IMG/VR virus record: IMGVR_UViG_2565956725_000003
Span: 1-41,483 of that record
Reading direction: 5' to 3' (one strand)
Source of the DNA: a virus
Taxonomy: Duplodnaviria > Heunggongvirae > Uroviricota > Caudoviricetes
Length of the DNA: 41,483 nucleotides
Shown here: piece by piece, positions 1 to 41,483 of the stretch
How the letters are laid out: each line of letters opens with the position of its first letter
Position numbering within the stretch: position 1 is the stretch's first letter
The notes under the pieces: model-generated
The model's input: only the letters and a program-made list of their open reading frames with translations
Databases searched by the model: none
What the model was told of the DNA's origin: nothing
Position numbers and translations under genes: made by a program

Positions 1-516
1 ATGAAATTTAAAAAATGTCTTCTGCCTGTGGCAATGTTAGCGTCATTCACTCTGGCAGGATGCCAGTCAAATGCTGATGATCATGCTGCCGATGTTTATC
101 AAACCGATCAACTGAATACCAAACAAGAAACTAAAACCGTTAATATTATTTCCATTCTTCCCGCAAAAGTTGCCGTAGACAACGCCCAAAATAAACGGAA
201 CGCACAAGCCTTCGGCGCGCTTATTGGCGCTGTCGCTGGCGGTGTTATCGGCCACAACGTCGGGTCTGGCAGCAATTCCGGAACGACGGCAGGTGCAGTT
301 GGCGGCGGAGCTGTAGGCGCGGCAGCGGGTTCGATGGTGAATGATAAAACCTTAGTGGAAGGTGTTTCTTTAACATATAAGGAAGGCACCAAAGTGTATA
401 CCTCCACCCAGGTGGGTAAAGAGTGCCAGTTTACGACAGGTTTAGCCGTTGTTATTACCACGACGTATAACGAAACGCGTATTCAGCCAAATACCAAATG
501 TCCTGAAAAGAGCTAA
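1..516 (+). CDS. yfgH: glycine-zipper outer-membrane lipoprotein (host gene, candidate YfgH)
   Basis: 171-aa ORF with lipoprotein signal peptide and lipobox LAGC; Gly/Ala-rich segment GALIGAVAGGVIGHNVG. Symbol inferred from size and position next to a guaA 3'-end remnant, recalled not searched. Confidence 0.55.
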   Translation: MKFKKCLLPVAMLASFTLAGCQSNADDHAADVYQTDQLNTKQETKTVNIISILPAKVAVDNAQNKRNAQAFGALIGAVAGGVIGHNVGSGSNSGTTAGAVGGGAVGAAAGSMVNDKTLVEGVSLTYKEGTKVYTSTQVGKECQFTTGLAVVITTTYNETRIQPNTKCPEKS

Positions 517-531
517 TAATCAGGAGGAGTC

Positions 532-1071
532 ATGAAGAAAGTTTTTCTTTGCGCCATCTTAGCCTCCTTAAGCTATCCGGCTATCGCCTCATCATTGCAG
601 GATCAACTCTCGGCTGTCGCAGAAGCGGAACAGCAAGGTAAAAATGAAGAGCAAAGGCAGCATGACGAATGGGTCGCGGAGCGCAACAGGGAAATCCAGC
701 AAGAGAAGCAACGTCGCGCAAACGCCCAGGCCGCGGCTAATAAAAGAGCGGCAACGGCAGCGGCGAATAAGAAAGCTCGTCAGGATAAACTGGACGCCGA
801 AGCCACTGCGGACAAAAAACGCGATCAAAGTTATGAAGATGAGCTACGCAGCTTAGAGATTCAGAAACAAAAACTGGCGCTGGCGAAAGAAGAAGCCCGC
901 GTCAAGCGCGAAAACGAATTTATCGATCAGGAACTGAAGCACAAAGCTGCGCAAACCGATGTGGTGCAATCTGAAGCTGACGCAAACAGAAATATGACTG
1001 AAGGCGGTCGCGATCTGATGAAAAGCGTGGGTAAAGCAGAAGAGAACAAATCGGACAGCTGGTTTAACTAA
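532..1071 (+). CDS. yfgI: secreted charged coiled-coil protein (host gene, candidate YfgI)
   Basis: 179-aa ORF, RBS AGGAGG 6 nt upstream, N-terminal signal peptide, K/E/R/Q-rich body. Length matches recalled YfgI; symbol is tentative. Confidence 0.5.
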   Translation: MKKVFLCAILASLSYPAIASSLQDQLSAVAEAEQQGKNEEQRQHDEWVAERNREIQQEKQRRANAQAAANKRAATAAANKKARQDKLDAEATADKKRDQSYEDELRSLEIQKQKLALAKEEARVKRENEFIDQELKHKAAQTDVVQSEADANRNMTEGGRDLMKSVGKAEENKSDSWFN

Positions 1072-1110
1072 GCGATGTCAGTAACTTCAAGCCTATGATT
1101 CGTGAGTATA

Positions 1111-1142
1111 AAAAACCCTCTGTAGTAACAGAGGGTTTTGTT
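1111..1142. terminator. bidirectional rho-independent terminator
   Basis: AAAAA-CCCTCTGT-AGTA-ACAGAGGG-TTTTGTT: 8-bp GC-rich stem flanked by an A-tract and a T-tract, lying between the convergent 532..1071 gene and the guaA-like remnant. Confidence 0.75.
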
Positions 1143-1164
1143 CATTCATAGTGCAGGGTTCAAA

Positions 1165-1179
1165 TCATTCCCACTCAAT
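1165..1179 (-). other. putative att core: guaA 3'-end-like remnant marking the left prophage junction
   Basis: Minus strand reads ATTGAGTGGGAATGA (IEWE-stop), the conserved GMP synthase C-terminus, and the frame is broken by a stop just upstream. Flanked by inverted repeat CACTCAATT (1172-1180) / AATTGAGTG (1200-1208). Confidence 0.45.
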
Positions 1180-1289
1180 TATTTACGGATACCATAACCA
1201 ATTGAGTGATAACATTTTTCCAAAGATGAATTTTTCTCGTACCGTTTTATATACCGTCACCGGAAATCAGTACCATGAAAAATGCCATG

Positions 1290-1772
1290 CTATCTGGTCA
1301 GGGTGTCGTACTGTTTTTCGCAGACTCTTCCGGCTTCGGCTGCCCGGTCAGCATACTCTGCCAGTTGTCTATTTCTCTCGAGAGATTTGCTGAACACGTC
1401 GGCAAGCAAAACTCCGGTGTCTGCGGCTGACGACCCAGCGCCGACAATGGCGTTATAGTGCCTGAGCTGCTCACGGATGGCAACGAGCTGTTGCTGCAAC
1501 CGGCCAGCGCGAGCGGCAGCATCAAGAGCATCATTGCGCGCCTGGTCGATCCTCTGCTGCGCTTCACGTTCATTGATCGATTTCTCCTGTTCGTAGTGCT
1601 GACGAATTCTCTCATCTTCGGTTTTGCGGTCTTCTTTCGCCTGTGCATACCCAGCGTCGTACTGACGACTGCCGTGCACATTCCAGGCAACAACTCCTGA
1701 TATGACCAGAACAGCAAGCACCGCCATGATAATCAACTGTTTACGGTATGCTTTTACGAATGACCAGATCAT
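1290..1772 (-). CDS. i-spanin (Rz-like)
   Basis: 160 aa with N-terminal TM helix then Q/R/E-rich coiled coil; last gene of the lysis cassette, start overlaps the endolysin stop. Confidence 0.8.
1298..1534 (-). CDS. o-spanin (Rz1-like lipoprotein) embedded in Rz in the +1 frame
   Basis: Internal ATG-ATG start gives [13 protein letters not shown] (lipobox LAGC) followed by a Ser/Pro-rich mature peptide, entirely inside the Rz ORF. Confidence 0.65.
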   Translation of the reverse strand: MMLLMLPLALAGCSNSSLPSVSSSGTITPLSALGRQPQTPEFCLPTCSANLSREIDNWQSMLTGQPKPEESAKNSTTP

Positions 1773-2398
1773 ACAGCCAGCACCTTACTGGCAGTGACGT
1801 ACCGCGCGCGCCGGTCGTCGATGCCATTCCTGCCACCATTGATAATCAGAGTTACACGTGCAATATCGCCGGTATACTTCATGCAACCTTTGCTGGAGAA
1901 GAACCACGCCGCGCTACGAGCCGCGTATTCGTCCTGCGCCAACAGTTCAGGATTCTCCAGCAGGTCCACTTTCAGGCCGTTTCCGCAATCACGATAGTTA
2001 TTCAAACCGGTAATCTGGATAAGTCCGCGGCCACGGTAATTCCAGCCATCGCCGGGGGCATTGTTCCCCATGCGTTTGCTGTACACCAGATTGGCAATCG
2101 CTCGCTGGCGCTCGAGTGGCAATGGTGGTTCACCAGCATGGCGACCCAGTGCATTAGCCTGCCCCTGAGTGAGACGCCCAGCCCGAACGAAGTTAGCCAG
2201 TCCGCTGACACTGTAGTTGAAATTCTCCTGCAACCTGGTGAAGCCCCCAGACTCATGCCCGACTTGAGCAATAAACATTGCCTGATCTTCTGCTTTGCTG
2301 ATACCAAACTCTTTCATCGCAGAAGTTATATGCGAGAACCAGCGTGCGGCCAGCGCCTCGCTAATACCAGCAGCTCGCTGGAATTGTTTAATCTCCAT
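1769..2398 (-). CDS. endolysin, glycoside hydrolase family 19
   Basis: Start MEIKQFQ with RBS GAGGT; motifs VGHESGGF and [16 protein letters not shown] typical of GH19 lysozymes. The ORF-track start at 2629 is rejected because it runs through the holin gene. Confidence 0.8.
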
Positions 2399-2696
2399 GT
2401 TTAGACCTCGATATTTTGAAAATCTGAACAACGTTACCGCGTGTTTTAATAACCGCGGCAAGCATGACAGCGTTGATAATGACCTCAGATAAATCCACAG
2501 CCATTGGCGTGCGTAACCAGATTGCATAGACGACACGAACAGGAATACTGGCCGCAGCAACAATAAGGAAATAAGCAAGCCACCCTCCCCATCTTCGATG
2601 TTGAGAGCCGTTACGCCGGAATGTGACAACGCGAATTGCTATGCCAGTACAAATAACTGCATTGGTGATAAGCAAAAAAAACTCATGCGTTACCAT
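2388..2696 (-). CDS. putative holin
   Basis: 102 aa with about three TM segments and a charged C-terminus (KISRSKHGD); RBS GGGGAG; immediately upstream of and overlapping the endolysin start. Confidence 0.55.
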
Positions 2697-3096
2697 CGTC
2701 TTTTCTCCCCGGAATTAAATCGCGTGGATTGTCTGAACGGTGGTAGAGCCATATACCAATACGCACAGCGACAATTGCTGACACGAATGCGCCAGCAGAG
2801 AAAACAATCCCTTTTTCAAAAGAGTCCTGCGTGATGGTAGGGATCAGGCTGGCTATGCCGATAAGAATTGATGCTGCTGGTTTGTAGAAAAGAAGTCCAC
2901 AGAGAAAGCTAAGCATCGATAAGAGTACGCGACGATGAATTGGGTACTCTACCGCAGAGGTAACAAAAATTACCGCACCAGCAAGAGCACCGAGCGCCAC
3001 CTCTGGCGGAACGCCTACGATAACTGCAGCAAGAGAGCTCACACTAAGCCATTGATTTAAAGAATCAGTAGTTAGATGGGCTGACATAATGAACAC
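2683..3096 (-). CDS. small multi-pass membrane protein (second holin/antiholin or other)
   Basis: 137 aa with three to four hydrophobic helices, between tailspike and holin; start ambiguous (GTG at 3096 or ATG at 3087), weak RBS. Confidence 0.4.
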   Translation of the reverse strand: MFIMSAHLTTDSLNQWLSVSSLAAVIVGVPPEVALGALAGAVIFVTSAVEYPIHRRVLLSMLSFLCGLLFYKPAASILIGIASLIPTITQDSFEKGIVFSAGAFVSAIVAVRIGIWLYHRSDNPRDLIPGRKDDGNA

Positions 3097-3316
3097 CGTT
3101 TATTACGCATAACAATCTCCTTACTATTGAAGATTCACACATAATAAACCATTTAAGGATAATAGTTACCTCAAAACGCTGTATTTCTACCTTCTACGGC
3201 AATGAAAATTTCGTTCAGAAAATGGTCTAGTGTACCTCTCAGTCACAATTAAAGAAGAAAGAAGCCGAACTTACTTCGTAATAAGCAAGCCGGCTACTAA
3301 GATTAATCCTCAATAT

Positions 3317-6073
3317 TTAGCTACTTTCAAGCATTGCAAGACGTGATTCTATTTTTTCGATTCTTCTACGCAAATAAGCTGACTCAAGCCATAAACACTG
3401 GTCAGTACGGATACCCCACCTATTTCCAGCCTTGCAAACCAGAGTTCGCTCTTCTGTTTCGTATTCTTCTTCCATCTCAATTTCGACGCCATCCACAACT
3501 TTAGTGATCATCCTTACCGCCATCACTGGCGCGTATTTATCATCCCATTCATCGTAACAGAGAAGGCCAAATCTGGTTCCATCAATCCCATGCGCGAGGA
3601 AAGTGTCTCTCACTTGTTGTGCTATAACACCAAAATGCCAGCGGGCACCATCTCCCTTTTCCCTGACGGCATCAAGCCAGCGAAAAGCTACAATCCTGAT
3701 ATCTCCCCATGCATCCAGAATTGCATCACCTTCATAACCACGAGACATATACAAGCTGAGCTCACTTGTACTAATCGGTTCACTTTTTTCTCTACCATCT
3801 GATGTGTTTATCGAACCGTTCGCAGAATAAACCTGTGCCCATCTAAATGATGGTGCACCAAGAGATTTGCTGTTATCAATAATTGGTGAAAAATTACCTT
3901 TAATGGCAATATTTCCAGAGTCGCCGAATATATTAATAACTGCAGAGTCATCACCATGGTTTTTTACGCTTAAGTTTCTTGATGAAATATTTATATCTTT
4001 GTTATATCCACTAACATTAATCCATCTTTTACCATCAATGTGATACCCGTAAATATTTCCGTCTGATTGTTCGTCAGGTGACTCTCTAAGAACAATAGCA
4101 TCTGCTCCAGACGACCATTGTATTTTTGTATCTGTAGGCCTCCAGTTCTTTATAATGAACGAACCATCAGTAAACTCCGTTTTTATTTGTCTATTGTCTA
4201 CAAATGCGTCTCTTGGTTTAAACTCACTTGTGTTAACGCTGCTCTGAAGATCAGAAGCAAAAAATCTAAGATTTCCTGTATAACCCTGAGTCTCGGTCTG
4301 GTTATACGCAATCATAATTCCATTTTCAAACTCAGATGATGTTATTTTAACATCACGGCAATCACCAAAAATGCAATTTCCTTTATCAAATGTTGTTTGA
4401 GCTTTGAATTTATCAAACCTTAAATTACGAACAGGGAAACCATCAACCTCTAATGCAAAGGATGCAGGAAGGCCAAAGTATTCTGATGGCTTACCTGATG
4501 TATGATCAAGAGTAGTGGCTACTGTATTCTCAAAAACAGTCCCGCTAAAATTATTACCAATTGACGGAAACCTGATTACACTTATTGTACCTTGTATTTC
4601 AGGAGAAATACCAGATAGTGTGATGTTAGCTCCATCAAATGATGCATCTGAATACGTATATACTGATTCACTGCCAGCAATTTTAAACTGTTTAACTGAA
4701 GTTATTCTCATCGACTTTTTATGTTTAAATGTCACTGAGCTTTCAGTATTACTTACAAGATCAATCTGAGGGCTATTCCTTATCGCGATCCCTGACTGGA
4801 CATAAACGTTATTAAAGTGCGTTTTTTCAGGATTTCCCTTCATTGAAAGGCTCCCGTCATTTTCTGTCAGTAGTAGTCCTTTTACCCTCCAATAGCCGAC
4901 AATCTGTACGTTATCAATAACTGAATCACAGCTATCGTATACATGCAACCCTATATCCCAGTCATCACCCAATGAATAAGAATCAGGGTTATTGTATCCT
5001 TCAATACCATTTTTACTTACCATTATTCTCAGGTTGCGTAACTGTGATGCCCTGTTGATACTAACAGCTACGCTCATGGCTTTTGGTGTAGCAGGAGTAA
5101 CACCTACAGAATCTTCATTTGTAAACTCAGTGAACTTACAAGATATCCCTTCAACAATTTTAACTGGTCTTTCATTAGAGATGTTAAAAAAATATTTGTT
5201 TTTTTCTCCATCACCAGTAAATACAAGATGGGTTCCTTTACTCCAACTTTTTAATAATCTTTCAGGCGCTGGTCTATATGTATCCCAATAATCAATGCCA
5301 TCACCAATTAAAGACACTCCAGGAGGCACATCTATGTTCTTAGAAATCATCCATTTACCTGCAGGTATTCTAACGACACTTGCACCAGAATTTATCGCAT
5401 TAATTAACCATTCAGACGCATCAACTTCAAAATTTAATGCAGCATATCTTTGCTCAAACGGAACAAAATCAAGAGCGTTAACGTTATCCCGCATCTTATC
5501 CTGGAACGTTCGGTATACTGCTCCAGAACCATACTGAATAAACCAACCAAAACCACCAACAACTCCGGCGATTGCAGCATCAACATAATTGCGCATTGAT
5601 CGATTATTTACAGCATCCTGCTCAAGTGATGGATCTGCAAGGTTAGAAATTTTGTTTTGCTTTGCATCGTAATATTTTGCAAGCAAAGATGGTTTCATCA
5701 ATGCACGTCTGAACCATCCAAAACATTGCTGGATCAGCATCGTCAGATAGTCAAAGGCATCTTCATGCACCTCGGGGAAAAATTTTCCCTGATTACGAAG
5801 ATCAGTCTCCTGCACCACATCAAGCACACGATCTATCGTAATTCGCCATCCAGCAGCAAGCGGCGACGGAAGAACAACAGAACCGCCACTATAAGTGCCC
5901 GCCCCTGTTACCGTATAACCGGTATCCAGAACCAATTCTGTTACGTTCCCGTTCAGGTCAGACACCTGAACAACCAGGTCGGATTTTTTGAAAATACGGA
6001 AGGTATACGGAAATGATGTCGTAGCTCCGTTACCTGTGTATTCGTTGTGGTCAACTTCGGTTGAGACCGTCAT
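3317..6073 (-). CDS. tailspike/tail fibre with C-terminal intramolecular chaperone (peptidase S74-like)
   Basis: 918 aa; N-terminus resembles the T7 gp17-type adaptor domain; AT-rich central part; C-terminal roughly 150 aa resembles self-cleaving chaperone domains of endosialidase-type fibres; RBS GGAG. Confidence 0.8.
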   Translation of the reverse strand: MTVSTEVDHNEYTGNGATTSFPYTFRIFKKSDLVVQVSDLNGNVTELVLDTGYTVTGAGTYSGGSVVLPSPLAAGWRITIDRVLDVVQETDLRNQGKFFPEVHEDAFDYLTMLIQQCFGWFRRALMKPSLLAKYYDAKQNKISNLADPSLEQDAVNNRSMRNYVDAAIAGVVGGFGWFIQYGSGAVYRTFQDKMRDNVNALDFVPFEQRYAALNFEVDASEWLINAINSGASVVRIPAGKWMISKNIDVPPGVSLIGDGIDYWDTYRPAPERLLKSWSKGTHLVFTGDGEKNKYFFNISNERPVKIVEGISCKFTEFTNEDSVGVTPATPKAMSVAVSINRASQLRNLRIMVSKNGIEGYNNPDSYSLGDDWDIGLHVYDSCDSVIDNVQIVGYWRVKGLLLTENDGSLSMKGNPEKTHFNNVYVQSGIAIRNSPQIDLVSNTESSVTFKHKKSMRITSVKQFKIAGSESVYTYSDASFDGANITLSGISPEIQGTISVIRFPSIGNNFSGTVFENTVATTLDHTSGKPSEYFGLPASFALEVDGFPVRNLRFDKFKAQTTFDKGNCIFGDCRDVKITSSEFENGIMIAYNQTETQGYTGNLRFFASDLQSSVNTSEFKPRDAFVDNRQIKTEFTDGSFIIKNWRPTDTKIQWSSGADAIVLRESPDEQSDGNIYGYHIDGKRWINVSGYNKDINISSRNLSVKNHGDDSAVINIFGDSGNIAIKGNFSPIIDNSKSLGAPSFRWAQVYSANGSINTSDGREKSEPISTSELSLYMSRGYEGDAILDAWGDIRIVAFRWLDAVREKGDGARWHFGVIAQQVRDTFLAHGIDGTRFGLLCYDEWDDKYAPVMAVRMITKVVDGVEIEMEEEYETEERTLVCKAGNRWGIRTDQCLWLESAYLRRRIEKIESRLAMLESS

Positions 6074-6176
6074 GTTAAATCTCCAGATAGTCGCAGCACC
6101 CGTTGCGCCGCATATCTGGTTATTCTATTACCTGAAAAACCACATATGGATAGAAAGACTGTAAATACGAATAGAT

Positions 6177-6193
6177 ATTACCTTTCGGGTAAT
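6177..6193. promoter_or_regulatory. operator-like 17-bp palindrome ATTACC-N5-GGTAAT (copy 1)
   Basis: ATTACCTTTCGGGTAAT, perfect 6+6 inverted repeat, in the divergent region between the tailspike start and the SOS-box ORF. Confidence 0.6.
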
Positions 6194-6229
6194 TTGCAAA
6201 ACGTGCTGGATAGCAAACAAATTATTTGA

Positions 6230-6249
6230 TACTGTATAAATATACAGTT
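6230..6249 (+). promoter_or_regulatory. LexA (SOS) box inside a sigma70-like promoter
   Basis: TACTGTATAAATATACAGTT matches the CTGT-N8-ACAG consensus; sits between TTGATA (6226-6231) and TATTAC (6249-6254), 20 nt upstream of the ORF at 6269. Confidence 0.8.
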
Positions 6250-6268
6250 ATTACATGGAGAAGATAAG

Positions 6269-6526
6269 ATGCAGCAGTATCACTATCCACTGGAAGACGG
6301 ATTTACCGAAAGGATTCACACGCCGGGAGGCGTCAGGTCACTGGTGGAGGGATCGCACTTGATGAAATTACTCCGGGATCTCGATAAGGATGGATTTAAT
6401 GTCGATGGCCCACTTGCCGAACTGACTGCACTGATTAACTACGTCACCAGCTCACAGATGTCTATGCAGGATCTGCAAACACATCTCGACTATTGTGCCG
6501 AACAATTACGAAAGCAAACCAGATAA
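6269..6526 (+). CDS. small SOS-controlled protein, paralogue of the Bro protein C-terminal domain (candidate antirepressor)
   Basis: 85 aa, RBS GGAG; aligns with the last ~65 aa of the 6840..7532 product (shared IH-P-GV, LM-LL, DG-V-G, AELT, QTH-Y). Confidence 0.7.
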   Translation: MQQYHYPLEDGFTERIHTPGGVRSLVEGSHLMKLLRDLDKDGFNVDGPLAELTALINYVTSSQMSMQDLQTHLDYCAEQLRKQTR

Positions 6527-6556
6527 GGTTTGCAATTACCAAGTGGAGTGCTTATA

Positions 6557-6573
6557 TTTACCTTTGCGGTAAA
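6557..6573. promoter_or_regulatory. operator-like palindrome (copy 2) nested in a larger inverted repeat
   Basis: TTTACCTTTGCGGTAAA, flanked symmetrically by GGAGTGC (6545-6551) and GCACTCC (6582-6588). Confidence 0.55.
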
Positions 6574-6665
6574 TTTACATCGCACTCCTCTTGTGCCATA
6601 GTAATCGGGCACTGGCAAAATCCAGTGCCGGGATTGGTCTCCCGGATTACTACAGAGGCACATAT

Positions 6666-6686
6666 GCCGCATAAGCGGTTTTTTTA
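6666..6686 (+). terminator. weak terminator-like hairpin plus T-tract
   Basis: CCGC-ATAA-GCGG followed by TTTTTTT; short stem. Confidence 0.3.
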
Positions 6687-6839
6687 TGTGTAAAGCGCAC
6701 CTATTCTATGGTGGGCTGTGTGGGGGCACCGAAAGGTGCGCCGGGTTCCTTTGTAGCCGGTAAGACCAACTCTGCACAGTTCACCACCATCTGATTGGTC
6801 TCAGCGGTGGTGATTAACCTAACTACAAAGGTGATCGCC

Positions 6840-7532
6840 ATGAATACCAAACCTTCCATCTTTTCCTTTGAGTCATCCTGCCAGATCCGTATGTTCATGA
6901 TTGACGGAGAACCTTGGTTTGTCACCAAAGATGTGTGCAATGCTTTGAATATTGATGTTACACAAGCGAGAAAACTTGATAAAAAAGGCTGGAACAAAAA
7001 GGGGCTGTATTCAATACAGACCCCTGGTGGAATACAAGAACTATCCATCGTTTCAGAATCAGGTCTCTACATCCTTATTCTGCGTTGCAAAGAGGCAATG
7101 ACAGAGGGAACGAGAGCATTCAGATTTCTTGAATGGGTTACAGGTGAGGTTCTTCCTCAGATCCGCCGCACCGGAAGTTACATTAAAAACTCGCTCCCGC
7201 AGGAAGAACGCATAAAGATGGTTGCCGACCAGGTAGCCAACGCCACGGCGTCAGCAGTAATGCAGGCGATGAAGATAGAGAACAAAACCTACAGTGCCCC
7301 GCTGAAGCCCGGCTACCGCAGCCTGATTCACTCGCCGTCTGGTGTTCTCGGCCTGACGGAGAACTCACTGCTGATGAATCTGCTGAACCAGTTACAGGAA
7401 GACGGGCACGACGTATCGGGCGCGGCGGCGGAACTGACCACCATGTTCTGCTACATCGTCGGTGTGAGTAAATGCCTGCGTGATATCCAGACCCACGCGG
7501 AATACATCAACGACAAGGCAGGGGTCTTCTGA
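6840..7532 (+). CDS. Bro-N domain protein (antirepressor-like)
   Basis: N-terminal Bro-N signature (FSFESSCQIRMFMIDGEPWFVTKDVCNALNI ... GLYILILRC ... FLEWVTGEVLPQIRRTGSY); start at ATG 6840 with RBS AAAGGTGA. Confidence 0.85.
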   Translation: MNTKPSIFSFESSCQIRMFMIDGEPWFVTKDVCNALNIDVTQARKLDKKGWNKKGLYSIQTPGGIQELSIVSESGLYILILRCKEAMTEGTRAFRFLEWVTGEVLPQIRRTGSYIKNSLPQEERIKMVADQVANATASAVMQAMKIENKTYSAPLKPGYRSLIHSPSGVLGLTENSLLMNLLNQLQEDGHDVSGAAAELTTMFCYIVGVSKCLRDIQTHAEYINDKAGVF

Positions 7533-7541
7533 CAGAACGGC

Positions 7542-7568
7542 GGCACAGGGATGTGCCTTTAAATAATT
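7542..7568 (+). terminator. terminator-like hairpin after the Bro gene
   Basis: GGCACA-GGGA-TGTGCC followed by TTTAAATAATT. Confidence 0.4.
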
Positions 7569-7597
7569 CTGTACAGATTGCAGGTGAATAGCGTACT

Positions 7598-7614
7598 ATT
7601 ACCCCAAAGGTAAG
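7598..7614. promoter_or_regulatory. operator-like palindrome (copy 3)
   Basis: ATTACCCCAAAGGTAAG upstream of the two-gene cassette; further GTAAC-N13-GTTACC half-sites at 7626-7650. Confidence 0.55.
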
Positions 7615-7730
7615 AAAGTTGATTTGTAACATTTTAGTTTGTAGTTACCGTGATGGTTTTGCTGCAGAAAGTTAACTAGTCAAAATCACACCGTATGTAA
7701 GTCACGTCTGTTCCCGTATGGGAGGATGAT

Positions 7731-7949
7731 ATGTTTAAATTTGATATGCAACTCAACCAAAACTATGCCTCTTTTTACCATCCAGAAACTGGTAAAGCTG
7801 TTTTCGTTGACTCTTTCGATAATGAAGAATTTGATATCAGAATTGGGACCCTACGCCAAAGTAAGCATGTTGCTACTGTACGTGCATCCAATGATGATGA
7901 ATTAAATCAAAAAATAAGTGAGGCGACCTCCCGTTATCTATGTCTATAA
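7731..7949 (+). CDS. hypothetical protein, first gene of an AT-rich two-gene cassette
   Basis: 72 aa; strong RBS GGGAGGA; no recognisable domain. Confidence 0.6.
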   Translation: MFKFDMQLNQNYASFYHPETGKAVFVDSFDNEEFDIRIGTLRQSKHVATVRASNDDELNQKISEATSRYLCL

Positions 7950-8317
7950 CAGAACAACAACTCATTGATCTTGAGGATGAGATTAACGAGATCTTGCAAG
8001 AAGATGCGGCAAGAATTCACTTTTCATTTCACGCAGCATATGAACGCCTGAACGACGAGAGGAACAAACCGCCAATTACTCTTGCTGAGCTTGAAGATGT
8101 GTTTAAATCGTTTATATCTGCACATCTGCAGACTGTTTTGGATTTTGCTGAAGGTACAACTTTCACCATAAAGTGCAACAAAAGCGCCCTTCATTTTCCT
8201 TGCGCCATTGTACACGAAAGAGAGTTTGGGAAAACGTGGGTTATCCAAAACGTCATTACAGCCATGAGGAAAGTGGGATTCAAGTCTAAAGATTCTATTA
8301 TCCTCGAAGTTAATTAA
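7940..8317 (+). CDS. hypothetical acidic protein, second gene of the cassette
   Basis: 125 aa; start overlaps the upstream stop by 10 nt; followed by a terminator; no recognisable domain. Confidence 0.6.
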   Translation: MSITEQQLIDLEDEINEILQEDAARIHFSFHAAYERLNDERNKPPITLAELEDVFKSFISAHLQTVLDFAEGTTFTIKCNKSALHFPCAIVHEREFGKTWVIQNVITAMRKVGFKSKDSIILEVN

Positions 8318-8339
8318 GCCCGCACTGAGGGCTTTTTTA
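8317..8339 (+). terminator. rho-independent terminator
   Basis: AGCCC-GCACTGA-GGGCT followed by TTTTTT directly after the 125-aa gene stop. Confidence 0.7.
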
Positions 8340-8410
8340 TGGACGAAACAAAAGTCAGTGCTACACTCATTGACGCCACATTGAGGTGGCTTATAGATGG
8401 AAATTTCACA

Positions 8411-8572
8411 ATGAAAAAAGCATTTGCTGCACTGTTCGTTTTGTTGTCTCTGGTAGCTTCAACTCAGGCCTTTGCCGGTCGTTGTCAGCACGACAGCGAC
8501 ACTGCTGCTGACGGCTCCCGCTGCGGTGGGCGTTCTGCGGATTCCCGCCCGGGTGGCGGTGGCATTCGTTAA
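8411..8572 (+). CDS. small secreted Gly-rich two-cysteine peptide
   Basis: 53 aa from internal ATG: signal peptide MKKAFAALFVLLSLVASTQAFA then a 31-aa mature peptide with two Cys. ATG at 8339 rejected (abuts terminator, no RBS). Confidence 0.45.
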   Translation: MKKAFAALFVLLSLVASTQAFAGRCQHDSDTAADGSRCGGRSADSRPGGGGIR

Positions 8573-8594
8573 AAACAAGGCCGCGAAAGCGGCC
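8571..8594 (-). terminator. terminator for the minus-strand late operon, possibly bidirectional
   Basis: GGCCGC-GAAA-GCGGCC hairpin; on the minus strand it is followed by TTGTTTTT. Confidence 0.6.
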
Positions 8595-8603
8595 TGTGAC
8601 ATG

Positions 8604-8984
8604 TCACGCAACGCAATTATTACCGCGCCATGTAACATTTTTAATAATCTTATCAGCACCAAACTCAACGTAAACAGAGCAACTGAAATGGAGTGTATAA
8701 CCGCCATCAGTTGTTGCGTATGTGTTTGAATATATAGTATTACCAATTAGATTAGACGTAGTATTATACGTTGTGGTTTGTGGTACGTTATAACTACCAG
8801 AGCTTGAGTAAACATACACTCTGTTTCCATCTGGAGATGTAAGCTCTCCCTGAGGATACCCCCACTGCTGAACCATTGCGTCTATACTCTGCCCGCGCCA
8901 CGTAAGCATATTTCTTTCAAACTGTGCAGCTGACTGGCATCCAACGAGAAGCATAAATCCAAAAATCAAAAATACTTTTCTCAT
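8604..8984 (-). CDS. prophage lipoprotein (moron, possible superinfection exclusion)
   Basis: 126 aa from ATG 8984 with RBS AGGGG; signal peptide MRKVFLIFGFMLLVGC (lipobox LVGC); Thr/Asn/Tyr-rich mature part. Confidence 0.6.
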   Translation of the reverse strand: MRKVFLIFGFMLLVGCQSAAQFERNMLTWRGQSIDAMVQQWGYPQGELTSPDGNRVYVYSSSGSYNVPQTTTYNTTSNLIGNTIYSNTYATTDGGYTLHFSCSVYVEFGADKIIKNVTWRGNNCVA

Positions 8985-9069
8985 AATTACCCCTATCATG
9001 GAAAAACAGCACCAATCCACAAATTAACTAGTTATTTTATTATTCTTCCGAACAATACAATTCCGAATA

Positions 9070-9192
9070 CTACAAAGCCGAACCATGCCGCTGCACGCAA
9101 CAGAGATTCCAATTGAAACCCATTTTTATCAAAATGTATGAATAGCATAAAAACGCTGCACATATTAGTACAATAAAAGTTATTTGAACCAT
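9070..9192 (-). CDS. small single-pass membrane peptide (not in ORF track)
   Basis: 41-42 aa MMVQITFIVLICAAFLCYSYILIKMGFNWNLCCVQRHGSAL; strong RBS AAGGAG 5 nt upstream; immediately after the stop of the 824-aa gene. Confidence 0.45.
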   Translation of the reverse strand: MVQITFIVLICAAFLCYSYILIKMGFNWNLCCVQRHGSAL

Positions 9193-9203
9193 CATATCTC
9201 CTT

Positions 9204-11678
9204 TTATTGCGGAGTGACATCCTGTGGTCGCCACCAGTATGTCTGGTTAAACTCTTTCTTCGAACGTTGCTCCATTTTACGCAAATAGCCTGGTGAAAAA
9301 TACTCCTGCATCTGGTTAAAGATCATGTGATCGAGAGCCGCCTTCAAGTACCAGAGATTCGCACCAGGCATCAAACCTTTCCCCAGCTTCACCAGATCAC
9401 CACCAGTCTGCTCACTCTTCCCTTCCACAGCATTTAACGGTATGCCCTGAGCAATCTTCACTACGTCATCAACCAGACCAGCTACCGGGCCAAGCATCGA
9501 CGCCAGCGCGCCGCTTCCGTACCTAGTGTGATCTGACAATAAAAAGTCACCGTAAAGGCCAAGACCACCACCTTTCAGTAGAGCACCAAGCCAGAATTTT
9601 GCGGCATCTTCTCCTGTCATCTCTCGAGGATTACGACCAGACGCAAGGTCGTTAAGTTGCTGCGACAAAGCGCCAAGAATGGTCGTACTGGCAATAAACG
9701 TCGCAATATATGCCGCACGCCCACCAGCAGACGGCATACCCATAGCGCGTGACCAGTGACGCATAACAACCGAGATAGGGAACGATTTAAACAGGAAAAC
9801 ACTTCTCGTTAATTCACCTTTCCATGTTCCACGCTGAATACCAGAACCGGTTATCAGTTGCTCACGTGCTCCCGGTGTAATAACAGCCATATCAACTTCT
9901 TCAGTTACGGCACCGAGCAGTTTACGCATTGCCTCAAATTTCACGCGTTCAGGCTCACCAAGATGTTTAACTGCTGAATCAGAGATACGCATAATGCTTT
10001 CCGGTGTCAGCATCGTATTATTACCGTTCCCCCAGTCCTCCTGTTTCGCCAGCTTCCATACGCTCCAGTCTGTGTCAGTAATCCCTTTGCTTTTCAGGAT
10101 ACGAAAATCAGAGTCATCGAGGCTACGAAGGTCTGGTGTCCGTGACACTACTTCTCCCAGGCTTCCCATCATGGTTACGCCATAGGCGCGCTTGTGCGCA
10201 TCTGACCATGCTGTAAGCCCACTGGCACGCATTACCGCCGTTGCCGCCCAACGAGACACTGACGGCCCCATATTATCCATCGCCCAGCGGTTAACGCTGC
10301 CAAGTAGAGATTCCATCGCCAGACCAGCGCGGCGCGCCCGCGCAAGTTCTGTACGGTTCGTTGGGTCCATAGCTTCAAGCTGGTTGCGGAATAACTGGTT
10401 CATTGGAAGGTTGGTAACCTTCGCAGACAGATACATGGTTCCAAGATCAGAGAACGATGACAGCAACGCGGATCCGAGTCTGCTGGCAACCAGCCAGTTG
10501 CGGATATTGTCAGACCATCGCGCGATGTGCGGATTCGCTACAGGCTGTGTCTTTCCGGAAATAAAGTTGTACAGATTCTCTGTGTTGTTCGCCAGCCGCT
10601 CGACTTTACCGGTTTTACTCGGGTTAGCTGTTGCCGTTTCTGCCTTCACCTGATCAAGAAGAGAGCGGAAAACATGATCGGGGTTTGGGCCATATGTTTC
10701 CACCAGTGCAATATCTTTACTGATACCTTCCAGGTGACCGACCATGATTTCCCATAGAGAGCGATCGCCATAAAGTTGCTGATATTGCAGATAGGAATCT
10801 GCATCTTTGAAATGTATCTGTCGTGATGCATTACCACGGTTAGCACGTGCGCCGGAAATTCGCATTCCGGTATCAGTAAGCTTATTCAGCCCACCAGTAG
10901 CGATCGTGTTATAAGCCTCTCCAAGAAATGCAGACAACTCGGCATCGTTCATCAGTTGTCCATCGGCTCGGGTATAATATTTGCGATCCAGCTTACCTAT
11001 AACATCGCTAACCCATTTATCTTTTGATACCGCCCCAACCTTTTCCATAGAATGATGTTGAGGGATCCCCCAGTTTTCGAGATAGCCAATGTCCCCACCA
11101 GCATCATTAAACCGGCGGCGCAGCAGCTCTGTAACTTCTCTCCACGCCTTAGCACCGTTTCTTGCTTTAGCATTGCCAGTATTTTGCCCTCGCATTTCAT
11201 ATACCAGGTCACGCACGCCAGCTTCATCTTCAAACAGGCCAAAAAAGCGAGGATCAACTGCTTCAAATGCCTCCTGCAATTGACTCAATGCATAATCACG
11301 AGTGGCTTTTGTTCTGGATTCAACAGAGAGGAAATTCGATTTACCGTCTGCATTAAAAGCAATAGTACGGTTAAGAGCGCCAAGTTTCCCATCAGCCCCT
11401 TGATAGCTATTGATAAATTTATCCAATCTCTGACGTGCGGCTATAGTGAGGGCCACACGACGTTTCTTTAATGCCGCTTCTCGCTGTAATTCTTCAGATG
11501 CCAATTGTGCTGCACGATATAGCCGCTCTGATTCGGAAAGTTGTCTCCACGACATCGGGTCATCACGAGCAATGGAGCGCATATTTCGATAAATGCGGTC
11601 TTCAATGTTCTGTATTTCTCGCGCCGTTAACGTGCGCTGCGCCGCCTGCTGGACCGCTTGTATACATTCCTGTCTCAT
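9204..11678 (-). CDS. internal virion / DNA-ejection protein (large)
   Basis: 824 aa, last large gene of the tightly coupled virion operon; assigned by position and size. Confidence 0.55.
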   Translation of the reverse strand: MRQECIQAVQQAAQRTLTAREIQNIEDRIYRNMRSIARDDPMSWRQLSESERLYRAAQLASEELQREAALKKRRVALTIAARQRLDKFINSYQGADGKLGALNRTIAFNADGKSNFLSVESRTKATRDYALSQLQEAFEAVDPRFFGLFEDEAGVRDLVYEMRGQNTGNAKARNGAKAWREVTELLRRRFNDAGGDIGYLENWGIPQHHSMEKVGAVSKDKWVSDVIGKLDRKYYTRADGQLMNDAELSAFLGEAYNTIATGGLNKLTDTGMRISGARANRGNASRQIHFKDADSYLQYQQLYGDRSLWEIMVGHLEGISKDIALVETYGPNPDHVFRSLLDQVKAETATANPSKTGKVERLANNTENLYNFISGKTQPVANPHIARWSDNIRNWLVASRLGSALLSSFSDLGTMYLSAKVTNLPMNQLFRNQLEAMDPTNRTELARARRAGLAMESLLGSVNRWAMDNMGPSVSRWAATAVMRASGLTAWSDAHKRAYGVTMMGSLGEVVSRTPDLRSLDDSDFRILKSKGITDTDWSVWKLAKQEDWGNGNNTMLTPESIMRISDSAVKHLGEPERVKFEAMRKLLGAVTEEVDMAVITPGAREQLITGSGIQRGTWKGELTRSVFLFKSFPISVVMRHWSRAMGMPSAGGRAAYIATFIASTTILGALSQQLNDLASGRNPREMTGEDAAKFWLGALLKGGGLGLYGDFLLSDHTRYGSGALASMLGPVAGLVDDVVKIAQGIPLNAVEGKSEQTGGDLVKLGKGLMPGANLWYLKAALDHMIFNQMQEYFSPGYLRKMEQRSKKEFNQTYWWRPQDVTPQ

Positions 11679-11683
11679 TTAAT

Positions 11684-13486
11684 TTAACCTCTCAAGAAAC
11701 ACGCCACAGCGACATCAAACAGGCTGGAATCCTGTATTGCCTGCTCACTTTCCCTGTTCGCTTCATCCAGTACTTCACGCGCGCTGCGCGATTGTGGATT
11801 ACCATCATCATCCAGCACGGTGATTATCATGTCAGGTGATTCAAGCAGCGAGTCTTCAGCTATGCGCAGATCAATATCTCCTGCCTGATCCGCCATCATT
11901 TTTTGTTCTGCCTGTTGCAATATTTTATCAGGCTCAAAAGGAGCTACTTCGTCTGGCGTCCTGACCTCTGCTGTTTTATAGAATGAAACAGCCTGAGCAT
12001 TAAGTTCACTTTCAGCCTGCTGTCTCCGTGCCAGTTCTGCTCGAGCTTCAAAAAACTGACCGCCAGGCTCATGCGGTGCCAACGCGTTACGGGAAAATTC
12101 CAGGCGTTCTTGTGCCTGCCGGATTCGTTGGTCAATATCGCGAAGTCTGACCTGTTTATCTGATCGAGCACGAGACAAAGATTTACCGCTACCGGTTGGC
12201 TCTTCTGCAAGAATTTGTGCGCGCTGTTCAGTGAGATTTTCAATAATTCGTTGGCTATTAGCTATTTCAGACTGGTAAACCTGTCTATCGCCACGCGGCA
12301 AAAGCTGCGCGGCCTGTTCTTCAAGCAACCGATTTTCTATAGCGCGCGCCGTTACTCCATCATCTACAGATGACAGAGCCTCATTAACTGCCTGAGACAG
12401 CAGACTCTTGCGCCCAGGAATTTCACTGAAAGATGCAGACTCAACAATGCTGGCAACGTCTACAGGTCTCCCCTGGCTAACATCAGACATAGCTTTTCGC
12501 AGAGCCTGAATGTGAGAATTGCGCGAAAGCACGTTGATCGGCACGCCGGGAGCAATATCAATTTCAGCATGATGAGCGGCATTCGCCGCCAGTGCAGCAT
12601 CAACATCAACTGGTGAAAAATTTGGTGCGCTTGTAGACTCGCCGCGAGAGTTAATAAATCTGCCGACACCACCAAACGCCACCCCAAGAACAGCATCAAT
12701 AGCAATTGCCTGTCGATCCAACACATCATACTGGTTAGCCATTTCGCTATAGCCACCATCACGAAGTGTTTTTGCAGTAAGCCCACGCTGTGCCATACCG
12801 AACGCAATATTTGTACCTGCGGCATAGGCAATATCTGGCGTTGCACGTACTGCTGTTGCTGCGGCGCGTCGCACTGAACTCTCACCCGCCCGCGCAAGCT
12901 GAGCCGCCACACCTTCCGCCAGCGCACCACCAGCACGTAACCCGAGGCTCATAGGGATCAGTGTTCCGGCACCAGCAGTAATGCCCTGCACTAATCCCGC
13001 TTCCTGCGCCGTCCTGAAATCAACACCCTGTGCTGTCAGCCGTTCAAACTCAGAAAAACCCTGTAGCGAAGTTACCGCCGCTGCACCTCCGACAGGACCA
13101 CCGAGCGTTGTACCGACAACAGCCTGCCCGCCCATATCGAACAACCCATAAAGAACCTGCCCGGCGGTTCCGGTTGTCGCGGCATCAGGCGTCAGCCGCT
13201 TAACCTGCTGCTCTGCTAGTTTTCTCTGCTCGGCAATGTATGAAACTGAAGTATCATTGAGCGAGGTGTTTTCGTTAATAAACTGAGCAATCGGGGATAC
13301 GATTTTATCCATCCCTGCCCATAGCAACTGATCTGGCTTTGCCACCAGCCCGGAGTACAAACCAGACAATGCCGCTCCTACAGCATTGTCGAAAAAACCA
13401 ACATCGCTGTTAAAGCCCGCTGGATTTGATGCTGCTTCGTCAAGTTGCTGATTCTGGTTTACTGGATTAAGGCCAAAGTAACTCAT
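11684..13486 (-). CDS. internal virion / ejection protein
   Basis: 600 aa, Ala/Gly-rich with coiled-coil segments; start overlaps the upstream stop. Confidence 0.55.
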   Translation of the reverse strand: MSYFGLNPVNQNQQLDEAASNPAGFNSDVGFFDNAVGAALSGLYSGLVAKPDQLLWAGMDKIVSPIAQFINENTSLNDTSVSYIAEQRKLAEQQVKRLTPDAATTGTAGQVLYGLFDMGGQAVVGTTLGGPVGGAAAVTSLQGFSEFERLTAQGVDFRTAQEAGLVQGITAGAGTLIPMSLGLRAGGALAEGVAAQLARAGESSVRRAAATAVRATPDIAYAAGTNIAFGMAQRGLTAKTLRDGGYSEMANQYDVLDRQAIAIDAVLGVAFGGVGRFINSRGESTSAPNFSPVDVDAALAANAAHHAEIDIAPGVPINVLSRNSHIQALRKAMSDVSQGRPVDVASIVESASFSEIPGRKSLLSQAVNEALSSVDDGVTARAIENRLLEEQAAQLLPRGDRQVYQSEIANSQRIIENLTEQRAQILAEEPTGSGKSLSRARSDKQVRLRDIDQRIRQAQERLEFSRNALAPHEPGGQFFEARAELARRQQAESELNAQAVSFYKTAEVRTPDEVAPFEPDKILQQAEQKMMADQAGDIDLRIAEDSLLESPDMIITVLDDDGNPQSRSAREVLDEANRESEQAIQDSSLFDVAVACFLRG

Positions 13487-15996
13487 TGCGGAATATCTCC
13501 GGAGAATCTCTGACGCTTCTGTGTCAGATCAAGAACAACGGGAGAACCATCATCTTTTAGCAGATAACCAGTACCAAGTTTCACCAGGTACTGACTATCG
13601 CCGTAACTTTGCAAACCATACTGACCAGGCGGTGTTTTTATCCCTGTGCCAACAACTTGTTCATTCCAAGCCTGATTAACCTGCTTATCGAATTGCTCTG
13701 CAGACATTCCCCACGGCAAAAGAACATTCCCCATTCCGTTATAGTCATGCACGCCACCTGTAGCTACGTTAACAGCCTGTTTCCAGATATCATTGTCAAT
13801 TTCGCCTGATACCACGCCTTTTTTCGCCATCACACCAGCGTAATAGTCCTTTGCGATCTCGTATGCCATTGATGCCCCCTGAGCATCACCAGCAAATGCA
13901 TCCTTCACCATGTCAGAAAACTCAAGGCGAAGATCAGCATCTTTAGGCATCGGAATACCTTTCGCGTCATCAGTACCTTTACGAGCCGCCGCGCCAGCAA
14001 GAATTGTCTGCGCAGCGGTTTCAGGAGACACGGAAACATCCGGATTAAACCAGTTTTTTTCTGCCAAAATACCACCTGGCTTATCCATCAGTATCCCGGC
14101 AACGGCAGCAGATGGAGCGTTGGCACTGATCTGCTGTAGTGCTGACATATACACCTGCCCACCACCAGTGCTCTGCCTGATGGTATCGAGATATGCTGCC
14201 TGTTGGGAAACGGGCGCATCACGAAAGAAAACACCGATCTGATTGGCCTCGTCTTTGGAAAAGAACGTCAGTGGAGTGCCATATGACTTAGCAAGGTCAC
14301 TGACCTGAGCAGCACGCAAGGCAACACTCTGTCCAAAGTTATCCTTATTGCTCATGTCGATAGGCTTTGCCTGTCCGGCGGCAAGAGAGAACTGTACAGG
14401 ATCAGCCTGTCGCTGCTTTATCACCTGACTTGCAGCCGACACAACGTTGTCATAAAGAGCGGCTCGTGCCGCATAACCCTCCCCTGTCTCACCGGTATCC
14501 GGGCGTAATTGCTCAACATATGCTGTAATGCTGCTTGTCGGCATGTTGCGGAAAGAGCCTATATACTGTCCGGCGATTTGCGTATTTCTGAACTCGGTAT
14601 ATCGCAGGTTTCCTTCTCTGACTCCATAAGCTGCAATAAAATCAGCCTCACCAGGTGGGTTAGGAAATTCAACGCCACGCATATACGCAGCTGTCGCATC
14701 GCGAACCTGGCTGTCAATCATCGTTTTATATTCAGCCTGCTGCTGCCGACGCAGTTGATCAGCCTGTCGCATAAAACTTGCCTGCGCCTCAGGAGATGCC
14801 GCATCGAATGCTGCATTACCGGTATAGCGTTTGGTGTTGGTTGGAATTGTTGATAAACCAAGTGCTGCACTGACACCAGCAGTTAACTGCTGATCACTGT
14901 ATGGCTGGCTACCGTTCTCATGATGGATAATGGCTGCACAAAGCGCCTTCAGGGTATCAGGATTAGATGCATCGAGAGGCTCATCAGCAGAAACGCCAAG
15001 TTGTTCGCACACTGCTTTGATATACGACATAGTGTCATTTTTATCAGTAGGCGGTGCCCAGCGATTAATTATCTCGCTGACGGTATCAATACCCTGCCTC
15101 TGATACGACATCAGGTTCCGCCCTAATGCACGAATCCCGTGTTCAGGTGTTTCGAATTTAGCAAATCGACCATCATCACCGGTCTGGCCTACCCACGGAT
15201 TAGTTTTGCTGTATTCGAGATTTCCTGGGTTATTGTTGCGTATGCCGCGGGCACGCTCGGAAGAGTCACTATCTGCTACAGCACGGCGAGCTCCAGCAGC
15301 AGTATCACTTAACTCGCCATTACTTTGGATGAATGCGGTCGCATTGTTTGCCGACCACTGGGACAATGCAGCATCAGCAACCTTCTCTTTAAACTCGATT
15401 TTCTTGGCCTGGATTTGCTCGTTGCTCCAGCCATGTGCAACACCGTACTCCTCAATTTGCTGGAAAGTTTGTTTGTTAGCCAATACGTATGCGGCGTTGT
15501 CGCCATACAATGCTGCGGCATTTTTACCATTGTTCAGCAGTGTCGCCTGAAACTGGCCTTCTTCGTAGGCATTAATTTGCCCTATCTCGTGTCGCCCGGC
15601 CTGCGTAGTGAACTGAATGCGCTGCTGCTGCGCCTGCTGCATGAAAGCATTACGAGCCTGTTCATCCGGCAGCGACATAGCCAGTTGTTCGACCTGAGCA
15701 TCAAACTGCTGCGTATACTCATGGCCTTTTCCAATAGCATTTTTCCCTTTCAGGTTAAGCAATCCTGTTTCAGGATTATTCAGCAGATCGCTGCTTATCT
15801 GACTGAGGTTAAGAGATGCCTCCTGAGCCAGAGCGATATTGGCACGCTGTTTTGCCTGCCCCAAAACATCAATTGCCTCTGTCCCTGCCCGAACAAAAGC
15901 ATCACCAATACCTTGCTGAGAAAACGTCTGCAAGCCTGCTGACTGAACTCCACGACTCTCAACCTGACGTCCGGATACTGTTGGTACGACTGGCAT
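13483..15996 (-). CDS. internal virion protein with a possible enzymatic domain
   Basis: 837 aa from ATG 15996 (RBS GGAGG, overlaps upstream stop TAATG); compact motif block RNNNPGNLEY...FETPEHGIRALGRNL of unrecognised family. Confidence 0.55.
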   Translation of the reverse strand: MPVVPTVSGRQVESRGVQSAGLQTFSQQGIGDAFVRAGTEAIDVLGQAKQRANIALAQEASLNLSQISSDLLNNPETGLLNLKGKNAIGKGHEYTQQFDAQVEQLAMSLPDEQARNAFMQQAQQQRIQFTTQAGRHEIGQINAYEEGQFQATLLNNGKNAAALYGDNAAYVLANKQTFQQIEEYGVAHGWSNEQIQAKKIEFKEKVADAALSQWSANNATAFIQSNGELSDTAAGARRAVADSDSSERARGIRNNNPGNLEYSKTNPWVGQTGDDGRFAKFETPEHGIRALGRNLMSYQRQGIDTVSEIINRWAPPTDKNDTMSYIKAVCEQLGVSADEPLDASNPDTLKALCAAIIHHENGSQPYSDQQLTAGVSAALGLSTIPTNTKRYTGNAAFDAASPEAQASFMRQADQLRRQQQAEYKTMIDSQVRDATAAYMRGVEFPNPPGEADFIAAYGVREGNLRYTEFRNTQIAGQYIGSFRNMPTSSITAYVEQLRPDTGETGEGYAARAALYDNVVSAASQVIKQRQADPVQFSLAAGQAKPIDMSNKDNFGQSVALRAAQVSDLAKSYGTPLTFFSKDEANQIGVFFRDAPVSQQAAYLDTIRQSTGGGQVYMSALQQISANAPSAAVAGILMDKPGGILAEKNWFNPDVSVSPETAAQTILAGAAARKGTDDAKGIPMPKDADLRLEFSDMVKDAFAGDAQGASMAYEIAKDYYAGVMAKKGVVSGEIDNDIWKQAVNVATGGVHDYNGMGNVLLPWGMSAEQFDKQVNQAWNEQVVGTGIKTPPGQYGLQSYGDSQYLVKLGTGYLLKDDGSPVVLDLTQKRQRFSGDIPQ

Positions 15997-16541
15997 TATA
16001 ATCCTCCGGGTAATCTGGTTCCTGCTGCTGCCCCGATTGGCGCAGGAGTGCTTTGAGTAAACGGACTCCACGTCCCACCAAACATCTGGTACGCACCGTA
16101 TGCCTTCAGAGGCGCAGTGAGCAATGTTGTTGCTGCTCCCACATTCCCCTGTTTACGGGCTGAACTGGCTTCTGCTTTATAGTTGGCAGCCTGAACCTGA
16201 TAACCGTAAGCCTCGCGTTGCGCGTTATTCACCGTCGTCAGCGAATCAAGAGCGCCAAACTGGGCAGTGTCGCCAAATATATCCAGCGCGTTACCTGTTG
16301 ATAAATCAGCGCCGGTAGCCCCCATTGTCGCCGCCTGTGTACCAAGCCGCTGTCGGGTCTCTCTGCGTCGTTGCTCAGCTTCAGCGTTACCTCTGTTTAT
16401 TGCATCATTTGCCTGAGCTGTGGCTATATCTGCGTTCGCTTCTGCAACCTTCGAGGCATACTTTCCCTGTTGGTACTGGGTGTATGCCTGAATGCCACTC
16501 ATGGCGAGCATTGCGCCACCAGCAATAACCGGATCGCACAT
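15996..16541 (-). CDS. internal virion protein (T7 gp14-like by position)
   Basis: 181 aa, Ala/Gln-rich; translationally coupled on both sides. Confidence 0.5.
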   Translation of the reverse strand: MCDPVIAGGAMLAMSGIQAYTQYQQGKYASKVAEANADIATAQANDAINRGNAEAEQRRRETRQRLGTQAATMGATGADLSTGNALDIFGDTAQFGALDSLTTVNNAQREAYGYQVQAANYKAEASSARKQGNVGAATTLLTAPLKAYGAYQMFGGTWSPFTQSTPAPIGAAAGTRLPGGL

Positions 16542-17005
16542 TATTTTCTCTCCATGTGAAATCTGTGGAAATTAAGACCAAGAGCACCATAAGGCGCGGC
16601 TTCTTCAAGCCTGAATCCAAGCCAGTGCAGCCATGCTTTGGCAACATGGTTTCGCTCGTCGACGTAGTTTTCCAGGCGCGGATAAACTGCCAGCATCTGC
16701 TGCAATACAGGGCGGCAGTGGCGCAGAAATGTCTTCTGATATTTTTCAATACGGCTGGTTCCTACCAGCCAGGGCGTACCATTGCCACCGATCATTGACG
16801 CCGGAGATACACCAAACATGGTTACCAGTTCTCCGTTCGCGAACCCTGACCAGGCCATAGTCGCAGTGCGAAGACCAACGCGCAGCGCATCTTCGGTAGT
16901 CATCAGCGATACCGCATACAGTTCGTCAATATCAGCCTGACGAACATCCGGCAAAATCATCTGAAGATGCTCTTCGGTAGCGGGAATAATTTGAACATCG
17001 ATCAT
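16541..17005 (-). CDS. virion protein (T7 gp13-like by position)
   Basis: 154 aa between the tail tube B-like gene and the internal virion proteins. Confidence 0.45.
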   Translation of the reverse strand: MIDVQIIPATEEHLQMILPDVRQADIDELYAVSLMTTEDALRVGLRTATMAWSGFANGELVTMFGVSPASMIGGNGTPWLVGTSRIEKYQKTFLRHCRPVLQQMLAVYPRLENYVDERNHVAKAWLHWLGFRLEEAAPYGALGLNFHRFHMERK

Positions 17006-19476
17006 CAGAATCCCCCAACAGTAAGGCGAGGAATAACGGCAAGAACAGACAGCGGCAACGGGTCAAGCTGACGGATTTTTACACGCCCGTTTTTGCCCCA
17101 GTTACTGTCCAGTTTCACTTCTACTTTTCCGGTAGCATCATCAACAGGATCATCGTAGAACTCGAATTCACGCTGTGGATATTCGTACCATTTACCGCCG
17201 GGCGTAGTCGCCCAGATGCCGCGACTGGCATTCACAACCAGAGTAACGGACGGGATCACCTGTTTTTTGTCCAGCAGCGTTTCCTGTCCGTTAATGTTGA
17301 TATCCAGTGTTTCGAATTCAGCAGTTATTGGCAGGCCGATGTGCACAACAGCCCCCGGTGATTCCAGCGTGACGGCACCTCCGGAAACCACTTTTTGTGG
17401 TTCCACGTTCGCATCAGAGAGGATGTTTACGGTCTGGCCTTCAAGATGAGACAAGCCGCCAAATGTCCGGCGCGCCATCTGCCAGTTCGTGGTGGCCACA
17501 TTCCTGAGGGATGGCGGGACGTTCCTGTTAGCACGAACCACTACTGCGGTATTGCTGGTTACAGAAATAATGTCGCAACGTAATTCTTTTGACACTTCAT
17601 CGCCAGTATCAGGATCAGCTCCGGTATAAGGGAACTGTAGTTGCGCACCAACATCACTACTGGTGAAGTACGCACCACCAGAAACACTGATTGTATATTC
17701 CGCGTGGTAATCCCATTCACCAGAACCACCAGTGATGGTCATCGTTCTGTCAGACGTATTTCTTCCATCATAGCTAAGGCCAGAATCAACAAAGAAAGCA
17801 TCTTCATCGCTGGTAAATAAACGGCTGGACAGTCTCTCGATGTATCTCACTGTTTGCCCGTTAACGGTTCTGTTAACGACGAAATACACCGCATCTTCAT
17901 TGCCTTCGCTGATACTGCATGTGCTTTCATATTTTCCGGTACTGGATTGTGGTGCCCATGCAAAAACCTGCTGATCACGCAAATAGGTCATCACCAGTAA
18001 TTTACCGTCATCACGAATGCAGAAGGCACTGGAGTAAGGGACAATCGAGAAGCACCAGTCAACAATGCTGTGCTTCTGAAAAAGATGATTGGCAAGGATA
18101 GTAAGGTCGTTCCCCTGATAGCCGTCAACATCGAATGAGTAGGCCAGATCACGGACAACACTGCCTTTCTCCTGGACGAACAGAGCAATATTCGCCACGG
18201 CAATTGGTGGGACATTGCTCGAACCATTTGATCCCTGAGAGCTGAATGCAAATGATGATGGAGTTAATACTTTGTTCTGGTCGCCGGTGATGACGTACTC
18301 ACCTCCGGAAGTCAGTGCCACCAGCGAACCGACATCAATCAGGTGGCGGATCTCATTAACCTGACGCCCGGCATAGGTGTAGATAATTCTGTCGTCATCC
18401 TGCGTAGGATTGCTTTTGCCAAAATCCTTATAATCCCCAGTACGGCTGGCCCAGATAGTCTGAGGGAACGCTGTCGATGCGGCGAAGTAAAGACGTTGTT
18501 GATAATAAACAACCGTGCCAGGATAACCGTTAACACTGTTCCAGGCATATTTAGCCCATTTATAGCTGGCATTATCCTCGCCAACGACCTGCGAAGGGAT
18601 ATAGGAAATCACCTCAGCAGTTGCAGTAGTGCCATTTACAGCAGTTATACGGGCAATGCCAAAACCACTGTGCAGATACTCCCACTCAATGCCAGTATCA
18701 TCATCACCGGATCCGCCCCAGCCATCCCATGATGTGCCTTCTGTATGCGAAGGGCGCAAAGTGCCTGTTTTGCCTGCTGTAACGGCGCGATAGTAGTTAC
18801 TGTCTGCACGGCGAATATCGCCAATCGACGTACTCTTACTGGTTTCCCATACCGGCACAGAATCCACTGCAGGCTGTTCCAGATAGAACAATTTGCCTAC
18901 CTGCTCCGCGCCAAAAATAGAGGCGCTTGCCGTTAACGTAATTGTCCCGGTGCTGGCGCTGGCATAAACCGTCACTGACTCATCAATATTGATATCTTCA
19001 AATGGCCCGTTCTTCGTTACCACATCAACCAGTTGCCAGTTGTCATGCGCATAGCGGCGCAGCTCTTTCGGCGGGTATGCCGGGTGAACCAGCGTAAGCA
19101 CGTCGGCGCTTTGCGTGAATTTAATTCGGAACAGATCGGCTTCAGTATATGGCGTGGCAATTTCATAAATAACATTGCTGCTGTTCAGCACCAACGCACC
19201 ATCTTTGATAACGCGCATGTACTGGTGTCCGAACTCCAGAGCATAAGTCTGAACCGTCGAGAATTGGAACGGGATCAGGCGGCATTTCCGATTTGGGTAT
19301 TTGGCGGCACCGACAAAACGCGTACCAGGTCGATTCTCAACGCCGCCATACTGCCGCACGATAAAGTTATCGCACTTGCGCAATGCTACCTGGTACTTCG
19401 CCATGTCAATACGCCCGTACAACGACGGTCCAATCTCACCACCGGCAAAGCTGGGCTGGATCCAACTGATAGCCAT
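17005..19476 (-). CDS. tail tubular protein B-like (nozzle)
   Basis: 823 aa, directly after the tail tubular A-like gene; size and position as T7 gp12. Confidence 0.6.
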   Translation of the reverse strand: MAISWIQPSFAGGEIGPSLYGRIDMAKYQVALRKCDNFIVRQYGGVENRPGTRFVGAAKYPNRKCRLIPFQFSTVQTYALEFGHQYMRVIKDGALVLNSSNVIYEIATPYTEADLFRIKFTQSADVLTLVHPAYPPKELRRYAHDNWQLVDVVTKNGPFEDINIDESVTVYASASTGTITLTASASIFGAEQVGKLFYLEQPAVDSVPVWETSKSTSIGDIRRADSNYYRAVTAGKTGTLRPSHTEGTSWDGWGGSGDDDTGIEWEYLHSGFGIARITAVNGTTATAEVISYIPSQVVGEDNASYKWAKYAWNSVNGYPGTVVYYQQRLYFAASTAFPQTIWASRTGDYKDFGKSNPTQDDDRIIYTYAGRQVNEIRHLIDVGSLVALTSGGEYVITGDQNKVLTPSSFAFSSQGSNGSSNVPPIAVANIALFVQEKGSVVRDLAYSFDVDGYQGNDLTILANHLFQKHSIVDWCFSIVPYSSAFCIRDDGKLLVMTYLRDQQVFAWAPQSSTGKYESTCSISEGNEDAVYFVVNRTVNGQTVRYIERLSSRLFTSDEDAFFVDSGLSYDGRNTSDRTMTITGGSGEWDYHAEYTISVSGGAYFTSSDVGAQLQFPYTGADPDTGDEVSKELRCDIISVTSNTAVVVRANRNVPPSLRNVATTNWQMARRTFGGLSHLEGQTVNILSDANVEPQKVVSGGAVTLESPGAVVHIGLPITAEFETLDININGQETLLDKKQVIPSVTLVVNASRGIWATTPGGKWYEYPQREFEFYDDPVDDATGKVEVKLDSNWGKNGRVKIRQLDPLPLSVLAVIPRLTVGGF

Positions 19477-20084
19477 CAGGACAACCTCGCAATGGTAAAC
19501 TCATCAACCGGTGGCTGTGGTTCCTGTGATTCATTCTGGCTATGCGAGCCAGCACTAAGAATCACGCGATTGTACATATTGAGGGCAAACGTACCGAGGT
19601 CTGCATTCCCAGTCAGCGCCATGTTAATAGCTGCCGCAAGACGCCAGGCCAACGCCTCCATAAAAATGGCATCAAACATGTTCACATCTGTAACGCGAGA
19701 GACATACTTGAGCCATGCCTGCGGCTGGTCTGTGTAGATCAACTTTCCTGTTCCGTTGGTGTCTGCACCAACTTCGTACTGAACGCGCATTGCTGCTGTT
19801 GGATTGCGTACACCAGGAAGCATAATTTCAGTAATGCGCAGACAATCGGACGGGTACTGATACGCATATTCCCAGTCAGGCGGTGGATTGCTCGTATCTG
19901 CAAGCGCCACGCGTTTGGTAGCAAAGTTCCAGTCAAAATCAGAAAGCACAGCATCACGGCAGGCCTCAAAGTGCAGCGAACATTCCCCCGCTTCCTTGCT
20001 GGCTTCCGTCAGGCTGTTAATGCTGCGGCTATTGCCAATATTGGACAGCGCACGATTACAGATCTCTACTACAGAGGCCATCAC
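19476..20084 (-). CDS. tail tubular protein A-like (adaptor/gatekeeper)
   Basis: 202 aa; N-terminal pattern resembles T7 gp11 as recalled. Confidence 0.55.
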   Translation of the reverse strand: MMASVVEICNRALSNIGNSRSINSLTEASKEAGECSLHFEACRDAVLSDFDWNFATKRVALADTSNPPPDWEYAYQYPSDCLRITEIMLPGVRNPTAAMRVQYEVGADTNGTGKLIYTDQPQAWLKYVSRVTDVNMFDAIFMEALAWRLAAAINMALTGNADLGTFALNMYNRVILSAGSHSQNESQEPQPPVDEFTIARLS

Positions 20085-20410
20085 TCACCCCCGTTACCGT
20101 AGAGGGTTTCAGCCGCTGATTTTTCTACATCACCGGAAACAGGAGCGATTGCCATATCAGTGATCTGCAGATCGGCGCTGCGATTAACACCATCGTCAGT
20201 TTCTCTGGCAGACAGGCCTCGAATAACAGCCTTTGCAGTTATCATCACTTCTGTTCCGACGCCCTGAGGTTGCGCCTTCAGCTTATTCAATGTGTCGTTA
20301 TTAAGAGTGATGCACAGCCCCCACGGGTATTCATCGCGAGTTCTGGTTTCTCCGCTCTCATCCTGGTAGCTGTCAGTGCCGGTTTTGAGGTTTACGAGTT
20401 CCATATACAC
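20081..20410 (-). CDS. virion structural protein, hypothetical
   Basis: 109 aa in the structural operon; start preceded by an intercistronic hairpin. Confidence 0.5.
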   Translation of the reverse strand: MYMELVNLKTGTDSYQDESGETRTRDEYPWGLCITLNNDTLNKLKAQPQGVGTEVMITAKAVIRGLSARETDDGVNRSADLQITDMAIAPVSGDVEKSAAETLYGNGGE

Positions 20411-20454
20411 TCCTGCAATAAAGGGGCCGAAGCCCCTTGTCGGATTCGCGAGGC

Positions 20455-20799
20455 TTACACGCCCAGTTCTTTACGCTTATCTGCGATCTTCTCGCGGAGC
20501 GTTTCGGCTTTAGCGTTATGGTGTGGCTTCTCGTTAAAGAGCAATTCGTACTCTTCACGGAGCTTATCCAGTTCACCATCATCTGACACATCATTGATGA
20601 TTTTGGTGCTGGTTGCTGCCATTGACACCTTTCCTGCAACTTTTGCTTTTGCCTGTCTGGCTGCATCGTTAACAGGTTCCAGTGCGCTACCAGGCTCACC
20701 TTCGTATTCGATTTCTGCCCCCTCCGGCCACAGAGTGTTATGGATATGAGAGAGGCGCAGAACGAGGTATCTTGGTTTCTCACCTGACATCGATATCAC
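20455..20799 (-). CDS. virion structural protein, hypothetical
   Basis: 114 aa in the structural operon. Confidence 0.5.
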   Translation of the reverse strand: MISMSGEKPRYLVLRLSHIHNTLWPEGAEIEYEGEPGSALEPVNDAARQAKAKVAGKVSMAATSTKIINDVSDDGELDKLREEYELLFNEKPHHNAKAETLREKIADKRKELGV

Positions 20800-20800
20800 C

Positions 20801-21238
20801 TTAACCAGTTACTTTTGAGCGGATCGGATACGGCGTATTGGCATCAACATCAAGACTGATACCAGCAGTGAATTCGCCAGCCGTTAGTGGGCCAGTTGCG
20901 ACGGAGTAGTTAACACGCAGATATCGCTGAACACCGGCAGGCACCTTTGCAGAAACAACTCGTTTACCTGCTGTCAGGGCGGTCTTTGCCAGTGCGCCAC
21001 TATCATAAATAGTGGTCCATGAGCTGTTATTTTCACTCGTCTGCAACTGGATGTTTACAGTTGCATCACCGCTTGCCGCGGCGGCTGTGTTAACCAGCGC
21101 CCAAAACTCAAGCTGGTAACCAACGCCGATATCACGACGTTTTCCGTCAATTGGACCGAGATCGATTACGTCAGTAGAAGCCGCGGTATCAGTTACCGCC
21201 TGTGCTTCGGAGAACATCAACAGTTTGTCGGTGATCAT
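20801..21238 (-). CDS. putative capsid decoration/staple protein
   Basis: 145 aa, beta-rich, immediately downstream of the major capsid gene. Confidence 0.45.
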   Translation of the reverse strand: MITDKLLMFSEAQAVTDTAASTDVIDLGPIDGKRRDIGVGYQLEFWALVNTAAAASGDATVNIQLQTSENNSSWTTIYDSGALAKTALTAGKRVVSAKVPAGVQRYLRVNYSVATGPLTAGEFTAGISLDVDANTPYPIRSKVTG

Positions 21239-21289
21239 CTTCTTTCTCCATTAGTGGGTCTGTTACGACCCACAGGTTAATAACAGGCG

Positions 21290-22282
21290 TTACACCACGC
21301 GGGCTTCTGTTTCCAGAAGCGCATCAGTTTCACGGATTGGTACACCACGGAATGAAGTCCACCACTCGCCTTCTGTCTCTTTTACGCTGATAGCCAGAGA
21401 TGTTTTCTCCAGAGACTGCAGATCAAGAGCCTGGCCTACAGTGCGGTTCATGTAGAACACCGGGCGGCCCATGCCACGGTTTGGAATGCGATGTAGTGCT
21501 TTAACCATCAACTTCGCAATATTTGCGGCAGAGGATGGTTCTGAAAGATTGCTGACATCGATGTTTGCAATGCGAACAACATAACGCCAGTCACGCAGAG
21601 CAAGTCCGTTATCCCATTTGTAATGGGTGCGATAGCCTTCGTACTTGCCGCCATTAGCATCTTCCAGTGTCACCTGGCCTTTATCTTCCATCTGGATGCC
21701 AGCCTTCTGCCCTTTCGGGAAGATGCCATGCACGGTGTTTTCGCCCCACACCACTAACCAGATTGAAGTGTTATCTGTACCCGTGCCACCAGCATCAATG
21801 ATGTTCTGAGCATTACCCGCAGACAGGCTGGAATAGCGGGAGGACAGTCCCATAAACTGCTGAGGGTTAACGCTGGAATCACCATAAAACAGCGTCTGCG
21901 CCATCTGCTGATTCATCGCTTCAATAAATGCGCGGTCTTCAGACAGGCGGAATTCGGCGGTATTGCCGTTCAGATCAGCCAGTGACTTATCGACTTCCGC
22001 ATAGGTTTCCAGCATGCCAACGGAATCGGTTACCTGCACTGTGGTTGATTTGCTTGGCTGTACGCCATAGTTCAGCAAACGCCAGGTAGCTGAAGGTAAA
22101 CCAGAACGAATGGTGGTTCGGTGTCCGGTAGGAAGGTTCCCTTCGACAAAAGGCATATCCTGAAGGATCGGGTTAGTTTGACCGAGAAGCTCGATAATCT
22201 TATCGACTTTCCCGTTTGGATCGACGCGCTTACCCCAGTCAGCCAGCGTTAGCGCAGTTAAGCCTTTAACAGCCATTGTCAT
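21290..22282 (-). CDS. major capsid protein
   Basis: 330 aa, immediately after the scaffold gene and followed by a stem-loop. Confidence 0.8.
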   Translation of the reverse strand: MTMAVKGLTALTLADWGKRVDPNGKVDKIIELLGQTNPILQDMPFVEGNLPTGHRTTIRSGLPSATWRLLNYGVQPSKSTTVQVTDSVGMLETYAEVDKSLADLNGNTAEFRLSEDRAFIEAMNQQMAQTLFYGDSSVNPQQFMGLSSRYSSLSAGNAQNIIDAGGTGTDNTSIWLVVWGENTVHGIFPKGQKAGIQMEDKGQVTLEDANGGKYEGYRTHYKWDNGLALRDWRYVVRIANIDVSNLSEPSSAANIAKLMVKALHRIPNRGMGRPVFYMNRTVGQALDLQSLEKTSLAISVKETEGEWWTSFRGVPIRETDALLETEARVV

Positions 22283-22290
22283 TTCCTCTC

Positions 22291-22992
22291 TTATTTGCCA
22301 TAGAGCACTTCGGCCGCACTACGCTGGCCTTCATTACCACCGGTGACCATGCCATCTTCAGACATCGCCTTTCCGATTTTCACGAACGTTTTGACCAGAT
22401 CAGGGTGATTACCCAGCCCGGTGGTGTTCAGATATTCTTTGAGTTCAGGTGTCCCGAACTGGTCAAGCGCACGCTGTGCGGCGCTAAGGTTAGAAATCAA
22501 CTTGTCGCCACCGATTTCTTTGTCGGCTTTTACATCCGCAGCCCACTGCTCGGTTGTTTTCTGCCAGGCTTCTGCCTGGCGCTGCTGAACACCTGCCAGA
22601 ATCTTCGGATAAGCATCAACCAGCTTTTGCGCTTGCTCGTTGGTCAGGTTTAGTTCTCGCGCCACCGGCTCGAATTCCTTCAACGCTTCTGTATCCAGCT
22701 CTACGCCTTCGGCAGCCTGAAACTCGTACTTTTCAGGCGCACCCTCTGGTTTATCGCCGTCCTTTTTTTCATCCTGCTTATCGTTTTCAGGCTTTTTGTC
22801 ATCAGCAGGTTTATCGCCATCAGCAACAGGTTGTGGCTTATCACCTTCCTGTTGTGATGGATCACCAACTGGAGCAGGGTTATCACCTGCAGGCGCTGAC
22901 GGTTCTGACGCAGCCGGAGCTGCTCCACCATCGACTGGTTGCTCATTGCAAAGACGGCGATACAGCAAACGCTCAAATAAATTCATGATCAC
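22291..22992 (-). CDS. scaffolding protein
   Basis: 233 aa, acidic, low-complexity Pro/Asp/Lys-rich N-terminal half, helical C-terminal half; between portal and capsid. Confidence 0.75.
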   Translation of the reverse strand: MIMNLFERLLYRRLCNEQPVDGGAAPAASEPSAPAGDNPAPVGDPSQQEGDKPQPVADGDKPADDKKPENDKQDEKKDGDKPEGAPEKYEFQAAEGVELDTEALKEFEPVARELNLTNEQAQKLVDAYPKILAGVQQRQAEAWQKTTEQWAADVKADKEIGGDKLISNLSAAQRALDQFGTPELKEYLNTTGLGNHPDLVKTFVKIGKAMSEDGMVTGGNEGQRSAAEVLYGK

Positions 22993-23285
22993 TCCTGTTC
23001 ACTGGCCTCTTTGGCCATCTTCAAATACTGTTCAGGGCAATGCGCCATAACGCGCTGAAACAGTTCCAGCGCCAGATTGCGTTGCCCCTCATTAAATGCC
23101 ATTGCCATAGCATCCATCGGAGAGATAGCGGAAAACACCCGGCCTTTCTCCAGCACCGACCAGACAACGCGACGCCCCTGTTCACTGCTCATGACAAAGC
23201 AAATGTCATCAATTTCACGCTGTGCCATGTCACGTTGCTTACGGGCGTTTTCTTCTTTCAGTTGATCGTCTTCGTAATCTGTCAT
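22989..23285 (-). CDS. small head-associated protein, hypothetical
   Basis: 98 aa, translationally coupled between portal and scaffold. Confidence 0.5.
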   Translation of the reverse strand: MTDYEDDQLKEENARKQRDMAQREIDDICFVMSSEQGRRVVWSVLEKGRVFSAISPMDAMAMAFNEGQRNLALELFQRVMAHCPEQYLKMAKEASEQE

Positions 23286-24961
23286 TGTGATTGCCCACCC
23301 TGACCACTAACTGCATTCGCCATAGCTGACAAAACACTCGGATCCGAAGTTTTAGCTTCGCTTAGCGTCTTGGCACCCTGTGCCGCCGCCATCCCCATCG
23401 CCATCATTTGTTGCTGCTGTTGTTGCTGTGCCCGTTGCTGGCGAGCCTGCTCAACCTGTTCCTGCGGAACAATGACGGTTGGAGACACTCCGGACATATC
23501 AGCGAATGCATCGATCGCCTGATCAACGTTGAGTTTGTCGAGAGCTTCTGGTTTCGCTTGCGCAAGTTGACCAATGAAGTTGACCGTAGACGCCAGACTG
23601 GACAGGCCGATAGACTTCTGCGCCTGAGCCATGACGGAAATGTATTCGACCTTCAGGGGCATACCTTCCATTGCGTCAGGCGGTGGCGGCAGCATGTTTT
23701 TACGCACCATCATCGAGAAAGCGCGGTCAATGAGAGGATTAAGACATTCGTCGTTCAGACGCTCCAGAACCGGCCCCAACATCAGAAGTTTTTCTTCTTT
23801 CATTTCGATCACCGCTTCAACAGGCATCGAGCGGGTATTGATGTTCTGCAACATCATGAACAGATCGACAAAGTAGGCGCTGTTAATGATTTGACGGGTG
23901 TCCTGAATGTCTGCCACCAAATCTGCTGTACTGGGGTTAACCAGATAAGCAGGCCTGAAGCCATCCTGACCAGTAATCTGATCGATATACGTGATGTCGC
24001 CAGGAAGAAGGGAGGCGCGCTGATTCTTGAGGGAAGTCGGAGCAACCATCGGCGGATTGGTGGCTTTATCAATCAACTGCGACTTGCGCTTCTGAAGAAG
24101 CTGCAATGCCTTAACAGATCCAAGCGCCAGCATACCCGGGCATGATGATCCATAAACATCTTCGCCGTTAACTTCCCAGCGCGGAGCCATAATTGGAAAC
24201 TCATCGAATCCGGACTCACGCAACAACTTGTCGTTATCGCCACCAACCTCGTAATAAACCGATTTGAATGGCTTGTTCTTGCTATCCAGCTTCGATGTAT
24301 CGCGGTCAATGTTCGGGTAAACCGAATGCATCACTTCAATCCACTTCTCGTAGGTGCCGCTTTCCCACATGCTTTTTACGGATTCGCTGACGTTATTTAG
24401 CCCGAACTCCTGAACAAGCTGACGAACAGTCATAGAGAACTTGCGGAAACAGGTGTCCACACTGCCACGAGGTGAGTTAGCCAGGTAGTAACTGCCTATC
24501 GGGAATGGCATTGTGCGAATGATGTCCTTGTCATCCTCCAGCACCGCCATTGCACCAGTGCTGTATGTGCCGAGGCTTCCGTATAACTGCGGAAGAGACT
24601 GGTAGAGATTCGACTTATTGAACATATCGTTCATGCGGTTCTGCACCGCCTCAAGCCACAACTTAACAGGGCCATAATCCATCATTTCAGGATCTGGCGT
24701 AGCCAGGCGAAACCACGGACGCGCGGGGCTTGTGATGCCTGACATCATGCCGCTGGCGAGAGTGCGCGCCGCCATAGTCCCGGTCGAATCAATAATGCGT
24801 GTATTGCGTCGATCGTTACGGTTGACCTCAGAAGTCAGAAAGCGGGAACCACGCGGGTTGATGTAATCACTCAACTCGCGCCAGTGCGGCTCGAACGACT
24901 GACGCTCGCTTTCAAGTTGTGCGAACTGTTTGTTCAATCGCTCTTTAGTTGTTTCCGCCAT
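23282..24961 (-). CDS. portal (head-to-tail connector) protein
   Basis: 559 aa with poly-Gln/Ala C-terminal tail; RBS GGAG. Confidence 0.8.
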   Translation of the reverse strand: MAETTKERLNKQFAQLESERQSFEPHWRELSDYINPRGSRFLTSEVNRNDRRNTRIIDSTGTMAARTLASGMMSGITSPARPWFRLATPDPEMMDYGPVKLWLEAVQNRMNDMFNKSNLYQSLPQLYGSLGTYSTGAMAVLEDDKDIIRTMPFPIGSYYLANSPRGSVDTCFRKFSMTVRQLVQEFGLNNVSESVKSMWESGTYEKWIEVMHSVYPNIDRDTSKLDSKNKPFKSVYYEVGGDNDKLLRESGFDEFPIMAPRWEVNGEDVYGSSCPGMLALGSVKALQLLQKRKSQLIDKATNPPMVAPTSLKNQRASLLPGDITYIDQITGQDGFRPAYLVNPSTADLVADIQDTRQIINSAYFVDLFMMLQNINTRSMPVEAVIEMKEEKLLMLGPVLERLNDECLNPLIDRAFSMMVRKNMLPPPPDAMEGMPLKVEYISVMAQAQKSIGLSSLASTVNFIGQLAQAKPEALDKLNVDQAIDAFADMSGVSPTVIVPQEQVEQARQQRAQQQQQQQMMAMGMAAAQGAKTLSEAKTSDPSVLSAMANAVSGQGGQSQ

Positions 24962-24975
24962 TTCAATGACTCCGG

Positions 24976-25182
24976 TTACTGACCAAGCAGCGTTTTACCG
25001 CTGGTATTAGCGGTTGATGTGTCGCCCAGAGAACCGGTAAGCAGCGTAGAACTACGACCAGCAGCAGCGCGACGGCGACGAGTTTCTTCGTCGCGGGCAT
25101 CAACAACGGCGGCATCCTGCTCCTGTGGTGCTGCCTGAACTTCTGGTGTTGCAGGCACTGATGGTGAGCTACCCATGCACAT
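24976..25182 (-). CDS. small protein upstream of portal, hypothetical
   Basis: 68 aa; RBS GGAGTCATTGAT-ATG nearly identical to the portal initiation region. Confidence 0.45.
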   Translation of the reverse strand: MCMGSSPSVPATPEVQAAPQEQDAAVVDARDEETRRRRAAAGRSSTLLTGSLGDTSTANTSGKTLLGQ

Positions 25183-25270
25183 ATCAATGACTCCGTACGC
25201 AATTAAATTATTACCAATTTAACCACATATGATTTATTTATCGTAGGTAGTTGACATTTAACGCACAAAT

Positions 25271-25287
25271 TATTACCTTTCAGGTAA
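25271..25287. promoter_or_regulatory. operator-like palindrome (copy 4)
   Basis: ATTACCTTTCAGGTAAC, 15 bp downstream of a TTGACA hexamer (25250-25255), upstream of the tRNA and of the portal operon. Confidence 0.55.
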
Positions 25288-25609
25288 CCAAAGAGTTCAT
25301 TCCGGTTACTAACCTGACTGGCTTGTCGTTAAATTGAACAGGTGTAGTGAGCTTTTATTTTGAGCAGTACGGCGTATGGCACATGCGCCGATAGCGGTCT
25401 GGATACGTTTAAGGGGCACCCTCCCTTGCTCGGGCAAACGAACCAGGTAGCCGGAATGTGCAAGTCGAGCGGTTTTATTCCGCGCACGGGGATTCACCAT
25501 CCCGGCGATTCGGTGTGACGCCTCGGAAGAGACGAGGGTACAACGATGAGAGCATTTATGGAGCCGCGACAAAGTGTGGCGCCTTAACAGGCTAAGTGCT
25601 CTCAGCGTT

Positions 25610-25686
25610 GTGGCATTAGCTCAGTTGGACAGAGCAACCGCCTTCTAAGCGGTTGGTCGCAGGTTCGAATCCTGCATGCCACGCCA
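25610..25686 (+). tRNA. tRNA-Arg (anticodon UCU), phage-encoded argU-like
   Basis: Hand-folded cloverleaf with 7-bp acceptor stem, D and T arms, anticodon loop CTTCTAA, discriminator G and encoded CCA; core resembles argU. Confidence 0.9.
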
Positions 25687-25729
25687 GAATCACGCCTAAG
25701 GACCGTGATGCCAGAAGTTCCAGGTGCTT

Positions 25730-25771
25730 GGCGGTGATGGTTTCCCTTGAGGGACTATCACCGCCCTTTTT
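25730..25771 (+). terminator. rho-independent terminator after the tRNA
   Basis: 9-bp stem GGCGGTGAT/ATCACCGCC followed by CTTTTT. Confidence 0.6.
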
Positions 25772-25849
25772 ACAGCAGGACGCCATTGCGATGACTTCAT
25801 GCTGTAAACCCGTACAGCCACGGAAGGCATAACTCATTGCTTCCAGTTC

Positions 25850-25873
25850 GCCCGGTTCGCCGGGCATTTTTTT
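25850..25873 (+). terminator. second terminator/attenuator hairpin
   Basis: GCCCGG-TTCG-CCGGGC followed by ATTTTTTT, just upstream of the RBS of the 25890 ORF. Confidence 0.55.
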
Positions 25874-25889
25874 AAGGTGAGATTAGACT

Positions 25890-26261
25890 ATGAGTGACAA
25901 AGACATTGAATCTGAAATTCAGGCTAAAGGTTTAGCCGCGCCGCGCGTTACGCCAGACCATATCGAGAGCATTATTGCTCAGGAGGCATATTTCACAGCA
26001 GAAGATGGTGCCTTTGGCGTAGCCATAAAAGCGAAACATACTGGCGGAGAGGTAAACTACCAGCCGCACGAATCACTTTCTCTGCTGACGTTCTGCGTCC
26101 TGGTGCTGCGCAACGGCTTCACCGTCACCGGAGAGAGCGCCTGTGCAAGCCCGGAAAACTTTGATGCAGAAATTGGTCGGAAGATTGCCCGACAGAATGC
26201 TGTAAACAAAATCTGGATGCTTGAAGGTTACTTGCTGAAGCAGAAGTTAAGCGAGCAATAA
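25890..26261 (+). CDS. hypothetical protein (moron with the tRNA)
   Basis: 123 aa, RBS AAGGTGAG; opposite strand to the flanking packaging and head genes; followed by a terminator. Confidence 0.6.
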   Translation: MSDKDIESEIQAKGLAAPRVTPDHIESIIAQEAYFTAEDGAFGVAIKAKHTGGEVNYQPHESLSLLTFCVLVLRNGFTVTGESACASPENFDAEIGRKIARQNAVNKIWMLEGYLLKQKLSEQ

Positions 26262-26275
26262 CACCGTGACATATC

Positions 26276-26310
26276 ACAAACAGCCAGCCTATGAGCTGGC
26301 TTTGTTTTAT
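26276..26310. terminator. bidirectional terminator between the moron and terminase large subunit
   Basis: AGCCAGC-CTATGA-GCTGGCT with a T-tract on the + side and an A-rich tract on the other. Confidence 0.6.
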
Positions 26311-26351
26311 CCTCATCAGAGGATATCAACAACATTATCCCCTCAAGCGGA

Positions 26352-27827
26352 TTAAGCATAGGGATCGTAATCTGTGATGGCCTTGCCTTGCTGGTTCTGC
26401 TGCCCGGGAATTCGCAGACGCTTAGACACAGGGAACGCAAACGTCAGCAGTAGCGCATCGCCTTTACCCGGTGAACGCCCAAGCCGCTCCTTGATATCTT
26501 CCTTCGGTTCGATAACGATTTTACCGTCCACTCGAACTTTGTACTCTGCCGCCGACAGGTCGTCTGCTGTTTCCTGGTCATCCAGCATGCCGCCAAGCCT
26601 CAGCCATGTCTTGCATGAATTGAACATCTCCCCACGCTTGTTGAGCATCTGCGGGTCAGTAGACGCGCCACCGAACGGAACAAGTTGCCATGTACGACCC
26701 CAGCCGTCACCGATTGACTTCAGACCGGTTCCGTAACCGAAGTCGATGAACACCGCGTCAGCCTGATACTGGTCTTCAAAGTCAGCGATACGCTTCGCCA
26801 TAATCAGATCGTCAGTGGTCTTGTTGCCAGTCCATAGCACCTTACTATGCAACCCCTGCCGCAGGTATATCACCGCGTCATCAACGCCTGAATATGCCGG
26901 GTCAACACCGATTATCACCGGAGCATGTGCCACCTGCGCAGCGGTTACCACCCGTTTCATTGCCTCATCAGTAAGACCGGTAGGGATAAACTGCAATTCA
27001 GATGCATCAGGGAATATGCCGCGCACACGGATTTTAACGAAGTCGCTGTCTTCCCCGTAGTCATCAACCCATTTCTGCAACTGCTGTTTGTTAGTACCTT
27101 CCACCGTCCGGCTGTCAATCTGCGCAGTTTTCCAGCGGTGTTTGTATTTGCGGAAACATTCGCGAAAACGCCCGGTATTACGTGTAGGGTTTCCGAACGC
27201 CACCCAGATAATCTCAGTGTCTTCGTCCGTAAGCGCACCCTCAGCAACTTCCCACACCAGATCCGCAATGTTCGACGCTTCATCGAATACCACGATGATG
27301 CGTTTGCGCTCGTTGTGTAGTCCGGCGAATGCCTCAGTGTTGTGCTCAGACCAGGGGATTGCGTCAGCTCGCCACCGCTTGTCGTGCCCAGGATCATTGC
27401 TGTACATCGCGGTAGCGGTACAGGTAAACCAGTCTTTCGTGATAGCAAGGTTCGACCACTTGATAATTTCCGGCCAGGTCTTCGTTCGTAGCTGGTTGTC
27501 GGTGTTGGCGGTCACCACGACCTTACAATCCTCGCAAGTGGACATGCCCCAGTTGATCAACATTGAGATGAATGCTGATTTACCAATACCGTGGCCCGAA
27601 GCACGTGCCAGCATAAGCGGCTGATAGCGCGTCTCTGGATTCTGCAGGTGATCACGTATCTCTCGGAACGCATCAGCCTGCCACTGACGTGGGCCGGTGG
27701 CATGTGCCAGTTCAGTCCCCTCTTCCCCCCAAGGGAACGCATAGAGGACATAGCCAAGCGGATCGTGAGTGAACCCTGCAATATCCTCGATCAACTGCTC
27801 TTCAGGAGATAACGCTGTATCTGTCAC
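26352..27827 (-). CDS. terminase large subunit
   Basis: 491 aa immediately downstream of the small subunit with overlapping stop/start. Confidence 0.85.
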   Translation of the reverse strand: MTDTALSPEEQLIEDIAGFTHDPLGYVLYAFPWGEEGTELAHATGPRQWQADAFREIRDHLQNPETRYQPLMLARASGHGIGKSAFISMLINWGMSTCEDCKVVVTANTDNQLRTKTWPEIIKWSNLAITKDWFTCTATAMYSNDPGHDKRWRADAIPWSEHNTEAFAGLHNERKRIIVVFDEASNIADLVWEVAEGALTDEDTEIIWVAFGNPTRNTGRFRECFRKYKHRWKTAQIDSRTVEGTNKQQLQKWVDDYGEDSDFVKIRVRGIFPDASELQFIPTGLTDEAMKRVVTAAQVAHAPVIIGVDPAYSGVDDAVIYLRQGLHSKVLWTGNKTTDDLIMAKRIADFEDQYQADAVFIDFGYGTGLKSIGDGWGRTWQLVPFGGASTDPQMLNKRGEMFNSCKTWLRLGGMLDDQETADDLSAAEYKVRVDGKIVIEPKEDIKERLGRSPGKGDALLLTFAFPVSKRLRIPGQQNQQGKAITDYDPYA

Positions 27828-28420
27828 TGATTACCATCCTGACGTTCTTTGAGTCGCTTCCTGGCTGCTGCTATGCGATCAGCAATTGTCACATTCACAT
27901 TAACATCCAGACGTTCTTTGAACGCGTTGACATCAACATGCTTACCAATCAGCTCAAGGTTCTTCACCTTGTCAGGCCATTTAATTTTTTTGAGGATTGT
28001 CTCTATCGAATCCTCGTTCATGTTCATGATGGTCGATGACAGATCAAAGCCACTAAGCGTAGTGCGCCAGATTTTCGGCCACTCGCGGATTGGCTTAAGG
28101 CTCCCATCGTCGTTGAGGATGTCGATCACGTCCATCTGGTCGATCTCCACCAGGCGCATGAGAACGTAATCAGCACTGACGCGCATTCGTTTGTTGCGCT
28201 CTTCCATCAGCTCGGCAATCCGTTTTTGAATGCGTTCATCGCGCATCATGACACTGGCTTTAACTGCCGCTGTATTTGGGGAGAATCCTGCGTTAATCGC
28301 TGCCTGAGTCTGGTTTTCAGGCGTTTTGATGTATGACTGGCAATAAGCCTCCTGCATTGCTGTTAGTGGCTTAAATTGCGTTGATTTGCGTTTATAGGTT
28401 TTAGGTTCAGCAGGCATCAT
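27824..28420 (-). CDS. terminase small subunit
   Basis: About 198 aa from ATG 28420/28417; helix-turn-helix-like KPLTAMQEAYCQSYIKTP...TQAAINAGFS; the ORF-track N-terminal extension is rejected. Confidence 0.75.
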   Translation of the reverse strand: MMPAEPKTYKRKSTQFKPLTAMQEAYCQSYIKTPENQTQAAINAGFSPNTAAVKASVMMRDERIQKRIAELMEERNKRMRVSADYVLMRLVEIDQMDVIDILNDDGSLKPIREWPKIWRTTLSGFDLSSTIMNMNEDSIETILKKIKWPDKVKNLELIGKHVDVNAFKERLDVNVNVTIADRIAAARKRLKERQDGNQ

Positions 28421-28436
28421 AACCACCGTGGTAATA

Positions 28437-28453
28437 GTTACCGTTGTGGTAAT
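28437..28453. promoter_or_regulatory. operator-like palindrome (copy 5) just upstream of the terminase small subunit
   Basis: GTTACCGTTGTGGTAAT within a GGTAATAGT direct repeat, 17 bp from the start codon. Confidence 0.55.
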
Positions 28454-28494
28454 AGTAACATGCAAAATAAAGCCGCCATAGTTGGCGGCAGTAT

Positions 28495-28728
28495 TCAAAG
28501 TCCATCAAATTCATCGTAAAAACTCTCGTCAAGATACCCTTCCCATTTACCGCGAATGAAAATTACACCCTCGCCGCAATGGTGATGACTGTCGATAACT
28601 ATATCCCTCCTGGCGCAACCATACTTATGCATGAGAAATTTAACCTCTTTCGGAAAATTTGCTGAGTTATCTCTCATATCTTCAAGGTCGTAGCGTATTT
28701 TTGGCATAACACCTTCGTGACATGTCAC
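28495..28728 (-). CDS. hypothetical protein
   Basis: 77 aa, GTG start overlapping the upstream stop. Confidence 0.45.
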   Translation of the reverse strand: MTCHEGVMPKIRYDLEDMRDNSANFPKEVKFLMHKYGCARRDIVIDSHHHCGEGVIFIRGKWEGYLDESFYDEFDGL

Positions 28729-29063
28729 ACTATTAATTTCGTTTCATGCCAGCCTTTAGTCACCCAGCATTGCGAGTCACCATTACACGGGCATGAATTA
28801 ACTGGAACTCTCTCGCCGCACTTACCGCAACGTTTTCTGCTGATCGATTTTATACGCCCGCGCACGCGTGCATCATCCTGGCGGATCAGTAACGCTATAT
28901 ACTCACCAAATTCGTAAGGCGCACGCCCGGGGCGACGCGTGGCACAGTTACTCTCCAGCATTTCAATTTCCTGAGCATCAAGCACAATTTCCAGCTTACG
29001 CACACCAGATGCAGCTTGTCTGGCTCTCTGAGCGGCTTTGCGCTCTGCTGCTGATTTAGCCAT
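28725..29063 (-). CDS. hypothetical protein with basic N-terminus and C-terminal Cys cluster
   Basis: 112 aa, RBS AGGAAA; CGKCG-x9-CPC motif. Confidence 0.5.
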
Positions 29064-29400
29064 TCTGATTTTCCTGCATCATGAGAAATACAATCATGGC
29101 GGCGCGGAGAGGTCTGGTATCAAATATTGGTCTTACGCCTTTTGCATCAACACACCATTCAGTTAACTGGTCTAAGATAGAAATCCTGTGTTTCTCAATA
29201 ATCGGCCATGAGGCGCTAGGATCATTGCAGTAGTCAGGTAAAGGGTTTAATGGCTCAAAAGTTGTATCAGTATTTCCGTAATACCATTTGTTGGTGTTAT
29301 TCCCTGATGTTTCCGGTTTACATGCCCAAAGGCCTTTAAAAATTATGTCTCCTACCATTCTGTTAATTTCAAAATCACTTAACTGTGAATAGTCCATCAC
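29056..29400 (-). CDS. hypothetical phage protein
   Basis: 114 aa, ATGA overlap with the upstream gene. Confidence 0.5.
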
Positions 29401-30017
29401 TTCACCTCCTGCGGCGGTTCTGGTAGAGGCATCCAGTGGGTTACTTTCGATGCCGGTTCTTCCACATCGTCAGTAACTGCCCACCATTTGTTTTTCGACC
29501 AATCGTAATACCCTTCGAAGGTATCGCACTCAGTCCAGCCGTAAGACTTCCCCCAACACCAAACATACTGTTTATCGTTCGGCATTCGCTCACTACAGCT
29601 TATCCAACCATCCGGAGTTACCGGAGAGTTGCCCGACAGCTCGTTCAACTTATAAGTCTGGCTTACAGGTTCGGCACCATTAAGCATGGAGGCGCGGCAG
29701 GCGTTCCAGCCTTCATCAAAGCCGACTATGCCATTATTTAAAGACGGACGAGCATCTGGCACCATCGGCACTGGCTTGGCTATATATAGCGGCTGAACAT
29801 ACCAGCCCTTTGATAACCAACTGTCAGCAATGTTTTTACTCCTCGTTATTGCCGGAATACCTAAGCCATTTTCTGAATGCAGCCATGCCACCGGCTCCTC
29901 TTCTAGCGATGCCAGAGCAATTTCATAAGCCCGGCGCTCAATATTGTCTCGCACGTCCAGGCTGCCTATGCGTTCTTTGATTTCTTTAATCATTTCTTTG
30001 TCGGTTAAAGTTGTCAT
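29397..30017 (-). CDS. DUF551-like phage protein
   Basis: 206 aa; Trp-rich C-terminus (WISCSERMP ... [11 protein letters not shown]) as recalled for DUF551. Confidence 0.5.
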
Positions 30018-30020
30018 GTG

Positions 30021-30308
30021 TTAGTCCTCATCCACTTCAACGCCATCTTTCAGCGTGATGCCGTGCCAATCATCAGCCCAACTGGTTAGCCCTGGCGCAT
30101 CAATGCTAGGCATATAAACGCTTGCAGTGTGGTAGCCCTTATCGTTATCAATGCTGGCAACGTGCTCGCCGTTGTATGCGCTCAGCGTGTCCAGGACGCT
30201 ATAAAACTTTCCTCCGGCTGCCCTGAAATCCTTTACAGCCTTCACAAGGCGATTCCACGCTTTTTCCTGTTCTGGCGTCAGGTCGATTAATTCCTGCAAA
30301 GTTGCCAT
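30021..30308 (-). CDS. hypothetical protein
   Basis: 95 aa from ATG 30308 with RBS AAGGAGGG. Confidence 0.5.
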   Translation of the reverse strand: MATLQELIDLTPEQEKAWNRLVKAVKDFRAAGGKFYSVLDTLSAYNGEHVASIDNDKGYHTASVYMPSIDAPGLTSWADDWHGITLKDGVEVDED

Positions 30309-30309
30309 A

Positions 30310-31038
30310 TCACCCTCCTTTGATGCCAATGCCAGCAAGCCAGTTTCTTATGCCGATATATTCAGCGTTCCTGAAACCGCCATTTACATATATAAATGGC
30401 AAGCGAAGATTGTGACCATTGGCTGCCAGGTAGTCTTTACAACCCTGTTCGGTGAAACAGCAGGTAACGAATTCATCAATATCTTTCACAGCAACGCGCC
30501 GCCATTTTTCTGGTGGTTCCCGAAAGTTTTCATGAAGTAGTTCGAGACGACGACTTTGGCGTTTATTGGCTTCATTGCCATCTTCATCAACCCAGACAAT
30601 CCTGTCATAGTCATAATCAGCATCAACAACGATTTCGCGCTTTTGATACACACAAAACATAGGGTCTGACGTTATTCGATTATCCTGTGTTCGAATATTT
30701 TCACCGATGATGCCAAACGAATCTGGTGCAGATTTTGTCTTCAACTCTTCGATACGTTTGCTTTGAGCTTCCAGTTCATCAAGAAGCGCAAGCATGGTAG
30801 CCGGACTGGCTGCGGCGATGAATTCAGCATTTGCCTGCTGTTCCATTTGGAAATCTTCATCGAAACCGCTTTCAGGATGCGCTCCTTCAATTCTGCAAAT
30901 GGGAATATATCCAGCAGCCTCGCGATGAATTAGCGCATCATCACCATCAAATCGGCCCTCTCCATATTCGAGCGACCATACACCACACGTTGCTTTCTCT
31001 GCCTTTTCACGCAGTGCCTGATAGTCAATCTTGCTCAC
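30310..31038 (-). CDS. Ea22-like early protein
   Basis: 243 aa from GTG 31038 (RBS AGGAGG, GTGA overlap); N-terminus SKIDYQALREKAEKAT as recalled for Ea22-like proteins. Confidence 0.5.
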   Translation of the reverse strand: MSKIDYQALREKAEKATCGVWSLEYGEGRFDGDDALIHREAAGYIPICRIEGAHPESGFDEDFQMEQQANAEFIAAASPATMLALLDELEAQSKRIEELKTKSAPDSFGIIGENIRTQDNRITSDPMFCVYQKREIVVDADYDYDRIVWVDEDGNEANKRQSRRLELLHENFREPPEKWRRVAVKDIDEFVTCCFTEQGCKDYLAANGHNLRLPFIYVNGGFRNAEYIGIRNWLAGIGIKGG

Positions 31039-31694
31039 TGGTTTCCTCCTTTGCGAAGCTGTTCCGCACAATCCAGCAGGGCGTCCGTCGCTTCTTTCAC
31101 CGTAACGATGTCGCCATCGTCCAGCCCGACAACCGTCGCGTTCTTAACGAACACCGAGCAAAGGTCATTAAACGCCTGCGCCCGCACTTCAGCCAGGCAT
31201 TTGCGAAACTCGGAAACGTACTGTTCGACGCTCATTCCCCAGCTAAGTGGACATTCATTGAATGTTTCGCCTTCGTGCTCTTCATCAGGTAGCTCTTTGG
31301 TAAAGAACTCACGTTCAATGGCGTGGAGTGTGTCAGCAAAACGACGTAAGTTACTCAAACCTGTCGTAATGGAGAATTCAGGAGCATCACATCCGACGCC
31401 CATCTGCTGATAAACGGCGGTTTTGAAGGCCTTCAGCCCCGCATTCTCCGCCGCCAACGCCGAAAACTTCTCGTGTGCCAACTTAACAGCCGCATCAGCC
31501 TGCTTAATTGACTCAATCGCTTTCTGCTGGTCTTCGGCCAGCGCATTAGCACGCACCAGTTGCACTTCCAGTTGCGTTGCCAAATCGCTGATCAGCTTTG
31601 CCACACTGCGCATATCAACGGCACCACATTCTGCTTTCAGTTCCGAAGCCATCTCATGCCCGGCGGCAACTAACCCTTTGATATTACTTTCCAT
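31035..31694 (-). CDS. coiled-coil early protein (Ea22-like?)
   Basis: 219 aa, RBS GAGGG, coiled-coil N-terminal half. Confidence 0.45.
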   Translation of the reverse strand: MESNIKGLVAAGHEMASELKAECGAVDMRSVAKLISDLATQLEVQLVRANALAEDQQKAIESIKQADAAVKLAHEKFSALAAENAGLKAFKTAVYQQMGVGCDAPEFSITTGLSNLRRFADTLHAIEREFFTKELPDEEHEGETFNECPLSWGMSVEQYVSEFRKCLAEVRAQAFNDLCSVFVKNATVVGLDDGDIVTVKEATDALLDCAEQLRKGGNQ

Positions 31695-31755
31695 CTTTAC
31701 CCTCGCTTATCCACATAACTTATTGATTACATTGATAACTAAAAAGATCGTCGAT

Positions 31756-32100
31756 TCAGAACTCTTCGATGTTCCAGCCACCACCTGTTTTCTTTGGTTT
31801 AACCGTTACCCCGATGATTCGGAACGGATACTGATCTGCGGCGACTTTGGTTTTCACCCTGGCGTCGTCGGTCCAGAAACCTTTCACTTCGTGCAGTTCC
31901 ATCTCTCCGGTGGCGAGCATCACAGCGAAATCTGGCGTATAGAACGTGTTGTCAGCTAACCGCAGCTTGATACCCTCGAATCGATACCAGGCGATTTCCC
32001 CTGCACGTTTACGCAGCTCAAGGTGCTGGCAATACGCAGATTCAGTTTTGTTCATCTGGCCTGTTTTGAGTCGACCAAGAGCCTGTATCTGTTTTCTCAT
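31756..32100 (-). CDS. putative PD-(D/E)XK nuclease-fold protein
   Basis: 114 aa; TPDF...ELHEVKG resembles a PD-x(n)-E-x-K motif; start codon and RBS overlap palindrome copy 6. Confidence 0.4.
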   Translation of the reverse strand: MRKQIQALGRLKTGQMNKTESAYCQHLELRKRAGEIAWYRFEGIKLRLADNTFYTPDFAVMLATGEMELHEVKGFWTDDARVKTKVAADQYPFRIIGVTVKPKKTGGGWNIEEF

Positions 32101-32102
32101 GA

Positions 32103-32119
32103 TTTACCTCTGAGGTAAT
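32103..32119. promoter_or_regulatory. operator-like palindrome (copy 6)
   Basis: TTTACCTCTGAGGTAAT overlapping the RBS/start of the 31756..32100 gene. Confidence 0.5.
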
Positions 32120-32164
32120 TAAAAACCACATAAGACATGAAATCAATAGAGTTTATAATATTTT

Positions 32165-32181
32165 GTTACCTAACAGGTAAT
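32165..32181. promoter_or_regulatory. operator-like palindrome (copy 7)
   Basis: GTTACCTAACAGGTAAT, 62 bp from copy 6, in the gap downstream of the P-like gene. Confidence 0.55.
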
Positions 32182-32217
32182 TATCGAGGCGTAAAAAAAT
32201 GCGCTATCGCGCTGGTA

Positions 32218-32994
32218 TTACTTGATAAATCCTGCCGCCTTTCCCCGCCTGTATTCCTCCATCAGCCACTGCGCCGGTGTTATTCCCCCAAGGGTGGCGG
32301 CGTTAGGCATGCACCCGAAACTTCGCCCTGGTGGATGGTAAACGTCTCTCCCTGTGTCCGGAGGTGTACTCATGGGCTCTGGCTTTGCCTGTATGCTGAT
32401 CACCGGATCGGGTATCTGCTGTCCGGAAGCCACCTTTTTCGCCCAATCATCGAGCAGCCTGCGCGCGTGTTTCTCAACCTCACTCTCGCTAAGCTGGCGC
32501 TGATACATTGCACGACGGGTATCACATACGACCCAGTACATAACCGGATGCCGCCACGGGAATCTTTCGGGACCACCAGGATATAAACTTTTTTCCTTGC
32601 TGTACCGGTGAAACTCCGCCATCACATCGTCAATGGTGACGCCAAGAACCATCTTGCTGTCTTTGCACCACTTGATGAATTGCCCTGGCGACGGCCAGAA
32701 CGGAGATTCACTGGCGCGGGCGTGGCGCATACCAGCGTTAACCTGTTCCATTGTAGTGATCCCATTCTCCAGAAACGCAAGCATCCATTGCTTACGGAAT
32801 TCATTAAGTTTGTTCTGCTCCCTTATGGTCGAAACGCTTGCAGGAAATGCAGCCTGTAACTGGACAAATAGTTCATTGAAAATTCTAGCAACCTGCTCCT
32901 TTTTGCCATTGCTGTCACGCCGCTCTTCATGCACAGCAACACCATGCTCACGTAAGCGATCGTACTCATTGAGAAGTTCTGGAGTTGATTTCAT
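32218..32994 (-). CDS. replication protein P-like (helicase loader)
   Basis: 258 aa; block FPASVSTIREQNKLNEFRKQWMLAFLENGITTMEQVNAGMRHAR...SPGQF aligns closely with lambda P as recalled. Confidence 0.8.
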   Translation of the reverse strand: MKSTPELLNEYDRLREHGVAVHEERRDSNGKKEQVARIFNELFVQLQAAFPASVSTIREQNKLNEFRKQWMLAFLENGITTMEQVNAGMRHARASESPFWPSPGQFIKWCKDSKMVLGVTIDDVMAEFHRYSKEKSLYPGGPERFPWRHPVMYWVVCDTRRAMYQRQLSESEVEKHARRLLDDWAKKVASGQQIPDPVISIQAKPEPMSTPPDTGRDVYHPPGRSFGCMPNAATLGGITPAQWLMEEYRRGKAAGFIK

Positions 32995-33796
32995 CCCACA
33001 CCCCTTCTATCCAGTCAGTGTTATTCCAGTCAAGCTCATCGCTTTTCCCGGCATTTTTTGATTTTCCCCTGATATGATTTACGTGCCTGGCGAATTTTTG
33101 TTCCCACTGAACCTGCGTGAACACTTTGCCCTCAGCCATCCAGTAATCCCGGAATGCAGCAAGTTCAGCAGGTGTAAATTCCGGTTCCGGCAGGGCCGTT
33201 CCCCACAGCGCAGCACGCCGCCGAAAATCTGGCGACGGTAGCCAGCCATCTGTCATCGGAAATTTCCCGATGGGTTCACTCAGGCCATCCAGAAATTCAG
33301 GTTCTGCCACCTGCAACGGCGTACTGTTCGCTTCACTGGTCGGAGCACCCTCGCGCACGTGCGCTATGTGTGGGGTTTTATATATATCTTCCTCTTCCTC
33401 TTCCTCTGGTAACTCCTTTTGTAACGCTGTTGGCGTTACTTTTTGCGTTACTCGTTTTCGATGCTCTGCCACTCTTCTATTCGTAAGTGCACGTTTTTTC
33501 GATGATTCTCCATTATGTCGCTCAAAGTTTGGAAGAATTAGTTTGCCGTCATGATAAGCAAGCCATCCGACGCTAATGAGGGCGTCAGCAAATCCTGTAA
33601 TAAAAGCGAGTCTATCAAGTACTCCTTTTGTAACGCTGCCAGCGTTACCGTCTATTGTTTGCTGGTCAGCCCATGCCCATATACGAACCAGCTTTCCAAG
33701 AACAGCATCTGGATCAATACCCAGAATTTCTGCTATCTGAAAAATTTCAGGTTTATCAGGAGTGATAACTTCAACCTTAATCCAGCTGCTTGCCAT
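32966..33796 (-). CDS. replication initiator (O-like)
   Basis: 276 aa from the second ATG (RBS AGAGGGG); acidic linker; C-terminal DnaT-like segment; ori-like palindromes lie inside the gene. Confidence 0.65.
   Translation of the reverse strand: MASSWIKVEVITPDKPEIFQIAEILGIDPDAVLGKLVRIWAWADQQTIDGNAGSVTKGVLDRLAFITGFADALISVGWLAYHDGKLILPNFERHNGESSKKRALTNRRVAEHRKRVTQKVTPTALQKELPEEEEEEDIYKTPHIAHVREGAPTSEANSTPLQVAEPEFLDGLSEPIGKFPMTDGWLPSPDFRRRAALWGTALPEPEFTPAELAAFRDYWMAEGKVFTQVQWEQKFARHVNHIRGKSKNAGKSDELDWNNTDWIEGVWDEINSRTSQ
33412..33648. repeat. ori-like iterons: two 19-bp palindromes GTAACGC-N5-GCGTTAC within an 18-bp direct repeat
   Basis: 33421-33439 and 33630-33648, each preceded by ACTCCTTTT; extra half-site GCGTTAC at 33445-33451; A+T tract 33376-33389; all inside the O-like gene linker. 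Confidence 0.55.
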
Positions 33797-33989
33797 AGGT
33801 TTCCCCTCTTGCACTCTTTAGTGCGCAAGCAAATTCATTACGATGGCGGTTGGCGCTATTCATTGCACATTCAACACATGTTCCGTTCAGAACATACCTT
33901 TCAGAGAGATGGCCGTGACGGCACCGCTTTCCTGTGAAATAGCGATTTAACCCGGCTTTTGCGGCCTCCATTCTGGTTACTATCTTCAA
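33777..33989 (-). CDS. small zinc-ribbon-like protein
   Basis: About 70 aa, start ambiguous (TTG 33989 or ATG 33971); CRHGH...CVEC motif; between the cro-like and O-like genes. Confidence 0.4.
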   Translation of the reverse strand: MKIVTRMEAAKAGLNRYFTGKRCRHGHLSERYVLNGTCVECAMNSANRHRNEFACALKSARGETYGKQLD

Positions 33990-34097
33990 TTTTTCCGCCC
34001 CTTTTTGTTATTGATATTGGCTATTTTGCACAATTGGAAAATTTGATCAACCAGATTTGGTTTTTTATTACCCTTAAGGTGCGAATAGATATGAAAA

Positions 34098-34115
34098 GAC
34101 CGCCGGATGGCGGTC
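34098..34115 (-). terminator. terminator-like hairpin downstream of the cro-like gene
   Basis: GACCGCC-GGAT-GGCGGTC; on the minus strand followed by TTTTCAT. Confidence 0.45.
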
Positions 34116-34137
34116 TACAGAGGGTTGTGGCTGGATA

Positions 34138-34368
34138 TCATGAGTAGAAGAAGTATGCCAGTTCTGCTTTTGAGCGCAGCCATTGTCTTGTTTTACAGGC
34201 TTTAAAAAGCCCATTCATCAATACTTTACCTGGCATTTTGCGCTTACCTGTTAAGTGAGTCTGGATATAGTGACTCGTCGTTCCGGCTTCCTGTGCGAAG
34301 GCTTCACGCTCATCCGGAGTAAGTGCAAGCCAGTGCTTTTTGAAATCGAAATGTCCGTTATCGCTCAT
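34138..34368 (-). CDS. Cro-like / YdaS-family HTH regulator
   Basis: 76 aa, divergent from the repressor gene across the operator-bearing intergenic region; HTH segment TSHYIQTHLTGKRKMPGKVL. Confidence 0.6.
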   Translation of the reverse strand: MSDNGHFDFKKHWLALTPDEREAFAQEAGTTSHYIQTHLTGKRKMPGKVLMNGLFKACKTRQWLRSKAELAYFFYS

Positions 34369-34434
34369 AGCTATTGCCTGATATTTATTTCAGATAATAA
34401 ATATTCACCCATAAGGTAACAAAAATCAAGGATA

Positions 34435-34451
34435 GTTACCTGTGGGGTGCA
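34435..34451. promoter_or_regulatory. operator-like site, imperfect (OR2-like)
   Basis: GTTACCTGTGGGGTGCA; left half conserved, right half GGTGC; tandem with copy 8. Confidence 0.45.
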
Positions 34452-34468
34452 TTTACCTGTTGGGTAAT
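34452..34468. promoter_or_regulatory. operator-like palindrome (copy 8, OR-like)
   Basis: TTTACCTGTTGGGTAAT in the 154-bp region between the divergent cro-like and repressor genes; GGTAAC half-site at 34415-34420. Confidence 0.65.
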
Positions 34469-34522
34469 ATTGCTTTAAATTGAATCATCTACTGATTCAT
34501 ATATGAGGCGATTTTCCAGAAA

Positions 34523-35107
34523 ATGAAAAGTATCCAGGACGTCCGCAGGCAAAATCTCAACGACTTGATCGACCGTGAATTCAATGGTGTTCAGACGCGG
34601 ATGGCAGAAAAACTTGGAACTCAGGCAAATCTGGTAAACCGCTGGGCTCTTGGCAAGAAGGTTATCGGCGACCAGGTTGCACGAAAAATTGAAGCTGCCG
34701 CCAATAAACCCCGTAACTGGCTTGATATTGATCGTTCGCTTTCTCAGGAGGGTTTTCAGCCTGTCGGCCCGAGCGATATAGGTCAGCTGGCGGCTCACAA
34801 CCTGGAACGCTGGATGAGCGAAAGCCGCGACCTTTCAACACAGGGAAAACTTCACCGCGCATCCGGCGTCGCCCAGGTGACAATCAGCCGCCTGTTAAAC
34901 AATGAGGTCAGCGTTTCCATTTCCACCCTGGAGAATGTTGCATCCGCATTCGGGCGTCACGGATATGAACTACTAATTCACCCGCACGACCCTGCGACTA
35001 TCAACTATGACCGCTCGCGCTACGCATTGTTACCCGAAGCCGAGAAAGCAAAGATCGAAAGTTACATTGAATTTGTCATCAACCAGAACGAAAAAAACAA
35101 ACAATAA
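34523..35107 (+). CDS. prophage repressor, dual HTH, no autocleavage domain
   Basis: 194 aa; two HTH-like segments (residues about 10-60 and 95-150); no S24 peptidase motifs; divergent from the cro-like gene; followed by a strong terminator. Confidence 0.7.
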   Translation: MKSIQDVRRQNLNDLIDREFNGVQTRMAEKLGTQANLVNRWALGKKVIGDQVARKIEAAANKPRNWLDIDRSLSQEGFQPVGPSDIGQLAAHNLERWMSESRDLSTQGKLHRASGVAQVTISRLLNNEVSVSISTLENVASAFGRHGYELLIHPHDPATINYDRSRYALLPEAEKAKIESYIEFVINQNEKNKQ

Positions 35108-35129
35108 AATCATATTTTTCAGTAAGTAA

Positions 35130-35152
35130 GCCGCCTTCTGGCGGCTTTTTTA
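35130..35152 (+). terminator. rho-independent terminator after the repressor gene
   Basis: GCCGCC-TTCT-GGCGGC followed by TTTTTTATT. Confidence 0.8.
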
Positions 35153-35163
35153 TTGCCTGTTCG

Positions 35164-35180
35164 ATTACCTGATAGGTAAT
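35164..35180. promoter_or_regulatory. operator-like palindrome (copy 9, OL-like)
   Basis: ATTACCTGATAGGTAAT, perfect, 19 bp upstream of TTGACA at 35199-35204. Confidence 0.65.
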
Positions 35181-35198
35181 TTTTTTAACTCATATCTA

Positions 35199-35227
35199 TT
35201 GACATCAAACCAAATACGCATAATTAT
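35199..35227 (+). promoter_or_regulatory. candidate early promoter (pL-like)
   Basis: TTGACA, 16-17 bp spacer, TAATTA/AATTAT; the -10 overlaps palindrome copy 10. Confidence 0.45.
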
Positions 35228-35242
35228 TACCTCAACGGTAAC
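35226..35242. promoter_or_regulatory. operator-like palindrome (copy 10)
   Basis: ATTACCTCAACGGTAAC overlapping the candidate -10; extra GGTAAC half-site at 35250-35255. Confidence 0.6.
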
Positions 35243-35260
35243 AGACCGAGGTAACAAGTT

Positions 35261-35422
35261 ATGCAGTGGAAAATCATCAACGGTTGGTACTGCGTTACTG
35301 CATGCGGATTCATGAGCTGGAAGTTCCGCACCTTACAGGAAGGCATTAAGTGGGCTTTCGTCAGCAAAGAAGCTCGCGATGTGGCCAACGATAACGAGAT
35401 ATGGGAGCAGGTTAGCAAATGA
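35261..35422 (+). CDS. small Trp-rich protein, first gene of the early operon (not in ORF track)
   Basis: 53 aa, RBS GAGGT, ATGA overlap with the next gene; preferred over the antisense 63-aa track ORF. Confidence 0.45.
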   Translation: MQWKIINGWYCVTACGFMSWKFRTLQEGIKWAFVSKEARDVANDNEIWEQVSK

Positions 35423-36453
35423 GTGAATTATCAATCATCGAAATCACACCAGATATGGCACCAAGAATTTACGTTGAAAAAGGACTGGAAAAGTTTCTTC
35501 AGCAGATCCGTGAAGGTGTTAATGAAGTGCCTGACATTAGCACAGACAAAGGCAGAAAGCGCATTGCATCTCTGGCTGCGAAGGTTTCAAGAAGTAAAAC
35601 AGCGGTAGAAAAACCAGGACGTGATTATCTGAAACGCCTGAAAGAACAGCCGAAAGTAGTTGAAGCAGAGTTACGACGCTTCGTAACCGAATGCGATCGG
35701 CTTCGTGATGAAGTACGCCGCCCACTCACCGAGTGGGAAAATGCTGAGAAATTACGCACCGAAGCACTACAACAACGCCTGACAAATTTGCGAGCACTAG
35801 CTGACGTGATCGATCTCTCCGGAAACTACTTGCCATCAACTGATATTCAGGAACGAATTCAAGAGGCTAAATCAGTAGCACTTGATGATAGTTGGCAGGA
35901 GTACGCAGCAGAAGCTGGAGTAGCCAAGGATTCAACCATCCAGAAACTGGAAGAATCACTCGCAGTAGCTCAAAAACGCGAGCATGAAGCCGCTGAGCTG
36001 GAGCGACTTCGCAAAGAAGCGGAGGAAAAAGCGCGCATTGAGCGAGAAGAGAATATTCGCCGGGAAGCTGCTGAACAGGCCAGGCTCGAAGCTGAACAAA
36101 AAGCGAAATCTGAAATTGAGGCTGCGGCACGCCTGGCGGCGGAAGAGAAAGCACGTGCTGAAGTAGCGGAACGTCAGCGAATTGAAGCAGAGCAGCGTGC
36201 ACAACGCGAAAAAGAAGAAGCCGTTGCCGAGGAACGCCGACGCCAAGAGGCGGCAGAAAAAGCCCGCCTTGACGAACAGAAGCGTATCGTCGACGAAGAA
36301 GCGCGCCGAGCTGCGGATAAAGAGCATCGCCGTACCGTTAACCGCAGAGTAATCGAAGATCTGATAGCCCAAGGCATTCCCGAAGAATTCGCGCAGAAAG
36401 CAATGTTGGCTATCGCTGGCGGCAAAGTGCAGGACGCGTATATCAAATATTGA
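35419..36453 (+). CDS. coiled-coil E/R/K/A-rich protein, hypothetical
   Basis: 344 aa with a long charged repetitive helical segment. Confidence 0.55.
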   Translation: MSELSIIEITPDMAPRIYVEKGLEKFLQQIREGVNEVPDISTDKGRKRIASLAAKVSRSKTAVEKPGRDYLKRLKEQPKVVEAELRRFVTECDRLRDEVRRPLTEWENAEKLRTEALQQRLTNLRALADVIDLSGNYLPSTDIQERIQEAKSVALDDSWQEYAAEAGVAKDSTIQKLEESLAVAQKREHEAAELERLRKEAEEKARIEREENIRREAAEQARLEAEQKAKSEIEAAARLAAEEKARAEVAERQRIEAEQRAQREKEEAVAEERRRQEAAEKARLDEQKRIVDEEARRAADKEHRRTVNRRVIEDLIAQGIPEEFAQKAMLAIAGGKVQDAYIKY

Positions 36454-36454
36454 G

Positions 36455-36760
36455 GTGGGTATGAACGTTAATCAGCAGAAAAATCTTCAAAAAATCATGC
36501 TGGCATTCGACAAAGACTACCGCCTGTCAGAACAGCTATATGACCGACAAGTTGAACTGATTGAGAGCATCCGACTTCATCAACTGTCCTCAACTTTCGA
36601 CGTTGTAACAGGCAAAGGCGTTCGTCAGGAAGTGCTGGAGGCTGCTAAAGACAGCCCTGAGTTCGAAGAACTGATGGATGCCTACCGGCGCGAGGCAATG
36701 GCAATTATCGCCCGCTGGGATCTGGCGGATCGGATTGATGGGCAGAGGGACGCGGCATGA
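36455..36760 (+). CDS. hypothetical protein
   Basis: 101 aa, RBS GAGGTGGG, coupled to the downstream exonuclease gene. Confidence 0.5.
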   Translation: MGMNVNQQKNLQKIMLAFDKDYRLSEQLYDRQVELIESIRLHQLSSTFDVVTGKGVRQEVLEAAKDSPEFEELMDAYRREAMAIIARWDLADRIDGQRDAA

Positions 36761-37656
36761 TGCAGAACGCTGGAATCATGGATAGAACAAAATACATCGG
36801 AGGAAGCGATGTTGCAGGGATTCTTGGAATTAGCCCATGGCGCACCCCGCTTGAGGTTTATCTGGATAAGGTCCAGTCACGTGTCAAACCAGTAGACCCA
36901 AGCAAGCAGAAAGTTTTCACGCGTGGCCAGCGTATGGAGCCATACGTAATAGACCTGCTTTCTGAGGAAACAGGGATGGAAATCGTTCATCGCGGAAACC
37001 GCTATATCCACCGTGATTACGATTTTATTGCAGCTGAGATCGATGCAGAAGCAGCGTCAGGCGAGAACATTGAGATCAAAACAGTTAGTCCGTTCAAAGC
37101 CAAAGAATGGGGAGAAATCCAGACAGATGCAATTCCTGTGCATTACACGGCCCAGGCCATGCACGGGTTGATGGTTACAAACAAACAGGTATGCGTTTTC
37201 GGTGTGCTTATCGGTGGCGACGACTTCCGAATCTATCGGGTTGAGCGTGATGAAGAAACTATCCAGGCGATCTTAGAAAAAGAAATCGCTTTCTGGGACC
37301 GAGTGAAAAATCTTAACCCGCCGGAAGCTACCAGCGTAAGCGATGTATCGCTGATGTTTGAGAAAGATGCCGGGACAAGTATCGAGGCTGACGGAAAGGC
37401 ACTCGCACTATTCAACGATCTACGAGACATGAAGTCACGCAGAAAATCACTGGAAGAAGAAATAGCTATATCAGAAGAGAAGCTGAAGATGTACATGCAA
37501 GAGCACTCAGTCCTGACCCTGGACGGAAAGCCGCTCTGCACATGGAAATCTCAGATCAGCAACAGATTCGACCAGAAGCTATTCCAGTCAGTACACCCTG
37601 AGTTATTCGAAAAATTCAAAACAACAACGACACAACGCGTCTTCAGAATGAAGTAA
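36757..37656 (+). CDS. YqaJ-type viral recombinase exonuclease
   Basis: 299 aa; N-terminal hallmark YIGGSDVAGILGISPWRTPLEVY; immediately upstream of recT. Confidence 0.8.
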   Translation: MMQNAGIMDRTKYIGGSDVAGILGISPWRTPLEVYLDKVQSRVKPVDPSKQKVFTRGQRMEPYVIDLLSEETGMEIVHRGNRYIHRDYDFIAAEIDAEAASGENIEIKTVSPFKAKEWGEIQTDAIPVHYTAQAMHGLMVTNKQVCVFGVLIGGDDFRIYRVERDEETIQAILEKEIAFWDRVKNLNPPEATSVSDVSLMFEKDAGTSIEADGKALALFNDLRDMKSRRKSLEEEIAISEEKLKMYMQEHSVLTLDGKPLCTWKSQISNRFDQKLFQSVHPELFEKFKTTTTQRVFRMK

Positions 37657-37665
37657 GGAGAAAAA

Positions 37666-38688
37666 ATGTCTATCAATGCACTTAAGGCAGCGGCTACCGG
37701 TAACCAAGTTGCACATCATAATGAGAAACCAACAACTCTGGCCGGACTTCTGGCAGACCCAAAAATTAAAGCTCAGATGGCTTTGGCACTTCCAAAGCAC
37801 ATGACAGCAGACCGTCTGGCGCGCATAGCAACCACAGAGATCCGAAAGGTTCCAAAACTTGCATCATGCGACCAAGCCAGCTTCCTGGGGGCAATCATGC
37901 AATGTGCCCAATTGGGTCTTGAACCAGGCGGAGCTCTTGGACACGCTTACCTGATACCGTTCGACAAACGCCAGAAAGTAAATGGAAGATGGGAAACCGT
38001 ATCTACAGAAGCACAGCTGATTATCGGCTATCGCGGAATGATTGACCTTGCCCGCCGCTCTGGGCAGATCCTGAGTATCTCGGCTCGTACCGTACATACA
38101 AACGACAAATTCAGCTACTCATACGGCCTGGAAGAAACGCTCGAGCATTTACCTTGCGAAACAGGTGACCGCGGAGAATTAACGCACGTTTACGCCGTTG
38201 CACGACTGAAAGATGGCGGAGTCCAATTTGAAGTTATGAGCCGGGCAGACGTTGAGAAAGTTCGTGCACTGAGCAAAGCCGGTAGCAGTGGCCCATGGGT
38301 TGATCACTTCGATGAGATGGCTAAAAAAACAGTAATTCGCCGACTGTTCAAATATCTTCCTGTTTCTATTGAAATGCAGAAGGCTGTTGTTATGGATGAG
38401 CGCGCTGAAGCTGGACTTAGCCAAGATAACGCAGCTGTTATCACTGGTGAATATTCCGTAGTTGACGATGAGCGTCAACACCTGTCGCCAATTTCAGATT
38501 CAGAACGAGAAGAAGCTCGAGAATATATCATCGCGATACTTAATAGCCTGGATCCATCTGCTGAAGATGCAAAAACGATGTTCAAGCGCGCTGAAAATGA
38601 GATTAACACCATGGCTGAAAAGCTCGGTGATGAATATCACCAAAAATTCATGATGACGCTTAACGATATGCGTCCAGAATTCGAGTAA
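37666..38688 (+). CDS. recT: RecT-family single-strand annealing protein
   Basis: 340 aa; long blocks near-identical to Rac RecT as recalled (RIATTEIRKVP, LGLEPGGALGHAYLIPF, LIIGYRGMIDLARRSGQI, THVYAVARLKDGG, MAKKTVIRRLFKYLPVSIEMQ). Confidence 0.9.
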   Translation: MSINALKAAATGNQVAHHNEKPTTLAGLLADPKIKAQMALALPKHMTADRLARIATTEIRKVPKLASCDQASFLGAIMQCAQLGLEPGGALGHAYLIPFDKRQKVNGRWETVSTEAQLIIGYRGMIDLARRSGQILSISARTVHTNDKFSYSYGLEETLEHLPCETGDRGELTHVYAVARLKDGGVQFEVMSRADVEKVRALSKAGSSGPWVDHFDEMAKKTVIRRLFKYLPVSIEMQKAVVMDERAEAGLSQDNAAVITGEYSVVDDERQHLSPISDSEREEAREYIIAILNSLDPSAEDAKTMFKRAENEINTMAEKLGDEYHQKFMMTLNDMRPEFE

Positions 38689-38737
38689 CCACCACCGCGG
38701 CGCCACGCACGCCGCACTGCAACCAAGAGAGGTATTT

Positions 38738-38986
38738 ATGAAAGGTGCATTAGGTAAGAAGGAACTCCTGGCGGTGGTGCCACTGTCATGGAGCACTATC
38801 GACCGTATGGAGCGCGCAGGGGAATTTCCTAAACGCTGGTATATCACTGACAAACGCTGCGCATGGAACCGTGACGAAGTTGAGCGTTGGCTTGATGAAC
38901 GTCAGGCAGCAAGCCCGGCAGAGTTCCAGGGTAAAAAGCCTCCTGTTCAGCAACGTGTATATCGTCCTGTGAGCAACGCTGCATGA
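38738..38986 (+). CDS. AlpA-family HTH protein (candidate excisionase)
   Basis: 82 aa; pattern LLAVVPLSWSTIDRMERAGEFPKR...RCAWNRDEVERWLDER resembles AlpA/TorI-type factors. Confidence 0.5.
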   Translation: MKGALGKKELLAVVPLSWSTIDRMERAGEFPKRWYITDKRCAWNRDEVERWLDERQAASPAEFQGKKPPVQQRVYRPVSNAA

Positions 38987-39095
38987 GTGCGCTGCTAAGG
39001 CACTGGAGCAAATGGTCAGGATGGTACTTATTCCTGGCCTCTGTTTCAGCATGGCTTTATCTGCTGGCATTAATTTTCAGAGAGGGTTGGATTAA

Positions 39096-39395
39096 GTGAG
39101 AAAGTTAAGCCGACTTGAAAAATATCACATGAACAAGGTTTCAATGCGCAGCCCTTCAAAGGTTGTTGCCGTTACTCCTGCGGCGATAGAGATCGAAAAA
39201 CGCGCGATTGAAAGAGAGAAAAAAGGGCAGTTCCGCATTGCCGCCCACCTTTGGCTTCAGTGTATGGATGTTGCTTCTGGTGATGTTGAACGTGCAAGGA
39301 TCGCGGTTCGCAGGGACCAATGTATCACAAAAGGTAACGGCCTTCGCCGTGGCGACTATAGCGGCATAGGATGTTGTGGGGTGGTTTATGACTAA
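39096..39395 (+). CDS. hypothetical small regulator-like protein
   Basis: 99 aa from GTG 39096; start uncertain; overlaps the methyltransferase start. Confidence 0.35.
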   Translation: MRKLSRLEKYHMNKVSMRSPSKVVAVTPAAIEIEKRAIEREKKGQFRIAAHLWLQCMDVASGDVERARIAVRRDQCITKGNGLRRGDYSGIGCCGVVYD

Positions 39396-40038
39396 GAAAT
39401 ACACACTAATCTATGCAGATCCCCCCTGGGCATACCGGGACAAAACCACAGATGGTAATCGCGGTGCCGGTTTTAAATATCCGGTTATGAGTGTGCTGGA
39501 TATCTGCCGCCTTCCTGTGTGGGATTTGGCCGGTGAAAACTGTCTGTTGGCCATGTAGTGGGTGCCAACACAACCACTCGAAGCACTAAAAGTTGTTGAA
39601 GCCTGGGGATTCCGTCTGATGACCATGAAGGGCTTCACGTGGATAAAATGTGGTAGTCGACAACCAGATAAACTGGTTATGGGGATGGGACACATGACTC
39701 GCGCCAACAGTGAAGATTGCCTGTTTGCGGTAAAGGGAAAACTACCTCCGCGCATTAATGCAGGTATCGTTCAGTCATTTACCGCACCGCGGCTTGAGCA
39801 TTCAAGAAAACCAGATGTCGTTCGTGAAAAACTTGTGCAATTGTTAGGCGATGTTTCTCGCATTGAACTGTTCGCCCGCCAGTCGTCTCATGGCTTCGAT
39901 GTTTGGGGTAATCAGTGCGAAGACCCGGCAGTACAACTACACCCAGGATACGCGTTGGATATTGGCGGATTAACAAATGCATTCAGCAATGCTCCGCTGT
40001 CACCAACAGACAACCAGGGGCGGGAGCGTGCAGCATGA
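39388..40038 (+). pseudogene. MT-A70-type DNA adenine methyltransferase interrupted by an in-frame amber codon
   Basis: ATG 39388 gives MTKKYTLIYADPPWAY (DPPW motif); in-frame TAG at 39556-39558; the same frame continues WVPTQPLEAL...EHSRKP to 40038. Confidence 0.65.
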
Positions 40039-40229
40039 ACAGGGCATCACCAGCAGATTTAAGGAAATGCCTTGAAACTGCAAACATGCTTGCACACAGC
40101 GGGATCAGGTTTGTTCCAATTCCCGCTGTCACTGATGCTGAATTTGCAACACTGTCAGCAATATTCGAAAACAAAATTGAATCACTGGCAGCAGAAGTAG
40201 AGATGGAAGAAAATCAGCAGAACTATTAA
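40035..40229 (+). CDS. DUF1382-like small phage protein
   Basis: 64 aa from internal ATG with ATGA overlap to the methyltransferase stop; GIRFVPIPAVTDAEFATL segment. Confidence 0.45.
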   Translation: MNRASPADLRKCLETANMLAHSGIRFVPIPAVTDAEFATLSAIFENKIESLAAEVEMEENQQNY

Positions 40230-40232
40230 ACG

Positions 40233-41483
40233 TTATTCCCCCGCCATCCACTTCTCAAACTTCGACGGGGAGAACGGAATCAGATCCGTATGCTCCCCGT
40301 TAATCCAGGAATCAATCATATCGGCCCACTGCTGCAACATGTAGGCGCGCTGTCTGGCGTATTCCGCTTTGTTATATACGGCGCGCACACCTTTCTGCTC
40401 ATGTGCCAGAGCCTTTTCAATCCAGTCTGAAGGATAACCAGCCTCATGCAACAACGTACTGGCTGTACGGCGCATATCGTGTACGGTGAAGCCCTGAATA
40501 TGCTCACCATCTTCATTTATTATTTTCACCGTTCTGTCGATCAGAGAGTTCAGCGCGGCATTAGATAATGGCTTCCGGAAATTGTAACGCCCAGGAACAA
40601 GATATTCACTTCCACCAGCGCACATCTGCAACCCAACCAATATATCCTGTGCCTGTTTAGGCAGGTAAATAACGTGCGCCCGGCTTCCCTTCATGCGGTC
40701 TGAAGGAATTGTCCATGTCCATTTTTTAAAATCTATTTCATCCCACGTTGCATTGGTGAATTCGCCTTTACGAACCATAGTGATAAGCACCAGCTTTAAA
40801 GCCATTTTCATAGTGCCCATAGCACCAATGGCATCCAGCGTGCGGAAGAACAGGCCAATTTCTTCTGGTGTCAGTGTTCGCTCTCGTGGTTTAAATATGG
40901 CGATAGACGAAGGTTTAATGTCAGCCGCAGGATTAAACAAACCATGACCACGGTCATTGGCGTGACGGTATACGCTGCTGATGATCTCCCTGGCCTGTAC
41001 TGCTGTTGCCCGACCACCGCGTTCGACAATCCGGTCACACAAATCACGAACCATCGATGTGGTAATTTCAGCCATCATTTTGTTGCCAAGAACCGGAAGT
41101 ATGTCACGGTCGATCACCGCCTGCTTCATTGCGCGGGTACTGTCAGCCAGGATGACGTGTTTCATATAACTGTCGGTATGTACCGCAAACGTCTCGGCAC
41201 CACGAATCTTTTTGATACCGTCACGTTTAGCCGCAGCCGGCGACTGGCCTGCTTTAAGCAGCTTCTTTGCAGCAATCAGTTCTTCTCGCGCTTCTGCCAG
41301 GCTGATACCGTCACGCCCATACTGCCCGATTACCAGTGTTTCGCGGCGACCGTTGATACGGTAGTCATAGCGAAACGAGACCGTGCCTGACGTAAGCACA
41401 GCTACATACAGCCCGTCACGATCGGAGACCTTATACAGTTTGTCCTGCGGCTTGAGGTTTTTTAATTTTGTATCGGTAAGCAC
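40233..41483 (-). CDS. int: tyrosine integrase (P4/CP4-57-like), 5' end at window edge
   Basis: 416 aa; arm-binding N-terminus LTDTKLKNLKPQDKLYKVSDRDGLYVAV; C-terminal catalytic region with HDMRRT and RAVYNKAEY; first codon at the edge is GTG so the true start may lie just outside. Confidence 0.9.
   Translation of the reverse strand: MLTDTKLKNLKPQDKLYKVSDRDGLYVAVLTSGTVSFRYDYRINGRRETLVIGQYGRDGISLAEAREELIAAKKLLKAGQSPAAAKRDGIKKIRGAETFAVHTDSYMKHVILADSTRAMKQAVIDRDILPVLGNKMMAEITTSMVRDLCDRIVERGGRATAVQAREIISSVYRHANDRGHGLFNPAADIKPSSIAIFKPRERTLTPEEIGLFFRTLDAIGAMGTMKMALKLVLITMVRKGEFTNATWDEIDFKKWTWTIPSDRMKGSRAHVIYLPKQAQDILVGLQMCAGGSEYLVPGRYNFRKPLSNAALNSLIDRTVKIINEDGEHIQGFTVHDMRRTASTLLHEAGYPSDWIEKALAHEQKGVRAVYNKAEYARQRAYMLQQWADMIDSWINGEHTDLIPFSPSKFEKWMAGE

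What the first reader, a model, noticed from the sequence alone, without database searches (positions are those of the whole stretch)
8604..9192. Unannotated 41-aa membrane peptide plus a lipoprotein at the 3' end of the late operon
Directly after the 824-aa gene stop, a strong AAGGAG RBS precedes a 41-42-aa single-TM peptide missing from the ORF track, followed by a 126-aa lipoprotein (lipobox LVGC) and a terminator. Small envelope proteins appended to a podovirus virion operon beside ejection proteins are plausible superinfection-exclusion factors (comparable in location to P22 sieA).
Basis: partly seen in the sequence, partly recalled or inferred. Interest (0 to 1): 0.45.

Follow-up and report, generated by a model that had tools for sequence, protein, structure and literature searches.

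The report
Phage accessory lipoprotein plus broken membrane-peptide gene
At the end of the DNA-ejection gene block of an epsilon15/phiV10-like E. coli prophage sits a swappable low-GC cassette: a real, conserved outer-membrane lipoprotein gene of unknown function (a candidate blocker of rival phages) and, in front of it, a small ORF that is best read as the frameshifted remnant of a two-helix membrane protein gene.

Summary
All the features exist, on the minus strand. AAGGAG (9203-9198) abuts the stop of the 824-aa virion gene. A 41/40-aa hydrophobic ORF follows (9195/9192-9070), then a 126-aa lipoprotein (8984-8604, lipobox LVGC) and a terminator (8595-8578).

The lipoprotein is a real gene. 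dN/dS is 0.04-0.14. Its family has about 3,700 clusters, no Pfam model and a BamE/OsmE/BLIP-like predicted fold. In diverged epsilon15-like podoviruses it recurs next to or inside the ejection-protein genes.

The 41-aa ORF is probably not an intact gene. The overlapping -1 frame, not the 41-aa frame, matches a conserved 57-aa two-TM family that occupies the same position in sister prophages (hhalign 89.5%, E 2e-6, against 0.3%). So it looks like a frameshifted remnant with its start intact.

The site between the 824-aa gene stop and a conserved palindrome plus terminator is a hot spot. Relatives carry five alternative sets of small envelope proteins there. It lies where P22 keeps sieA, but neither ORF is homologous to SieA.

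Superinfection exclusion at the ejection step is the best guess. It rests on position and topology only, and no promoter for prophage expression was found. This is a new member of a known kind, of moderate interest.

The parts
9198..9203 (-). Shine-Dalgarno AAGGAG immediately after the TAA stop (9206-9204) of the 824-aa virion gene
   Evidence: Read directly from the sequence. It is one of 12 AAGGAG sites in the window.
9070..9195 (-). Frame-A ORF of 41 aa from ATG 9195 (40 aa from ATG 9192, spacing 5): MMVQITFIVLICAAFLCYSYILIKMGFNWNLCCVQRHGSAL. It has one hydrophobic segment. It is interpreted as the intact start plus the first part of TM1 of a disrupted gene, followed by an out-of-frame tail.
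   Evidence: It shows no similarity to the 57-aa family (Smith-Waterman score 18, p 0.89; hhalign probability 0.3%). It is unannotated in all relatives.
9032..9148 (-). Frame-B (-1) continuation MLFIHFDKNGFQLESLLRAAAWFGFVVFGIVLFGRIIK. It encodes a loop plus a second TM helix and is homologous to the C-terminal two-thirds of the 57-aa two-TM proteins found at this position in phiv142-3-type prophages. It has no SD of its own.
   Evidence: Smith-Waterman score 58 against 22 +/- 4.3 for shuffles, with 0 of 5000 shuffles reaching it. hhalign probability 89.5%, E 2e-6. The family-invariant D, A, WF, F-V, G and I positions are matched. Some sources call it as a 62-aa ORF, P0038.
9149..9170 (-). Interval that holds the frameshift between frames A and B. 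It includes a T5 run (9153-9149, G_TTT_TTA), the obvious candidate for a 1-nt loss. One metagenomic contig lacks 26 nt here, which re-joins the start to frame B and gives a 44-aa ORF.
   Evidence: The T5 and A5 runs are the same length in the window, in four E. coli genomes that carry a SNP here and in metagenomic contig L078, so this is not a read error; all other copies are at least 99.5% identical over the region.
8604..8984 (-). 126-aa lipoprotein gene. The signal peptide and lipobox L-V-G-C16 occupy 8984-8937. Gln at +2 predicts outer-membrane sorting. The mature domain is about 110 aa with conserved C102 and C124. SD AGGGG is at 8994-8990.
8596..8607 (.). Perfect palindrome GTGACATGTCAC overlapping the lipoprotein stop codon. 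It is conserved as the right boundary of the variable site in relatives.
   Evidence: A second exact copy lies at 28717-28728.
8571..8595 (-). Intrinsic terminator (7-bp stem, 6 GC, tetraloop, T run). It closes the late operon and is shared with the convergent plus-strand 53-aa gene.
   Evidence: It is conserved in phiV10, where it is annotated as a terminator.
9204..11678 (-). Context: the 824-aa virion structural / candidate ejection protein (PhiV10p20 homologue). It is the last of three large internal-virion genes (the others are 862 aa with a transglycosylase-like region, and 600 aa).
   Evidence: PMC8954989 covers the clustering of ejection-protein genes in podoviruses, Epsilon15 included.

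Best explanation
Shown:
- The window is an epsilon15/phiV10-like (Uetakevirus) prophage.
- Positions 8604-9203 on the minus strand form a low-GC accessory cassette. It sits in a recombination hot spot bounded by the stop of the last ejection/internal-virion gene (824 aa) and a conserved palindrome plus terminator.
- Relatives fill the same site with other small envelope proteins.
- The cassette's second gene is intact and under strong purifying selection. It encodes a lipoprotein of a large uncharacterised family with a BamE/OsmE/BLIP-like fold and a conserved Cys pair. This gene recurs beside or inside the ejection-protein module of widely diverged podoviruses.
- The cassette's first ORF keeps a strong SD and start. 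It is the frameshifted remnant of a roughly 54-57-aa two-TM hairpin protein gene. What can now be translated is a 41-aa product made of the start of TM1 plus an out-of-frame tail.

Inferred:
- The lipoprotein is made mainly by read-through of the late operon.
- Its periplasmic domain binds a protein partner.
- The most likely role is envelope-level exclusion of incoming related podoviruses at the DNA-ejection step. It would interfere with the trans-periplasmic ejection conduit or its outer-membrane entry point, and it could also protect infected cells or debris from wasting progeny.
- This would be the outer-membrane counterpart, by position and logic, of inner-membrane P22 SieA.
For: Identity and context:
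- The region matches Phi05_1387 B (100%) and ZX5 (99.4%). The flanks match phiV10, SPN1S and phiv142-3.
- The 824-aa gene hits phrog_684 (virion structural protein). The 862-aa gene has an injection-transglycosylase-like region.

Cassette nature:
- GC is 0.33-0.45 in the cassette against 0.5-0.6 in the late genes.
- The cassette is present in 34 of the 316 E. coli genomes that carry the 824-aa gene.
- Alternative contents at the same site are: a 46-aa two-TM ORF (phiV10, SPN1S, L082, L083); a 57-aa two-TM ORF plus a 98-aa multi-TM ORF (L003, L080, L081, L084); an unrelated 137-aa lipoprotein (L085); and the 126-aa lipoprotein alone (L046, L052-L056).

Lipoprotein is real:
- C16, C102 and C124 are invariant.
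- dN/dS is 0.04-0.14.
- The family has 3,748 clusters.

Link to the ejection module (unless stated):
- It lies 8-11 nt after the 824-aa homologue in several lineages.
- It follows a homologue only 28% identical in L047-L051 and in a Klebsiella phage.
- It lies between the 600-aa and 824-aa homologues in the GC-rich phages L060-L062.
- It is at the same site but convergent in Burkholderia phage vB_E332.

Small ORF is a remnant.

sieA-like position: and PMC10883804, which state that sieA lies between genes 16 and 9 and that escape mutations map to ejection proteins gp16 and gp20.

Not a spanin: the phage has its own Rz with an embedded Rz1 at 1290-1772.
Against: - There is no experimental evidence for any function.
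- The lipoprotein has no homology to SieA, to any annotated exclusion protein or to any PADLOC model.
- No sigma-70-like promoter was found upstream of the lipoprotein. Tight apposition to the late gene in relatives argues against classic prophage-expressed exclusion.
- Thousands of chromosomal homologues in unrelated phyla lie among housekeeping genes with no phage context. The family's ancestral role is therefore not anti-phage.
- The BamE-like fold does not point to a specific function.
- The link to the ejection module could simply reflect a permissive insertion site at an operon end.
- At least one relative (L056) carries a frameshifted lipoprotein copy, so the gene is dispensable.
Confidence: 0.45

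Rival explanations
1. Literal reading by the first reader. The 41-aa ORF is an intact, functional single-TM peptide that works together with the lipoprotein as a two-part envelope or exclusion system.
For: - A strong AAGGAG sits 5 nt before ATG 9192, directly after the upstream stop.
- The N-terminal segment is clearly hydrophobic.
- The ORF is identical in most of the 34 E. coli genomes and in the viable phage ZX5.
- The one SNP inside it is synonymous in frame A and non-synonymous in frame B.
- Pairs of a small membrane protein and a larger envelope protein recur at this site.
Against: - The 41-aa frame has no similarity to any homologue, whereas the overlapping -1 frame is homologous to the 57-aa two-TM family.
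- No diverged copies of the 41-aa protein exist among 5.8 billion proteins.
- ORF length alone has p of about 0.07.
- The lipoprotein occurs without any small ORF in most relatives.
- All copies are at least 99.5% identical, so conservation carries no information.
Confidence: 0.15
2. The lipoprotein is a lysogenic-conversion or host-fitness factor. It would contribute to envelope robustness, osmotic or serum resistance, or outer-membrane homeostasis, like lambda Bor or chromosomal OsmE/BamE-like lipoproteins. It would not be an anti-phage function.
For: - The fold is closest to OsmE and BamE.
- The family is mostly chromosomal and spread across phyla in housekeeping neighbourhoods.
- Host strains include extraintestinal pathogens such as APEC O1, IAI39 and CE10.
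- A sister prophage, phiv142-3, has been reported to raise serum resistance through other accessory genes (PMC7724020).
Against: - No promoter for prophage-state expression was detected.
- In phages the gene is glued to, or embedded in, the late ejection-protein operon. That favours expression during lytic growth, when host fitness is irrelevant.
- Only about 11% of the related E. coli prophages carry it.
Confidence: 0.2
3. The lipoprotein serves the phage's own lytic cycle in a way unrelated to exclusion. Examples are an accessory to lysis or envelope remodelling, or a periplasmic partner or neutraliser of the peptidoglycan-degrading ejection protein.
For: - It has a late-operon position with 8-11-nt spacing in relatives.
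- It is embedded between the 600-aa and 824-aa homologues in L060-L062.
- The 862-aa neighbour has a transglycosylase-like region.
- BLIP-like and BamE-like folds include enzyme inhibitors and T6SS immunity proteins.
Against: - The gene is absent from phiV10, SPN1S and most relatives, so it is not required for the cycle.
- Ejection proteins are packaged in the cytoplasm and would not meet a periplasmic lipoprotein in the producing cell.
- The phage has a complete holin-endolysin-Rz/Rz1 set elsewhere.
Confidence: 0.12
4. Programmed -1 ribosomal frameshifting at G_UUU_UUA (9154-9148) produces the full two-TM protein from frames A and B, alongside the 41-aa product.
For: - The heptamer is near-canonical.
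- It lies exactly where frame-B homology begins.
- The arrangement is fixed in all copies.
Against: - No stimulatory structure lies downstream (z -0.04).
- The first position of the heptamer is non-canonical.
- The homologous 57-aa genes are single uninterrupted ORFs.
- One contig 'repairs' the frame by a 26-nt deletion instead.
- All copies are near-identical, so fixation says nothing.
Confidence: 0.05
5. The lipoprotein is the outer-membrane spanin subunit (Rz1-type) of the phage.
For: It is a phage-encoded outer-membrane lipoprotein.
Against: - The lysis cassette lies about 6 kb away and has its own Rz-like i-spanin (phrog_312) with an embedded lipobox ORF (LAGC, proline-rich).
- This protein is a folded 110-aa beta-sheet domain, not a short proline-rich o-spanin.
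- No i-spanin gene is adjacent.
Confidence: 0.01

Closest known systems
P22 SieA (inner-membrane superinfection exclusion protein that blocks the gp16/gp20 ejection conduit)
   Same: The genomic site is the same: between the last ejection-protein gene and the antirepressor region and tailspike (PMC10883804). Both are small envelope proteins and are present in only a subset of related phages.
   Different: There is no sequence similarity. SieA is a multi-TM inner-membrane protein of about 160 aa, transcribed convergently from its own promoter in the prophage. The protein here is an outer-membrane lipoprotein co-oriented with the late operon and has no detected promoter.
T5 Llp and phi80/HK022/N15 Cor (outer-membrane lipoproteins that block the phage receptor FhuA)
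   Same: All are small phage-encoded lipoproteins predicted to sit in the inner leaflet of the outer membrane. All are encoded next to genes for the phage's entry machinery. Llp also protects progeny from debris (PMC9586334).
   Different: No homology was detected. Those proteins act on siphophage receptors. This phage adsorbs through a polysaccharide-specific tailspike, and the gene sits next to ejection proteins rather than next to the receptor-binding protein.
TP-J34 Ltp (lipoprotein that blocks DNA injection by binding the tape measure protein)
   Same: It shows the same logic: a surface- or periplasm-exposed lipoprotein that targets the incoming phage's DNA-delivery proteins rather than the receptor (PMC3952083).
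   Different: It belongs to a Gram-positive siphophage, has a different fold (helix-turn-helix repeats) and is encoded in the lysogeny module.
BamE / OsmE / SmpA_OmlA-fold lipoproteins and BLIP-like inhibitors
   Different: No member of the family reaches the Pfam SmpA_OmlA model. This family has extra strands, a conserved Cys102-Cys124 pair and its own motifs (WGYP, PDGNxVYVY, GNNC).
Conserved 57-aa two-TM ORF of phiv142-3-type prophages (P0186-P0193) and the 46-aa two-TM PhiV10p21 / SPN1S_0020
   Same: They occupy the same position, starting about 10 nt after the 824-aa gene stop. Frame B of the window aligns to the 57-aa family.
   Different: In the window the gene is split between two frames. 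Only the first 15 or so codons are in frame with the start. The 46-aa family shows no detectable similarity.
Lambdoid 'morons' such as lambda bor
   Same: It is a low-GC insert in a late operon, is present or absent among close relatives, ends in a terminator and encodes an outer-membrane lipoprotein.
   Different: No promoter of its own was detected, and there is no homology to Bor/Iss.

Membership tests
Bacterial lipoproteins (Lgt/LspA substrates) | N-terminal signal peptide with a basic n-region and a hydrophobic h-region, followed by a lipobox [LVI][ASTVI][GAS]C | tested here: met
   The sequence starts MRK-VFLIFGFMLLV-G-C16. Cys16 is invariant in 22 and in 40 homologues. LPAM_1 matches weakly.
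Bacterial lipoproteins (Lgt/LspA substrates) | Actual diacylglyceryl modification, signal peptidase II cleavage and outer-membrane sorting | not testable with these tools
   Gln at +2 (not Asp) predicts Lol-dependent outer-membrane sorting by the established +2 rule. This is inference only.
phrog_3716 / uncharacterised 120-140-aa lipoprotein family | Full-length profile match with the conserved WGYP, PDGNxVYVY, C102 and GNNC124 motifs | tested here: met
   phrog_3716 E 5e-64. There are 37 close and 3,748 distant cluster representatives.
P22 SieA-type exclusion proteins | Sequence homology to SieA types A-C, including the FxRYPxEAxxFNK motif | tested here: not met
   hhalign probability 0.2% against P22 SieA. 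The motif is absent from both ORFs.
P22 SieA-type exclusion proteins | Multi-spanning inner-membrane topology | tested here: not met
   The lipoprotein has only a cleavable signal peptide. The small ORF has one hydrophobic segment, or two if the frame is repaired.
P22 SieA-type exclusion proteins | Gene located between the last ejection-protein gene and the tailspike gene | tested here: met
   Searches compared and PMC10883804.
P22 SieA-type exclusion proteins | Expression from the prophage and exclusion of related phages at DNA entry | not testable with these tools
   No promoter-like site was found upstream. There are no expression or plating data.
Llp/Cor receptor-blocking lipoproteins | Homology to Llp or Cor families | tested here: not met
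   There is no annotated Pfam, PHROG, NCBIfam or PADLOC match. The only PHROG hit has unknown function.
Two-component spanin, o-spanin (Rz1) | A short proline-rich lipoprotein encoded within or next to an i-spanin gene in the lysis cassette | tested here: not met
   Rz (phrog_312), with an embedded LAGC lipobox ORF, is at 1290-1772. This protein is a folded beta-sheet domain located about 6 kb away.
BamE / SmpA_OmlA (Pfam PF04355) | Profile match to the family model | tested here: not met
57-aa two-TM small membrane protein family (P0186-P0193) | A single uninterrupted ORF of 57-58 aa with two hydrophobic helices, starting right after the 824-aa gene | tested here: not met
   Homology lies in frame B only (hhalign 89.5%, E 2e-6). 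The start codon is in frame A. Repairing one nucleotide restores a 54-aa protein with two TM helices.
Phage 'moron' (Juhala/Hendrix sense) | Deviant base composition, presence/absence among close relatives, and its own terminator | tested here: met
   GC; polymorphism; terminator.
Phage 'moron' (Juhala/Hendrix sense) | Own promoter that allows expression from the repressed prophage | tested here: inconclusive
   The consensus scan found no convincing site upstream of either ORF or in the Klebsiella phage gap. Such scans are insensitive.

The most novel reading that the evidence does not exclude
The 126-aa protein represents a new class of superinfection-exclusion factor. It would be an outer-membrane-anchored, BamE/BLIP-fold periplasmic lipoprotein that binds a component of the podovirus ejectosome and stops the trans-envelope conduit from forming. 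The target could be the periplasmic tunnel protein or the peptidoglycan-cutting domain of the 862-aa protein, by analogy with T4 Spackle. Its long-standing linkage to ejection-protein genes across Enterobacteria, Burkholderia and GC-rich hosts would then reflect co-evolution of blocker and target. The roughly 3,700-cluster chromosomal family would be the reservoir from which phages recruited it.
Probability: 0.25. Interest if true: 0.65.

Novelty: new member of a known kind. Interest (0 to 1): 0.35.

Why it matters
- How short-tailed phages build their DNA-ejection conduit, and how cells or resident prophages block it, is known for very few systems (P22 SieA is essentially the only one for podoviruses). 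If this lipoprotein blocks ejection from the outer-membrane side, it would give a second, mechanistically distinct handle on the ejectosome.
- It would also assign a first function to a large lipoprotein family that has no Pfam model.
- The prophage is in about 0.6% of complete E. coli genomes, including APEC O1, IAI39 and CE10. It could therefore affect the host range of therapeutic Uetakevirus-like phages.
- If it does not block ejection, the result is still useful. It documents a cassette hot spot with five alternative envelope-protein sets.
- It also shows that an attractive 'unannotated peptide with a perfect RBS' can be a frameshift relic. That is a caution for small-ORF mining.

Tried and rejected
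- Spanin reading: rejected. The phage has its own Rz/Rz1.
- SieA homology: rejected.
- Known defence or exclusion families: no hit in PADLOC, Pfam or NCBIfam.
- PDB sequence search: nothing significant.
- BFVD viral fold search: only uncharacterised proteins and two SmpA/OmlA phage lipoproteins.
- afdb50 fold library: not available.
- Chromosomal gene neighbourhood: 56 neighbouring proteins from 14 diverse loci gave no recurring Pfam partner, so nothing could be inferred by association.
- Sequencing error at the homopolymer runs: rejected. The T5 and A5 runs have the same length in the window, in four E. coli genomes and in contig L078, and all other copies are at least 99.5% identical over the region.
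- Programmed -1 frameshift: no stimulatory structure, so kept only as a low-probability rival.
- Independent translation of frame B: unlikely, because no SD precedes its ATG codons (read).
- Promoter search upstream of the lipoprotein here and in the Klebsiella and Burkholderia relatives: nothing convincing.
- Literature: the ZX5 paper (PMC9782041) and the phiv142-3 paper with its supplement (PMC7724020) say nothing about these genes. Searches for phage or prophage lipoproteins found only Llp, Ltp and Cor-type work.
- Similarity of the small ORF to the 46-aa PhiV10p21 family: none.
Full report
**1. What is in the sequence**

All the features lie on the minus strand.
- The 824-aa gene (11678-9204) ends with TAA at 9206-9204.
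- AAGGAG occupies 9203-9198.
- Two ATG codons follow, at 9195 (spacing 2) and 9192 (spacing 5).
- They open a 41- or 40-aa ORF, MMVQITFIVLICAAFLCYSYILIKMGFNWNLCCVQRHGSAL, which ends at TAG 9072-9070.
- After an 85-nt spacer, AGGGG (8994-8990) precedes ATG 8984 of a 126-aa ORF that ends at TGA 8606-8604.
- The N-terminus of that ORF, MRKVFLIFGFMLLVGC|QS, is a textbook lipoprotein signal with lipobox LVGC.
- A 12-bp palindrome, GTGACATGTCAC (8596-8607), overlaps the stop codon.
- A 7-bp, GC-rich hairpin with a T run follows at 8595-8571. Its folding energy is -21.5 kcal/mol, z -2.96.

**2. Where the window comes from**

- The region is 100% identical to Escherichia phage Phi05_1387 B and 99.4% identical to the temperate podovirus vB_EcoP_ZX5.
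- Its flanks match phiV10, SPN1S, phiv142-3 and other Uetakevirus (epsilon15-like) phages.
- The 824-aa protein is the homologue of PhiV10p20, annotated 'virion structural protein' (phrog_684).
- The two genes upstream are 600 aa (phrog_1145) and 862 aa. The 862-aa protein matches 'tail injection transglycosylase' and endolysin profiles over residues of about 180-590.
- This trio is the internal-virion / ejection-protein block. PMC8954989 describes how ejection-protein genes cluster in podoviruses, Epsilon15 included.
- Downstream, on the other strand, lie five genes: a 53-aa secreted peptide, a 125-aa ORF, a 72-aa ORF, a Bro-N antirepressor and an 85-aa ORF.
- The tailspike follows (3317-6073, with an endosialidase-chaperone domain), then the lysis genes.

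**3. The lipoprotein is a real, conserved gene of unknown function**

Family and selection:
- It matches phrog_3716 (unknown function) at E 5e-64. Nothing matches in Pfam, NCBIfam, PADLOC or PDB sequences.
- The 5.8-billion-protein search found 37 relatives in Escherichia, Klebsiella, Shigella, Salmonella, Enterobacter, Raoultella and Citrobacter. They are 35-99% identical.
- A profile search of 1.84 billion cluster representatives found 3,748 clusters at E <= 1e-3 and 1,100 at E <= 1e-10. Nearly all are 110-150 aa.
- In 40 diverse members, C16 (lipobox), P44, G53, C102, G121 and C124 are invariant. W29, G31, W41, G42, P68 and N122 are nearly so.
- None of the 40 members hits a Pfam domain family.
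- Pairwise dN/dS among phage copies is 0.04-0.14, with saturated dS.

Structure:
- The AlphaFold2 model has pLDDT 83.8. It shows two short helices packed on a six-stranded antiparallel sheet.
- This is a protein-binding scaffold with no specific functional implication.
- Gln at +2 predicts outer-membrane sorting (established +2 rule; inference).
- The conserved Cys pair is consistent with a periplasmic disulfide (inference).

Chromosomal context and the spanin question:
- Chromosomal homologues in Glaciecola, Planctomycetota, Nitrospirota, Campylobacterota, gut Alphaproteobacteria and others sit among unrelated housekeeping genes. No neighbour recurs.
- The protein is not the phage's o-spanin. 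A holin-holin-endolysin-Rz cassette with an embedded Rz1 (lipobox LAGC, proline-rich) lies at 1290-3096.

**4. Phage context of the lipoprotein**

Among 33 IMG/VR loci and the named phages, the gene appears in these settings.

| Setting | Loci |
|---|---|
| 8-11 nt after the stop of an 824-aa homologue, with no intervening ORF (lipoprotein 59-79% identical to ours, 824-aa homologue 85-95%) | L046, L052-L056 |
| After an 824-aa homologue only 28% identical, while the lipoprotein is 79% identical | L047-L051, Klebsiella phage ST11-OXA245phi3.2, Enterobacter L006 |
| In low-GC phages, before a related tailspike N-terminus | L057-L059 |
| Between the 600-aa and 824-aa homologues, same strand | GC-rich phages L060-L062 |
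| At the same site but convergent | Burkholderia phage vB_E332 |
| Other prophage contexts | 6 loci |

The gene has therefore moved horizontally; its similarity does not track that of the 824-aa gene. Even so, it keeps landing at, or inside, the ejection-protein module.

**5. The site is a hot spot for small envelope proteins**

The 824-aa gene occurs in 316 of 5,426 complete E. coli genomes. The cassette described here occurs in 34 of them, all at least 99.5% identical. Carriers include APEC O1, IAI39 and CE10.

Five different contents lie between the conserved '...CCGCAATAA' stop and the conserved 'GTGACATGTCAC + terminator'.

| Variant | Content | Found in |
|---|---|---|
| a | 46-aa two-TM ORF (PhiV10p21, SPN1S_0020, phrog_7892) | phiV10, SPN1S, L082, L083 |
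| b | 57-aa two-TM ORF plus a 98-aa multi-TM protein (phrog_3075); the 57-aa ORF is unannotated in the five records examined | L003, L080, L081, L084 |
| c | Unrelated 137-aa lipoprotein (lipobox LISAC, phrog_8691) | L085 |
| d | This cassette | the window and 34 E. coli genomes |
| e | The 126-aa lipoprotein alone | L046, L052-L056 |

GC drops to 0.33-0.45 across the cassette, against 0.5-0.6 in the late genes.

This is moron-like behaviour. No sigma-70-like promoter was found in front of either ORF, though. Expression by read-through from the late operon is therefore the default inference.

**6. The 41-aa ORF is best explained as a frameshift relic**

Evidence from the overlapping frame:
- The -1 frame (frame B) stays open to 9032. 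It encodes ...MLFIHFDKNGFQLESLLRAAAWFGFVVFGIVLFGRIIK, which is a loop and a second TM helix.
- This reading aligns with the 57-aa two-TM ORF of variant (b). The Smith-Waterman score is 58, against 22 +/- 4.3 for composition-preserving shuffles, and 0 of 5000 shuffles reach it. The 41-aa frame scores 18 (p = 0.89).
- The 57-aa ORF belongs to a real family of 57-58-aa proteins, 74-96% identical, in E. coli, Citrobacter, Salmonella and Enterobacter.
- Against a profile of that family, frame B gives hhalign probability 89.5% and E 2e-6 over 38 columns. Frame A gives 0.3%.
- The family's invariant D18, L24, A30, W33, F34, F36, V38, G40 and I48 are all matched.

Where the break is:
- Homology in frame B begins at or just upstream of a T5 run (9153-9149).
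- Adding one nucleotide there yields a 54-aa protein with two hydrophobic peaks, like the family.
- The homopolymer lengths are the same in the window, in four E. coli genomes that carry a SNP here and in metagenomic contig L078. All other copies are at least 99.5% identical over the region. This is not a sequencing error.

Other observations:
One is the 62-aa frame-B ORF itself. The other is a single 44-aa variant from one metagenomic contig, in which a 26-nt deletion re-joins the intact start to frame B.
- There are two SNPs in the region. One is synonymous in frame A and S-to-P in frame B. The other lies after the frame-A stop and is F-to-L in frame B. They are too few to decide anything.
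- A programmed -1 shift at G_UUU_UUA is conceivable. It lacks a stimulatory structure, however (z -0.04).
- The strong SD and ATG are real, so a 41-aa hydrophobic product may well be translated. Comparative evidence nonetheless says it is a truncated or aberrant product, not a designed single-TM peptide.
- ORF length alone is unremarkable (p about 0.07).

**7. Mechanism**

Shown:
- The gene is intact.
- It carries a lipoprotein signal.
- It is under purifying selection.
- It has a BamE-like fold.
- It is linked to the ejection module.
- It sits in a hot spot.
- It has a terminator.

Inferred: late co-transcription, an outer-membrane anchor with a periplasmic domain, and binding to a protein partner.

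The best-supported functional guess is interference with DNA ejection by incoming related podoviruses. Three points support it:
- Genes for entry-blocking proteins typically sit beside the genes for the phage's own entry machinery. Examples are sieA beside genes 16 and 20, whose products are its targets (PMC10883804), and llp beside the T5 receptor-binding protein gene (PMC9586334).
- The site lies exactly where P22 keeps sieA.
- The alternative occupants are all envelope proteins.

Four points count against it: no homology to any exclusion protein, no promoter for prophage expression, a mainly chromosomal family, and no experiment.

I put about 0.45 on the combined statement. Within it, I put about 0.85 on 'accessory cassette, real lipoprotein, frameshifted small gene' and about 0.35 on 'exclusion at the ejection step'. 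The rivals are a host-fitness factor of the Bor or OsmE type, a non-exclusion late function, and the literal two-protein reading.

**8. Novelty and verdict**

- The kind of thing is well known: accessory envelope proteins in a variable site at the end of a podovirus ejection operon, as candidate exclusion factors.
- This lipoprotein family is uncharacterised. Its repeated association with ejection genes does not appear in the papers I could search.
- The 'unannotated peptide' part of the finding is largely explained away.
- The result is a new member of a known kind, of moderate interest (0.35).
- The most novel reading not excluded is a new outer-membrane-anchored class of ejectosome blocker. 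I give it probability of about 0.25, and interest of about 0.65 if true.

Noticed in passing
window 8411-8572 (+): A convergent 53-aa ORF, MKKAFAALFVLLSLVASTQAFA|GRCQHDSDTAADGSRCGGRSADSRPGGGGIR. It has a signal peptide and a 31-aa Gly/Arg-rich mature peptide with two Cys. It shares the bidirectional terminator with the cassette. It matches phrog_14503 ('membrane associated protein', moron category; E 2e-40) and is annotated as WP_000708858.1 in several other E. coli prophages examined (and as gp43 in TL-2011b). Its function is unknown.
   Followed up: partly
window 8596-8607 and 28717-28728; near-copies at 23222 and 26266: The perfect 12-bp palindrome GTGACATGTCAC occurs exactly twice, against about 0.0025 expected. 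One copy overlaps the lipoprotein stop and forms the conserved right boundary of the variable site; it is also present after the lipoprotein in the Klebsiella phage. The other copy sits at a GTGA stop/start overlap next to a phrog_536 'transcriptional regulator' gene. It could be an operator or a recombination boundary.
   Followed up: partly
L003 4207-4380; L080 and L084 2007-2180: A conserved 57-aa two-TM ORF (GTG start, GGAAG SD) lies directly after the 824-aa gene. It is unannotated in the GenBank record of phiv142-3 and in three RefSeq E. coli genomes examined. Elsewhere it is called as a hypothetical protein (P0186-P0193).
   Followed up: yes
L085 2007-2420 (E. coli rl0044 prophage): A different 137-aa lipoprotein (MKELLLLSVFLISAC..., phrog_8691, unknown function) occupies the same site. 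This is independent recruitment of a lipoprotein to this position.
   Followed up: partly
L078 3001-3135 (ENA metagenome contig BRIT20-1 scaffold_392): A 26-nt deletion relative to the window (about 9170-9145) joins the AAGGAG-ATG start to frame B. The result is a 44-aa ORF. This may be a compensatory 'repair' of the frameshifted small gene, or it may be chance.
   Followed up: yes
L056 6001-6377; L041 1267-5778: Two relatives show decay. In L056 the lipoprotein homologue is split over two frames, a 1-nt indel. In L041 the 824-aa homologue is interrupted by an insertion of about 2 kb between residues 268 and 269.
   Followed up: no
window 6269-6526 (+) and 6795-7532 (+): The 85-aa ORF next to the tailspike resembles the C-terminal third of the neighbouring 245-aa Bro-N antirepressor (both hit phrog_450; about 40% identity). 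This suggests a duplicated or stand-alone antirepressor C-terminal domain. The homologue of this 85-aa ORF is conserved across nearly all the related loci.
   Followed up: no
window 3317-6073 (-): The 918-aa tailspike has a conserved N-terminal 165-200 aa and a swappable C-terminal part that ends in an endosialidase-type intramolecular chaperone (Peptidase_S74, E 3e-10). In strain CE10 the same prophage backbone carries an endosialidase (K1-specific) tailspike instead.
   Followed up: no
L059 5683-5982: In a low-GC relative, a 99-aa ORF with two predicted TM helices lies directly upstream of the lipoprotein homologue. This echoes the 'small membrane protein plus lipoprotein' pairing seen in the window.
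   Followed up: no

Follow-up and report, generated by a model that had tools for sequence, protein, structure and literature searches.

A conserved structured leader RNA of temperate phages, possibly a put-like antiterminator of an early cassette

In phage λ the antitermination determinant N/nutL occupies a defined slot: cI is followed by OL/PL, and the determinant lies between these and a terminator that precedes the early-left operon, an arrangement that provides promoter-specific licensing. The phages HK022 and HK639, which are without N, carry put, a cis-acting RNA for processive antitermination, which counteracts pausing and termination through its contact with RNA polymerase. This RNA is ~70 nt long, has a triplex in addition to its two stems, and likewise is found after a repressor-controlled PL and ahead of terminators. 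In the structure PDB 7XUE, U28 of put inserts into a pocket of the β′ zinc-binding domain of RNA polymerase, and an alignment of put is given in a figure of PMC9378689. A 2025 paper on the lambdoid LLS, which has a related yfdP/yfdQ early-left operon and in which N is absent, suggested a put-like mechanism; we liken LLS to the phages described below by this operon alone. Other parts of the locus that we describe here also have known counterparts. In particular, rare-codon tRNA-Arg(UCU) genes are carried by other phages (argN/argO of Stx phages, T4-like phages, cyanophage), C1 represses the ban operon of phage P1 from a distant operator, and the Pfam family PF13876 is the Acb4 family of phage cyclic-dinucleotide sponges, 3'3'-cGAMP having been bound by all eight of the homologues tested (PMC11722364).

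The DNA analysed here (the window, 41,483 nucleotides at its full length) comes from a temperate phage of the phiV10/epsilon15 type (Uetakevirus). As the original prediction had proposed, it contains a + strand insert within a minus-strand packaging and head region, the genes for TerL, TerS, gp3 and the portal protein all lying on the minus strand; the two terminators and the 123-aa open reading frame (ORF) that had been placed in this insert were borne out, each hairpin being followed by a T tail, and the operator-like palindrome and TTGACA hexamer are both present (Table 1). The span that had been claimed contains every + strand element named, but the stretch from 25183 to the tRNA also holds a conserved structured RNA of 240 nt, which the prediction had overlooked. 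With slightly less than even confidence, we consider 25251-26301 to be a single + strand transcription unit that lies antisense within the late packaging/head genes of this phiV10-like phage. We suggest just as tentatively that a repressor-controlled cassette, which would be expressed early, includes both the tRNA-Arg and the small gene. Neither of these two genes is new, since annotation exists in related phages; indeed, the counterpart of the tRNA is annotated as tRNA-Arg in the O157 typing phages 9 and 10 and in RefSeq E. coli genomes. The most conserved part of the cassette is instead the ~240-nt pseudoknotted leader RNA, which is unannotated, and the dispensable part is the tRNA, relatives keeping the leader RNA, the terminators and the cargo gene without it.

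Table 1 Features of the cassette and its flanking genes (positions in the window)
Feature	Position	Strand	Basis
Portal gene	23282-24961	-	PF12236
gp3 gene	24976-25182	-	flanking gene
Candidate early promoter: -35 TTGACA (25251-25256), 17-nt spacer, weak -10 TACCTT (25274-25279)	25251-25279	+	read from sequence
Predicted phage repressor operator TTACCTTTCAGGTAA, overlapping the -10	25273-25287	.	repeated-site count, epsilon15 annotation
Leader RNA core	25367-25540	+	covariance model R1, covariation
Leader helix P1	25370-25376/25384-25390	+	
Leader putative pseudoknot PK1	25379-25383 with 25457-25461	+	
Leader helix P2 (encloses variable branch)	25399-25402/25443-25446	+	
Leader near-invariant block GGTAGCCGGAATGTGCAAG	25446-25464	+	
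Leader variable hairpin	~25468-25484	+	
Leader helix P4	25489-25492/25500-25503	+	
Leader pseudoknot PK2	25495-25498 with 25512-25515	+	
Leader helix P5, loop GAAGAGA	25521-25525/25533-25537	+	
Leader 3' hairpin domain: closing helix CAACGAUGAGAGCA / UGCUCUCAGCGUUG, variable insert	25541-25609	+	MFE folds
tRNA-Arg(UCU), argU-like, CCA encoded	25610-25686	+	ARAGORN, Rfam, argU alignment
Terminator t1: 15-pair hairpin, ~-24 kcal/mol, then CTTTTT	25730-25773 (hairpin 25730-25765)	+	terminator scan
Terminator t2: GCCCGGTTCGCCGGGC + ATTTTTTT	25850-25873 (hairpin 25850-25865)	+	scan; rho-independent terminator in epsilon15 annotation
Cargo gene, 123 aa, Acb4 family (PF13876, N4 Gp49 / Sf6 gp66), predicted sponge	25890-26261	+	Pfam, PDB sequence, predicted fold
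Bidirectional terminator-like hairpin between cargo gene and convergent TerL	26282-26301	.	scan; annotated terminator in phiV10
TerL gene	26352-27827	-	flanking gene
TerS gene	27824-28498	-	flanking gene

Positions 25367-25609 constitute a real conserved structured RNA that has neither annotation nor a match in Rfam. A covariance model of the core (R1), which ranges in length from 148 to 180 nt and comprises five helices, scored 143.6 bits on the window copy (E = 8.6e-41). In an alignment of 29 diverse sequences, standard pairs occupied 96.8% of cells and 11 of the 29 pairs had changed on both sides; the covariation score was 0.278, whereas slid controls did not exceed 0.057 and 0 of 500 shuffles reached it. 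The covariation supports at least one pseudoknot, the second (PK1) being putative, and the G-U pairs in helices P1 and P4 are compatible with the + strand only. RNAalifold also proposed an alternative long-range pairing that excludes helix P1. By eye, the closing helix of the 3' domain has been kept through compensatory changes in the versions from Klebsiella, Enterobacter and ST64B, and the copy in phage P1 is without this domain. Since the domain runs up to the first base of the tRNA, cleavage by RNase P would define the 3' end of the leader.

Within 25150-25900 the tRNA alone was matched by Rfam, the leader giving no match at E <= 10, and Rfam scans of the element in the mEp460, phage P1, Stenotrophomonas and SPN1S loci returned none. 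Rfam contains no put family, and its negative result for the leader therefore says nothing about put; the known put-like RNAs are said to be listed by King et al. 2011. (The window also carries a P1-type C4 antisense RNA that Rfam does recognize.) Our literature search found no paper on the invariant sequences of the leader, which may nevertheless have been noted before. Several other identities were considered for the core and rejected. A reading frame is open across its GC-rich part, but the indels are not multiples of 3, the variable columns have no 3-periodicity and the helices covary, all of which speak against protein coding. An ERIC/REP-type repeat, prompted by the word GGGGATTCAC, was ruled out by the single copy per phage, the fixed contexts and the occurrence in Stenotrophomonas phages too, and support for a tmRNA, RNase P, HDV-like or glmS-like RNA was absent from both models and sequence.

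Of 5426 complete E. coli genomes, 1840 (a third) carry the element, and the annotated feature there is 'none'. Further carriers are P1-like plasmids, genomes of Citrobacter, Kosakonia, Klebsiella, Kluyvera and Phytobacter, and Stenotrophomonas phages. (Note that a 16-mer scan of genome contigs gave mostly chance matches; among the first 100 loci only 13 proved genuine, every one of them in Enterobacteriaceae.) It is more widely conserved than the tRNA, which is missing from the loci of lambdoids, several Uetakeviruses and the Stenotrophomonas phages; two of its three contexts place it immediately next to a tRNA. Unlike put, it occurs once per phage and also outside the lambdoids, in phage P1 and the Uetakeviruses. 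In every locus with identifiable flanking genes, the element shares its strand with an operon that has to be expressed and is placed at the 5' end of that operon.

In the lambdoid carriers (mEp460, cdtI, 2H10, Stx2a_1447, 1720a-02 and the IMG/VR locus L074), cI is followed by the cI terminator, by the operators and PL and, ~40 nt on, by the element, beyond which the early-left operon runs to xis and int. The element therefore fills the nutL/putL position. No annotated N gene lies between these landmarks in any of the carriers and, in contrast to λ nutL, the determinant here would be RNA alone. The first ORF of the left operon is yfdP-like and has no Pfam match; it could be an unrecognised protein antiterminator, which counts against an RNA-based reading. 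ST64B, a lambdoid that also has no annotated N gene and shares the left operon, gave no match to the R1 model, and its 815-nt gap between cI and sb37 contains the same 3' hairpin domain together with the GTAGCCAGTGCAAGCG motif. In the Uetakeviruses the element lies behind a repressor operator and promoter. In phage P1 this RNA is encoded within the ban operon, which C1 controls, at a site flanked by trnI and ban. The scattered copies of one operator in the window phage recall the scattered C1 operators of phage P1; in the ban operon, however, the RNA follows the tRNA rather than preceding it as in the window. In addition, the P1 copy lies 2.3 kb from the annotated promoter, which counts against an antitermination reading, and a terminator scan found no terminator between it and ban.

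Losses of the element bear on the same question. In epsilon15 and one further locus (L145), the only informative cases, most of the element is gone and t2 and the ORF are retained, which likewise counts against antitermination. One deletion there accounts for the missing part of the element along with the tRNA and the 5' arm of t1; this joint loss of the element and the t1 arm is suggestive, though it is a single event. A locus search seeded with TerL, which asked whether Uetakeviruses that lack the element also lack t1, returned relatives that were all 99-100% identical, and each TerL-gp3 interval that could be located contained the element.

The element partially resembles put. Helix P1 (ACGGCG...ACAUGCGUCG) is similar to stem I of HK022 putL (AACGGCG...ACCAUGCGUCGG), and the two have in common a stem base of 5 bp with a G-U at the third pair (CGGCG/CGUCG in put, C10-G34 to G14-C30 with G12-U32; CGGCG/CG(U/C)CG across the members of the element). 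An invariant CAUG is situated on the 3'-strand side of helix P1, and put has the same segment, there bulged (C26-G29, which includes U28). The put of HK639 shares with the element, in the same order, the words GGAAGAG, GGCAATTATGG (10 of 11 bases) and TGGCTAA. As for put, a predicted early promoter is found upstream and terminators downstream (in mEp460, L074, SPN1S and the window). The overall architecture is different: put is compact, whereas the window RNA has a core of ~175 nt, a 3' domain of 70 nt, five or more helices and one or more pseudoknots, and short words in the same order are all that can be aligned to the ~70-nt, two-stem form. The R1 model finds nothing in HK022 or HK639, and the A9-G35 platform of put, in which G35 is essential, is not conserved in the element, the base 3' of the 3' strand of helix P1 being A, U, C or G depending on the member and the base 5' of helix P1 not always being A. 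On the strength of position and this partial resemblance, the leader may be a put-like processive antiterminator that licenses an insulated early counter-defence cassette, a reading that we favour while placing it a shade below an even chance. That 25367-25609 is the founder of a new, large class of RNA-only processive antiterminators, a pseudoknotted relative or analogue of put that would reprogram E. coli RNA polymerase in lambdoids with no annotated N (including Stx2-converting phages) and also in phage P1 and epsilon15-like phages, where it would gate insulated cassettes of early counter-defence genes, is possible, though we would sooner doubt this broader claim than assert it.

Control of the unit by the phage repressor is suggested by the palindrome TTACCTnnnAGGTAA, 15 sites for which occur in the whole window when up to 2 mismatches are allowed, compared with 0.96 expected by chance. 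The copies cluster around the repressor gene (34523-35107) and in other regulatory gaps. The copy in the cassette matches the operators flanking the repressor gene and overlaps core promoter elements, and is by its sequence a predicted operator, the repeated repressor site. Consistent with this, the epsilon15 record has the exact palindrome at the equivalent position (L135 1283-1297), 91 nt downstream of the gp3 start, and annotates it as a repressor binding site; in SPN1S the same TTGACA-17-TACCTT arrangement is found (L012 1439-1467) and the operator is present too. Because the operator overlaps the promoter -10, the unit is probably off in lysogens and expressed early. Expression would thus be expected on induction or infection, contrary to the benefit to the lysogen that had been proposed. 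A consensus promoter scan passed no site on either strand, the TTGACA/TACCTT promoter falling below threshold, and both this result and the weak -10 count against our preferred reading. By eye, a weak minus-strand promoter candidate (TTGTGC-17-TACGAT) is interleaved with the + strand promoter. The portal operon, which had been predicted to need a promoter of its own, may also be served by read-through from TerL, since neither t1 nor t2 is a terminator in the minus-strand direction.

The region contains 6 terminator-like sites against 1.9 expected, and t1 is kept in relatives both with and without the tRNA. About 16 nt separate the end of the t2 T tract from the start codon of the ORF, too few for a promoter; with t2 directly adjacent to its ribosome-binding site, the cargo ORF is reachable by read-through only. 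In 65 of the 107 loci left after dereplication, the element is separated from the first ORF (minimum length 60 aa) by at least one intrinsic terminator, as in mEp460, where a terminator of -20.7 kcal/mol is ahead of the first gene. The other 42 loci have none before the first ORF, which counts against an antitermination reading, and in L074 the element comes to within ~20 nt of the ribosome-binding site of the next gene with no terminator between. Long-stem terminators are reported to resist processive antitermination in another system (PMC10325885), and the t1 stem is unusually long, so the RNA-tRNA unit might simply end at t1. A terminator-proof polymerase, for its part, would be at risk of passing the modest terminator between the cargo gene and TerL and of transcribing TerL antisense.

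The tRNA is the only one that ARAGORN called in the window (as tRNA-Arg(TCT)), and it scored 73.3 bits with Rfam RF00005, for which the gathering score is 29. It is complete and argU-like, with compensatory stem changes, just as predicted: at ~86% identity to host argU in our alignment, it differs at five base pairs, each of them compensated (2-71, 4-69 and 6-67 in the acceptor stem, 29-41 and 30-40 in the anticodon stem). Compared with argU, the D loop has one changed base and the D stem, T arm and anticodon loop have none, and A20, C35 and U36, the identity elements for ArgRS, are present. A codon count of 55 greedily chosen window ORFs gave 8.1 AGA and 5.5 AGG per 1000 codons. As AGA makes up roughly 2 per 1000 codons in E. 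coli K-12, it is several-fold enriched in the window ORFs. AGA clusters in the tail genes and tailspike (20 AGA in 3317-6073), and none occurs in the head/packaging genes around the tRNA (20801-28498). Codon supplementation for late genes, as originally predicted, is therefore only half right, fitting the AGA-heavy tail and tailspike genes but not head and packaging. Compared with the tRNA-Arg genes of other phages, this one is distinguished by lying downstream of a structured leader in a cassette bounded by terminators and by being optional among relatives.

The cargo ORF is assigned to the Acb4 family by profile, sequence and modelled fold. It scored 121.3 bits with Pfam PF13876 (cut-off 27), covering profile positions 1-82 of 82, and matched the PDB sequence 9E4W (Acb4) at E = 0.007. 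An AlphaFold (AF2) model had a pLDDT of 82.9, and its top 13 Foldseek PDB matches were all 9E4W chains (probability 1.00, TM 0.60-0.69 on target). With the Acb4 of SPO1 (9E4W) the ORF thus shares family and predicted fold, at 22% identity and with an N-terminal extension of ~25 residues. It is a predicted cyclic-dinucleotide sponge that would act against CBASS. In Klebsiella phage ST512-KPC3phi13.3 the same slot holds a Tad2-like sponge.

We propose the following mechanism. A repressor on the operator over the promoter -10 would keep the unit silent in the lysogen, and the unit would fire early after induction or infection. The transcript would open with the ~240-nt leader, which would act like the put of HK022, folding on emergence, staying on the transcribing RNA polymerase and conferring resistance to termination. 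Read-through would then cover the untranslated tRNA segment, t1 and t2, such that the cargo gene would be reached solely by transcripts begun at the controlled promoter. The tRNA-Arg(UCU) would be freed by RNase P and 3' processing and would decode AGA, which is heavily used in the tail and tailspike genes, and the Acb4-family sponge would soak up CBASS cyclic-dinucleotide alarm signals.

An alternative is a stable RNA that works in trans: cut free by RNase P here and by tRNA 3' processing in phage P1, it could act early on a host factor or defence, as its decoy or inhibitor, or regulate the choice between lysis and lysogeny, and the terminators would just end the RNA gene. The complex fold with its pseudoknots and invariant single-stranded blocks, the adjoining tRNA in two of three contexts, the strong terminator soon after the element (the long stem of t1 would stop transcription efficiently) and the counter-defence neighbours (Acb4 or Tad2-like) are all in keeping with such an RNA. 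We nevertheless think it unlikely, though still to be taken seriously, given that the element is on the operon strand and at the 5' end wherever flanking genes are identifiable, that some loci are terminator-free and within ~20 nt of the next ribosome-binding site (L074), that the Uetakevirus cargo ORF has no space for its own promoter after t2, and that neither a complementarity target nor a partner protein was identified. A leader that senses a small molecule, an ion or a host factor, and in this way gates passage of the downstream terminator and ties lysis to host physiology, would agree with the observed invariant junction and loop nucleotides amid variable helices, which recall riboswitch aptamers, with the position of the element 5' of a terminator, and with the alternative pairing found by RNAalifold, which excludes helix P1 and could be a switch. 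The terminators, however, are 100-300 nt away, with the 3' domain or an entire tRNA between; no overlap of aptamer and terminator arms was seen, Rfam has no related riboswitch, and the downstream cargo varies widely with no consistent ligand-related genes, making a sensor very improbable.

Two further readings centre on the tRNA. In one, which takes up the codon-supplementation idea of the original prediction, the unit is a plain moron that delivers a tRNA for AGA-rich genes, the upstream sequence being spacer and the ORF a passenger. The tRNA is indeed intact, its three identity elements are retained, AGA and AGG are frequent, the tailspike is rich in AGA, and tRNA-Arg(UCU) is common in phages; but a 'spacer' that is conserved beyond the tRNA, that also occurs in tRNA-less loci and whose structure is preserved by covariation, together with the absence of AGA from the head/packaging genes, renders this account improbable. 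Alternatively, the tRNA may itself be counter-defence cargo, a stem-altered tRNA-Arg(UCU) that would replace or shield argU from a tRNA-cleaving defence or toxin. Phage tRNAs are known to escape anticodon nucleases (T5 versus PARIS, mycobacteriophages), and in its favour are the co-transcription with a sponge gene (Acb4 or Tad2-like) and the confinement of the five differences from argU to the acceptor and anticodon stems, the loops being identical but for one D-loop base. The anticodon loop, the usual determinant for such nucleases, is unchanged, though, the AGA enrichment in tail genes offers a simpler reason for the tRNA, and we know of no defence that specifically targets tRNA-Arg(UCU); we regard this idea as a long shot, albeit one that is compatible with put-like antitermination by the leader.

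By themselves the tRNA and the ORF are routine annotation. The leader, in contrast, is a complex, strongly conserved RNA that has stood unannotated in textbook phages (P1, phiV10 and the Stx2 phages) and that one in three complete E. coli genomes carries, and it occupies the exact spot at which lambdoids have their device for early antitermination. An antiterminator function, if borne out, would account for early-left expression in lambdoids without an annotated N, a question left open by the 2025 paper, and would make the leader a second, structurally different RNA that reprograms RNA polymerase as well as a portable part for insulated gene expression. Temperate phages can conceal early counter-defence genes (Acb4 or Tad2-like) in late operons behind terminators, and the layout of the cassette provides a search image for new anti-defence genes.

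The ~430 nt that separate gp3 from the tRNA-Arg(UCU) gene are not spacer; they hold a conserved, structured RNA (the leader RNA), which its G-U pairs assign to the + strand. It belongs to a + strand island between TerL and gp3, in a region 98% identical to Escherichia phage phiV10 and other epsilon15-group Uetakeviruses. Positions 25369–25612 are 80–83% identical to unannotated DNA of lambdoid phages that have no tRNA there (mEp460, cdtI, 2H10, Stx2c phages, Stx2a_1447 and 1720a-02), positions 25369–25531 are ~80% identical to P1 and P7, and parts of the element are found at 70–75% in Klebsiella, Salmonella and Enterobacter Uetakeviruses and in Stenotrophomonas phages. We found the element in 1840 of 5426 complete E. 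coli genomes, where nothing is annotated under it save, in phiV10-type copies, the tRNA-Arg overlapped by the end of the query. Rfam returned nothing for the element at E ≤ 10, and a full-text search found no paper on its invariant sequences. The leader RNA is genuine and widespread and, to the extent of our checks, undescribed.

An alignment of 29 diverse copies revealed invariant blocks (UAUGGCACAUG, AGCGGUC, GGUAGCCGGAAUGUGCAAG and UCACCA, then GGCGAU, GGUGUGAC and the loop GAAGAGA) with intervening helices that vary in sequence and length. In the six-helix structure, standard pairs occupy 96.8% of cells and two-sided changes occur in 11 of 29 pairs; the covariation score of 0.278, compared with at most 0.057 when partners were slid by 1–3 columns, was reached by none of 500 shuffles. 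The loop of helix P4 (CACC) forms a pseudoknot with a downstream GGUG that shows compensatory change (to AACC and GGUU), and a second, putative pseudoknot (GCACA/UGUGC) has two invariant arms. The first hairpin, leader P1, shows GC-to-AU covariation at one pair; RNAalifold gave an alternative long-range helix incompatible with it. Frame-breaking indels and absent 3-periodicity oppose a protein-coding reading of the element. Antisense ORFs that overlie the tRNA or leader RNA and are called hypothetical in phiV10 (p04), in mEp460 (gp37; L007 2943–3311, − strand) and in PhiR63_1 and BUCT709 (L003 2943–3152 and L004 2823–3113, both − strand) are probably spurious gene calls.

Coordinates of features in the window
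Feature	Position	Strand	Note
TraT-like glycine-zipper lipoprotein ORF	1–516	+	begins at base 1
att core of phiV10/ZX5, ATTGAGTGGGAATGATT	1163–1179	−	one copy
Tailspike-like protein	3317–6073	−	918 aa; Peptidase_S74 chaperone domain
isrK and C4 antisense RNA	6609–6791	+	74.7 and 78.6 bits
Bro-N antirepressor ORF	6795–7532	+
Portal	23282–24961	−	PF12236
gp3, small	24976–25182	−
Candidate promoter TTGTGC-17-TACGAT	25239–25267	−	weak; seen by eye
TTGACA hexamer	25251–25256	+
Palindrome (predicted operator)	25273–25287
Antisense ORF	25309–25572	−	hypothetical
Leader RNA	25367–25609	+
tRNA-Arg(TCT)	25610–25686	+	73 bits (73.3), Rfam tRNA model
Antisense ORF	25616–25867	−	hypothetical
Terminator t1	25730–25765	+	15 pairs
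Terminator t2	25850–25865	+
Cargo ORF, 123 aa (phiV10p03)	25890–26261	+	PF13876, 121 bits
Bidirectional hairpin	26282–26301		consensus terminator scan
TerL	26352–27827	−
TerS	27824–28498	−	PF03592
Double-HTH repressor gene	34523–35107
Integrase ORF	40233–41483	−	extends to window end
TTACCTnnnAGGTAA sites, first eight	2949, 6178, 6558, 7599, 10723, 15743, 25273, 28438
TTACCTnnnAGGTAA sites, last seven	32104, 32166, 34244, 34405, 34453, 35165, 35227

Across 135 loci with an invariant 19-mer, mostly IMG/VR viral contigs, the three main contexts were Uetakeviruses, lambdoids and P1-like phages. In Uetakeviruses, divergent gp3/portal is followed by an operator and promoter, the RNA, an optional tRNA-Arg, t1, t2, a variable cargo gene and convergent TerL; BUCT554, PAT1 and two Klebsiella elements lack the tRNA and keep the RNA and terminators. 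In lambdoids, cI (or another HTH repressor gene) and its terminator precede operators and PL, then the RNA, which begins ~40 nt past the predicted transcript start, and the early-left operon (yfdP, yfdQ, yfdR, on to xis and int). None of the carriers surveyed has a gene annotated N between the RNA and xis/int, and in mEp460 a −20.7 kcal/mol terminator separates the RNA from the first gene. P1-like phages carry the element within the C1-controlled ban operon, 15 nt after trnI (L006 2911–2986; tRNA-Met(CAT) by ARAGORN, tRNA-Ile2 of the lysidine type in the P1 record) and ~100 nt before ban. At 65 of 107 dereplicated loci the RNA is followed by an intrinsic terminator that precedes the first ORF of ≥60 aa.

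Epsilon15 (L135 1505–1576) and L145 (~6970–7180) are deletion variants: leader P1 and the beginning of P2 run directly into the 3' arm of t1, a single event having removed the remainder of the RNA together with the tRNA and the t1 5' arm; t2 and an Acb4-like ORF are retained. In Salmonella phage ST64B, an 815-nt gap with no annotation separates cI (sb38) from yfdP-like sb37 (L350 27238–28052, − strand). Within it lie the cI terminator, operators and PL, a GC-rich stretch of ~330 nt bearing a GTAGCCAGTGCAAGCG motif, a leader-type 3' hairpin domain ending in CGTTGTGGTGAATGCG and a terminator; it may be a divergent relative of the leader RNA missed by our model. The variable inserts of SPN1S (L012 ~1700–1790) and 1720a-02 (L008 ~3190–3250), in the 3' hairpin domain, hold the T-arm-like sequences GCTGGTTCAATTCCAGAC and GGTCAGTTCGATTCGGAC (counterpart in BUCT554, AGGGTTCGAATCCCT), which may be tRNA fragments or minihelix mimics within the leader.

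The TTGACA hexamer and operator-like palindrome of the original prediction are both present, and the palindrome is a repeated repressor-type site: TTACCTnnnAGGTAA, allowing at most two mismatches, occurs at 15 sites in the window versus 0.96 expected. These cluster on either side of the repressor gene and at other regulatory gaps, one of which carries a P1-type C4 antisense RNA, isrK and a Bro-N antirepressor, and they resemble the scattered-operator regulon of phage P1 C1; sites 10723, 15743 and 28438 fall within structural genes or TerS and could be fortuitous or weak. The palindrome, a predicted operator of the phage repressor, overlaps the −10 (TACCTT) of a candidate TTGACA-17-TACCTT promoter. 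The arrangement is the same in Salmonella phage SPN1S, and the epsilon15 record labels an exact copy (L135 1283–1297, 91 nt downstream of the gp3 start) a repressor binding site. Because the predicted operator covers the −10, we infer that the + strand unit is silent in lysogens and switched on early after derepression, which argues against the proposed benefit to the lysogen. In the near-identical phage ZX5, overexpression of this repressor lowered endolysin and holin transcripts by ~99.97–99.99%.

A weak − strand promoter candidate for gp3/portal, under the threshold of the consensus promoter scan, is interleaved with the + strand promoter right beside the operator; the two predicted promoters would be mutually exclusive. 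The isrK/C4 pair, directly upstream of the Bro-N ORF and with operators around it (6178, 6558 and 7599), forms a P1/P7-type immI-like module, here in a podovirus; mEp460 has the same pair (L007 706–894). With a single att core, an integrase ORF running to the window end and a lipoprotein ORF starting at base 1, the window has the appearance of a phage genome in permuted or excised form and not of a prophage with both junctions.

ARAGORN recovered the predicted complete argU-like tRNA, the sole tRNA in the window. It is ~86% identical to E. coli argU, with identical anticodon loop, D stem and T arm, one different D-loop base and an encoded CCA; the compensatory stem changes are borne out by five pairs (three acceptor, two anticodon stem), each altered on both sides so that pairing is kept. 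A role in codon supply is plausible. For late genes, as had been suggested, the picture is divided: AGA reaches 8.1 per 1000 codons across window ORFs and the tailspike-like gene (20 AGA, 10 AGG) far exceeds all others in its density of codons read by the tRNA, whereas the head and packaging genes contain no AGA. That the stem-altered tRNA serves as a counter-defence agent is possible but unsupported.

Both + strand terminators were recovered by a consensus scan (six terminator-like sites in total versus 1.9 expected). The 123-aa ORF is present too. PF13876 is the Acb4 family of anti-CBASS sponges, in which 8 of 8 tested homologues bound 3'3'-cGAMP (PMC11722364). The ORF matches SPO1 Acb4 (9E4W) by sequence, and the top 13 PDB fold matches of its AlphaFold model (pLDDT 83) are all Acb4 chains. 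In Klebsiella phage ST512-KPC3phi13.3 a Tad2-like (PF11195) protein (L011 2011–2532) takes the slot, again downstream of leader RNA, tRNA-Arg and terminators; unrelated, unassigned small ORFs (L005, 93 aa; L010, 143 aa; L012, 64 aa) or a 263-aa coiled coil (L013) fill it in other relatives and are candidates for new anti-defence genes. With an Acb4-family ORF here and Tad2-like or other ORFs in relatives, the island is probably a counter-defence cassette, expressed early, whose cargo can be exchanged; the sponge role is predicted from sequence and model. The original observation is thus correct, and its items are not new: the tRNA already carries an annotation in O157 typing phages 9 and 10 as well as RefSeq genomes, and the ORF corresponds to phiV10p03.

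How the leader RNA might act is suggested by its position. In lambdoids it occupies the slot after PL that holds nutL/N in lambda and putL in HK022 and HK639; putL RNA binds RNA polymerase, which then ignores terminators. By this analogy our preferred reading of the leader RNA is a put-like, cis-acting processive antiterminator, to which we give a little under an even chance: polymerases from the repressor-controlled promoter, modified by the leader, would cross the untranslated tRNA segment, t1 and t2 and so arrive at the cargo gene, whose ribosome-binding site comes directly after t2 and thus leaves no space for a promoter of its own. The first hairpin, ACGGCG...ACAUGCGUCG, reproduces the basal part of put stem I, AACGGCG...ACCAUGCGUCGG, with a G-U pair at the same position, and the two RNAs share a CAUG segment, the U of which, in put, inserts into the β' zinc-binding domain (cryo-EM structure). 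The leader RNA is, however, much larger, its covariance model did not match put in HK022 or HK639, and the A9–G35 platform, on which put depends, is not conserved; we therefore do not file the leader RNA in the put family. (The HK639 record also annotates an 'M3-like RNA' after cII, L266 37910–37969, besides its putL-like RNA.)

The main rival is that the leader is a stable trans-acting RNA set free by tRNA processing. Against antitermination, t1 has a long stem that may withstand it, polymerase would risk entering TerL antisense, the epsilon15 variant has lost most of the RNA yet retains t2 and the ORF, and in P1 the element is interior to an operon. For a put-like antiterminator, a parallel exists in LLS, a lambdoid without N that may use a put-like mechanism (2025 analysis) and that we liken to element-bearing lambdoids through its related yfdP/yfdQ early-left operon, not its sequence itself. 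The interest of the locus lies in the leader RNA, which makes early antitermination in lambdoids without an annotated N gene a directly testable question.

Follow-up and report, generated by a model that had tools for sequence, protein, structure and literature searches.

A probable vegetative replication origin inside the initiator gene of an epsilon15/TL-2011b-like temperate phage

The window analysed here, a 41,483-nucleotide stretch of viral DNA, carries a replication initiator gene on the minus strand at positions 32966–33796, followed on the same strand by a lambda-P-like helicase loader gene (32218–32994) that overlaps the initiator stop by 29 nt. The loader was assigned by its matches to PF06992 (Phage_lambda_P, E 5e-56) and PHROG 109 ('P-like helicase loader', E 2e-89). 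The original prediction is to be corrected in that the initiator gene runs on the minus strand. The open reading frame list extends the gene to a GTG at 33814; every homologue begins with MA(S/G)xW, and the start was therefore placed at the ATG at 33796, giving a protein of 276 aa. This protein matches PHROG 2509, annotated as 'replication initiation protein', with an E value of 1e-129, covering 7–274 of 282.

In the initiator, an unclassified winged-helix-like N-domain is joined through an acidic linker to a DnaT-like domain, and the protein ends in a lambda-O-like tail. The putative DNA-binding N-domain (about aa 1–117) is encoded at 33446–33796 (minus strand) and is predicted to have a helix/beta-hairpin winged-helix-like core and a long basic helix, SSKKRALTNRRVAEHRKR. 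Searches of Pfam and NCBIfam returned no model for these ~117 N-terminal residues. The AlphaFold2 model of this domain, with a mean pLDDT of 75 and a core above 90, contains helices, a beta-hairpin and the long conserved basic helix, and a Foldseek search with it returned no match at E below 0.1. The DnaT-like single-stranded DNA-binding domain is encoded at 33050–33262 (minus strand) and was recognized through PF17948 (E 1.6e-18, 66.6 bits). The match to DnaT is at domain level only: the NCBIfam DnaT equivalog NF002770 scored 92.4 bits against a cut-off of 201 bits, over residues 171–252 only, and the initiator was thus rejected as a DnaT equivalog.

The gene had initially been described as O-like. 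Its identity as a replication initiator inside a lambda layout stands, whereas homology to lambda O itself does not. PF04492 (Phage_rep_O) gave no match with the whole protein at E≤0.01 or with the N-domain at E≤1, and a BLASTP comparison with lambda O aligned the last ~55 residues alone, including LDxxNTDWIxGV (E 0.003, for a single comparison). Within this tail, the motif LDWNNTDWIEGV (32999–33034, minus strand; ~12 residues) resembles the lambda O C-terminus, LDLTNTDWIYGV. The motif is likely to be a docking motif for the P-like loader that is common to initiator families.

Two further features lie upstream of the initiator. A 70-aa Cys-rich ORF (CRHGH...CVEC; 33777–33989, minus strand) occupies the cII position between a cro-like gene and the initiator, matches PHROG 1081 (unknown function) and shares 20 nt with the beginning of the initiator gene. 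Directly downstream of the cro-like gene is a strong terminator-like hairpin, AGACCGCCATCCGGCGGTCT, with a T-rich tail (34097–34116, minus strand), a tR1-like site upstream of the replication genes.

The initiator belongs to a very large family; clustered at 50% identity, its members at E≤1e-3 have 7,227 representatives. Phages vB_EcoP_ZX5, HEMP4 and TL-2011b are nearly identical to the window in this region, and tblastn gave 68% identity to YdaU of the Rac prophage and 33% to the N-domain of epsilon15 p23. The gene is a mosaic: the N-terminal module (33372–33796) is also found in Enterobacter phage BUCT554, Klebsiella phage phi3.2 and Rac ydaU, and BLAST located the C-terminal module in other phages. 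The partners seen in relatives are DnaT+P, DnaC-like and DnaB-like.

Two 19-bp palindromes lie within the initiator gene at exactly the positions where they had been predicted. One, the linker palindrome GTAACGCTGTTGGCGTTAC (GTAACGC-TGTTG-GCGTTAC), is located at 33421–33439, and the other, GTAACGCTGCCAGCGTTAC (GTAACGC-TGCCA-GCGTTAC; hereafter site A), at 33630–33648, listed without strand. The pattern GTAACGC-N5-GCGTTAC has only these 2 matches in the 41.5 kb, with none more at ≤2 mismatches, and exceeds chance expectation, given that 0.06 were expected and 0 of 100 shuffles reached two. Both palindromes had been assigned to the part of the gene that encodes the acidic linker. This is correct for the cluster at 33421 only, as site A, at gene offset +148, encodes the N-domain surface loop GNAGSVT. 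In the AlphaFold2 model, site A corresponds to a lower-confidence loop between two helices, which fits a peptide that would be free to follow the DNA.

The linker palindrome is part of a larger array, site B (33409–33451, without strand), which lies in the linker just past the basic helix. On the plus strand, its half-sites are GTAACTC at 33409–33415 (1 mismatch), GTAACGC at 33421–33427 and GCGTTAC at both 33433–33439 and 33445–33451. The last of these is the extra half-site already noticed; the degenerate copy at 33409–33415 had been missed, and its inclusion makes the cluster one of four half-sites with an exact 12-bp period, arranged -> -> <- <- in gene orientation. The distance from site A to this array is 209 bp. 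The shared sequence ACTCCTTTT reported before each palindrome is present and extends into a 28-nt direct repeat with 25/28 identity (33412–33439 and 33621–33648). Its two copies are translated in different frames, yielding GNAGSVTKGV at site A and VTPTALQKEL in the linker.

Beyond the initiator gene, ten lone GCGTTAC/GTAACGC half-sites occur at 2687, 12084, 16288, 16384, 19690, 21287, 25945, 28889, 35292 and 40584, none of them paired as a palindrome. Window-wide, half-sites number 15 against about 4 expected, with a largest shuffle value of 10. Several other kinds of site, namely CII-type TTGC-N6-TTGC sites, DnaA boxes and known E. coli regulator boxes, were considered for this region and rejected on sequence inspection.

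The last half-site directly abuts a 21-nt purine run, (GAGGAA)3.5 on the coding (minus) strand and TCTTCC x3.5 on the plus strand, which was delimited with Tandem Repeats Finder at 33387–33407 and encodes EEEEEE. It had been described as a (CTTCCT)3 repeat at 33388–33407 encoding poly-Glu; the repeat is real, its extent is slightly larger, and it appears to be a polypurine DNA element more than a poly-Glu curiosity. Adjoining it is the A+T tract of the original prediction, a 12-nt pure A/T run, TTTTATATATAT, at 33376–33387 (without strand), a candidate unwinding start on the basis of its composition. The 20-mer beginning at 33377 is the least stable inside the gene and the fifth-least stable within 31–36 kb; the four weaker 20-mers in that interval are AT-rich and lie between genes or at gene ends.

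This tract is a feature of the family as a whole. In all specificity classes (defined below), the last half-site runs straight into ACC(A/T)GAGAAGAGAAGAGAAGA, or into (GAGGAA)n in enterobacteria. The median uninterrupted purine run is 20 nt, compared with 6 nt in 60-nt stretches drawn at random from these loci. Family-wide purine content over +10 to +25 is 91%, and the A+T excess of +0.30 at +30, which falls where the window has its A+T tract, is the top value of the ±400 nt profile. Codon choice follows the same trend: of the 83 arginine codons in the tract, 82 are AGA, a codon used at 6% elsewhere, and the leucine codon before the tract is TTA in 54 of 55, against 10% elsewhere in the N-domain. 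Given that both the purines and the AGA codons of the tract are conserved, it looks as if the DNA element gave rise to the peptides EKRREEK and EEEEEE. The (CTTCCT)3.5 of the window is the local form of this family-wide, near-invariant polypurine DNA element. The number of hexamer copies ranges from 1 to 5 among enterobacterial relatives and is 2 or 3 among relatives at ≥95% identity; since it varies among close relatives, the idea that the repeat changes by slippage holds.

The BLAST joint between the N-terminal and C-terminal modules falls at query positions 407–422, that is, window positions 33372–33387, which is the A+T tract. The coincidence suggests that the origin tract may double as a recombination joint at which loader-specific C-domains are swapped.

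For comparison across homologues, 160 loci from reference genomes and viral contigs were reduced to 66 representatives below 85% nucleotide identity, with a median G+C of 57%. Among the 56 diverged representatives that use the GTAACGC half-site, the site A palindrome (≤1 mismatch) is present at the same offset in 53 and the linker palindrome (≤1 mismatch) in 47, so the palindromes are kept in related phages; site A is absent from a few homologues (L040 and L048). The density of perfect half-sites is 9.4/kb over the initial 480 nt of the gene and 0.10/kb in the flanks, a ~95-fold enrichment. Neighbouring half-sites in this class are 12 bp apart in 164 cases and 11 bp apart in 43, and the linker arrays contain 2–7 half-sites, most commonly in the pattern '>><<'. 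The half-sites occupy two reading frames, with 106 '>' and 73 '<' in one and 21 '>' and 51 '<' in the other.

When five sequences with nucleotide identities as low as 68% were aligned, the half-sites proved invariant and the 5-bp spacers differed. Mismatches are frequent at the outermost half-site positions, as in the GCGTTAG of Pseudomonas, and the core AACG is invariant. In Rac ydaU and Rac-like relatives, a 12-bp (4-codon) insertion adds one more GCGTTAC half-site. Rac-like relatives also carry an additional palindrome in non-coding DNA, 20–45 bp upstream of the start codon; no copy of the palindrome was found upstream of the initiator start codon in the window.

Codon usage at these positions is similarly constrained. 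Among sequences with the same amino acid, synonymous identity is about 0.25–0.55 along the N-domain, compared with 0.91 for Gly, 1.00 for Asn, 0.98 for Ser and 0.74 for Val at the site A codons, and 0.96–0.99 at the Ala-Leu codons of the last half-site. At site A, serine is AGC in all 46 cases (25% elsewhere in the N-domain), glycine is GGT in 61 of 64 (25% elsewhere) and asparagine is AAC in all 54 (63% elsewhere). Because the 7-mers are kept in two frames, the synonymous codons are frozen and the spacers vary freely, the comparison shows that the half-sites are under strong selection as DNA and not as peptide.

GTAACGC sites were found in hosts ranging from Enterobacteria to Planctomycetes and Verrucomicrobia, an unusually wide host range for one recognition specificity. 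The planctomycete Stieleria magnilauensis carries two chromosomal copies of the N-domain with GTAACGC sites and the GA tract, 44 kb apart at 7.98 and 8.02 Mb (L012 and L013), and loci of Akkermansia (Verrucomicrobia; L010, L015 and L019) have the same combination. The N-domains from planctomycetes and Verrucomicrobia share 55–59% protein identity with that of the E. coli phage.

Four half-site classes were distinguished, GTAACGC, GTCACGC, GTAGACG and GTCCGC, and each locus uses its own class at all sites. The GTCACGC/GCGTGAC class comprises L075, L077, L079, L080, L082, L083 and Vibrio phage 1.211.A; GTAGACG/CGTCTAC is found in L078 and Ralstonia phage Raharianne, and GTCCGC/GCGGAC in epsilon15 and Pseudomonas phage phiPSA1. 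The change from GTAAC/GTTAC to GTCAC/GTGAC has occurred in both arms and at both sites, and entails an Asn-to-His replacement in one arm and a synonymous GTT-to-GTG change in the other. The C-terminal halves of the initiators and the neighbouring genes vary among loci of different classes, so that of all the proteins encoded there the N-domain alone is constantly associated with the sites. From this we draw our main argument, an indirect one, that the initiator binds half-sites in its own gene. Residue positions 9, 12, 15, 17, 30, 35, 105 and 109 discriminate the specificity classes, a signal that is confounded by phylogeny.

The elements follow the lambda order, with the sites succeeded by the purine/A+T tract, the C-domain and the P-like loader gene. 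On these sequence grounds, we consider it probable that the segment is the vegetative origin of an epsilon15/TL-2011b-like temperate phage, embedded in its own initiator gene. The lambda-like placement of repeats and A+T tract inside the initiator gene, central to the original prediction, gains support from the conservation and co-variation of the sites, the order of the tract and the presence of the P-like loader. Initiator dimers would recognize the 7-bp half-site GTAACGC via the N-terminal winged-helix-like domain, and would occupy the convergent array at 33409–33451 and the palindrome at 33630–33648, together with the upstream site where present. The bound dimers would build an O-some-like nucleoprotein complex able to open the adjoining polypurine and A+T tract (33376–33407) under negative supercoiling, an opening probably aided by rightward transcription. 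The C-terminal part of the initiator, with its DnaT-like single-stranded DNA-binding domain and lambda-O-like tail, would then recruit the lambda-P-like loader carrying host DnaB.

Some features count against the origin reading. The A+T run is just 12 nt long and is the least stable segment in the gene, not in its neighbourhood; and site A, which is separated from the array by 209 bp and missing in a few homologues, has no counterpart in lambda. GC skew reaches its minimum at about 34–35 kb, where the direction of transcription switches, and hence cannot discriminate the origin position. In PLSDB, the initiator module was detected in two records, CP088505.1 (E. coli, 52 kb) and NC_015459.1 (Pusillimonas, 41 kb); both carry phage-type genes and look like phage genomes, and thus provide no demonstration of a replicon. 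These circular molecules may be phage-plasmids or excised prophages.

A broader reading, which we put forward tentatively, is that the locus exemplifies an undescribed multi-phylum origin cassette, spread over >7,000 protein clusters (50% identity), in which lineage-specific arrays of 7-bp half-sites are welded to a near-invariant G+A tract, (GAGAA)n or (GAGGAA)n, that would be a dedicated origin element and more than a weak duplex. The loop GNAxSVT and the charged linker, EKRREEK or EEEEEE, would then be peptide by-products. As part of such a cassette, the polypurine tract could serve as a single-strand recognition track analogous to DnaA-trios, or could be an R-loop or primer site activated by transcription.

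The same sites might instead bind the initiator for autoregulation or copy control, as an operator, a transcriptional roadblock or through handcuffing, with the phage origin located elsewhere. Palindromes bound by Rep dimers are the classic operators of iteron plasmids, and this precedent lends the idea some weight. In Rac-like relatives, the third palindrome is found immediately before the start codon, a plausible place for repression, and the 209-bp gap between site A and the array would suit looping. Still, the sites lie 150 and 350 nt within the ORF, a poor placement for promoter control, and the window lacks the upstream copy. Moreover, the array is always joined to the polypurine/A+T tract at the domain boundary, as in the lambda ori. 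We therefore regard autoregulation in place of an origin as unlikely; the two roles are compatible and may well coexist.

It is less probable still that selection acts on structure rather than on protein recognition, with a DNA hairpin or cruciform, or an mRNA stem-loop, serving in pausing, RNA stability or as a primosome assembly signal. Each palindrome does fold as a 7–8-bp hairpin (−7 to −9 kcal/mol, z about −3 to −4), a terminator scan flags both, and the GTAAC-to-GTCAC change is compensated in the opposite arm, as a stem would need. Yet a stem needs complementarity alone, whereas the identical 7-mer recurs at every site in a genome. Many half-sites are direct repeats, in unbalanced numbers such as '>>>><', and the last one, which abuts the GA tract, is unpaired. 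The tolerance of outermost mismatches around the invariant core also speaks against a stem, and no Rfam family matches.

We give equally little credence to the idea that a host protein, the phage repressor or Cro binds the sites in place of the initiator. Nothing favours this directly; the plentiful TTACC-N5-GGTAA palindromes of the window, which are the epsilon15-type repressor operator, indicate that DNA-binding regulators are abundant here. That operator differs in sequence from the half-sites and sits in intergenic DNA. GTAACGC sites, moreover, occur from Enterobacteria to Planctomycetes and Verrucomicrobia beside different neighbouring genes, and the sites change sequence along with the N-domain lineage.

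The TTACC-N5-GGTAA palindromes form a set of their own. They occur 13 times at ≤1 mismatch against 0.73 expected, with 15-mers at 6178, 6558, 7599, 25273, 28420/28438, 32104, 32166, 34405, 34453, 35165 and 35227. Many copies, often paired, are intergenic and surround the region of immunity and replication genes, with some between the cro-like gene and the cI-like gene, and they share the design of the annotated 'repressor' binding site of epsilon15, ATTACCAAAAGGGTAAT. They differ from the initiator half-sites and probably make up a set of operators spread over the genome.

Lastly, the notion that the repeats have no function as DNA and merely reflect peptide conservation or chance can be considered effectively refuted by the sequence comparison: GNAxSVT and ALPE(K/E) are indeed conserved peptide motifs, but even 4- and 6-fold degenerate positions have frozen codons, the motif persists in two frames with different peptide products and has copies in non-coding DNA, and neither the enrichment over the flanks nor the number of palindromes agrees with chance.

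An origin inside an initiator gene is classical. What is new is the combination of this initiator family with its half-site array design, the distal site and the near-invariant polypurine tract, and no description of the origin of this initiator family was found in the searchable literature. If the origin reading is true, it would permit sequence-level origin prediction for a very large phage and prophage initiator family that has no domain model. Its members include YdaU of the E. coli Rac prophage, epsilon15/TL-2011b-like phages and prophages of Xanthomonas, Xylella, Ralstonia, Pseudomonas, Akkermansia and planctomycetes. The four half-site classes, co-varying with the N-domain, would constitute a natural data set on the recognition code. 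The family would likewise offer a case of an overlapping DNA function that dictates protein sequence, in which the rare codons AGA and TTA are kept at a median G+C of 57%. The conserved polypurine element would have a role in origin opening that is directly testable. For the window itself, the reading locates the probable ori and the joint at which loader-specific C-domains would be exchanged by recombination.

Among known systems, the closest counterpart is lambda, in which the origin consists of iterons and an A+T-rich tract in mid-O (PMC7466680). In the lambda record, four iterons at 39034–39118 are followed by ACAAAAGAAAAAAGAAAAGATTATT, encoding KEKRKD, inside O and just upstream of P. In both systems, the origin, putative in the window, lies within the initiator ORF at the joint of an N-terminal DNA-binding domain and a C-terminal loader-binding domain. 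In both, symmetric sites are followed C-terminally by a purine-rich A/T tract (ACAAAAGAAAAAAGAAAAGA in lambda) and then by the gene of a P-type loader, and the tract encodes a charged linker, KEKRKD in lambda and EEEEEE or EKRREEK here. Added sites also add residues in each case: the extra iterons of Stx phages lengthen O by 13 residues (PMC7466680), as in the 933W/P27 variants with six iterons, and the insertion in Rac YdaU adds 4 aa. The differences from lambda are equally clear. The N-domain of the initiator shows no sequence relationship to lambda O, with which the C-terminal tail alone aligns, and the C-domain is DnaT-like. In place of the four tandem 18–19-bp iterons of lambda there are 7-bp half-sites with an 11–12-bp period in convergent arrays, an extra distal palindrome inside the N-domain coding region, and a G+A polypurine repeat with a 12-nt A/T run.

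Rac YdaU has the N-domain of the window's initiator, at about 68% identity, with the GTAACGC sites in corresponding positions, and its tract is (GAGGAA)3. Unlike the window, Rac has a DnaC-like loader, YdaV, one more half-site and, ahead of the start codon, a third palindrome. Rac is reported to have an active origin, oriJ (PMC3945230), and the mapping of oriJ to ydaU is at present a lead only.

Iteron plasmids of the RepA/pi/TrfA type resemble the present locus in their winged-helix-type initiator, a fold that is predicted here, in sites about one helical turn apart, in the combination of inverted and direct repeats, and in an adjacent unwinding element, which is putative here. E. coli DnaT, the DNA-binding domain of which (PF17948) is matched by the C-terminal domain of the initiator, stands apart in lacking an origin-recognition N-domain and does not bind specific duplex sites.

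What the first reader, a model, noticed from the sequence alone, without database searches (positions are those of the whole stretch)
34413..34469. Immunity-region operator cluster between the divergent cro-like and repressor genes
The 154-bp divergent region holds tandem sites: TTTACCTGTTGGGTAAT (34452-34468), an adjacent imperfect site GTTACCTGTGGGGTGCA (34435-34451) and a GGTAAC half-site (34415-34420), spaced about 19 bp apart like a tripartite OR. A leftward promoter candidate (TTGATT-17-GAATAT on the minus strand) overlaps the half-site region. The graded site quality is what a bistable switch needs.
Basis: partly seen in the sequence, partly recalled or inferred. Interest (0 to 1): 0.55.

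Follow-up and report, generated by a model that had tools for sequence, protein, structure and literature searches.

The report
Repressor operators of phiV10-like prophage
The short repeats between the two divergent regulator genes are real repressor-binding sites of a very common phiV10/epsilon15-type E. coli prophage; they are the local copy of an operator motif already annotated in phage epsilon15, so the finding is correct but largely ordinary.

Summary
The window is a phiV10/epsilon15-like (Uetakevirus) prophage. They are copies of the inverted repeat TTACC-N5-GGTAA: 10 perfect copies in the window against 0.01 expected. The gap between the 76-aa HTH gene and the 194-aa repressor gene holds three sites. 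O1 (34453-34467) is perfect, O2 (34436-34450) has 2 mismatches, and O3 (34405-34419) has 1 mismatch; O3 is a full site, not a half-site. Centre spacing is 17 and 31 bp, not about 19.

The same three sites sit at the same distances from the repressor start codon in every full-length homologue examined, across E. coli, Enterobacter, Klebsiella, Salmonella, Citrobacter, Erwinia and others. Half-sites are nearly invariant while the N5 spacers vary freely.

The repressor is not lambda CI. It is a homologue of the SPC32H Rep tetramer (PDB 5D50), and the window also carries its antirepressor Ant behind a LexA box. Sites also lie outside the immunity region, at the heads of other transcription units, often as pairs 62 bp apart. 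The epsilon15 GenBank record already annotates such sites as repressor-binding.

Verdict: a real operator cluster and a new member of a known kind. The lambda analogy holds only in part.

The parts
34453..34467 (.). O1: perfect operator TTACCTGTTGGGTAA. Its centre is 63 bp upstream of the rep ATG, and it overlaps the -35 and spacer of the rightward promoter candidate.
   Evidence: It is perfect and at -61 to -63 in all homologous loci. All 10 half-site columns are invariant.
34436..34450 (.). O2: degenerate operator TTACCTGTGGGGTGC (2 mismatches, right half GGTGC). It lies between the two -35 hexamers.
   Evidence: The same position (-78 to -80) holds a perfect site in epsilon15, SPC32H and Klebsiella phages, and GGTGC or GGTAC in the phiV10 clade and Scandinavium. 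8 of 10 half-site columns are invariant.
34405..34419 (.). O3: 1-mismatch operator TCACCCATAAGGTAA. It lies in the spacer and at the -10 edge of the leftward promoter.
   Evidence: It is imperfect at -108 to -111 in every relative, always as a GGTGN/TCACC variant.
34401..34429 (-). Leftward (lytic, cro-side) promoter candidate: TTGATT (34429-34424), 17 nt, GAATAT (34406-34401); or an 18-nt spacer with AATATT.
   Evidence: The hexamers were read. TTGATT is invariant in 9 diverged sequences. It is the only leftward promoter-like pair conserved in position. No transcription start site data.
34452..34481 (+). Rightward (rep-side) promoter candidate: TTTACC, 17-18 nt, TTAAAT/TAAATT.
   Evidence: It is the only rightward promoter-like pair conserved in the same alignment columns in all 9 sequences. 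The match is weak and lacks the ideal -10. This part is inferred.
34138..34368 (-). 76-aa Cro-like HTH protein gene (phiV10p41 / epsilon15 gp39).
   Evidence: PHROG 35 'transcriptional repressor', E 5.6e-13. AlphaFold model with pLDDT 87.8 and five helices; the best PDB folds are XRE HTH domains. It is 58-84% identical across clades, with invariant AGTTSHYIQ.HLT.
34523..35107 (+). rep: 194-aa two-HTH repressor, a homologue of SPC32H Rep.
   Evidence: PDB 5D50_A, E 4e-42. Pfam HTH_3, no peptidase domain. It is 99.5% identical to the vB_EcoP_ZX5 repressor, which was tested by overexpression (PMC9782041).
34097..34116 (-). Intrinsic terminator just after the Cro-like gene.
   Evidence: It is also annotated in the phiV10 record.
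35128..35147 (+). Intrinsic terminator after rep.
35165..35179 (.). OL upstream operator TTACCTGATAGGTAA, about 20 bp upstream of the PL -35.
   Evidence: It is 62 bp from its partner, and this distance is conserved.
35199..35227 (+). PL-like early promoter TTGACA-17-AATTAT, driving the recombination operon.
   Evidence: 10 of 12 consensus matches.
35227..35241 (.). OL downstream operator TTACCTCAACGGTAA. It starts at the last base of the -10 and covers the expected transcription start.
32104..32180 (-). A second 62-bp operator pair (32166-32180 and 32104-32118). It brackets TTGATT (32146-32141)-17-TTTAAT (32123-32118), downstream of the replication genes.
   Evidence: The same 62-bp pair occurs in epsilon15 (35907/35969) and in three other genera.
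28420..28452 (.). Two adjacent sites 18 bp apart (28438-28452 perfect, 28420-28434 with 1 mismatch), immediately upstream of the small terminase start.
   Evidence: The epsilon15 equivalents are at 12-26 and 30-44; the first is annotated as repressor-binding.
25273..25287 (.). Perfect site upstream of the gp3/portal operon.
   Evidence: The epsilon15 equivalent, 2931-2947, is annotated as repressor-binding.
6178..6192 (.). Perfect site in the divergent region between the tailspike gene (-) and ant (+).
   Evidence: The epsilon15 equivalent, 19895-19911, is annotated as repressor-binding.
6558..6572 (.). Perfect site just downstream of ant.
7599..7613 (.). Perfect site in an intergenic region after the BRO-N/Ant-like gene.
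   Evidence: The context was not resolved.
6232..6247 (.). LexA box CTGTATAAATATACAG, 22 bp upstream of ant.
6269..6526 (+). ant: 85-aa antirepressor.
   Evidence: PDB 5D50_E 'Anti-repressor protein', E 4e-47, about 88% identical.

Best explanation
**What it is.** The three sites are the OR-type operators of the immunity repressor (Rep) of a phiV10/epsilon15-type temperate podovirus.

**How Rep binds.**
- Rep is an SPC32H-Rep-type protein with an N-terminal HTH DNA-binding domain, a second HTH-like domain and a C-terminal tetramerisation/Ant-binding domain.
- Pairs of N-terminal domains recognise the palindrome (A)TTACC-N5-GGTAA(T). A tetramer carries two such pairs, so it can hold two operators at once.

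**Layout in the 154-bp gap (inferred).**
- Two back-to-back promoters are interleaved with the sites.
- O3 (weak) lies in the spacer and at the -10 edge of the leftward lytic promoter that drives the Cro-like gene and, past a terminator, the replication genes.
- O1 (perfect) covers the -35 and spacer of the weak rightward rep promoter.
- O2 lies between the two -35 hexamers.

**Lysogen (inferred).** Rep fills O1/O2 and, with cooperative help, O3. This shuts the lytic promoter and limits its own synthesis.

**Other sites.** The same protein also shuts the PL-like promoter, a promoter after the replication genes and sites at the heads of the structural operons. This often happens through operator pairs 62 bp apart that bracket a promoter.

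**Induction.** It does not occur by repressor cleavage. DNA damage removes LexA from the ant promoter. Ant then breaks the Rep tetramer into dimers that leave the DNA.

**Shown here.** The motif, its enrichment, its conserved positions, the selective constraint on the half-sites, the homology of Rep and Ant, and the LexA box.

**Inferred.** Which protein binds, the promoter positions, and the order of occupancy.
For: **Motif and its placement.**
- Enrichment: 10 perfect copies against 0.01 expected.
- All 10 perfect copies lie outside real genes.

**Conservation of the three sites.**
- They sit at -61 to -63, -78 to -80 and -108 to -111 from the rep ATG in the phiV10 clade, Tyrion, BUCT554, Superficieibacter, Erwinia dacicola, Scandinavium, Klebsiella, Citrobacter, epsilon15 and SPC32H.
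- 25 of 30 half-site columns are invariant, against 14 of 112 other columns and 0 of 15 spacer columns. Fisher p = 3e-13.
- Among E. coli prophage variants that are 87-99% identical, half-sites stay intact and many of the substitutions fall in the N5 spacers.

**Proteins.**
- The Rep recognition-helix segment ANLVNRW is invariant across clades that are only 42% identical overall.
- Rep matches SPC32H Rep, PDB 5D50_A, E 4e-42.
- Ant matches 5D50_E, E 4e-47.
- LexA box upstream of ant.

**Prior annotation and literature.**
- The epsilon15 GenBank record annotates seven such sites as 'protein_bind: repressor'. Their sequences are TTACC-N5-GGTAA.
- A 99.5% identical repressor blocks lytic transcription when overexpressed (PMC9782041).
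- SPC32H Rep binds palindromic sites as a tetramer and is split by Ant. This is as summarised in PMC9638917.

**Promoter logic and spacing.**
- Only two promoter-like pairs are conserved in position, one overlapped by O3 and one by O1.
- Recurrent distances between neighbouring sites: 62 bp x13, 17 bp x6, 30/31 bp x4.
Against: - There is no binding or transcription data for this phage.
- The primary SPC32H and epsilon15 papers were not held in the library. Which operators were footprinted there is therefore unknown to me.
- The rightward promoter candidate is a weak match with no A at -10 position 2 in the 17-nt register.
- One E. coli variant (BCE049) has the leftward TTGATT changed.
- In the window and in Tyrion, a better-scoring but non-conserved leftward pair, TTGTTA-17-TATTAT, sits 7 bp downstream.
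- Co-occurrence cannot separate Rep from the Cro-like protein as the binder, because both genes are always present.
Confidence: 0.8

Rival explanations
1. A lambda-like bistable CI/Cro switch. Both regulators bind the same three sites with opposite preference. The repressor activates its own promoter from the middle site, and induction occurs by repressor cleavage.
For: - Three sites lie between divergent promoters, with a conserved quality gradient.
- The leftward gene encodes a small XRE-type HTH protein.
- The weak half-sites are always the same GGTG variant. This could mark a second specificity.
Against: - The repressor has no S24 peptidase domain and is homologous to the non-cleaved SPC32H Rep.
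- Ant and a LexA box are present.
- The perfect site covers the rep-side promoter candidate and the weakest covers the lytic one. This is the reverse of lambda.
- Sites are spread over the whole genome.
- Spacing is 17/31 bp.
Confidence: 0.12
2. The palindromes are bound mainly by the Cro-like 76-aa protein or by another phage or host factor rather than by Rep. Rep would recognise something else.
For: - The Cro-like protein is even more conserved across clades (58-84%) than Rep (42-78%), which matches the unchanged half-site.
- Co-occurrence cannot tell the two proteins apart.
Against: - The Rep N-terminal recognition helix is invariant.
- The epsilon15 depositors assign these sites to the repressor.
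- Rep is reported to bind palindromic sites as a tetramer. This fits the paired-site architecture.
- Sites at late operons make sense for a maintenance repressor.
Confidence: 0.06
3. Chance or compositional repeats with no regulatory role.
For: The region is A+T-rich and contains other small palindromes.
Against: - 10 perfect copies against 0.01 expected.
- Conserved positions and a half-site/spacer conservation contrast across genera.
Confidence: 0.01

Closest known systems
Salmonella phage SPC32H Rep-Ant lysogeny switch (PDB 5D50, 5D4Z; Kim & Ryu 2013; Kim et al. 2016)
   Same: - Rep is homologous over its full length (E 4e-42, about 42% identity).
- Ant is about 88% identical.
- A LexA box lies at ant.
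- SPC32H has the same three sites, 17 and 30 bp apart, at the same distance from the rep ATG. It also has a 62-bp pair downstream of rep.
   Different: - In SPC32H and epsilon15, O2 is a perfect site and OL has three sites. Here O2 is degenerate (GGTGC) and OL has two.
- O3's imperfect half faces the other way.
- Rep's middle and C-terminal parts are strongly diverged.
Repressor-binding sites annotated in the Salmonella phage epsilon15 genome (GenBank AY150271; Kropinski et al. 2007)
   Same: - Same TTACC-N5-GGTAA core.
- Same locations upstream of terS, gp3/portal and the tailspike, downstream of rep, and after the replication genes.
   Different: - The epsilon15 record annotates no repressor site in the divergent rep/gp39 gap, only an IHF site. 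Three sites are nevertheless there (33341, 33358, 33388).
- phiV10-type records annotate none.
Lambda OR (OR1-OR2-OR3 between PRM and PR)
   Same: - Three operators are interleaved with two back-to-back promoters between a repressor gene and a small HTH gene.
- Site quality is graded.
- A second operator set lies at a PL-like promoter.
   Different: - The repressor is of a different family and is not autocleaved.
- Spacing is 17/31 bp rather than 24/23 bp.
- The best site is on the repressor side.
- Operators also sit at late and other operons.
- Induction is by an antirepressor.
LexA-controlled antirepressor induction in Gifsy/Fels-2 prophages and coliphage 186 Tum
   Same: SOS acts through a LexA-repressed small antirepressor, not through repressor cleavage (PMC3121763 abstract).
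   Different: - The repressor and antirepressor families are unrelated.
- Operator sequence and layout differ.

Membership tests
SPC32H/epsilon15-type Rep-Ant immunity system (Uetakevirus) | Repressor homologous to SPC32H Rep over its full length (N-terminal HTH, second HTH-like domain, C-terminal tetramerisation/Ant-binding region). | tested here: met
   residues 1-190 align to 5D50_A residues 2-197, E 4e-42; invariant residues occur in all three parts.
SPC32H/epsilon15-type Rep-Ant immunity system (Uetakevirus) | Small antirepressor Ant encoded in the same genome. | tested here: met
   6269-6526 (+) matches 5D50_E, E 4e-47, about 88% identity.
SPC32H/epsilon15-type Rep-Ant immunity system (Uetakevirus) | LexA box at the ant promoter. 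| tested here: met
   CTGTATAAATATACAG at 6232-6247, 22 bp upstream of the ant ATG. This is sequence evidence only.
SPC32H/epsilon15-type Rep-Ant immunity system (Uetakevirus) | Palindromic operators (A)TTACC-N5-GGTAA(T) at the positions found in epsilon15 and SPC32H. | tested here: met
SPC32H/epsilon15-type Rep-Ant immunity system (Uetakevirus) | Repressor lacks an autocleavage (S24) domain. | tested here: met
   only HTH families match; no peptidase family.
SPC32H/epsilon15-type Rep-Ant immunity system (Uetakevirus) | Physical binding of the Rep tetramer to these sites and its release by Ant. | not testable with these tools
   Needs EMSA or footprinting. Only a second-hand summary of the SPC32H work was readable.
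Lambda-type tripartite OR (CI/Cro switch) | Three adjacent operators between divergent repressor and cro promoters. | tested here: met
Lambda-type tripartite OR (CI/Cro switch) | Repressor of the CI/LexA-like autocleaving type. | tested here: not met
Lambda-type tripartite OR (CI/Cro switch) | Strongest repressor sites over the lytic promoter, weakest over the repressor's own promoter. | tested here: inconclusive
   By sequence the order is reversed: perfect O1 lies over the rep-side candidate and imperfect O3 over the lytic candidate. Promoters and affinities are predictions only.
Lambda-type tripartite OR (CI/Cro switch) | Operators confined to OL and OR. | tested here: not met
   perfect sites also at 6178, 6558, 7599, 25273, 28438, 32104 and 32166.
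Lambda-type tripartite OR (CI/Cro switch) | Cro binds the same operators with the opposite order of preference. | not testable with these tools
   The 76-aa protein is an XRE-type HTH by fold, but its targets are unknown.

The most novel reading that the evidence does not exclude
The conserved layout may make repression of the lytic promoter depend on tetramer integrity.

- The site over the lytic promoter (O3) is imperfect in every clade, always as the same GGTG variant, and sits three helical turns (30-31 bp) from O2.
- The perfect O1 sits on the repressor's own promoter.
- If weak O3 is filled only when one Rep tetramer bridges O2 and O3, then Ant would release the lytic promoter first, because it splits tetramers into dimers, while autoregulation persists.
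- In that reading the operator geometry is tuned to an antirepressor that attacks oligomerisation rather than DNA binding.
- The 62-bp pairs would play the same role at other promoters.
- The GGTG half-sites might in addition be the preferred targets of the Cro-like protein.
Probability: 0.25. Interest if true: 0.45.

Novelty: new member of a known kind. Interest (0 to 1): 0.25.

Why it matters
- This prophage type is present in about 10% of complete E. coli genomes (539 of 5426). It includes O157-converting phiV10 and relatives in Salmonella, Klebsiella and Enterobacter.
- Knowing its operator set gives a ready map of the repressor regulon and predicts cross-immunity among clades that keep the same half-site.
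- It also offers defined targets for engineering, for reporter phages and for testing how an antirepressor that splits a tetramer translates into promoter release.
- It does not reveal a new kind of system.

Tried and rejected
**Papers not held.**
- Kropinski 2007 (PMC2698709).
- Kim & Ryu 2013 (PMC3807360).
- Kim 2016 (PMC4983836).
- I recall a published consensus ATTACCWDWWNGGTAAT for epsilon15. That rests on memory only. The GenBank annotation and my own scan stand in for it.
- Literature searches for operator mapping in Uetakevirus found nothing further.

**Tool results that gave nothing.**
- Pfam and NCBIfam gave no hit for the Cro-like protein.
It was redone with database homologues.

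**Alternative promoters rejected.**
- Leftward TTGTTA-17-TATTAT scores best in the window but is not conserved.
- A leftward TTTAAA-18-TAAAAT over O1 exists only in the SPC32H, epsilon15 and Klebsiella clade.
- Rightward TTGCTT or TTGAAT starts lack a usable -10 (read).

**Other points.**
- Distant N-terminal-domain-only homologues (Paraburkholderia, Hydrogenovibrio, Thiomicrospira) have no TTACC-N5-GGTAA cluster, so the motif belongs to the enterobacterial family only.
- Profile comparison of Rep and the Cro-like protein puts their HTHs in register but without significance.

Full report
**1. What the window is**

The stretch 34000-35400 is 97-98% identical to Escherichia phages phiV10, vB_EcoP_ZX5, TL-2011b and relatives of the genus Uetakevirus. 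It is 77% identical to Enterobacter phages Tyrion and BUCT554.

The gene order on the minus strand, to the left of the finding, is:
- a 76-aa ORF (34138-34368);
- a terminator;
- a 70-aa ORF;
- a DnaT-domain replication protein;
- a lambda-P-like protein.

On the plus strand, to the right, lie a 194-aa two-HTH protein (34523-35107), a terminator, a strong promoter and a recombination operon.

The 194-aa protein is annotated as the repressor in phiV10, ZX5 and epsilon15. A 99.5% identical protein stopped free-phage production and cut endolysin/holin transcripts by more than 99.9% when overexpressed (PMC9782041). That paper did not map operators.

**2. The observation**

The common core is the inverted repeat TTACC-N5-GGTAA.
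- It is perfect at 34453-34467 (O1).
- It has two mismatches at 34436-34450 (O2, TTACCTGTGGGGTGC).
- It has one mismatch at 34405-34419 (O3, TCACCCATAAGGTAA).

The 'GGTAAC half-site' is therefore the right half of a full site. Centres are 17 bp (O1-O2) and 31 bp (O2-O3) apart, not about 19 bp.

The perfect pattern occurs 10 times in the window against 0.01 expected from shuffles. Chance is excluded.

**3. Conservation**

I fetched the same region from clades whose repressors are 78%, 75%, 45% and 42% identical to this one. These were Tyrion, BUCT554, Klebsiella phages, epsilon15 and SPC32H. I also fetched prophages in Superficieibacter, Erwinia dacicola, K. pneumoniae, two Citrobacter species and Scandinavium.

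In all of them the three sites have centres at -61 to -63, -78 to -80 and -108 to -111 from the repressor ATG.
- O1 is perfect everywhere.
- O2 is perfect in the epsilon15, SPC32H and Klebsiella clades. It carries GGTGC or GGTAC in the phiV10 clade and Scandinavium.
- O3 is imperfect everywhere, always with the same A-to-G change (GGTGA, GGTGT, or TCACC on the other strand).

In a nine-sequence alignment:
- 25 of 30 half-site columns are invariant;
- 0 of 15 spacer columns are invariant;
- 14 of 112 remaining columns are invariant (Fisher p = 3e-13).

Among E. coli prophage variants 87-99% identical to the window, the half-sites stay intact, including the imperfect ones. Many of the substitutions fall in the N5 spacers. 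This is the signature of sites read by a dimeric HTH protein.

**4. Which protein, and what kind of switch**

The repressor has no peptidase domain. It aligns over its whole length to the SPC32H repressor Rep (PDB 5D50_A, E 4e-42).

As summarised in PMC9638917, Rep binds palindromic DNA as a tetramer. The DNA-binding pairs are formed across dimers, and the antirepressor Ant splits the tetramer.

The window encodes an Ant about 88% identical to SPC32H Ant (6269-6526). A canonical LexA box, CTGTATAAATATACAG, lies 22 bp upstream of it.

The N-terminal recognition segment ANLVNRW of Rep is invariant across all clades. This explains why the half-site TTACC is unchanged although the proteins are only 42% identical overall.

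The epsilon15 GenBank record annotates seven 'protein_bind: repressor' features. Their sequences are this motif. That record places none in the divergent gap, where my scan finds three (33341, 33358, 33388).

The system is therefore the known epsilon15/SPC32H Rep-Ant switch, not a lambda CI/Cro switch.

**5. Promoters**

A simple sigma-70 scoring of all nine aligned sequences finds only two promoter-like pairs that stay in the same alignment columns.
- Leftward: TTGATT (34429-34424) with a -10 at 34406-34400.
- Rightward: TTTACC (34452-34457) with TTAAAT/TAAATT (34475-34481).

O3 lies in the spacer and at the -10 edge of the leftward promoter. O1 covers the -35 and spacer of the rightward one. 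O2 fills the 22 bp between the two -35 hexamers.

This resembles lambda OR in plan. The site quality is reversed, however: the perfect site is on the repressor's side.

Both promoters are predictions. The rightward one is a weak match. One E. coli variant has the leftward -35 altered.

**6. The Cro-like gene**

- The 76-aa protein matches PHROG 35 'transcriptional repressor' (E 5.6e-13).
- It is modelled with confidence as a five-helix domain (pLDDT 87.8).
- Its nearest solved folds are XRE-type HTH domains: the 434 repressor DNA-binding domain, the YdaS N-terminal domain and P22 c2. TM scores are 0.53-0.66 and E-values are weak.
- It is 58-84% identical across clades, with an invariant AGTTSHYIQ.HLT helix-turn-helix.

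'Cro-like' is a fair label for its position and fold. Its DNA targets are unknown.

**7. Beyond the finding**

The other perfect sites all lie between genes:
- between the tailspike gene and ant (6178);
- after ant (6558);
- at 7599;
- upstream of the gp3/portal operon (25273);
- directly before the small terminase start (28438, with a 1-mismatch neighbour 18 bp away);
- after the replication genes (32104 and 32166);
- at the PL-like promoter (35165 and 35227).

Four of these positions match epsilon15's annotated sites.

Two pairs are exactly 62 bp apart and bracket a promoter whose -10 abuts the downstream operator:
- TTGACA-17-AATTAT at 35199-35227;
- TTGATT-17-TTTAAT at 32146-32118.

Across 11 loci, the distances between neighbouring sites are 62 bp thirteen times, 17 bp six times and 30/31 bp four times. 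Paired sites fit a repressor that carries two DNA-binding units.

**8. Verdict**

The interpretation as an immunity operator cluster is right. The lambda analogy is only partly right.

The motif and the repressor family are already described in close relatives. This is therefore a new member of a known kind.

The modest additions are:
- the three-site OR layout, which is unannotated even in epsilon15;
- its strict conservation;
- the reversed quality gradient.

Interest is low to moderate.

Noticed in passing
window 6138-6146, 25221-25229, 32124-32132 (all minus strand): The exact 9-mer TATGTGGTT occurs three times. Each copy is 30-45 bp downstream of a perfect Rep site and is followed after 5 nt by GGTAA(T) or TTACC. 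It may be a shared element of middle/late promoters, such as an activator site.
   Followed up: partly
window 32104-32180 and 35165-35241; L002 (epsilon15) 32555/32617 and 35907/35969: Operator pairs exactly 62 bp apart bracket a promoter at two loci. The distance is conserved (61-63 bp) in all clades examined.
   Followed up: yes
window 34068-34082: A weak Rep-like site, TTACCCTTAAGGTGC, lies just past the terminator that follows the Cro-like gene. A 1-mismatch site sits at or near this position in Tyrion, BUCT711 and Superficieibacter. It may control entry into the replication genes or serve as a looping partner for O3.
   Followed up: partly
window 6795-7532 (+): This is a second antirepressor-like gene. 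A BRO-N/Ant-type N-terminal part is fused to a C-terminal part that matches the same PHROG 450 as the small Ant. It corresponds to the 'ORF4 anti-repressor' of ZX5.
   Followed up: partly
window 6269-6526 versus 34523-35107: Ant is about 88% identical to SPC32H Ant, whereas its target Rep is only about 42% identical to SPC32H Rep. The partners have diverged very unequally.
   Followed up: no
window 34481-34499 and 34381-34404: Two further perfect inverted repeats lie in the divergent gap. TGAATCA-N5-TGATTCA lies between the rightward -10 candidate and the rep ATG. ATATTTATT-N6-AATAAATAT lies near the predicted leftward transcription start. The first is kept in most E. coli variants, with a change only in the spacer, but is broken in strain LP5-1 and absent from the epsilon15 clade.
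   Followed up: partly
window 33421-33439 and 33630-33648: A roughly 27-nt unit, CTCCTTTTGTAACGC-N5-GCGTTAC, is repeated 209 bp apart inside the DnaT-domain replication gene. These may be origin iterons.
   Followed up: no
L023 (E. coli BCE049) versus window 34424-34429: Among E. coli prophage variants, many of the substitutions in the gap fall in the operator N5 spacers. One variant (BCE049) has the leftward -35 TTGATT changed to TAGGTT.
   Followed up: partly
window 34369-34522: This exact intergenic region is present at >=95% identity in 539 of 5426 complete E. coli genomes, almost always once and on the chromosome.
   Followed up: yes

Follow-up and report, generated by a model that had tools for sequence, protein, structure and literature searches.

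A probable non-cleavable, antirepressor-controlled lysogeny repressor in a phiV10-type (Uetakevirus) prophage of E. coli

Overview

The gene rep, analysed within a window of 41,483 nucleotides (IMG/VR record IMGVR_UViG_2565956725_000003, positions 1 to 41,483), very probably encodes the main lysogeny repressor of a phiV10-type (Uetakevirus) E. coli prophage. Its sequence marks it as an orthologue of SPC32H/epsilon15 Rep, predicted to be non-cleavable and to be inactivated by the antirepressor Ant. The system as such is already known, and the earlier reading of the gene is essentially correct. The gene at 34523..35107 can be given a firm, sequence-based annotation as Rep, the predicted non-cleavable Uetakevirus repressor that an SOS-controlled antirepressor inactivates, and the name VapI antitoxin, or generic HTH regulator, that some records give to a Rep-type protein is wrong. 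Two predictions follow: the prophage should be SOS-inducible via LexA and Ant, and the motif should suffice to map the immunity region and the operators, about 12 in number. A survey of the features is compiled in Table 1.

Table 1. Features of the immunity region, the predicted Rep operators and the two antirepressor loci; coordinates refer to the window.
Feature	Position	Strand	Details
rep (prophage repressor)	34523..35107	+	ATG start, 194 aa; orthologue of phiV10 gp40, ZX5 ORF21 and SPC32H Rep
Rep residues 1-72, four-helix HTH domain, inferred DNA-binding	34523..34738	+	AF2 helices 4-19, 24-31, 35-43, 50-59
Rep residues 84-152, middle XRE/HTH_3 fold, putative dimerisation domain (SPC32H MDD)	34772..34978	+	five-helix AF2 fold
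Rep residues 153-194, tail, inferred tetramerisation and Ant-binding (CAD/TetDloop)	34979..35104	+	conserved motif
cro-like gene, 76 aa	34138..34368	-	divergent from rep; phrog_35 'transcriptional repressor', E 5.6e-13
OR, three predicted operators	34405..34467	.	between cro-like gene and rep
OR operator (predicted)	34405-34419		TCACCCATAAGGTAA
OR operator (predicted), right half degenerate	34437-34451		TTACCTGTGGGGTGC
OR operator (predicted)	34453-34467		TTACCTGTTGGGTAA
Intrinsic terminator 3' of rep	35128..35147	+	also annotated in phiV10
OL/PL (predicted)	35165..35241	+	operators 35165-35179 and 35227-35241, centres 62 bp apart
Second promoter with OL/PL-like geometry (predicted), upstream of DUF1064 gene	32104..32180	-	operators 32166-32180 and 32104-32118, 62 bp apart
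Two adjoining predicted operators, 18 bp apart	28420..28452	.	directly 5' of small-terminase start
Single predicted operator	25273..25287	.	upstream of head-gene block; syntenic epsilon15 site 2931-2947 annotated as repressor site
Predicted operator, tail-fibre/ant intergenic	6178..6192	.	kept in phiV10, SPC32H, epsilon15; epsilon15 19895-19911 annotated as repressor site
Pant and LexA box	6226..6254	+	predicted -35 TTGATA 6226-6231, -10 TATTAC 6249-6254
ant, 85-aa antirepressor	6269..6526	+	PDB 5d50_E 'Anti-repressor protein', E 4e-47
Predicted operator abutting isrK-promoter -35	6558..6572	.	34-37 nt 5' of isrK start in window, phiV10, ZX5, Tyrion
isrK-type sRNA and terminator	6609..6685	+	Rfam RF01394, 74.7 bits vs gathering 50
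C4-type antisense RNA	6704..6791	+	Rfam RF01695, 78.6 bits vs gathering 45
Second antirepressor, Bro-N and Ant-like C-terminal domain, 230 aa	6840..7532	+	Bro-N E 1.7e-13
Predicted operator 3' of Bro-N::Ant gene	7599..7613	.	ZX5 equivalent site 978-992

Identity and genomic context of Rep

The 194-residue open reading frame proposed in a first-pass annotation of this DNA is borne out. Its product is essentially the same protein as phiV10 gp40 and ORF21 of vB_EcoP_ZX5 (99.5% identity, 193/194 residues), the sole difference being A173T. Overexpression of ZX5 ORF21 abolished free phage and depressed transcription of the endolysin and holin genes, the loss exceeding 99.9%, and the same paper draws no link from ORF21 to SPC32H Rep, LexA, a small Ant or operators (PMC9782041). 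The SPC32H Rep, known from the Rep-Ant complex 5D50 and from 5D4Z (Rep 92-198) and near-identical to epsilon15 gp38, is matched over residues 1-190 by phmmer (5d50_A, E 4.1e-42) and at full length by BLASTP (42% identity, E 2e-53), with 53% identity in the N-terminal part, 32% in the middle and 45% in the tail; 5d50 and 5d4z are likewise the best PDB matches of the Rep model in Foldseek. In GenBank, epsilon15 gp38 is annotated as 'repressor' (AY150271.2), and the phiV10 entry for gp40 already states 'two helix-turn-helix motifs'.

The gene is flanked on one side by the divergent cro-like gene, the counterpart of gp41 in phiV10 and gp39 in epsilon15, and on the other by a PL-like promoter; its product matches repressor PHROGs. 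A promoter scan returned no sigma-70 promoter for rep, and our own reading TTTACC-18-TAAATT is weak; several of the promoters described here are hexamer readings, that is, predicted rather than mapped starts. In the record of phage BP9 the homologue is named 'plasmid maintenance system antidote protein VapI', and this name, together with a weak match to the HigA family TIGR02607 (18.7 bits), would suit an XRE accessory regulator or a HigA/VapI-type antitoxin rather than a master repressor. Such a role is extremely unlikely. The HigA score lies far below the cut-off of 47.7, no toxin gene adjoins rep, whose neighbours are the cro-like gene on one side and the terminator followed by PL on the other, and the immunity region showed no further candidate for a repressor; the block of lytic growth by the overexpressed ZX5 protein and the naming of epsilon15 gp38 point in the same direction. 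Matches of Rep to LacI-like, TreR-like and RstR-like families all remained far under their cut-offs.

Domain architecture and fold

Two HTH-like segments had been read from the sequence at the outset, and Pfam HTH_3 does match the whole protein in two stretches (E 1.2e-9, 38.5 bits against a cut-off of 23), such that Rep belongs to the XRE/HTH_3 superfamily by gathering cut-off. Scanned alone, residues 84-194 stay above this cut-off (25.8 bits), whereas the N-terminal 80 residues give sub-threshold matches only (YdaS_toxin, 20.5 bits against 30; HTH_3, 16 against 23). The AlphaFold2 model is all-helical and composed of three segments, with low-confidence or disordered linkers at residues 74-83 and 157-162; the pTM of the monomer is low (0.40), so that the domain arrangement is not predicted and the comparison covers the fold. 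At this level (AlphaFold2, Foldseek) Rep has the three-part architecture of the SPC32H type, with N-terminal domain, middle HTH fold and tail, and its C-terminal part superimposes on 5d4z_H with a TM score of 0.81 and an rmsd of 2.9. The tail shares with SPC32H Rep the motif I-x-YD-x3-Y-x-x-LP-x2-EK-x-KI-x-S[YF]I-x-FV.

Papers that cite the structural work on SPC32H Rep assign DNA binding to its N-terminal domain, dimerisation to the middle one, and tetramerisation and Ant binding to the tail (PMC9986798; PMC9638917). Because the middle domain is a dimerisation domain in that description, the second HTH of Rep is most likely an oligomerisation module and not a second reader of DNA. The putative recognition helix of the N-terminal domain comprises approximately residues 35-43 (ANLVNRWAL), of which N36, R40 and W41 are invariant across 31 homologues, and the NLVNRW helix is common to Rep, SPC32H, epsilon15 and BUCT711, clades with the same TTACC half-site. 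The corresponding helix of the middle domain differs between clades that share this half-site (QVTISRLL vs PATVNRIM), and its variation beside the conserved NLVNRW agrees with the N-terminal domain as the probable DNA reader. The reading of Rep as a protein with two DNA-binding HTHs is corrected accordingly in its assignment of roles: the better HTH match by sequence corresponds to the dimerisation domain of the homologue, and the weaker match would be the one that reads DNA.

Absence of a self-cleavage domain

The first-pass annotation had also denied Rep the S24 architecture, and the domain search agrees: neither Pfam nor NCBIfam gave a Peptidase_S24 match at E <= 1, and no beta-rich domain occurs in the AlphaFold2 model. 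By these searches Rep lacks the C-terminal S24 domain, with Ser-Lys dyad and Ala-Gly cleavage site, that defines the class of LexA and lambda CI. The response of phiV10-species prophages to DNA damage, 21- to 47-fold induction by a DNA-damaging microcin (bioRxiv 10.64898/2026.05.26.727859), would in principle also fit a lambda CI/LexA-like repressor that undergoes RecA-stimulated self-cleavage by a cryptic protease. This explanation has a negligible probability and is close to refuted, given the missing S24 match and the all-helical predicted fold, the presence of a LexA-controlled ant in the window, and the homologue, which is reportedly inactivated by Ant and not cut (PMC7380047). The preferred reading is that Rep is non-cleavable and answers to Ant. 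Kim and Ryu are said to have reported in 2013 that the SPC32H repressor is inactivated by Ant and not by cleavage.

Predicted operators

The motif TTACC-N5-GGTAA occurs in the window at 13 sites with at most one mismatch, against 0.73 expected, and none of 100 shuffles reached 13. With the flanking A/T the palindromes become 17-bp sites of the form ATTACC-N5-GGTAAT, about 12 of which are located on or beside promoter elements in a geometry that is repeated in seven Uetakevirus genomes; operator spacings of 62, 18 and 48 bp as well as the syntenic positions are conserved in these seven. The same motif carries the annotation 'protein_bind repressor' in the epsilon15 record (AY150271.2). By sequence, the 17-bp palindromes with their 5-bp spacer are likely the operators of Rep, and at the motif level the window has SPC32H/epsilon15-type operators at OR, OL and the other syntenic promoters. 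The earlier proposal of a tandem-HTH repressor on such palindromes holds in this part, the sites being enriched and likely operators, but probably not in its second, the other HTH most likely serving dimerisation.

A true tandem-HTH protein, in which the N-terminal and the middle HTH both touch DNA and the middle one reads the 5-bp spacer, the flanks or a second site, would account for the stronger HTH_3 score of the middle domain and for its conserved residues (Q118 and R123 nearly invariant or invariant in the 31 homologues, Q107 also kept). It would likewise accommodate the spacer composition, which varies by Rep clade: spacers are A/T-rich in epsilon15, SPC32H and BUCT711, and of mixed composition in the window as well as in phiV10 and Tyrion; with clade-dependent spacers and an invariant NLVNRW, immunity specificity may therefore be set by something else. 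We regard this arrangement as improbable, however. The operators are simple 17-bp palindromes of two-fold symmetry whose 5-6-bp half-sites correspond to one HTH each, the middle-domain helix differs even where clades have the half-site in common, and the solved homologue is described with its DNA-binding domain at the N-terminus and a dimerisation domain in the middle (PMC9986798). One N-terminal HTH per half-site, with the middle domain in an oligomerising role, remains the favoured assignment.

The tripartite arrangement of OR is conserved in phiV10, Tyrion, epsilon15 and BUCT711, and its first operator overlaps a leftward predicted promoter (TTGTTA-17-TATTAT, 34422..34394). A more speculative suggestion is that OR, with its three operators, functions as a switch of the lambda OR1-3 kind. 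The predicted PL follows 19 nt after the first OL operator (-35 TTGACA 35199-35204, 17-nt spacer, -10 AATTAT 35222-35227), the last T of its -10 element being the first base of the operator at 35227-35241, and this OL/PL geometry is kept genus-wide. For the promoter of the DUF1064 gene, hexamers were read from the sequence as -35 TTGATT (32146-32141) and -10 TTTAAT (32123-32118); its 62-bp operator pair is conserved in 7/7 genomes. The operators preceding the small terminase gene (28420-28434, with one mismatch, and 28438-28452) also form a pair in phiV10, ZX5, Tyrion and epsilon15, and the epsilon15 counterpart is annotated 'protein_bind repressor'. A leftward tail-fibre promoter was not found in 6074-6230 by promoter scan.

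The palindrome at 2949-2963 (one mismatch) was rejected as an operator and is probably a chance match, because it falls within the gp23-like ORF and no site occupies the syntenic position in relatives. Relatives have a site approximately 110 bp upstream of the gp23-like gene, where the window and ZX5 lack one.

The antirepressor gene and a proposed switch

A LexA-controlled candidate antirepressor elsewhere in the genome had been part of the initial picture, and it is found as ant, whose product shares 87% identity with SPC32H Ant and 100% with the ZX5 homologue. The LexA box TACTGTATAAATATACAGTT (6230-6249) contains an exact CTGT-N8-ACAG, agrees with the E. coli consensus at 18/20 positions and is the sole site of the window within three mismatches of that consensus, zero being expected by chance. 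It is conserved at Pant in four phages, the relatives being SPC32H, epsilon15 and phiV10, such that the window has the cognate small ant under a LexA box as in the SPC32H/epsilon15 type. A second LexA-like box at 6159-6174 (one mismatch) was discarded, being unconserved in phiV10, SPC32H and epsilon15.

Homology and the literature suggest the following course of events. One ATTACC half-site would be recognised by the N-terminal HTH of Rep; dimers would form through the middle HTH-fold domain and tetramers through the C-terminal tail. One Rep tetramer would then possess two pairs of DNA-binding domains and could therefore hold two palindromes at once, which would explain the conserved 62-bp operator pairs that bracket PL and the promoter of the DUF1064 operon. 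Rep would escape RecA cleavage. Upon DNA damage LexA would cleave itself and Pant would fire, and tetrameric Ant would bind the C-terminal domains of Rep, which is thereby pulled from the DNA. For SPC32H, a Rep tetramer is described as bound to DNA and an Ant tetramer as taking the Rep C-terminal domains and freeing the DNA (PMC9638917; PMC9986798). A LexA-controlled Ant is described as working through protein-protein interaction (PMC7380047).

Relation to other repressor systems

The closest relatives, SPC32H and epsilon15 Rep, agree with the present system in genus, gene order, three-part architecture, lack of S24, operators and a LexA-box ant. They differ in immunity type, in the operator spacers, which are not A/T-rich in the window, and in the spacing of OR, 32 + 16 bp in the window against 30 + 17 bp in SPC32H/epsilon15.

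In Gifsy-1/-3, Fels-2, 186 (Tum) and N15 (AntC), LexA also represses a small antirepressor whose target repressor is devoid of S24 (PMC7380047), but the folds of repressor and antirepressor are unrelated to those of Rep and Ant. With lambda CI, P22 C2 and LexA the system has in common the divergent cro/repressor pair, the tripartite OR, the co-oriented downstream PL and 17-bp two-fold palindromes. Those proteins combine an HTH with an S24 autopeptidase, whereas Rep lacks S24 and, presumably, RecA-mediated cleavage; in contrast to the lambda CI type it would oligomerise via an HTH-fold domain and a tetramerisation tail, and its operators are also spread over the late and structural regions. The SPC32H-type Ant is reportedly distinct in structure from the Tum/Gifsy type (Kim and Ryu, in 2013).

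Rco of the Bacillus plasmid pLS20, a DNA-looping repressor that is relieved by an antirepressor, resembles Rep in its N-terminal HTH DNA-binding domain and C-terminal p53-like tetramerisation domain (PMC9986798). Composed of the DNA-binding domain plus TetDloop, it lacks the middle HTH-fold dimerisation domain and shows no detectable sequence relationship to the tail.

A second antirepressor module

Directly after the LexA-controlled ant, the window carries a module of isrK, C4 and Bro-N::Ant that SPC32H and epsilon15 do not possess. The predicted isrK promoter (6574-6602) consists of TTTACA (6574-6579), a 17-nt spacer and TG-CATAGT (6597-6602). The alternative TTGCAA-17-TATATT (6530-6558) was rejected as promoter of the module, since TTTACA-17-TGCATAGT at 6574-6602 better fits the isrK 5' end at 6609. 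The loop of C4 hairpin 2, CCTTTGTAG (6748-6756), is complementary over 9 nt to the Shine-Dalgarno region of the Bro-N::Ant gene, CTACAAAGG (6823-6831), and in phiV10 and ZX5 the complementarity is kept by compensatory change (CCTTTTAG with CTAAAAGG); the C4 loop is thus predicted to mask this region. Residues 149-225 of the second antirepressor match 5d50_E (E 9e-14), and the protein is 80% identical to ZX5 ORF4, which was tested as an 'anti-repressor'; no mention of the module was found in that paper (PMC9782041).

As a tentative proposal, one we hold to be doubtful, phiV10-type phages might add a second layer, under the control of Rep and small RNAs, atop the published SPC32H switch. The SOS-induced small Ant, by lifting Rep off the isrK operator, would unleash the second antirepressor, a positive feedback through which induction would become irreversible. 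In another version of the proposal, Rep bound with its centre near -44 could act in the lysogen as an activator of isrK. Ant could furthermore cross-induce heteroimmune Uetakevirus prophages, as Ant is conserved to 87% and Rep only to 42%. With its flanking predicted Rep operators, this module has no place in the SPC32H model and is the only part of the system that may be worth experiments.

In immI of P1 (Op51/P51-c4-icd-ant) and in isrK-orf45-anrP of Gifsy-1, as at 6558-7613, an operator is located at the promoter, a small RNA (C4 and/or isrK) precedes the antirepressor, and an RNA loop pairs with the Shine-Dalgarno region of the antirepressor gene, a pairing that is predicted for the window. 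The locus in the window accordingly resembles the P1 immI type by sequence, with a C4 above gathering score and putative pairing of its loop with the ribosome binding site. It differs from both in the fusion of Bro-N to an SPC32H-Ant-like domain and in its position directly behind a LexA-controlled ant.

Rep and its solved homologue

The open reading frame at 34523..35107 (+) starts with ATG and encodes the 194-aa prophage repressor Rep, for which the first-pass annotation had proposed two HTH-like segments and no S24 self-cleavage domain. Both features were borne out: a Pfam search returned HTH_3 (E 1.2e-9) over two matched stretches, as well as a YdaS-type HTH at residues 21-61, and Peptidase_S24 was unmatched in Pfam at E <= 1, in line with NCBIfam. 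Residues 84-194 scanned alone exceeded the HTH_3 gathering score (25.8 bits vs 23), and the N-terminal 80 residues alone gave sub-threshold HTH scores (YdaS_toxin 20.5 vs 30; HTH_3 16 vs 23). The AlphaFold2 model, with 31 homologues as alignment input, is all-helical and tripartite (mean pLDDT 77.8), with low-confidence stretches between the N-terminal and middle domains (74-83) and between the latter and the tail (157-162).

The immunity region is 97-98% identical to that of phiV10, TL-2011b, phiv142-3, vB_EcoP_ZX5 and other E. coli Uetakevirus phages, a set also matched by the left 9.3 kb of the window. Rep differs from phiV10 gp40 and from ZX5 ORF21 by a single residue, A173T (193 of 194 residues shared, 99.5% identity each); identity falls to 78% in Enterobacter phage Tyrion, 45% in Klebsiella Uetakeviruses, and 42% in epsilon15, SPC32H and SPN1S. 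A database search yielded 86 clusters of homologues, every named one from an Enterobacterales genome, and in GenBank the phiV10 protein was already annotated 'putative transcriptional repressor; two helix-turn-helix motifs'. Among PDB sequences (phmmer), residues 1-190 match 5d50_A 'Repressor' (E 4e-42) and the C-terminal half matches 5d4z_A; the top Foldseek matches of the model are solely chains of 5D50 ('Crystal structure of Rep-Ant complex from Salmonella-temperate phage') and 5D4Z ('Crystal structure of Repressor from Salmonella-temperate phage'), the C-terminal half superposing at TM 0.81 and an rmsd of 2.9 A.

Domain roles in SPC32H Rep are given in papers that cite the primary structural work. 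PMC9986798 assigns DNA binding to the N-terminal domain (DBD), dimerisation to the middle domain (MDD), and both tetramerisation and binding of the antirepressor Ant to the C-terminal CAD/TetDloop domain. According to PMC9638917, the tetramer binds DNA with DNA-binding dimer pairs drawn from different dimers, binding by dimeric Rep is weak, and an Ant tetramer binds two Rep dimers, so that the Rep tetramer is broken. As to function, overexpression of ORF21 in ZX5 abolished free phage entirely, with transcript losses of 99.99% for endolysin and 99.97% for holin (PMC9782041); that paper mentions neither SPC32H nor LexA and names operators in one general statement only. Rep is of an already characterised kind: close relatives have a documented fold, partner, induction logic and set of operators; the initial observation on Rep is confirmed, and its interpretation is supported.

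A LexA box upstream of ant

The sequence TACTGTATAAATATACAGTT at 6230-6249 agrees with the E. coli LexA consensus at 18 of 20 positions (none expected by chance) and is the sole site in the window within three mismatches of it. An 85-aa ORF (6269..6526) follows 20 nt downstream; in our reading, the LexA site fills the spacer of a putative ant promoter (-35 TTGATA, 6226-6231; -10 TATTAC, 6249-6254). The ORF product, the small antirepressor Ant, matches 5d50_E 'Anti-repressor protein' (E 4e-47); it shares 87% identity with SPC32H Ant, and an unnamed ORF of ZX5 encodes an identical protein (100%). The LexA box is conserved in phiV10, SPC32H and epsilon15, as is the intergenic sequence around it. 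Because ant matches SPC32H Ant behind a conserved LexA box, the link first drawn between a non-cleavable repressor and a LexA-controlled antirepressor is correct. Kim and Ryu (2013) reportedly found that SPC32H Rep stays uncleaved in the SOS response and that virulent-like phage result when the ant LexA box carries a point mutation. LexA self-cleavage leads to Ant production, and the repressor is inhibited through protein-protein interaction (PMC7380047). Independent support for SOS inducibility comes from the 21- to 47-fold induction of phiV10-species prophages by a DNA-damaging microcin (bioRxiv 10.64898/2026.05.26.727859).

Operators and promoter geometry

The palindromes with a 5-bp spacer are genuine: allowing up to one mismatch, the window contains 13 copies of TTACC-N5-GGTAA against 0.73 expected, a count reached in 0 of 100 shuffles. 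With flanks included they read ATTACC-N5-GGTAAT, which accords with the proposed 17-bp length and with all seven 'protein_bind: repressor' features in the epsilon15 GenBank record. A scan of seven Uetakevirus genomes (the window, phiV10, ZX5, Tyrion, BUCT711, epsilon15 and SPC32H) found 8-11 exact sites per genome, with shared syntenic places. All three sites of OR, the operators between the cro-like gene and rep, align across clades, as does the OL region downstream of rep; the first OR operator overlaps the leftward promoter of the cro-like gene (TTGTTA-17-TATTAT).

A 70-aa ORF downstream of the cro-like gene (33777-33989, -; phrog_1081, function unknown) carries a Cys/His-rich pattern, C-x-H-G-H ... 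C-x2-C; placed like lambda cII, it may encode a small zinc-binding regulator.

PL was located by scan as TTGACA-17-AATTAT (35199-35227), the proximal operator starting on the last T of its -10 and the distal one ending 19 nt before the -35. The minus-strand promoter of the DUF1064 gene (TTGATT, 32146-32141; 17-nt spacer; TTTAAT, 32123-32118; operators 32104 and 32166) shares the same overlap, and the build of distal operator, 19 nt, -35, 17 nt and -10 is identical at the two promoters (35165-35241 and 32104-32180). The 62-bp spacing of operator centres holds at both in 7/7 genomes (63 at BUCT711 OL); as it approximates six helical turns, both operators would lie on one DNA face, as would be required by a tetramer carrying its DNA-binding domains in two pairs.

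Coordinates of domains, operators and the second antirepressor module
Feature	Position	Strand	Remarks
Rep N-terminal domain	residues 4-59		four helices (AlphaFold2)
Rep middle domain	residues 84-151		five helices (AlphaFold2)
Rep C-terminal helical tail	residues 164-193		AlphaFold2
OR, cro-like/rep interval	34405, 34437, 34453		three sites
OL	35165, 35227		pair, 62 bp centre to centre (63 in BUCT711)
Operators after replication genes	32104, 32166		pair, 62 bp centre to centre
Operators upstream of terS	28420, 28438		adjacent pair, 18 bp apart; 5/7 genomes
Operator before head genes	25273		single site
Operator in tail-fibre/ant intergenic region	6178		single site
isrK-type Hfq-binding sRNA	6609..6685	+	Rfam, well above gathering score
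C4 antisense RNA	6704..6791	+	Rfam, well above gathering score
Bro-N::Ant fusion	6840..7532	+	230 aa; N-terminal Bro-N domain
ATTACCTTAAAGGTATA-type palindrome	L001 26870-26884; L002 26960-26974; L003 26882-26896; L004 8026-8040; L005 28568-28582		comparison Uetakevirus genomes (L005, Tyrion)

A one-mismatch palindrome of the ATTACCTTAAAGGTATA type is conserved in relatives near attP, a short way upstream of the integrase gene; the window ends at the start codon of that gene, and the equivalent position falls past its right end. Tyrion also carries an int-alpA RNA motif (2605-2669, -; Rfam RF02996, 44 bits), which was not found in the window.

Which HTH reads DNA

Rep had been proposed as a tandem-HTH repressor. 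The two HTH-like modules stand, and the middle domain does retain a canonical HTH_3 signature with conserved Q107, Q118 and R123; operator spacers, moreover, differ by immunity type (rich in A/T for epsilon15, SPC32H and BUCT711, of mixed composition for the phiV10 and Tyrion types). That both modules read DNA is nevertheless probably wrong. Rep of the window, Tyrion, BUCT711, epsilon15 and SPC32H all carry the same N-terminal recognition helix, NLVNRW (N36, R40 and W41 are invariant among 31 homologues), in keeping with the invariant TTACC half-site, whereas the middle-domain counterpart of this helix varies between clades (QVTISRLL vs PATVNRIM). A half-site of 5-6 bp has room for one recognition helix, and PMC9986798 describes the MDD of SPC32H Rep as a dimerisation domain. 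Helix conservation, half-site length and literature together favour the N-terminal domain as DBD and the middle domain as dimeriser.

All Rep clades share the TTACC half-site and NLVNRW, yet operator spacer composition differs. Between the window and SPC32H, Ant (87%) is more conserved than its target (Rep 42%; Ant-binding tail 45%). Both points bear on possible cross-induction and on the determinants of immunity specificity.

A putative second antirepressor module

The isrK and C4 RNAs lie in tandem after ant and before the gene for a putative second, fused antirepressor, Bro-N::Ant. Its C-terminal domain matches SPC32H Ant (E 9e-14) and is ~42% identical to the small Ant; the phiV10 copy (gp23, 194 aa) is truncated within this Ant-like domain. 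A possible in-frame TTG start lies upstream, at 6795. The fusion is 80% identical to ZX5 ORF4, the Bro-N 'anti-repressor' whose overexpression in ZX5 reduced lysogens ~1000-fold (PMC9782041).

The Shine-Dalgarno sequence of the Bro-N::Ant gene lies within CTACAAAGG (6823-6831), and the loop of C4 hairpin 2, CCTTTGTAG (6748-6756), is the exact complement of this stretch. In phiV10 and ZX5 both partners carry a matching change (CCTTTTAG with CTAAAAGG), which is compensatory evidence for loop-Shine-Dalgarno pairing as in P1 immI. Rep-type palindromes flank the module (6558-6572 and 7599-7613). The first abuts the -35 of a putative isrK promoter, TTTACA-17-TGCATAGT (6574-6602), which fits the isrK 5' end; centred at about -44 relative to that end, the operator has a position compatible with either repression or lambda-PRM-like activation. 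The same arrangement, with an operator 34-37 nt upstream of isrK, recurs in phiV10, ZX5 and Tyrion; among the compared genomes the module is absent from SPC32H, epsilon15 and BUCT711. Its layout resembles that of P1 Op51-c4-icd-ant, and likewise that of isrK-orf45-anrP in Gifsy-1 (PMC4825925). The modest residual novelty lies in this module of phiV10-type phages and in the basis of immunity specificity.

Other genes

A tRNA gene (25610-25683, +) separates the terminase from the head genes, which lie on the other strand, and is conserved in phiV10, ZX5, SPC32H (annotated tRNA-Arg) and BUCT711. Two extra genes adjoin the lysis cassette (1-516 and 532-1071, both +), encoding a glycine-zipper/TraT-like putative outer-membrane lipoprotein and a DUF5384 protein; among the matches listed they are common only to phage TL-2011b, and they are probably morons.

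Follow-up and report, generated by a model that had tools for sequence, protein, structure and literature searches.

The window, that is, the whole stretch of 41,483 nucleotides that was analysed, is on sequence grounds a Uetakevirus prophage of the epsilon15/phiV10 type, an epsilon15-like podovirus of E. coli. The flagged region shares 97-98% DNA identity with Escherichia phages phiv142-3, vB_EcoP_ZX5, TL-2011b and phiV10, the control region of vB_EcoP_ZX5 being 98% identical to that of the window, and 561 of 5,426 complete E. coli genomes gave a match to a prophage of this type. Relatives of the prophage carry O-antigen-modifying genes. The gene map of the window was obtained by tblastn with the genes of phiv142-3, and the features discussed below are collected in Table 1. 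The conserved 53-aa ORF, which corresponds to phiV10p39 and epsilon15 gp37 (phiV10 annotation, tblastn map), is followed on the same strand by a 344-aa ORF, a 101-aa ORF, an exonuclease and RecT. The 76-aa Cro-like protein is the equivalent of phiV10p41 and epsilon15 gp39.

Table 1. Features of the control regions in the window, with positions relative to the predicted transcription start where these apply.
Feature	Coordinates	Strand	Relative to predicted start	Basis or remark
Cro-like regulator, 76 aa, divergent from rep	34138-34368	-		phrog_35 'transcriptional repressor', E = 6e-13
Three-site cluster between divergent cro-like gene and rep	34405-34467	none		Motif scan; members 34405-34419 (one mismatch), 34436-34450 (degenerate right arm), 34453-34467 (exact)
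rep, 194-aa repressor, homologue of SPC32H Rep	34523-35107 (TAA end)	+		PDB match
Terminator, hairpin AAGCCGCC-TTCT-GGCGGCTT plus T-run	35128-35151 (hairpin 35128-35147)	+	end ~-83	Terminator scan, RNA fold
Site A, ATTACCTGATAGGTAAT, ATTACC-TGATA-GGTAAT	35164-35180 (core 35165-35179)	none	-70 to -54, centre ~-62	Perfect 7+3+7 palindrome
T7 tract abutting site A	35180-35186	+	~-54 to -48	Sequence
-35 hexamer TTGACA	35199-35204	+	-35 to -30	Scan
-10 hexamer AATTAT, after 17-nt spacer	35222-35227	+	-12 to -7	Scan
Site B, ATTACCTCAACGGTAAC, ATTACC-TCAAC-GGTAAC	35226-35242 (core 35227-35241)	none	~-8 to +9	Sequence
Predicted transcription start	~35234	+		Prediction, 7 nt past -10
RBS GAGG	35248-35251	+		Sequence
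53-aa ORF, first gene of early operon	ATG 35261, to 35422	+		ORF list; phrog_898, E = 4e-38
Second paired module	32104-32180 (cassette 32101-32220)	-		Motif scan, sequence
Abutting doublet upstream of terS (start 28417, minus)	28420-28434 (one mismatch), 28438-28452 (exact)
Site over -10 of TTGACA promoter (25251-25279, +)	25273-25287			Terminase-portal gap
Site downstream of Bro-N/Ant-like ORF	7599-7613			Motif scan
Site upstream of Bro-N ORF with Ant-like C-terminus	6558-6572			Motif scan
ant, antirepressor, 85 aa	6269-6526	+		PDB 5D50_E 'Anti-repressor protein', E = 4e-47
LexA box TACTGTATAAATATACAGTT	6230-6249	+		CTGT-N8-ACAG at 6232-6247, just upstream of ant
Site between tail-fibre gene and ant	6178-6192			Epsilon15 19895-19911, annotated repressor-binding

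The terminator behind rep is of the rho-independent type, with an 8-bp stem, a 4-nt loop and a T-run, and its RNA has a folding energy of -21.1 kcal/mol (z = -6.7 relative to shuffled sequences). The same terminator is annotated in phiV10; scan, fold and annotation agree in placing it after the repressor gene, where an earlier sequence-only reading of the region had put it. A search of 33800-35700 against Rfam gave sub-threshold matches only, all on the terminator hairpin, and thus no known RNA element. Site A starts 12 nt past the terminator and is bordered on its other side by the T7 tract, which may, we infer, serve as an UP-element or an intrinsic bend; its columns T82-T85 are invariant in the six-phage alignment described below. 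The combination TTGACA/17/AATTAT, which contains the TTGACA hexamer recognised in the earlier reading, has the highest score (10/12) of the promoter-like sites in 33900-35600. A weak minus-strand match in the region (TTGATG/18/AAAAAT, 8/12) was not counted as a feature. The final T of AATTAT also opens the site B core, which bears out the proposed overlap of the second site with the candidate -10 element. The centres of the two sites, estimated earlier at about 62 bp apart, are separated by exactly 62 bp, and the RBS and the 53-aa ORF expected behind them were both found.

The sequence-only reading had also described both sites as perfect palindromes. This holds for site A, a perfect 17-mer, and fails for site B, which is mismatched at positions 1/17 and 7/11. 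The motif which both sites share perfectly is TTACC-N5-GGTAA. Because site B is imperfect as a 17-mer, and site A owes its full 17-bp symmetry to a minority allele (G35171 and A35174 are each present in 8 of the 72 distinct sequences), the real unit is taken to be this 5+5+5 motif. Exact copies of it occur 10 times in the 41.5-kb window against 0.04 expected from base composition, and with at most one mismatch there are 13 sites against 0.73 in dinucleotide shuffles, a count of 13 being reached in none of 100 shuffles. All ten exact sites lie between genes. The ten syntenic sites of the annotated phiv142-3 genome are likewise intergenic (10/10), in a genome of which 10.3% is intergenic (P ~1e-10). 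An unbiased tally of 5-mer palindromes, taken over every spacer length from 0 to 11 nt in the window and five related genomes, put TTACC-N5-GGTAA first in 6/6 genomes, with 9-11 copies; the next unrelated palindrome had 3-4. The symmetrised logos read aTTACC-nnWnn-GGTAAt, with A or T as the central base in 104 of 106 half-oriented sites. Between immunity classes only the composition of the spacer differs, being A/T-rich in the epsilon15 class and mixed in the window.

The motif is found at several other places of the window. The second paired module has, on its strand, the order terminator, 11 nt, site 32166-32180, 19 nt, TTGATT, 17 nt, TTTAAT and site 32104-32118, followed by ATG 32100 of a DUF1064/resolvase-like gene, which is the gene after the replication genes. 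Its junction between -10 element and site (TTTAAT joined to TACC) matches that of the flagged region, and its two sites are also 62 bp apart, a distance kept in 6/6 genomes. In epsilon15 the distal site of this pair (35906-35922) is annotated as repressor-binding, and its partner at ~35969 is exact and unannotated. Between the cro-like gene and rep, epsilon15 has the same three-site layout as the window, with steps of 31 and 17 bp; in the window, the first site of the cluster shares bases with a predicted leftward promoter (TTGTTA/17/TATTAT, 34422-34394). Of the epsilon15 doublet at terS, the distal site (12-27) is annotated as repressor-binding and the proximal one is degenerate and unannotated. 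The site at 25273-25287 covers the -10 element of a promoter directed toward tRNA-Arg(tct) and a 123-aa ORF, and its epsilon15 counterpart (2931-2947) is annotated as repressor-binding. Junctions of a terminator with a site, as in the flagged region, occur also at 32101-32220 and upstream of terS. The distances within site pairs are 17-18 bp (cro-rep region and terS), 61-63 bp and 76 bp; a helical phase common to all these pairs was sought and was not found.

The conservation of the module was examined at two evolutionary depths. Alignment A1 of the region downstream of rep comprised the window, phiV10, Tyrion, Klebsiella phage BUCT711, epsilon15 and SPC32H, which represent four immunity classes. 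Both pairs of arms (TTACC and GGTAA), CTATTGAC at the -35 element and the ATTAT of the -10 element fused to site B were invariant, and the remainder of the alignment was ~50% conserved. The set was extended to 12 lineages from 7 genera by adding prophages of Superficieibacter, Erwinia, Klebsiella, Citrobacter and Scandinavium. The module was intact in 12/12 lineages, in the order site A, 19-20 nt, TTGAC(A/T), 21-22 nt and site B. Nine lineages have sites A and B spaced at 62 bp, two have 63 bp and one has 61 bp; the one-bp changes occur in Klebsiella and Scandinavium. In epsilon15, SPC32H, Citrobacter and apparently the Klebsiella phage the leader is longer and a third site follows after another 76 bp; this third site is absent from the window, phiV10 and Tyrion.

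At the population level, 71 distinct IMG/VR variants (72 sequences with the window) were drawn from 80 near-identical Rep loci, too alike to inform on distant covariation, whose Rep proteins are 99% identical. Counting polymorphisms with a minor-allele count of at least 2, none of the 20 arm positions was polymorphic, against 31 of 133 other positions in 35108-35260. Among the 71 variants, five of the ten spacer positions of sites A and B were variable, the 8 nt 5' of site A were hypervariable, and the terminator stem was essentially fixed with a polymorphic loop (35136-35139). No indels between sites A and B were found in these variants, and the -35 hexamer showed one singleton variant in the 72 sequences.

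These data bear on the question whether the motif has a regulatory function at all. Its 5-N5-5 form superficially resembles a Type I recognition sequence and the phage encodes methylases, so that a restriction/modification target could be imagined, as could a site for a host factor or a chance repeat. However, the motif is over-represented and not avoided, its sites lie only between genes, several of them over or beside predicted promoter elements, and their geometry to the -35 and -10 elements is fixed and kept in phages of seven host genera. All three non-regulatory explanations were rejected as very improbable, since the sites are more numerous than expected, are confined to the DNA between genes and stand at fixed distances from promoter elements.

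A regulatory function is also indicated by the annotation of a relative. The curated GenBank record of epsilon15 (AY150271.2) contains seven 'protein_bind: repressor' features, of experimental or predicted origin. Three are between the repressor gene and gp37, one is beside the Ant homologue gp19, and the others precede terS, the portal block and the gene that comes after the replication genes. The annotated sites read ATTACC-N5-GGTAAT and are syntenic with sites of the window. The orthologues of site A and site B (32616-32632 and 32554-32570) are among the sites annotated as repressor-binding, and therefore the reading of the flagged region as an early promoter with operators is supported. 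Together with the blocks invariant across lineages and the arms free of polymorphism, this annotation upholds the earlier proposal that operators lie upstream of and over the early promoter. The record of phiV10 annotates terminators only in this region, so the lineage of the window has no operator annotation. In the record of Tyrion, a minus-strand gp39 CDS placed over the region is probably a mis-call. A study of ZX5 found that repressor and anti-repressor affect the balance between lytic and lysogenic growth, and postulated that the repressor acts at 'PL' (PMC9782041). The same paper contains no operator mapping, and a full-text literature search for the operator sequences gave no match. 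In view of the epsilon15 annotation of the orthologous sites and of the work on Rep/Ant in SPC32H, the operators are to be regarded as already known: they have been described in close relatives and are unannotated in the phiV10 lineage. The feature is real, conserved and ordinary for a temperate phage. The geometry of a loop clamp, discussed below, and the genus-wide identity of the operator are two points that could be new.

The protein most likely to act at these sites is the product of rep. The closest solved structure is Rep of Salmonella phage SPC32H: the repressor of the window matches PDB entry 5D50_A over residues 1-190 of 194 (E = 4e-42) and the C-terminal fragment 5D4Z over residues 89-190 (E = 4e-20). 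Pfam finds a YdaS/Cro-like HTH at residues 21-61 and HTH_3 at 106-147, that is, only HTH families and no S24 peptidase in Rep. By these matches and the domain scheme given in PMC9986798, Rep is predicted to consist of an N-terminal HTH domain for DNA binding, a middle HTH_3-like domain for dimerisation and a C-terminal domain for tetramerisation and Ant binding. By homology to the SPC32H Rep/Ant pair, the LexA box and ant would make up the part of the switch that sets off induction. Kim and Ryu reportedly described LexA control of ant in 2013 (J Virol 87:11775), and the structures 5D50 and 5D4Z are said to come from Kim et al. 2016 (PNAS 113:E2480). A 2023 paper divides SPC32H Rep into three domains, the first for DNA binding, the middle one for dimerisation and the C-terminal one for tetramerisation, and still calls repression by this structurally unusual protein poorly characterised (PMC9986798). 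According to another paper, SPC32H Rep binds palindromic DNA as a tetramer, with pairs of DNA-binding domains contributed by different dimers; the tetramer has two DNA-binding units and is split into dimers by a tetramer of Ant (PMC9638917). Because homologues of Rep and Ant, a LexA box and a Cro-type gene are all present, the window is considered to carry the known Rep/Ant switch.

Comparison of the Rep sequences is consistent with this assignment. Rep of the window is 42-43% identical to Rep of epsilon15 and SPC32H, and identity across the four immunity classes ranges from 43 to 78%. Alignment A2 of Rep contains 69 invariant columns, and the segment NLVNRW (residues 36-41) is invariant across the immunity classes. 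The operator motif of epsilon15 and the window is identical despite the low identity of their repressors, likely because this recognition segment does not change. Within the genus, motif and recognition helix are both invariant. In a genome-contig scan with six informative species, five distant homologues limited to the DNA-binding domain had other recognition helices and were without the motif, which hints at a link between the Rep helix and the motif, although such a comparison is not a true covariation test.

The Cro-like protein could be thought of as another ligand, binding the sites mainly or in addition to Rep and lowering early transcription in lytic growth. It belongs to a PHROG of the Cro/repressor type, its gene diverges from rep across the three-site cluster, and the sharing of operators is established in lambdoid phages, as for lambda Cro and CI. 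However, the curators of epsilon15 assigned the sites to the repressor, and it is the invariant recognition helix of Rep that tracks the motif. This alternative is therefore given little weight. Binding by both Rep and the Cro-like protein fits the best explanation as well, and binding by the Cro-like protein only is unlikely.

The best explanation is that sites A and B are Rep operators around a sigma-70 early promoter of an epsilon15/phiV10-like prophage, and this overall model is held with high confidence. Rep in a lysogen would contact the TTACC half-sites with its N-terminal HTH domains, through the helix that carries NLVNRW, and Rep on site B, which extends from ~-8 to +9, would prevent RNA polymerase from opening the promoter. 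The terminator would insulate the early operon from read-through out of rep. After DNA damage, cleavage of LexA would allow Ant to be made from the LexA-boxed promoter; Ant would then break the Rep tetramer and the early promoter would fire. Site A probably cooperates by way of the Rep tetramer.

The role of site A is less certain and admits two readings. In the first, one Rep tetramer holds sites A and B together with the promoter looped between them, over ~5.9 (about six) helical turns. Such bridging is suggested by the reported tetramer with its two DNA-binding units, by the conserved spacing and by the second identical cassette, and a loop would explain why a spacing of 61-63 bp is found in all lineages and again at the second promoter. 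Looping is put forward tentatively, at a little short of an even chance, and is not rated higher because the site pairs share no common helical phase. In the second reading there is no loop: site B alone represses, and site A acts as an independent roadblock or insulator, as an occluder of the T-tract (RNAP alpha), or as a non-cooperative site. The position of site A, adjoining the conserved T-tract 12 nt past the terminator, agrees with this, the terminator-site junctions at 32101-32220 and terS fit a role at operon boundaries, and the pairs of 17-18 and 76 bp have no phase in common with 62 bp. Moreover, one-bp shifts in spacing are tolerated in Klebsiella and Scandinavium, and the spacing could merely reflect the geometry of the promoter together with the fixing of site A beside the T-tract. 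However, Rep is reported to bind DNA as a tetramer with two DNA-binding units (PMC9638917), the spacing of 61-63 bp has been held without larger indels in 12 lineages while the intervening sequence is only ~50% conserved, and the same spacing recurs at the second promoter. Repression without a loop has a substantial chance of being correct, though less than an even one. Two broader proposals, one of a loop clamp in a terminator-operator-promoter-operator cassette used twice in the genome and one of cross-immunity throughout the genus, are given a chance somewhat below even.

Knowledge of the exact operators and of the early promoter aids annotation, for these prophages list only 'hypothetical protein' or 'HTH protein' here. 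It also helps to predict shared prophage immunity and to build reporters of SOS- and Ant-dependent induction, and the operator pair at 62 bp is a testable handle on repression by the Rep tetramer. If the loop is true, repression rests on loop geometry and not on simple occlusion. The operator core and the recognition helix are shared despite Rep identity of ~42%, which would imply cross-immunity across hosts: if this is true, all Uetakeviruses of E. coli, Salmonella, Klebsiella, Enterobacter, Citrobacter and Erwinia would be cross-immune at the level of DNA binding, and possibly cross-inducible through the highly conserved Ant. This would contrast with lambdoid phages, whose immunity diversifies by operator-repressor pairs.

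The earlier reading had called the arrangement a classic pL-type design, and this stands for position and role. As at lambda pL/oL, an early operon with recombination genes lies beside the repressor gene and is directed away from it, and palindromic operators of ~17 bp, serving the repressor of the prophage, overlap the promoter of this operon. It does not stand for the geometry of lambda oL or for the type of repressor. At lambda oL, three operators stand in tandem within the promoter at intervals of ~24 bp, and oL takes part in long-range oL-oR octamer looping, whereas in the window 62 bp separate two sites, the first upstream of the -35 element and the second over -10/+1. The lambda repressor CI carries an S24 domain for autocleavage and loses its activity via RecA, whereas Rep of the window is without S24 and predicted to be non-cleavable, and its induction would pass through a LexA-controlled antirepressor. 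The promoter of the window is therefore a functional analogue of lambda pL/oL and not a member of that design. The distribution of one motif over the genome, mostly at operon boundaries and in some cases beside terminators, resembles that of the C1 sites of P1 and of the stoperators of mycobacteriophage L5. The L5 gp71 stoperators and the P1 C1 sites are asymmetric, the former being orientation-biased and ~30 in number, whereas the sites of the window are palindromic, ~10-13 in number, and in several cases placed over -10/+1.

In its predicted architecture, Rep resembles Rco of pLS20, LacI and PrgX of pCF10 (PMC9638917), which likewise combine an N-terminal HTH with a C-terminal tetramerisation domain, and in PMC9986798 SPC32H Rep is classed with Rco by these two domains. 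Repressors of the Rco/LacI kind that form loops also use two separated operators bracketing a promoter, and the pair in the window is kept at a constrained distance of 61-63 bp, which is short. Looping by Rco involves several tetramers, whereas a single Rep tetramer is said in PMC9638917 to suffice. The closest system is the Rep/Ant switch of SPC32H and epsilon15. It has a Rep that aligns with that of the window over the full length, an Ant homologue with a LexA box, the same operator core (ATTACC-N5-GGTAAT) at syntenic positions, and the same module downstream of rep, namely site, 19 nt, TTGACA, 22 nt, site. It differs from the window in its longer leader, its third site and a Rep only 42-43% identical. 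With Rep, Ant, the LexA box and the syntenic predicted operators all found, the system of the window is, as judged by homology, a member of the Uetakevirus Rep/Ant type.

An 85-aa homologue of the SPC32H antirepressor, Ant, is encoded in the window and aligns closely with it (E = 4e-47), in contrast to the window's repressor, Rep, which shares only 42% identity with SPC32H Rep. The region 6226-6526, which holds the LexA box listed below, appears to be the induction arm of the Rep/Ant switch. A second antirepressor may be encoded by the ORF at 6795-7532, since its C-terminus, preceded by an N-terminal Bro-N domain, is 41-44% identical to Ant. Rep-type sites (TTACC-N5-GGTAA, the predicted Rep operators) were also located on either side of this ORF, at 6558 and 7599.

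Positions of the LexA box and the tRNA gene in the window
Feature	Position	Strand	Context
LexA box TACTGTATAAATATACAGTT	6230-6249		flanked by TTGATA and TATTAC; directly 5' of the Ant-homologue ORF
tRNA-Arg(tct)	25610-25686	+	

Three Rep-type sites of graded quality, in steps of 31 and 17 bp, occupy the divergent intergenic region between the cro-like gene and rep (34369-34522), and this layout is conserved in epsilon15. The weakest of them is overlapped by a predicted leftward promoter, and the exact site by a weak rightward one. On the minus strand, a second cassette (32101-32220; terminator, site, 19 nt, TTGATT, 17 nt, TTTAAT, site) lies upstream of a DUF1064/resolvase-like gene, whose Shine-Dalgarno sequence, GAGG, falls within an operator arm; its 62-bp geometry is identical to that of the early-promoter module downstream of rep. 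Upstream of terS (28418-28495, minus strand) lie a terminator, GCCGCC-AACTAT-GGCGGC, and two Rep-type sites that abut each other at a spacing of 18 bp; no convincing sigma-70 promoter was found in front of the gene in this interval. Possible explanations are that the paired sites serve as a roadblock or that terS has an activator-dependent promoter.

In the Scandinavium prophage lineage (2140-2215), the spacing of the early-promoter module is 61 bp. The module tolerates added operators, because an additional one-mismatch site, TAACCATTTTGGTAA, is carried there between -35 and -10. In its GenBank entry, epsilon15 has seven annotated repressor sites; three further matches to the motif (two exact, one degenerate), lying between gp39 and the repressor gene at 33341-33372, are left unannotated. 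In the Tyrion record, the minus-strand CDS gp39 (4132-4344), annotated across the conserved early promoter/operator region and the 5' end of the 53-aa gene, is probably a mis-call.

Compared with phiv142-3, an annotated close relative, the window is mosaic at 36757-38688 and 32221-33989. The exonuclease and RecT genes of the former gave no tblastn match to their phiv142-3 counterparts; their lengths equal those in epsilon15. The replication genes of the latter are only 45-81% identical, against approximately 98% for the flanking DNA. The window's first 1.1 kb (1-1163) is without match to phiv142-3 and the integrase ORF, in 40233-41483, continues past the right end, so the record is either permuted or a prophage to which some flanking DNA is attached.

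Within 25251-26261, the tRNA-Arg(tct) gene and a 123-aa ORF run antisense to packaging and structural genes, downstream of a promoter (TTGACA/17/TACCTT) whose -10 lies within a Rep-type site (25273-25287). Repressor control of this tRNA is suggested, since epsilon15 shares this arrangement.
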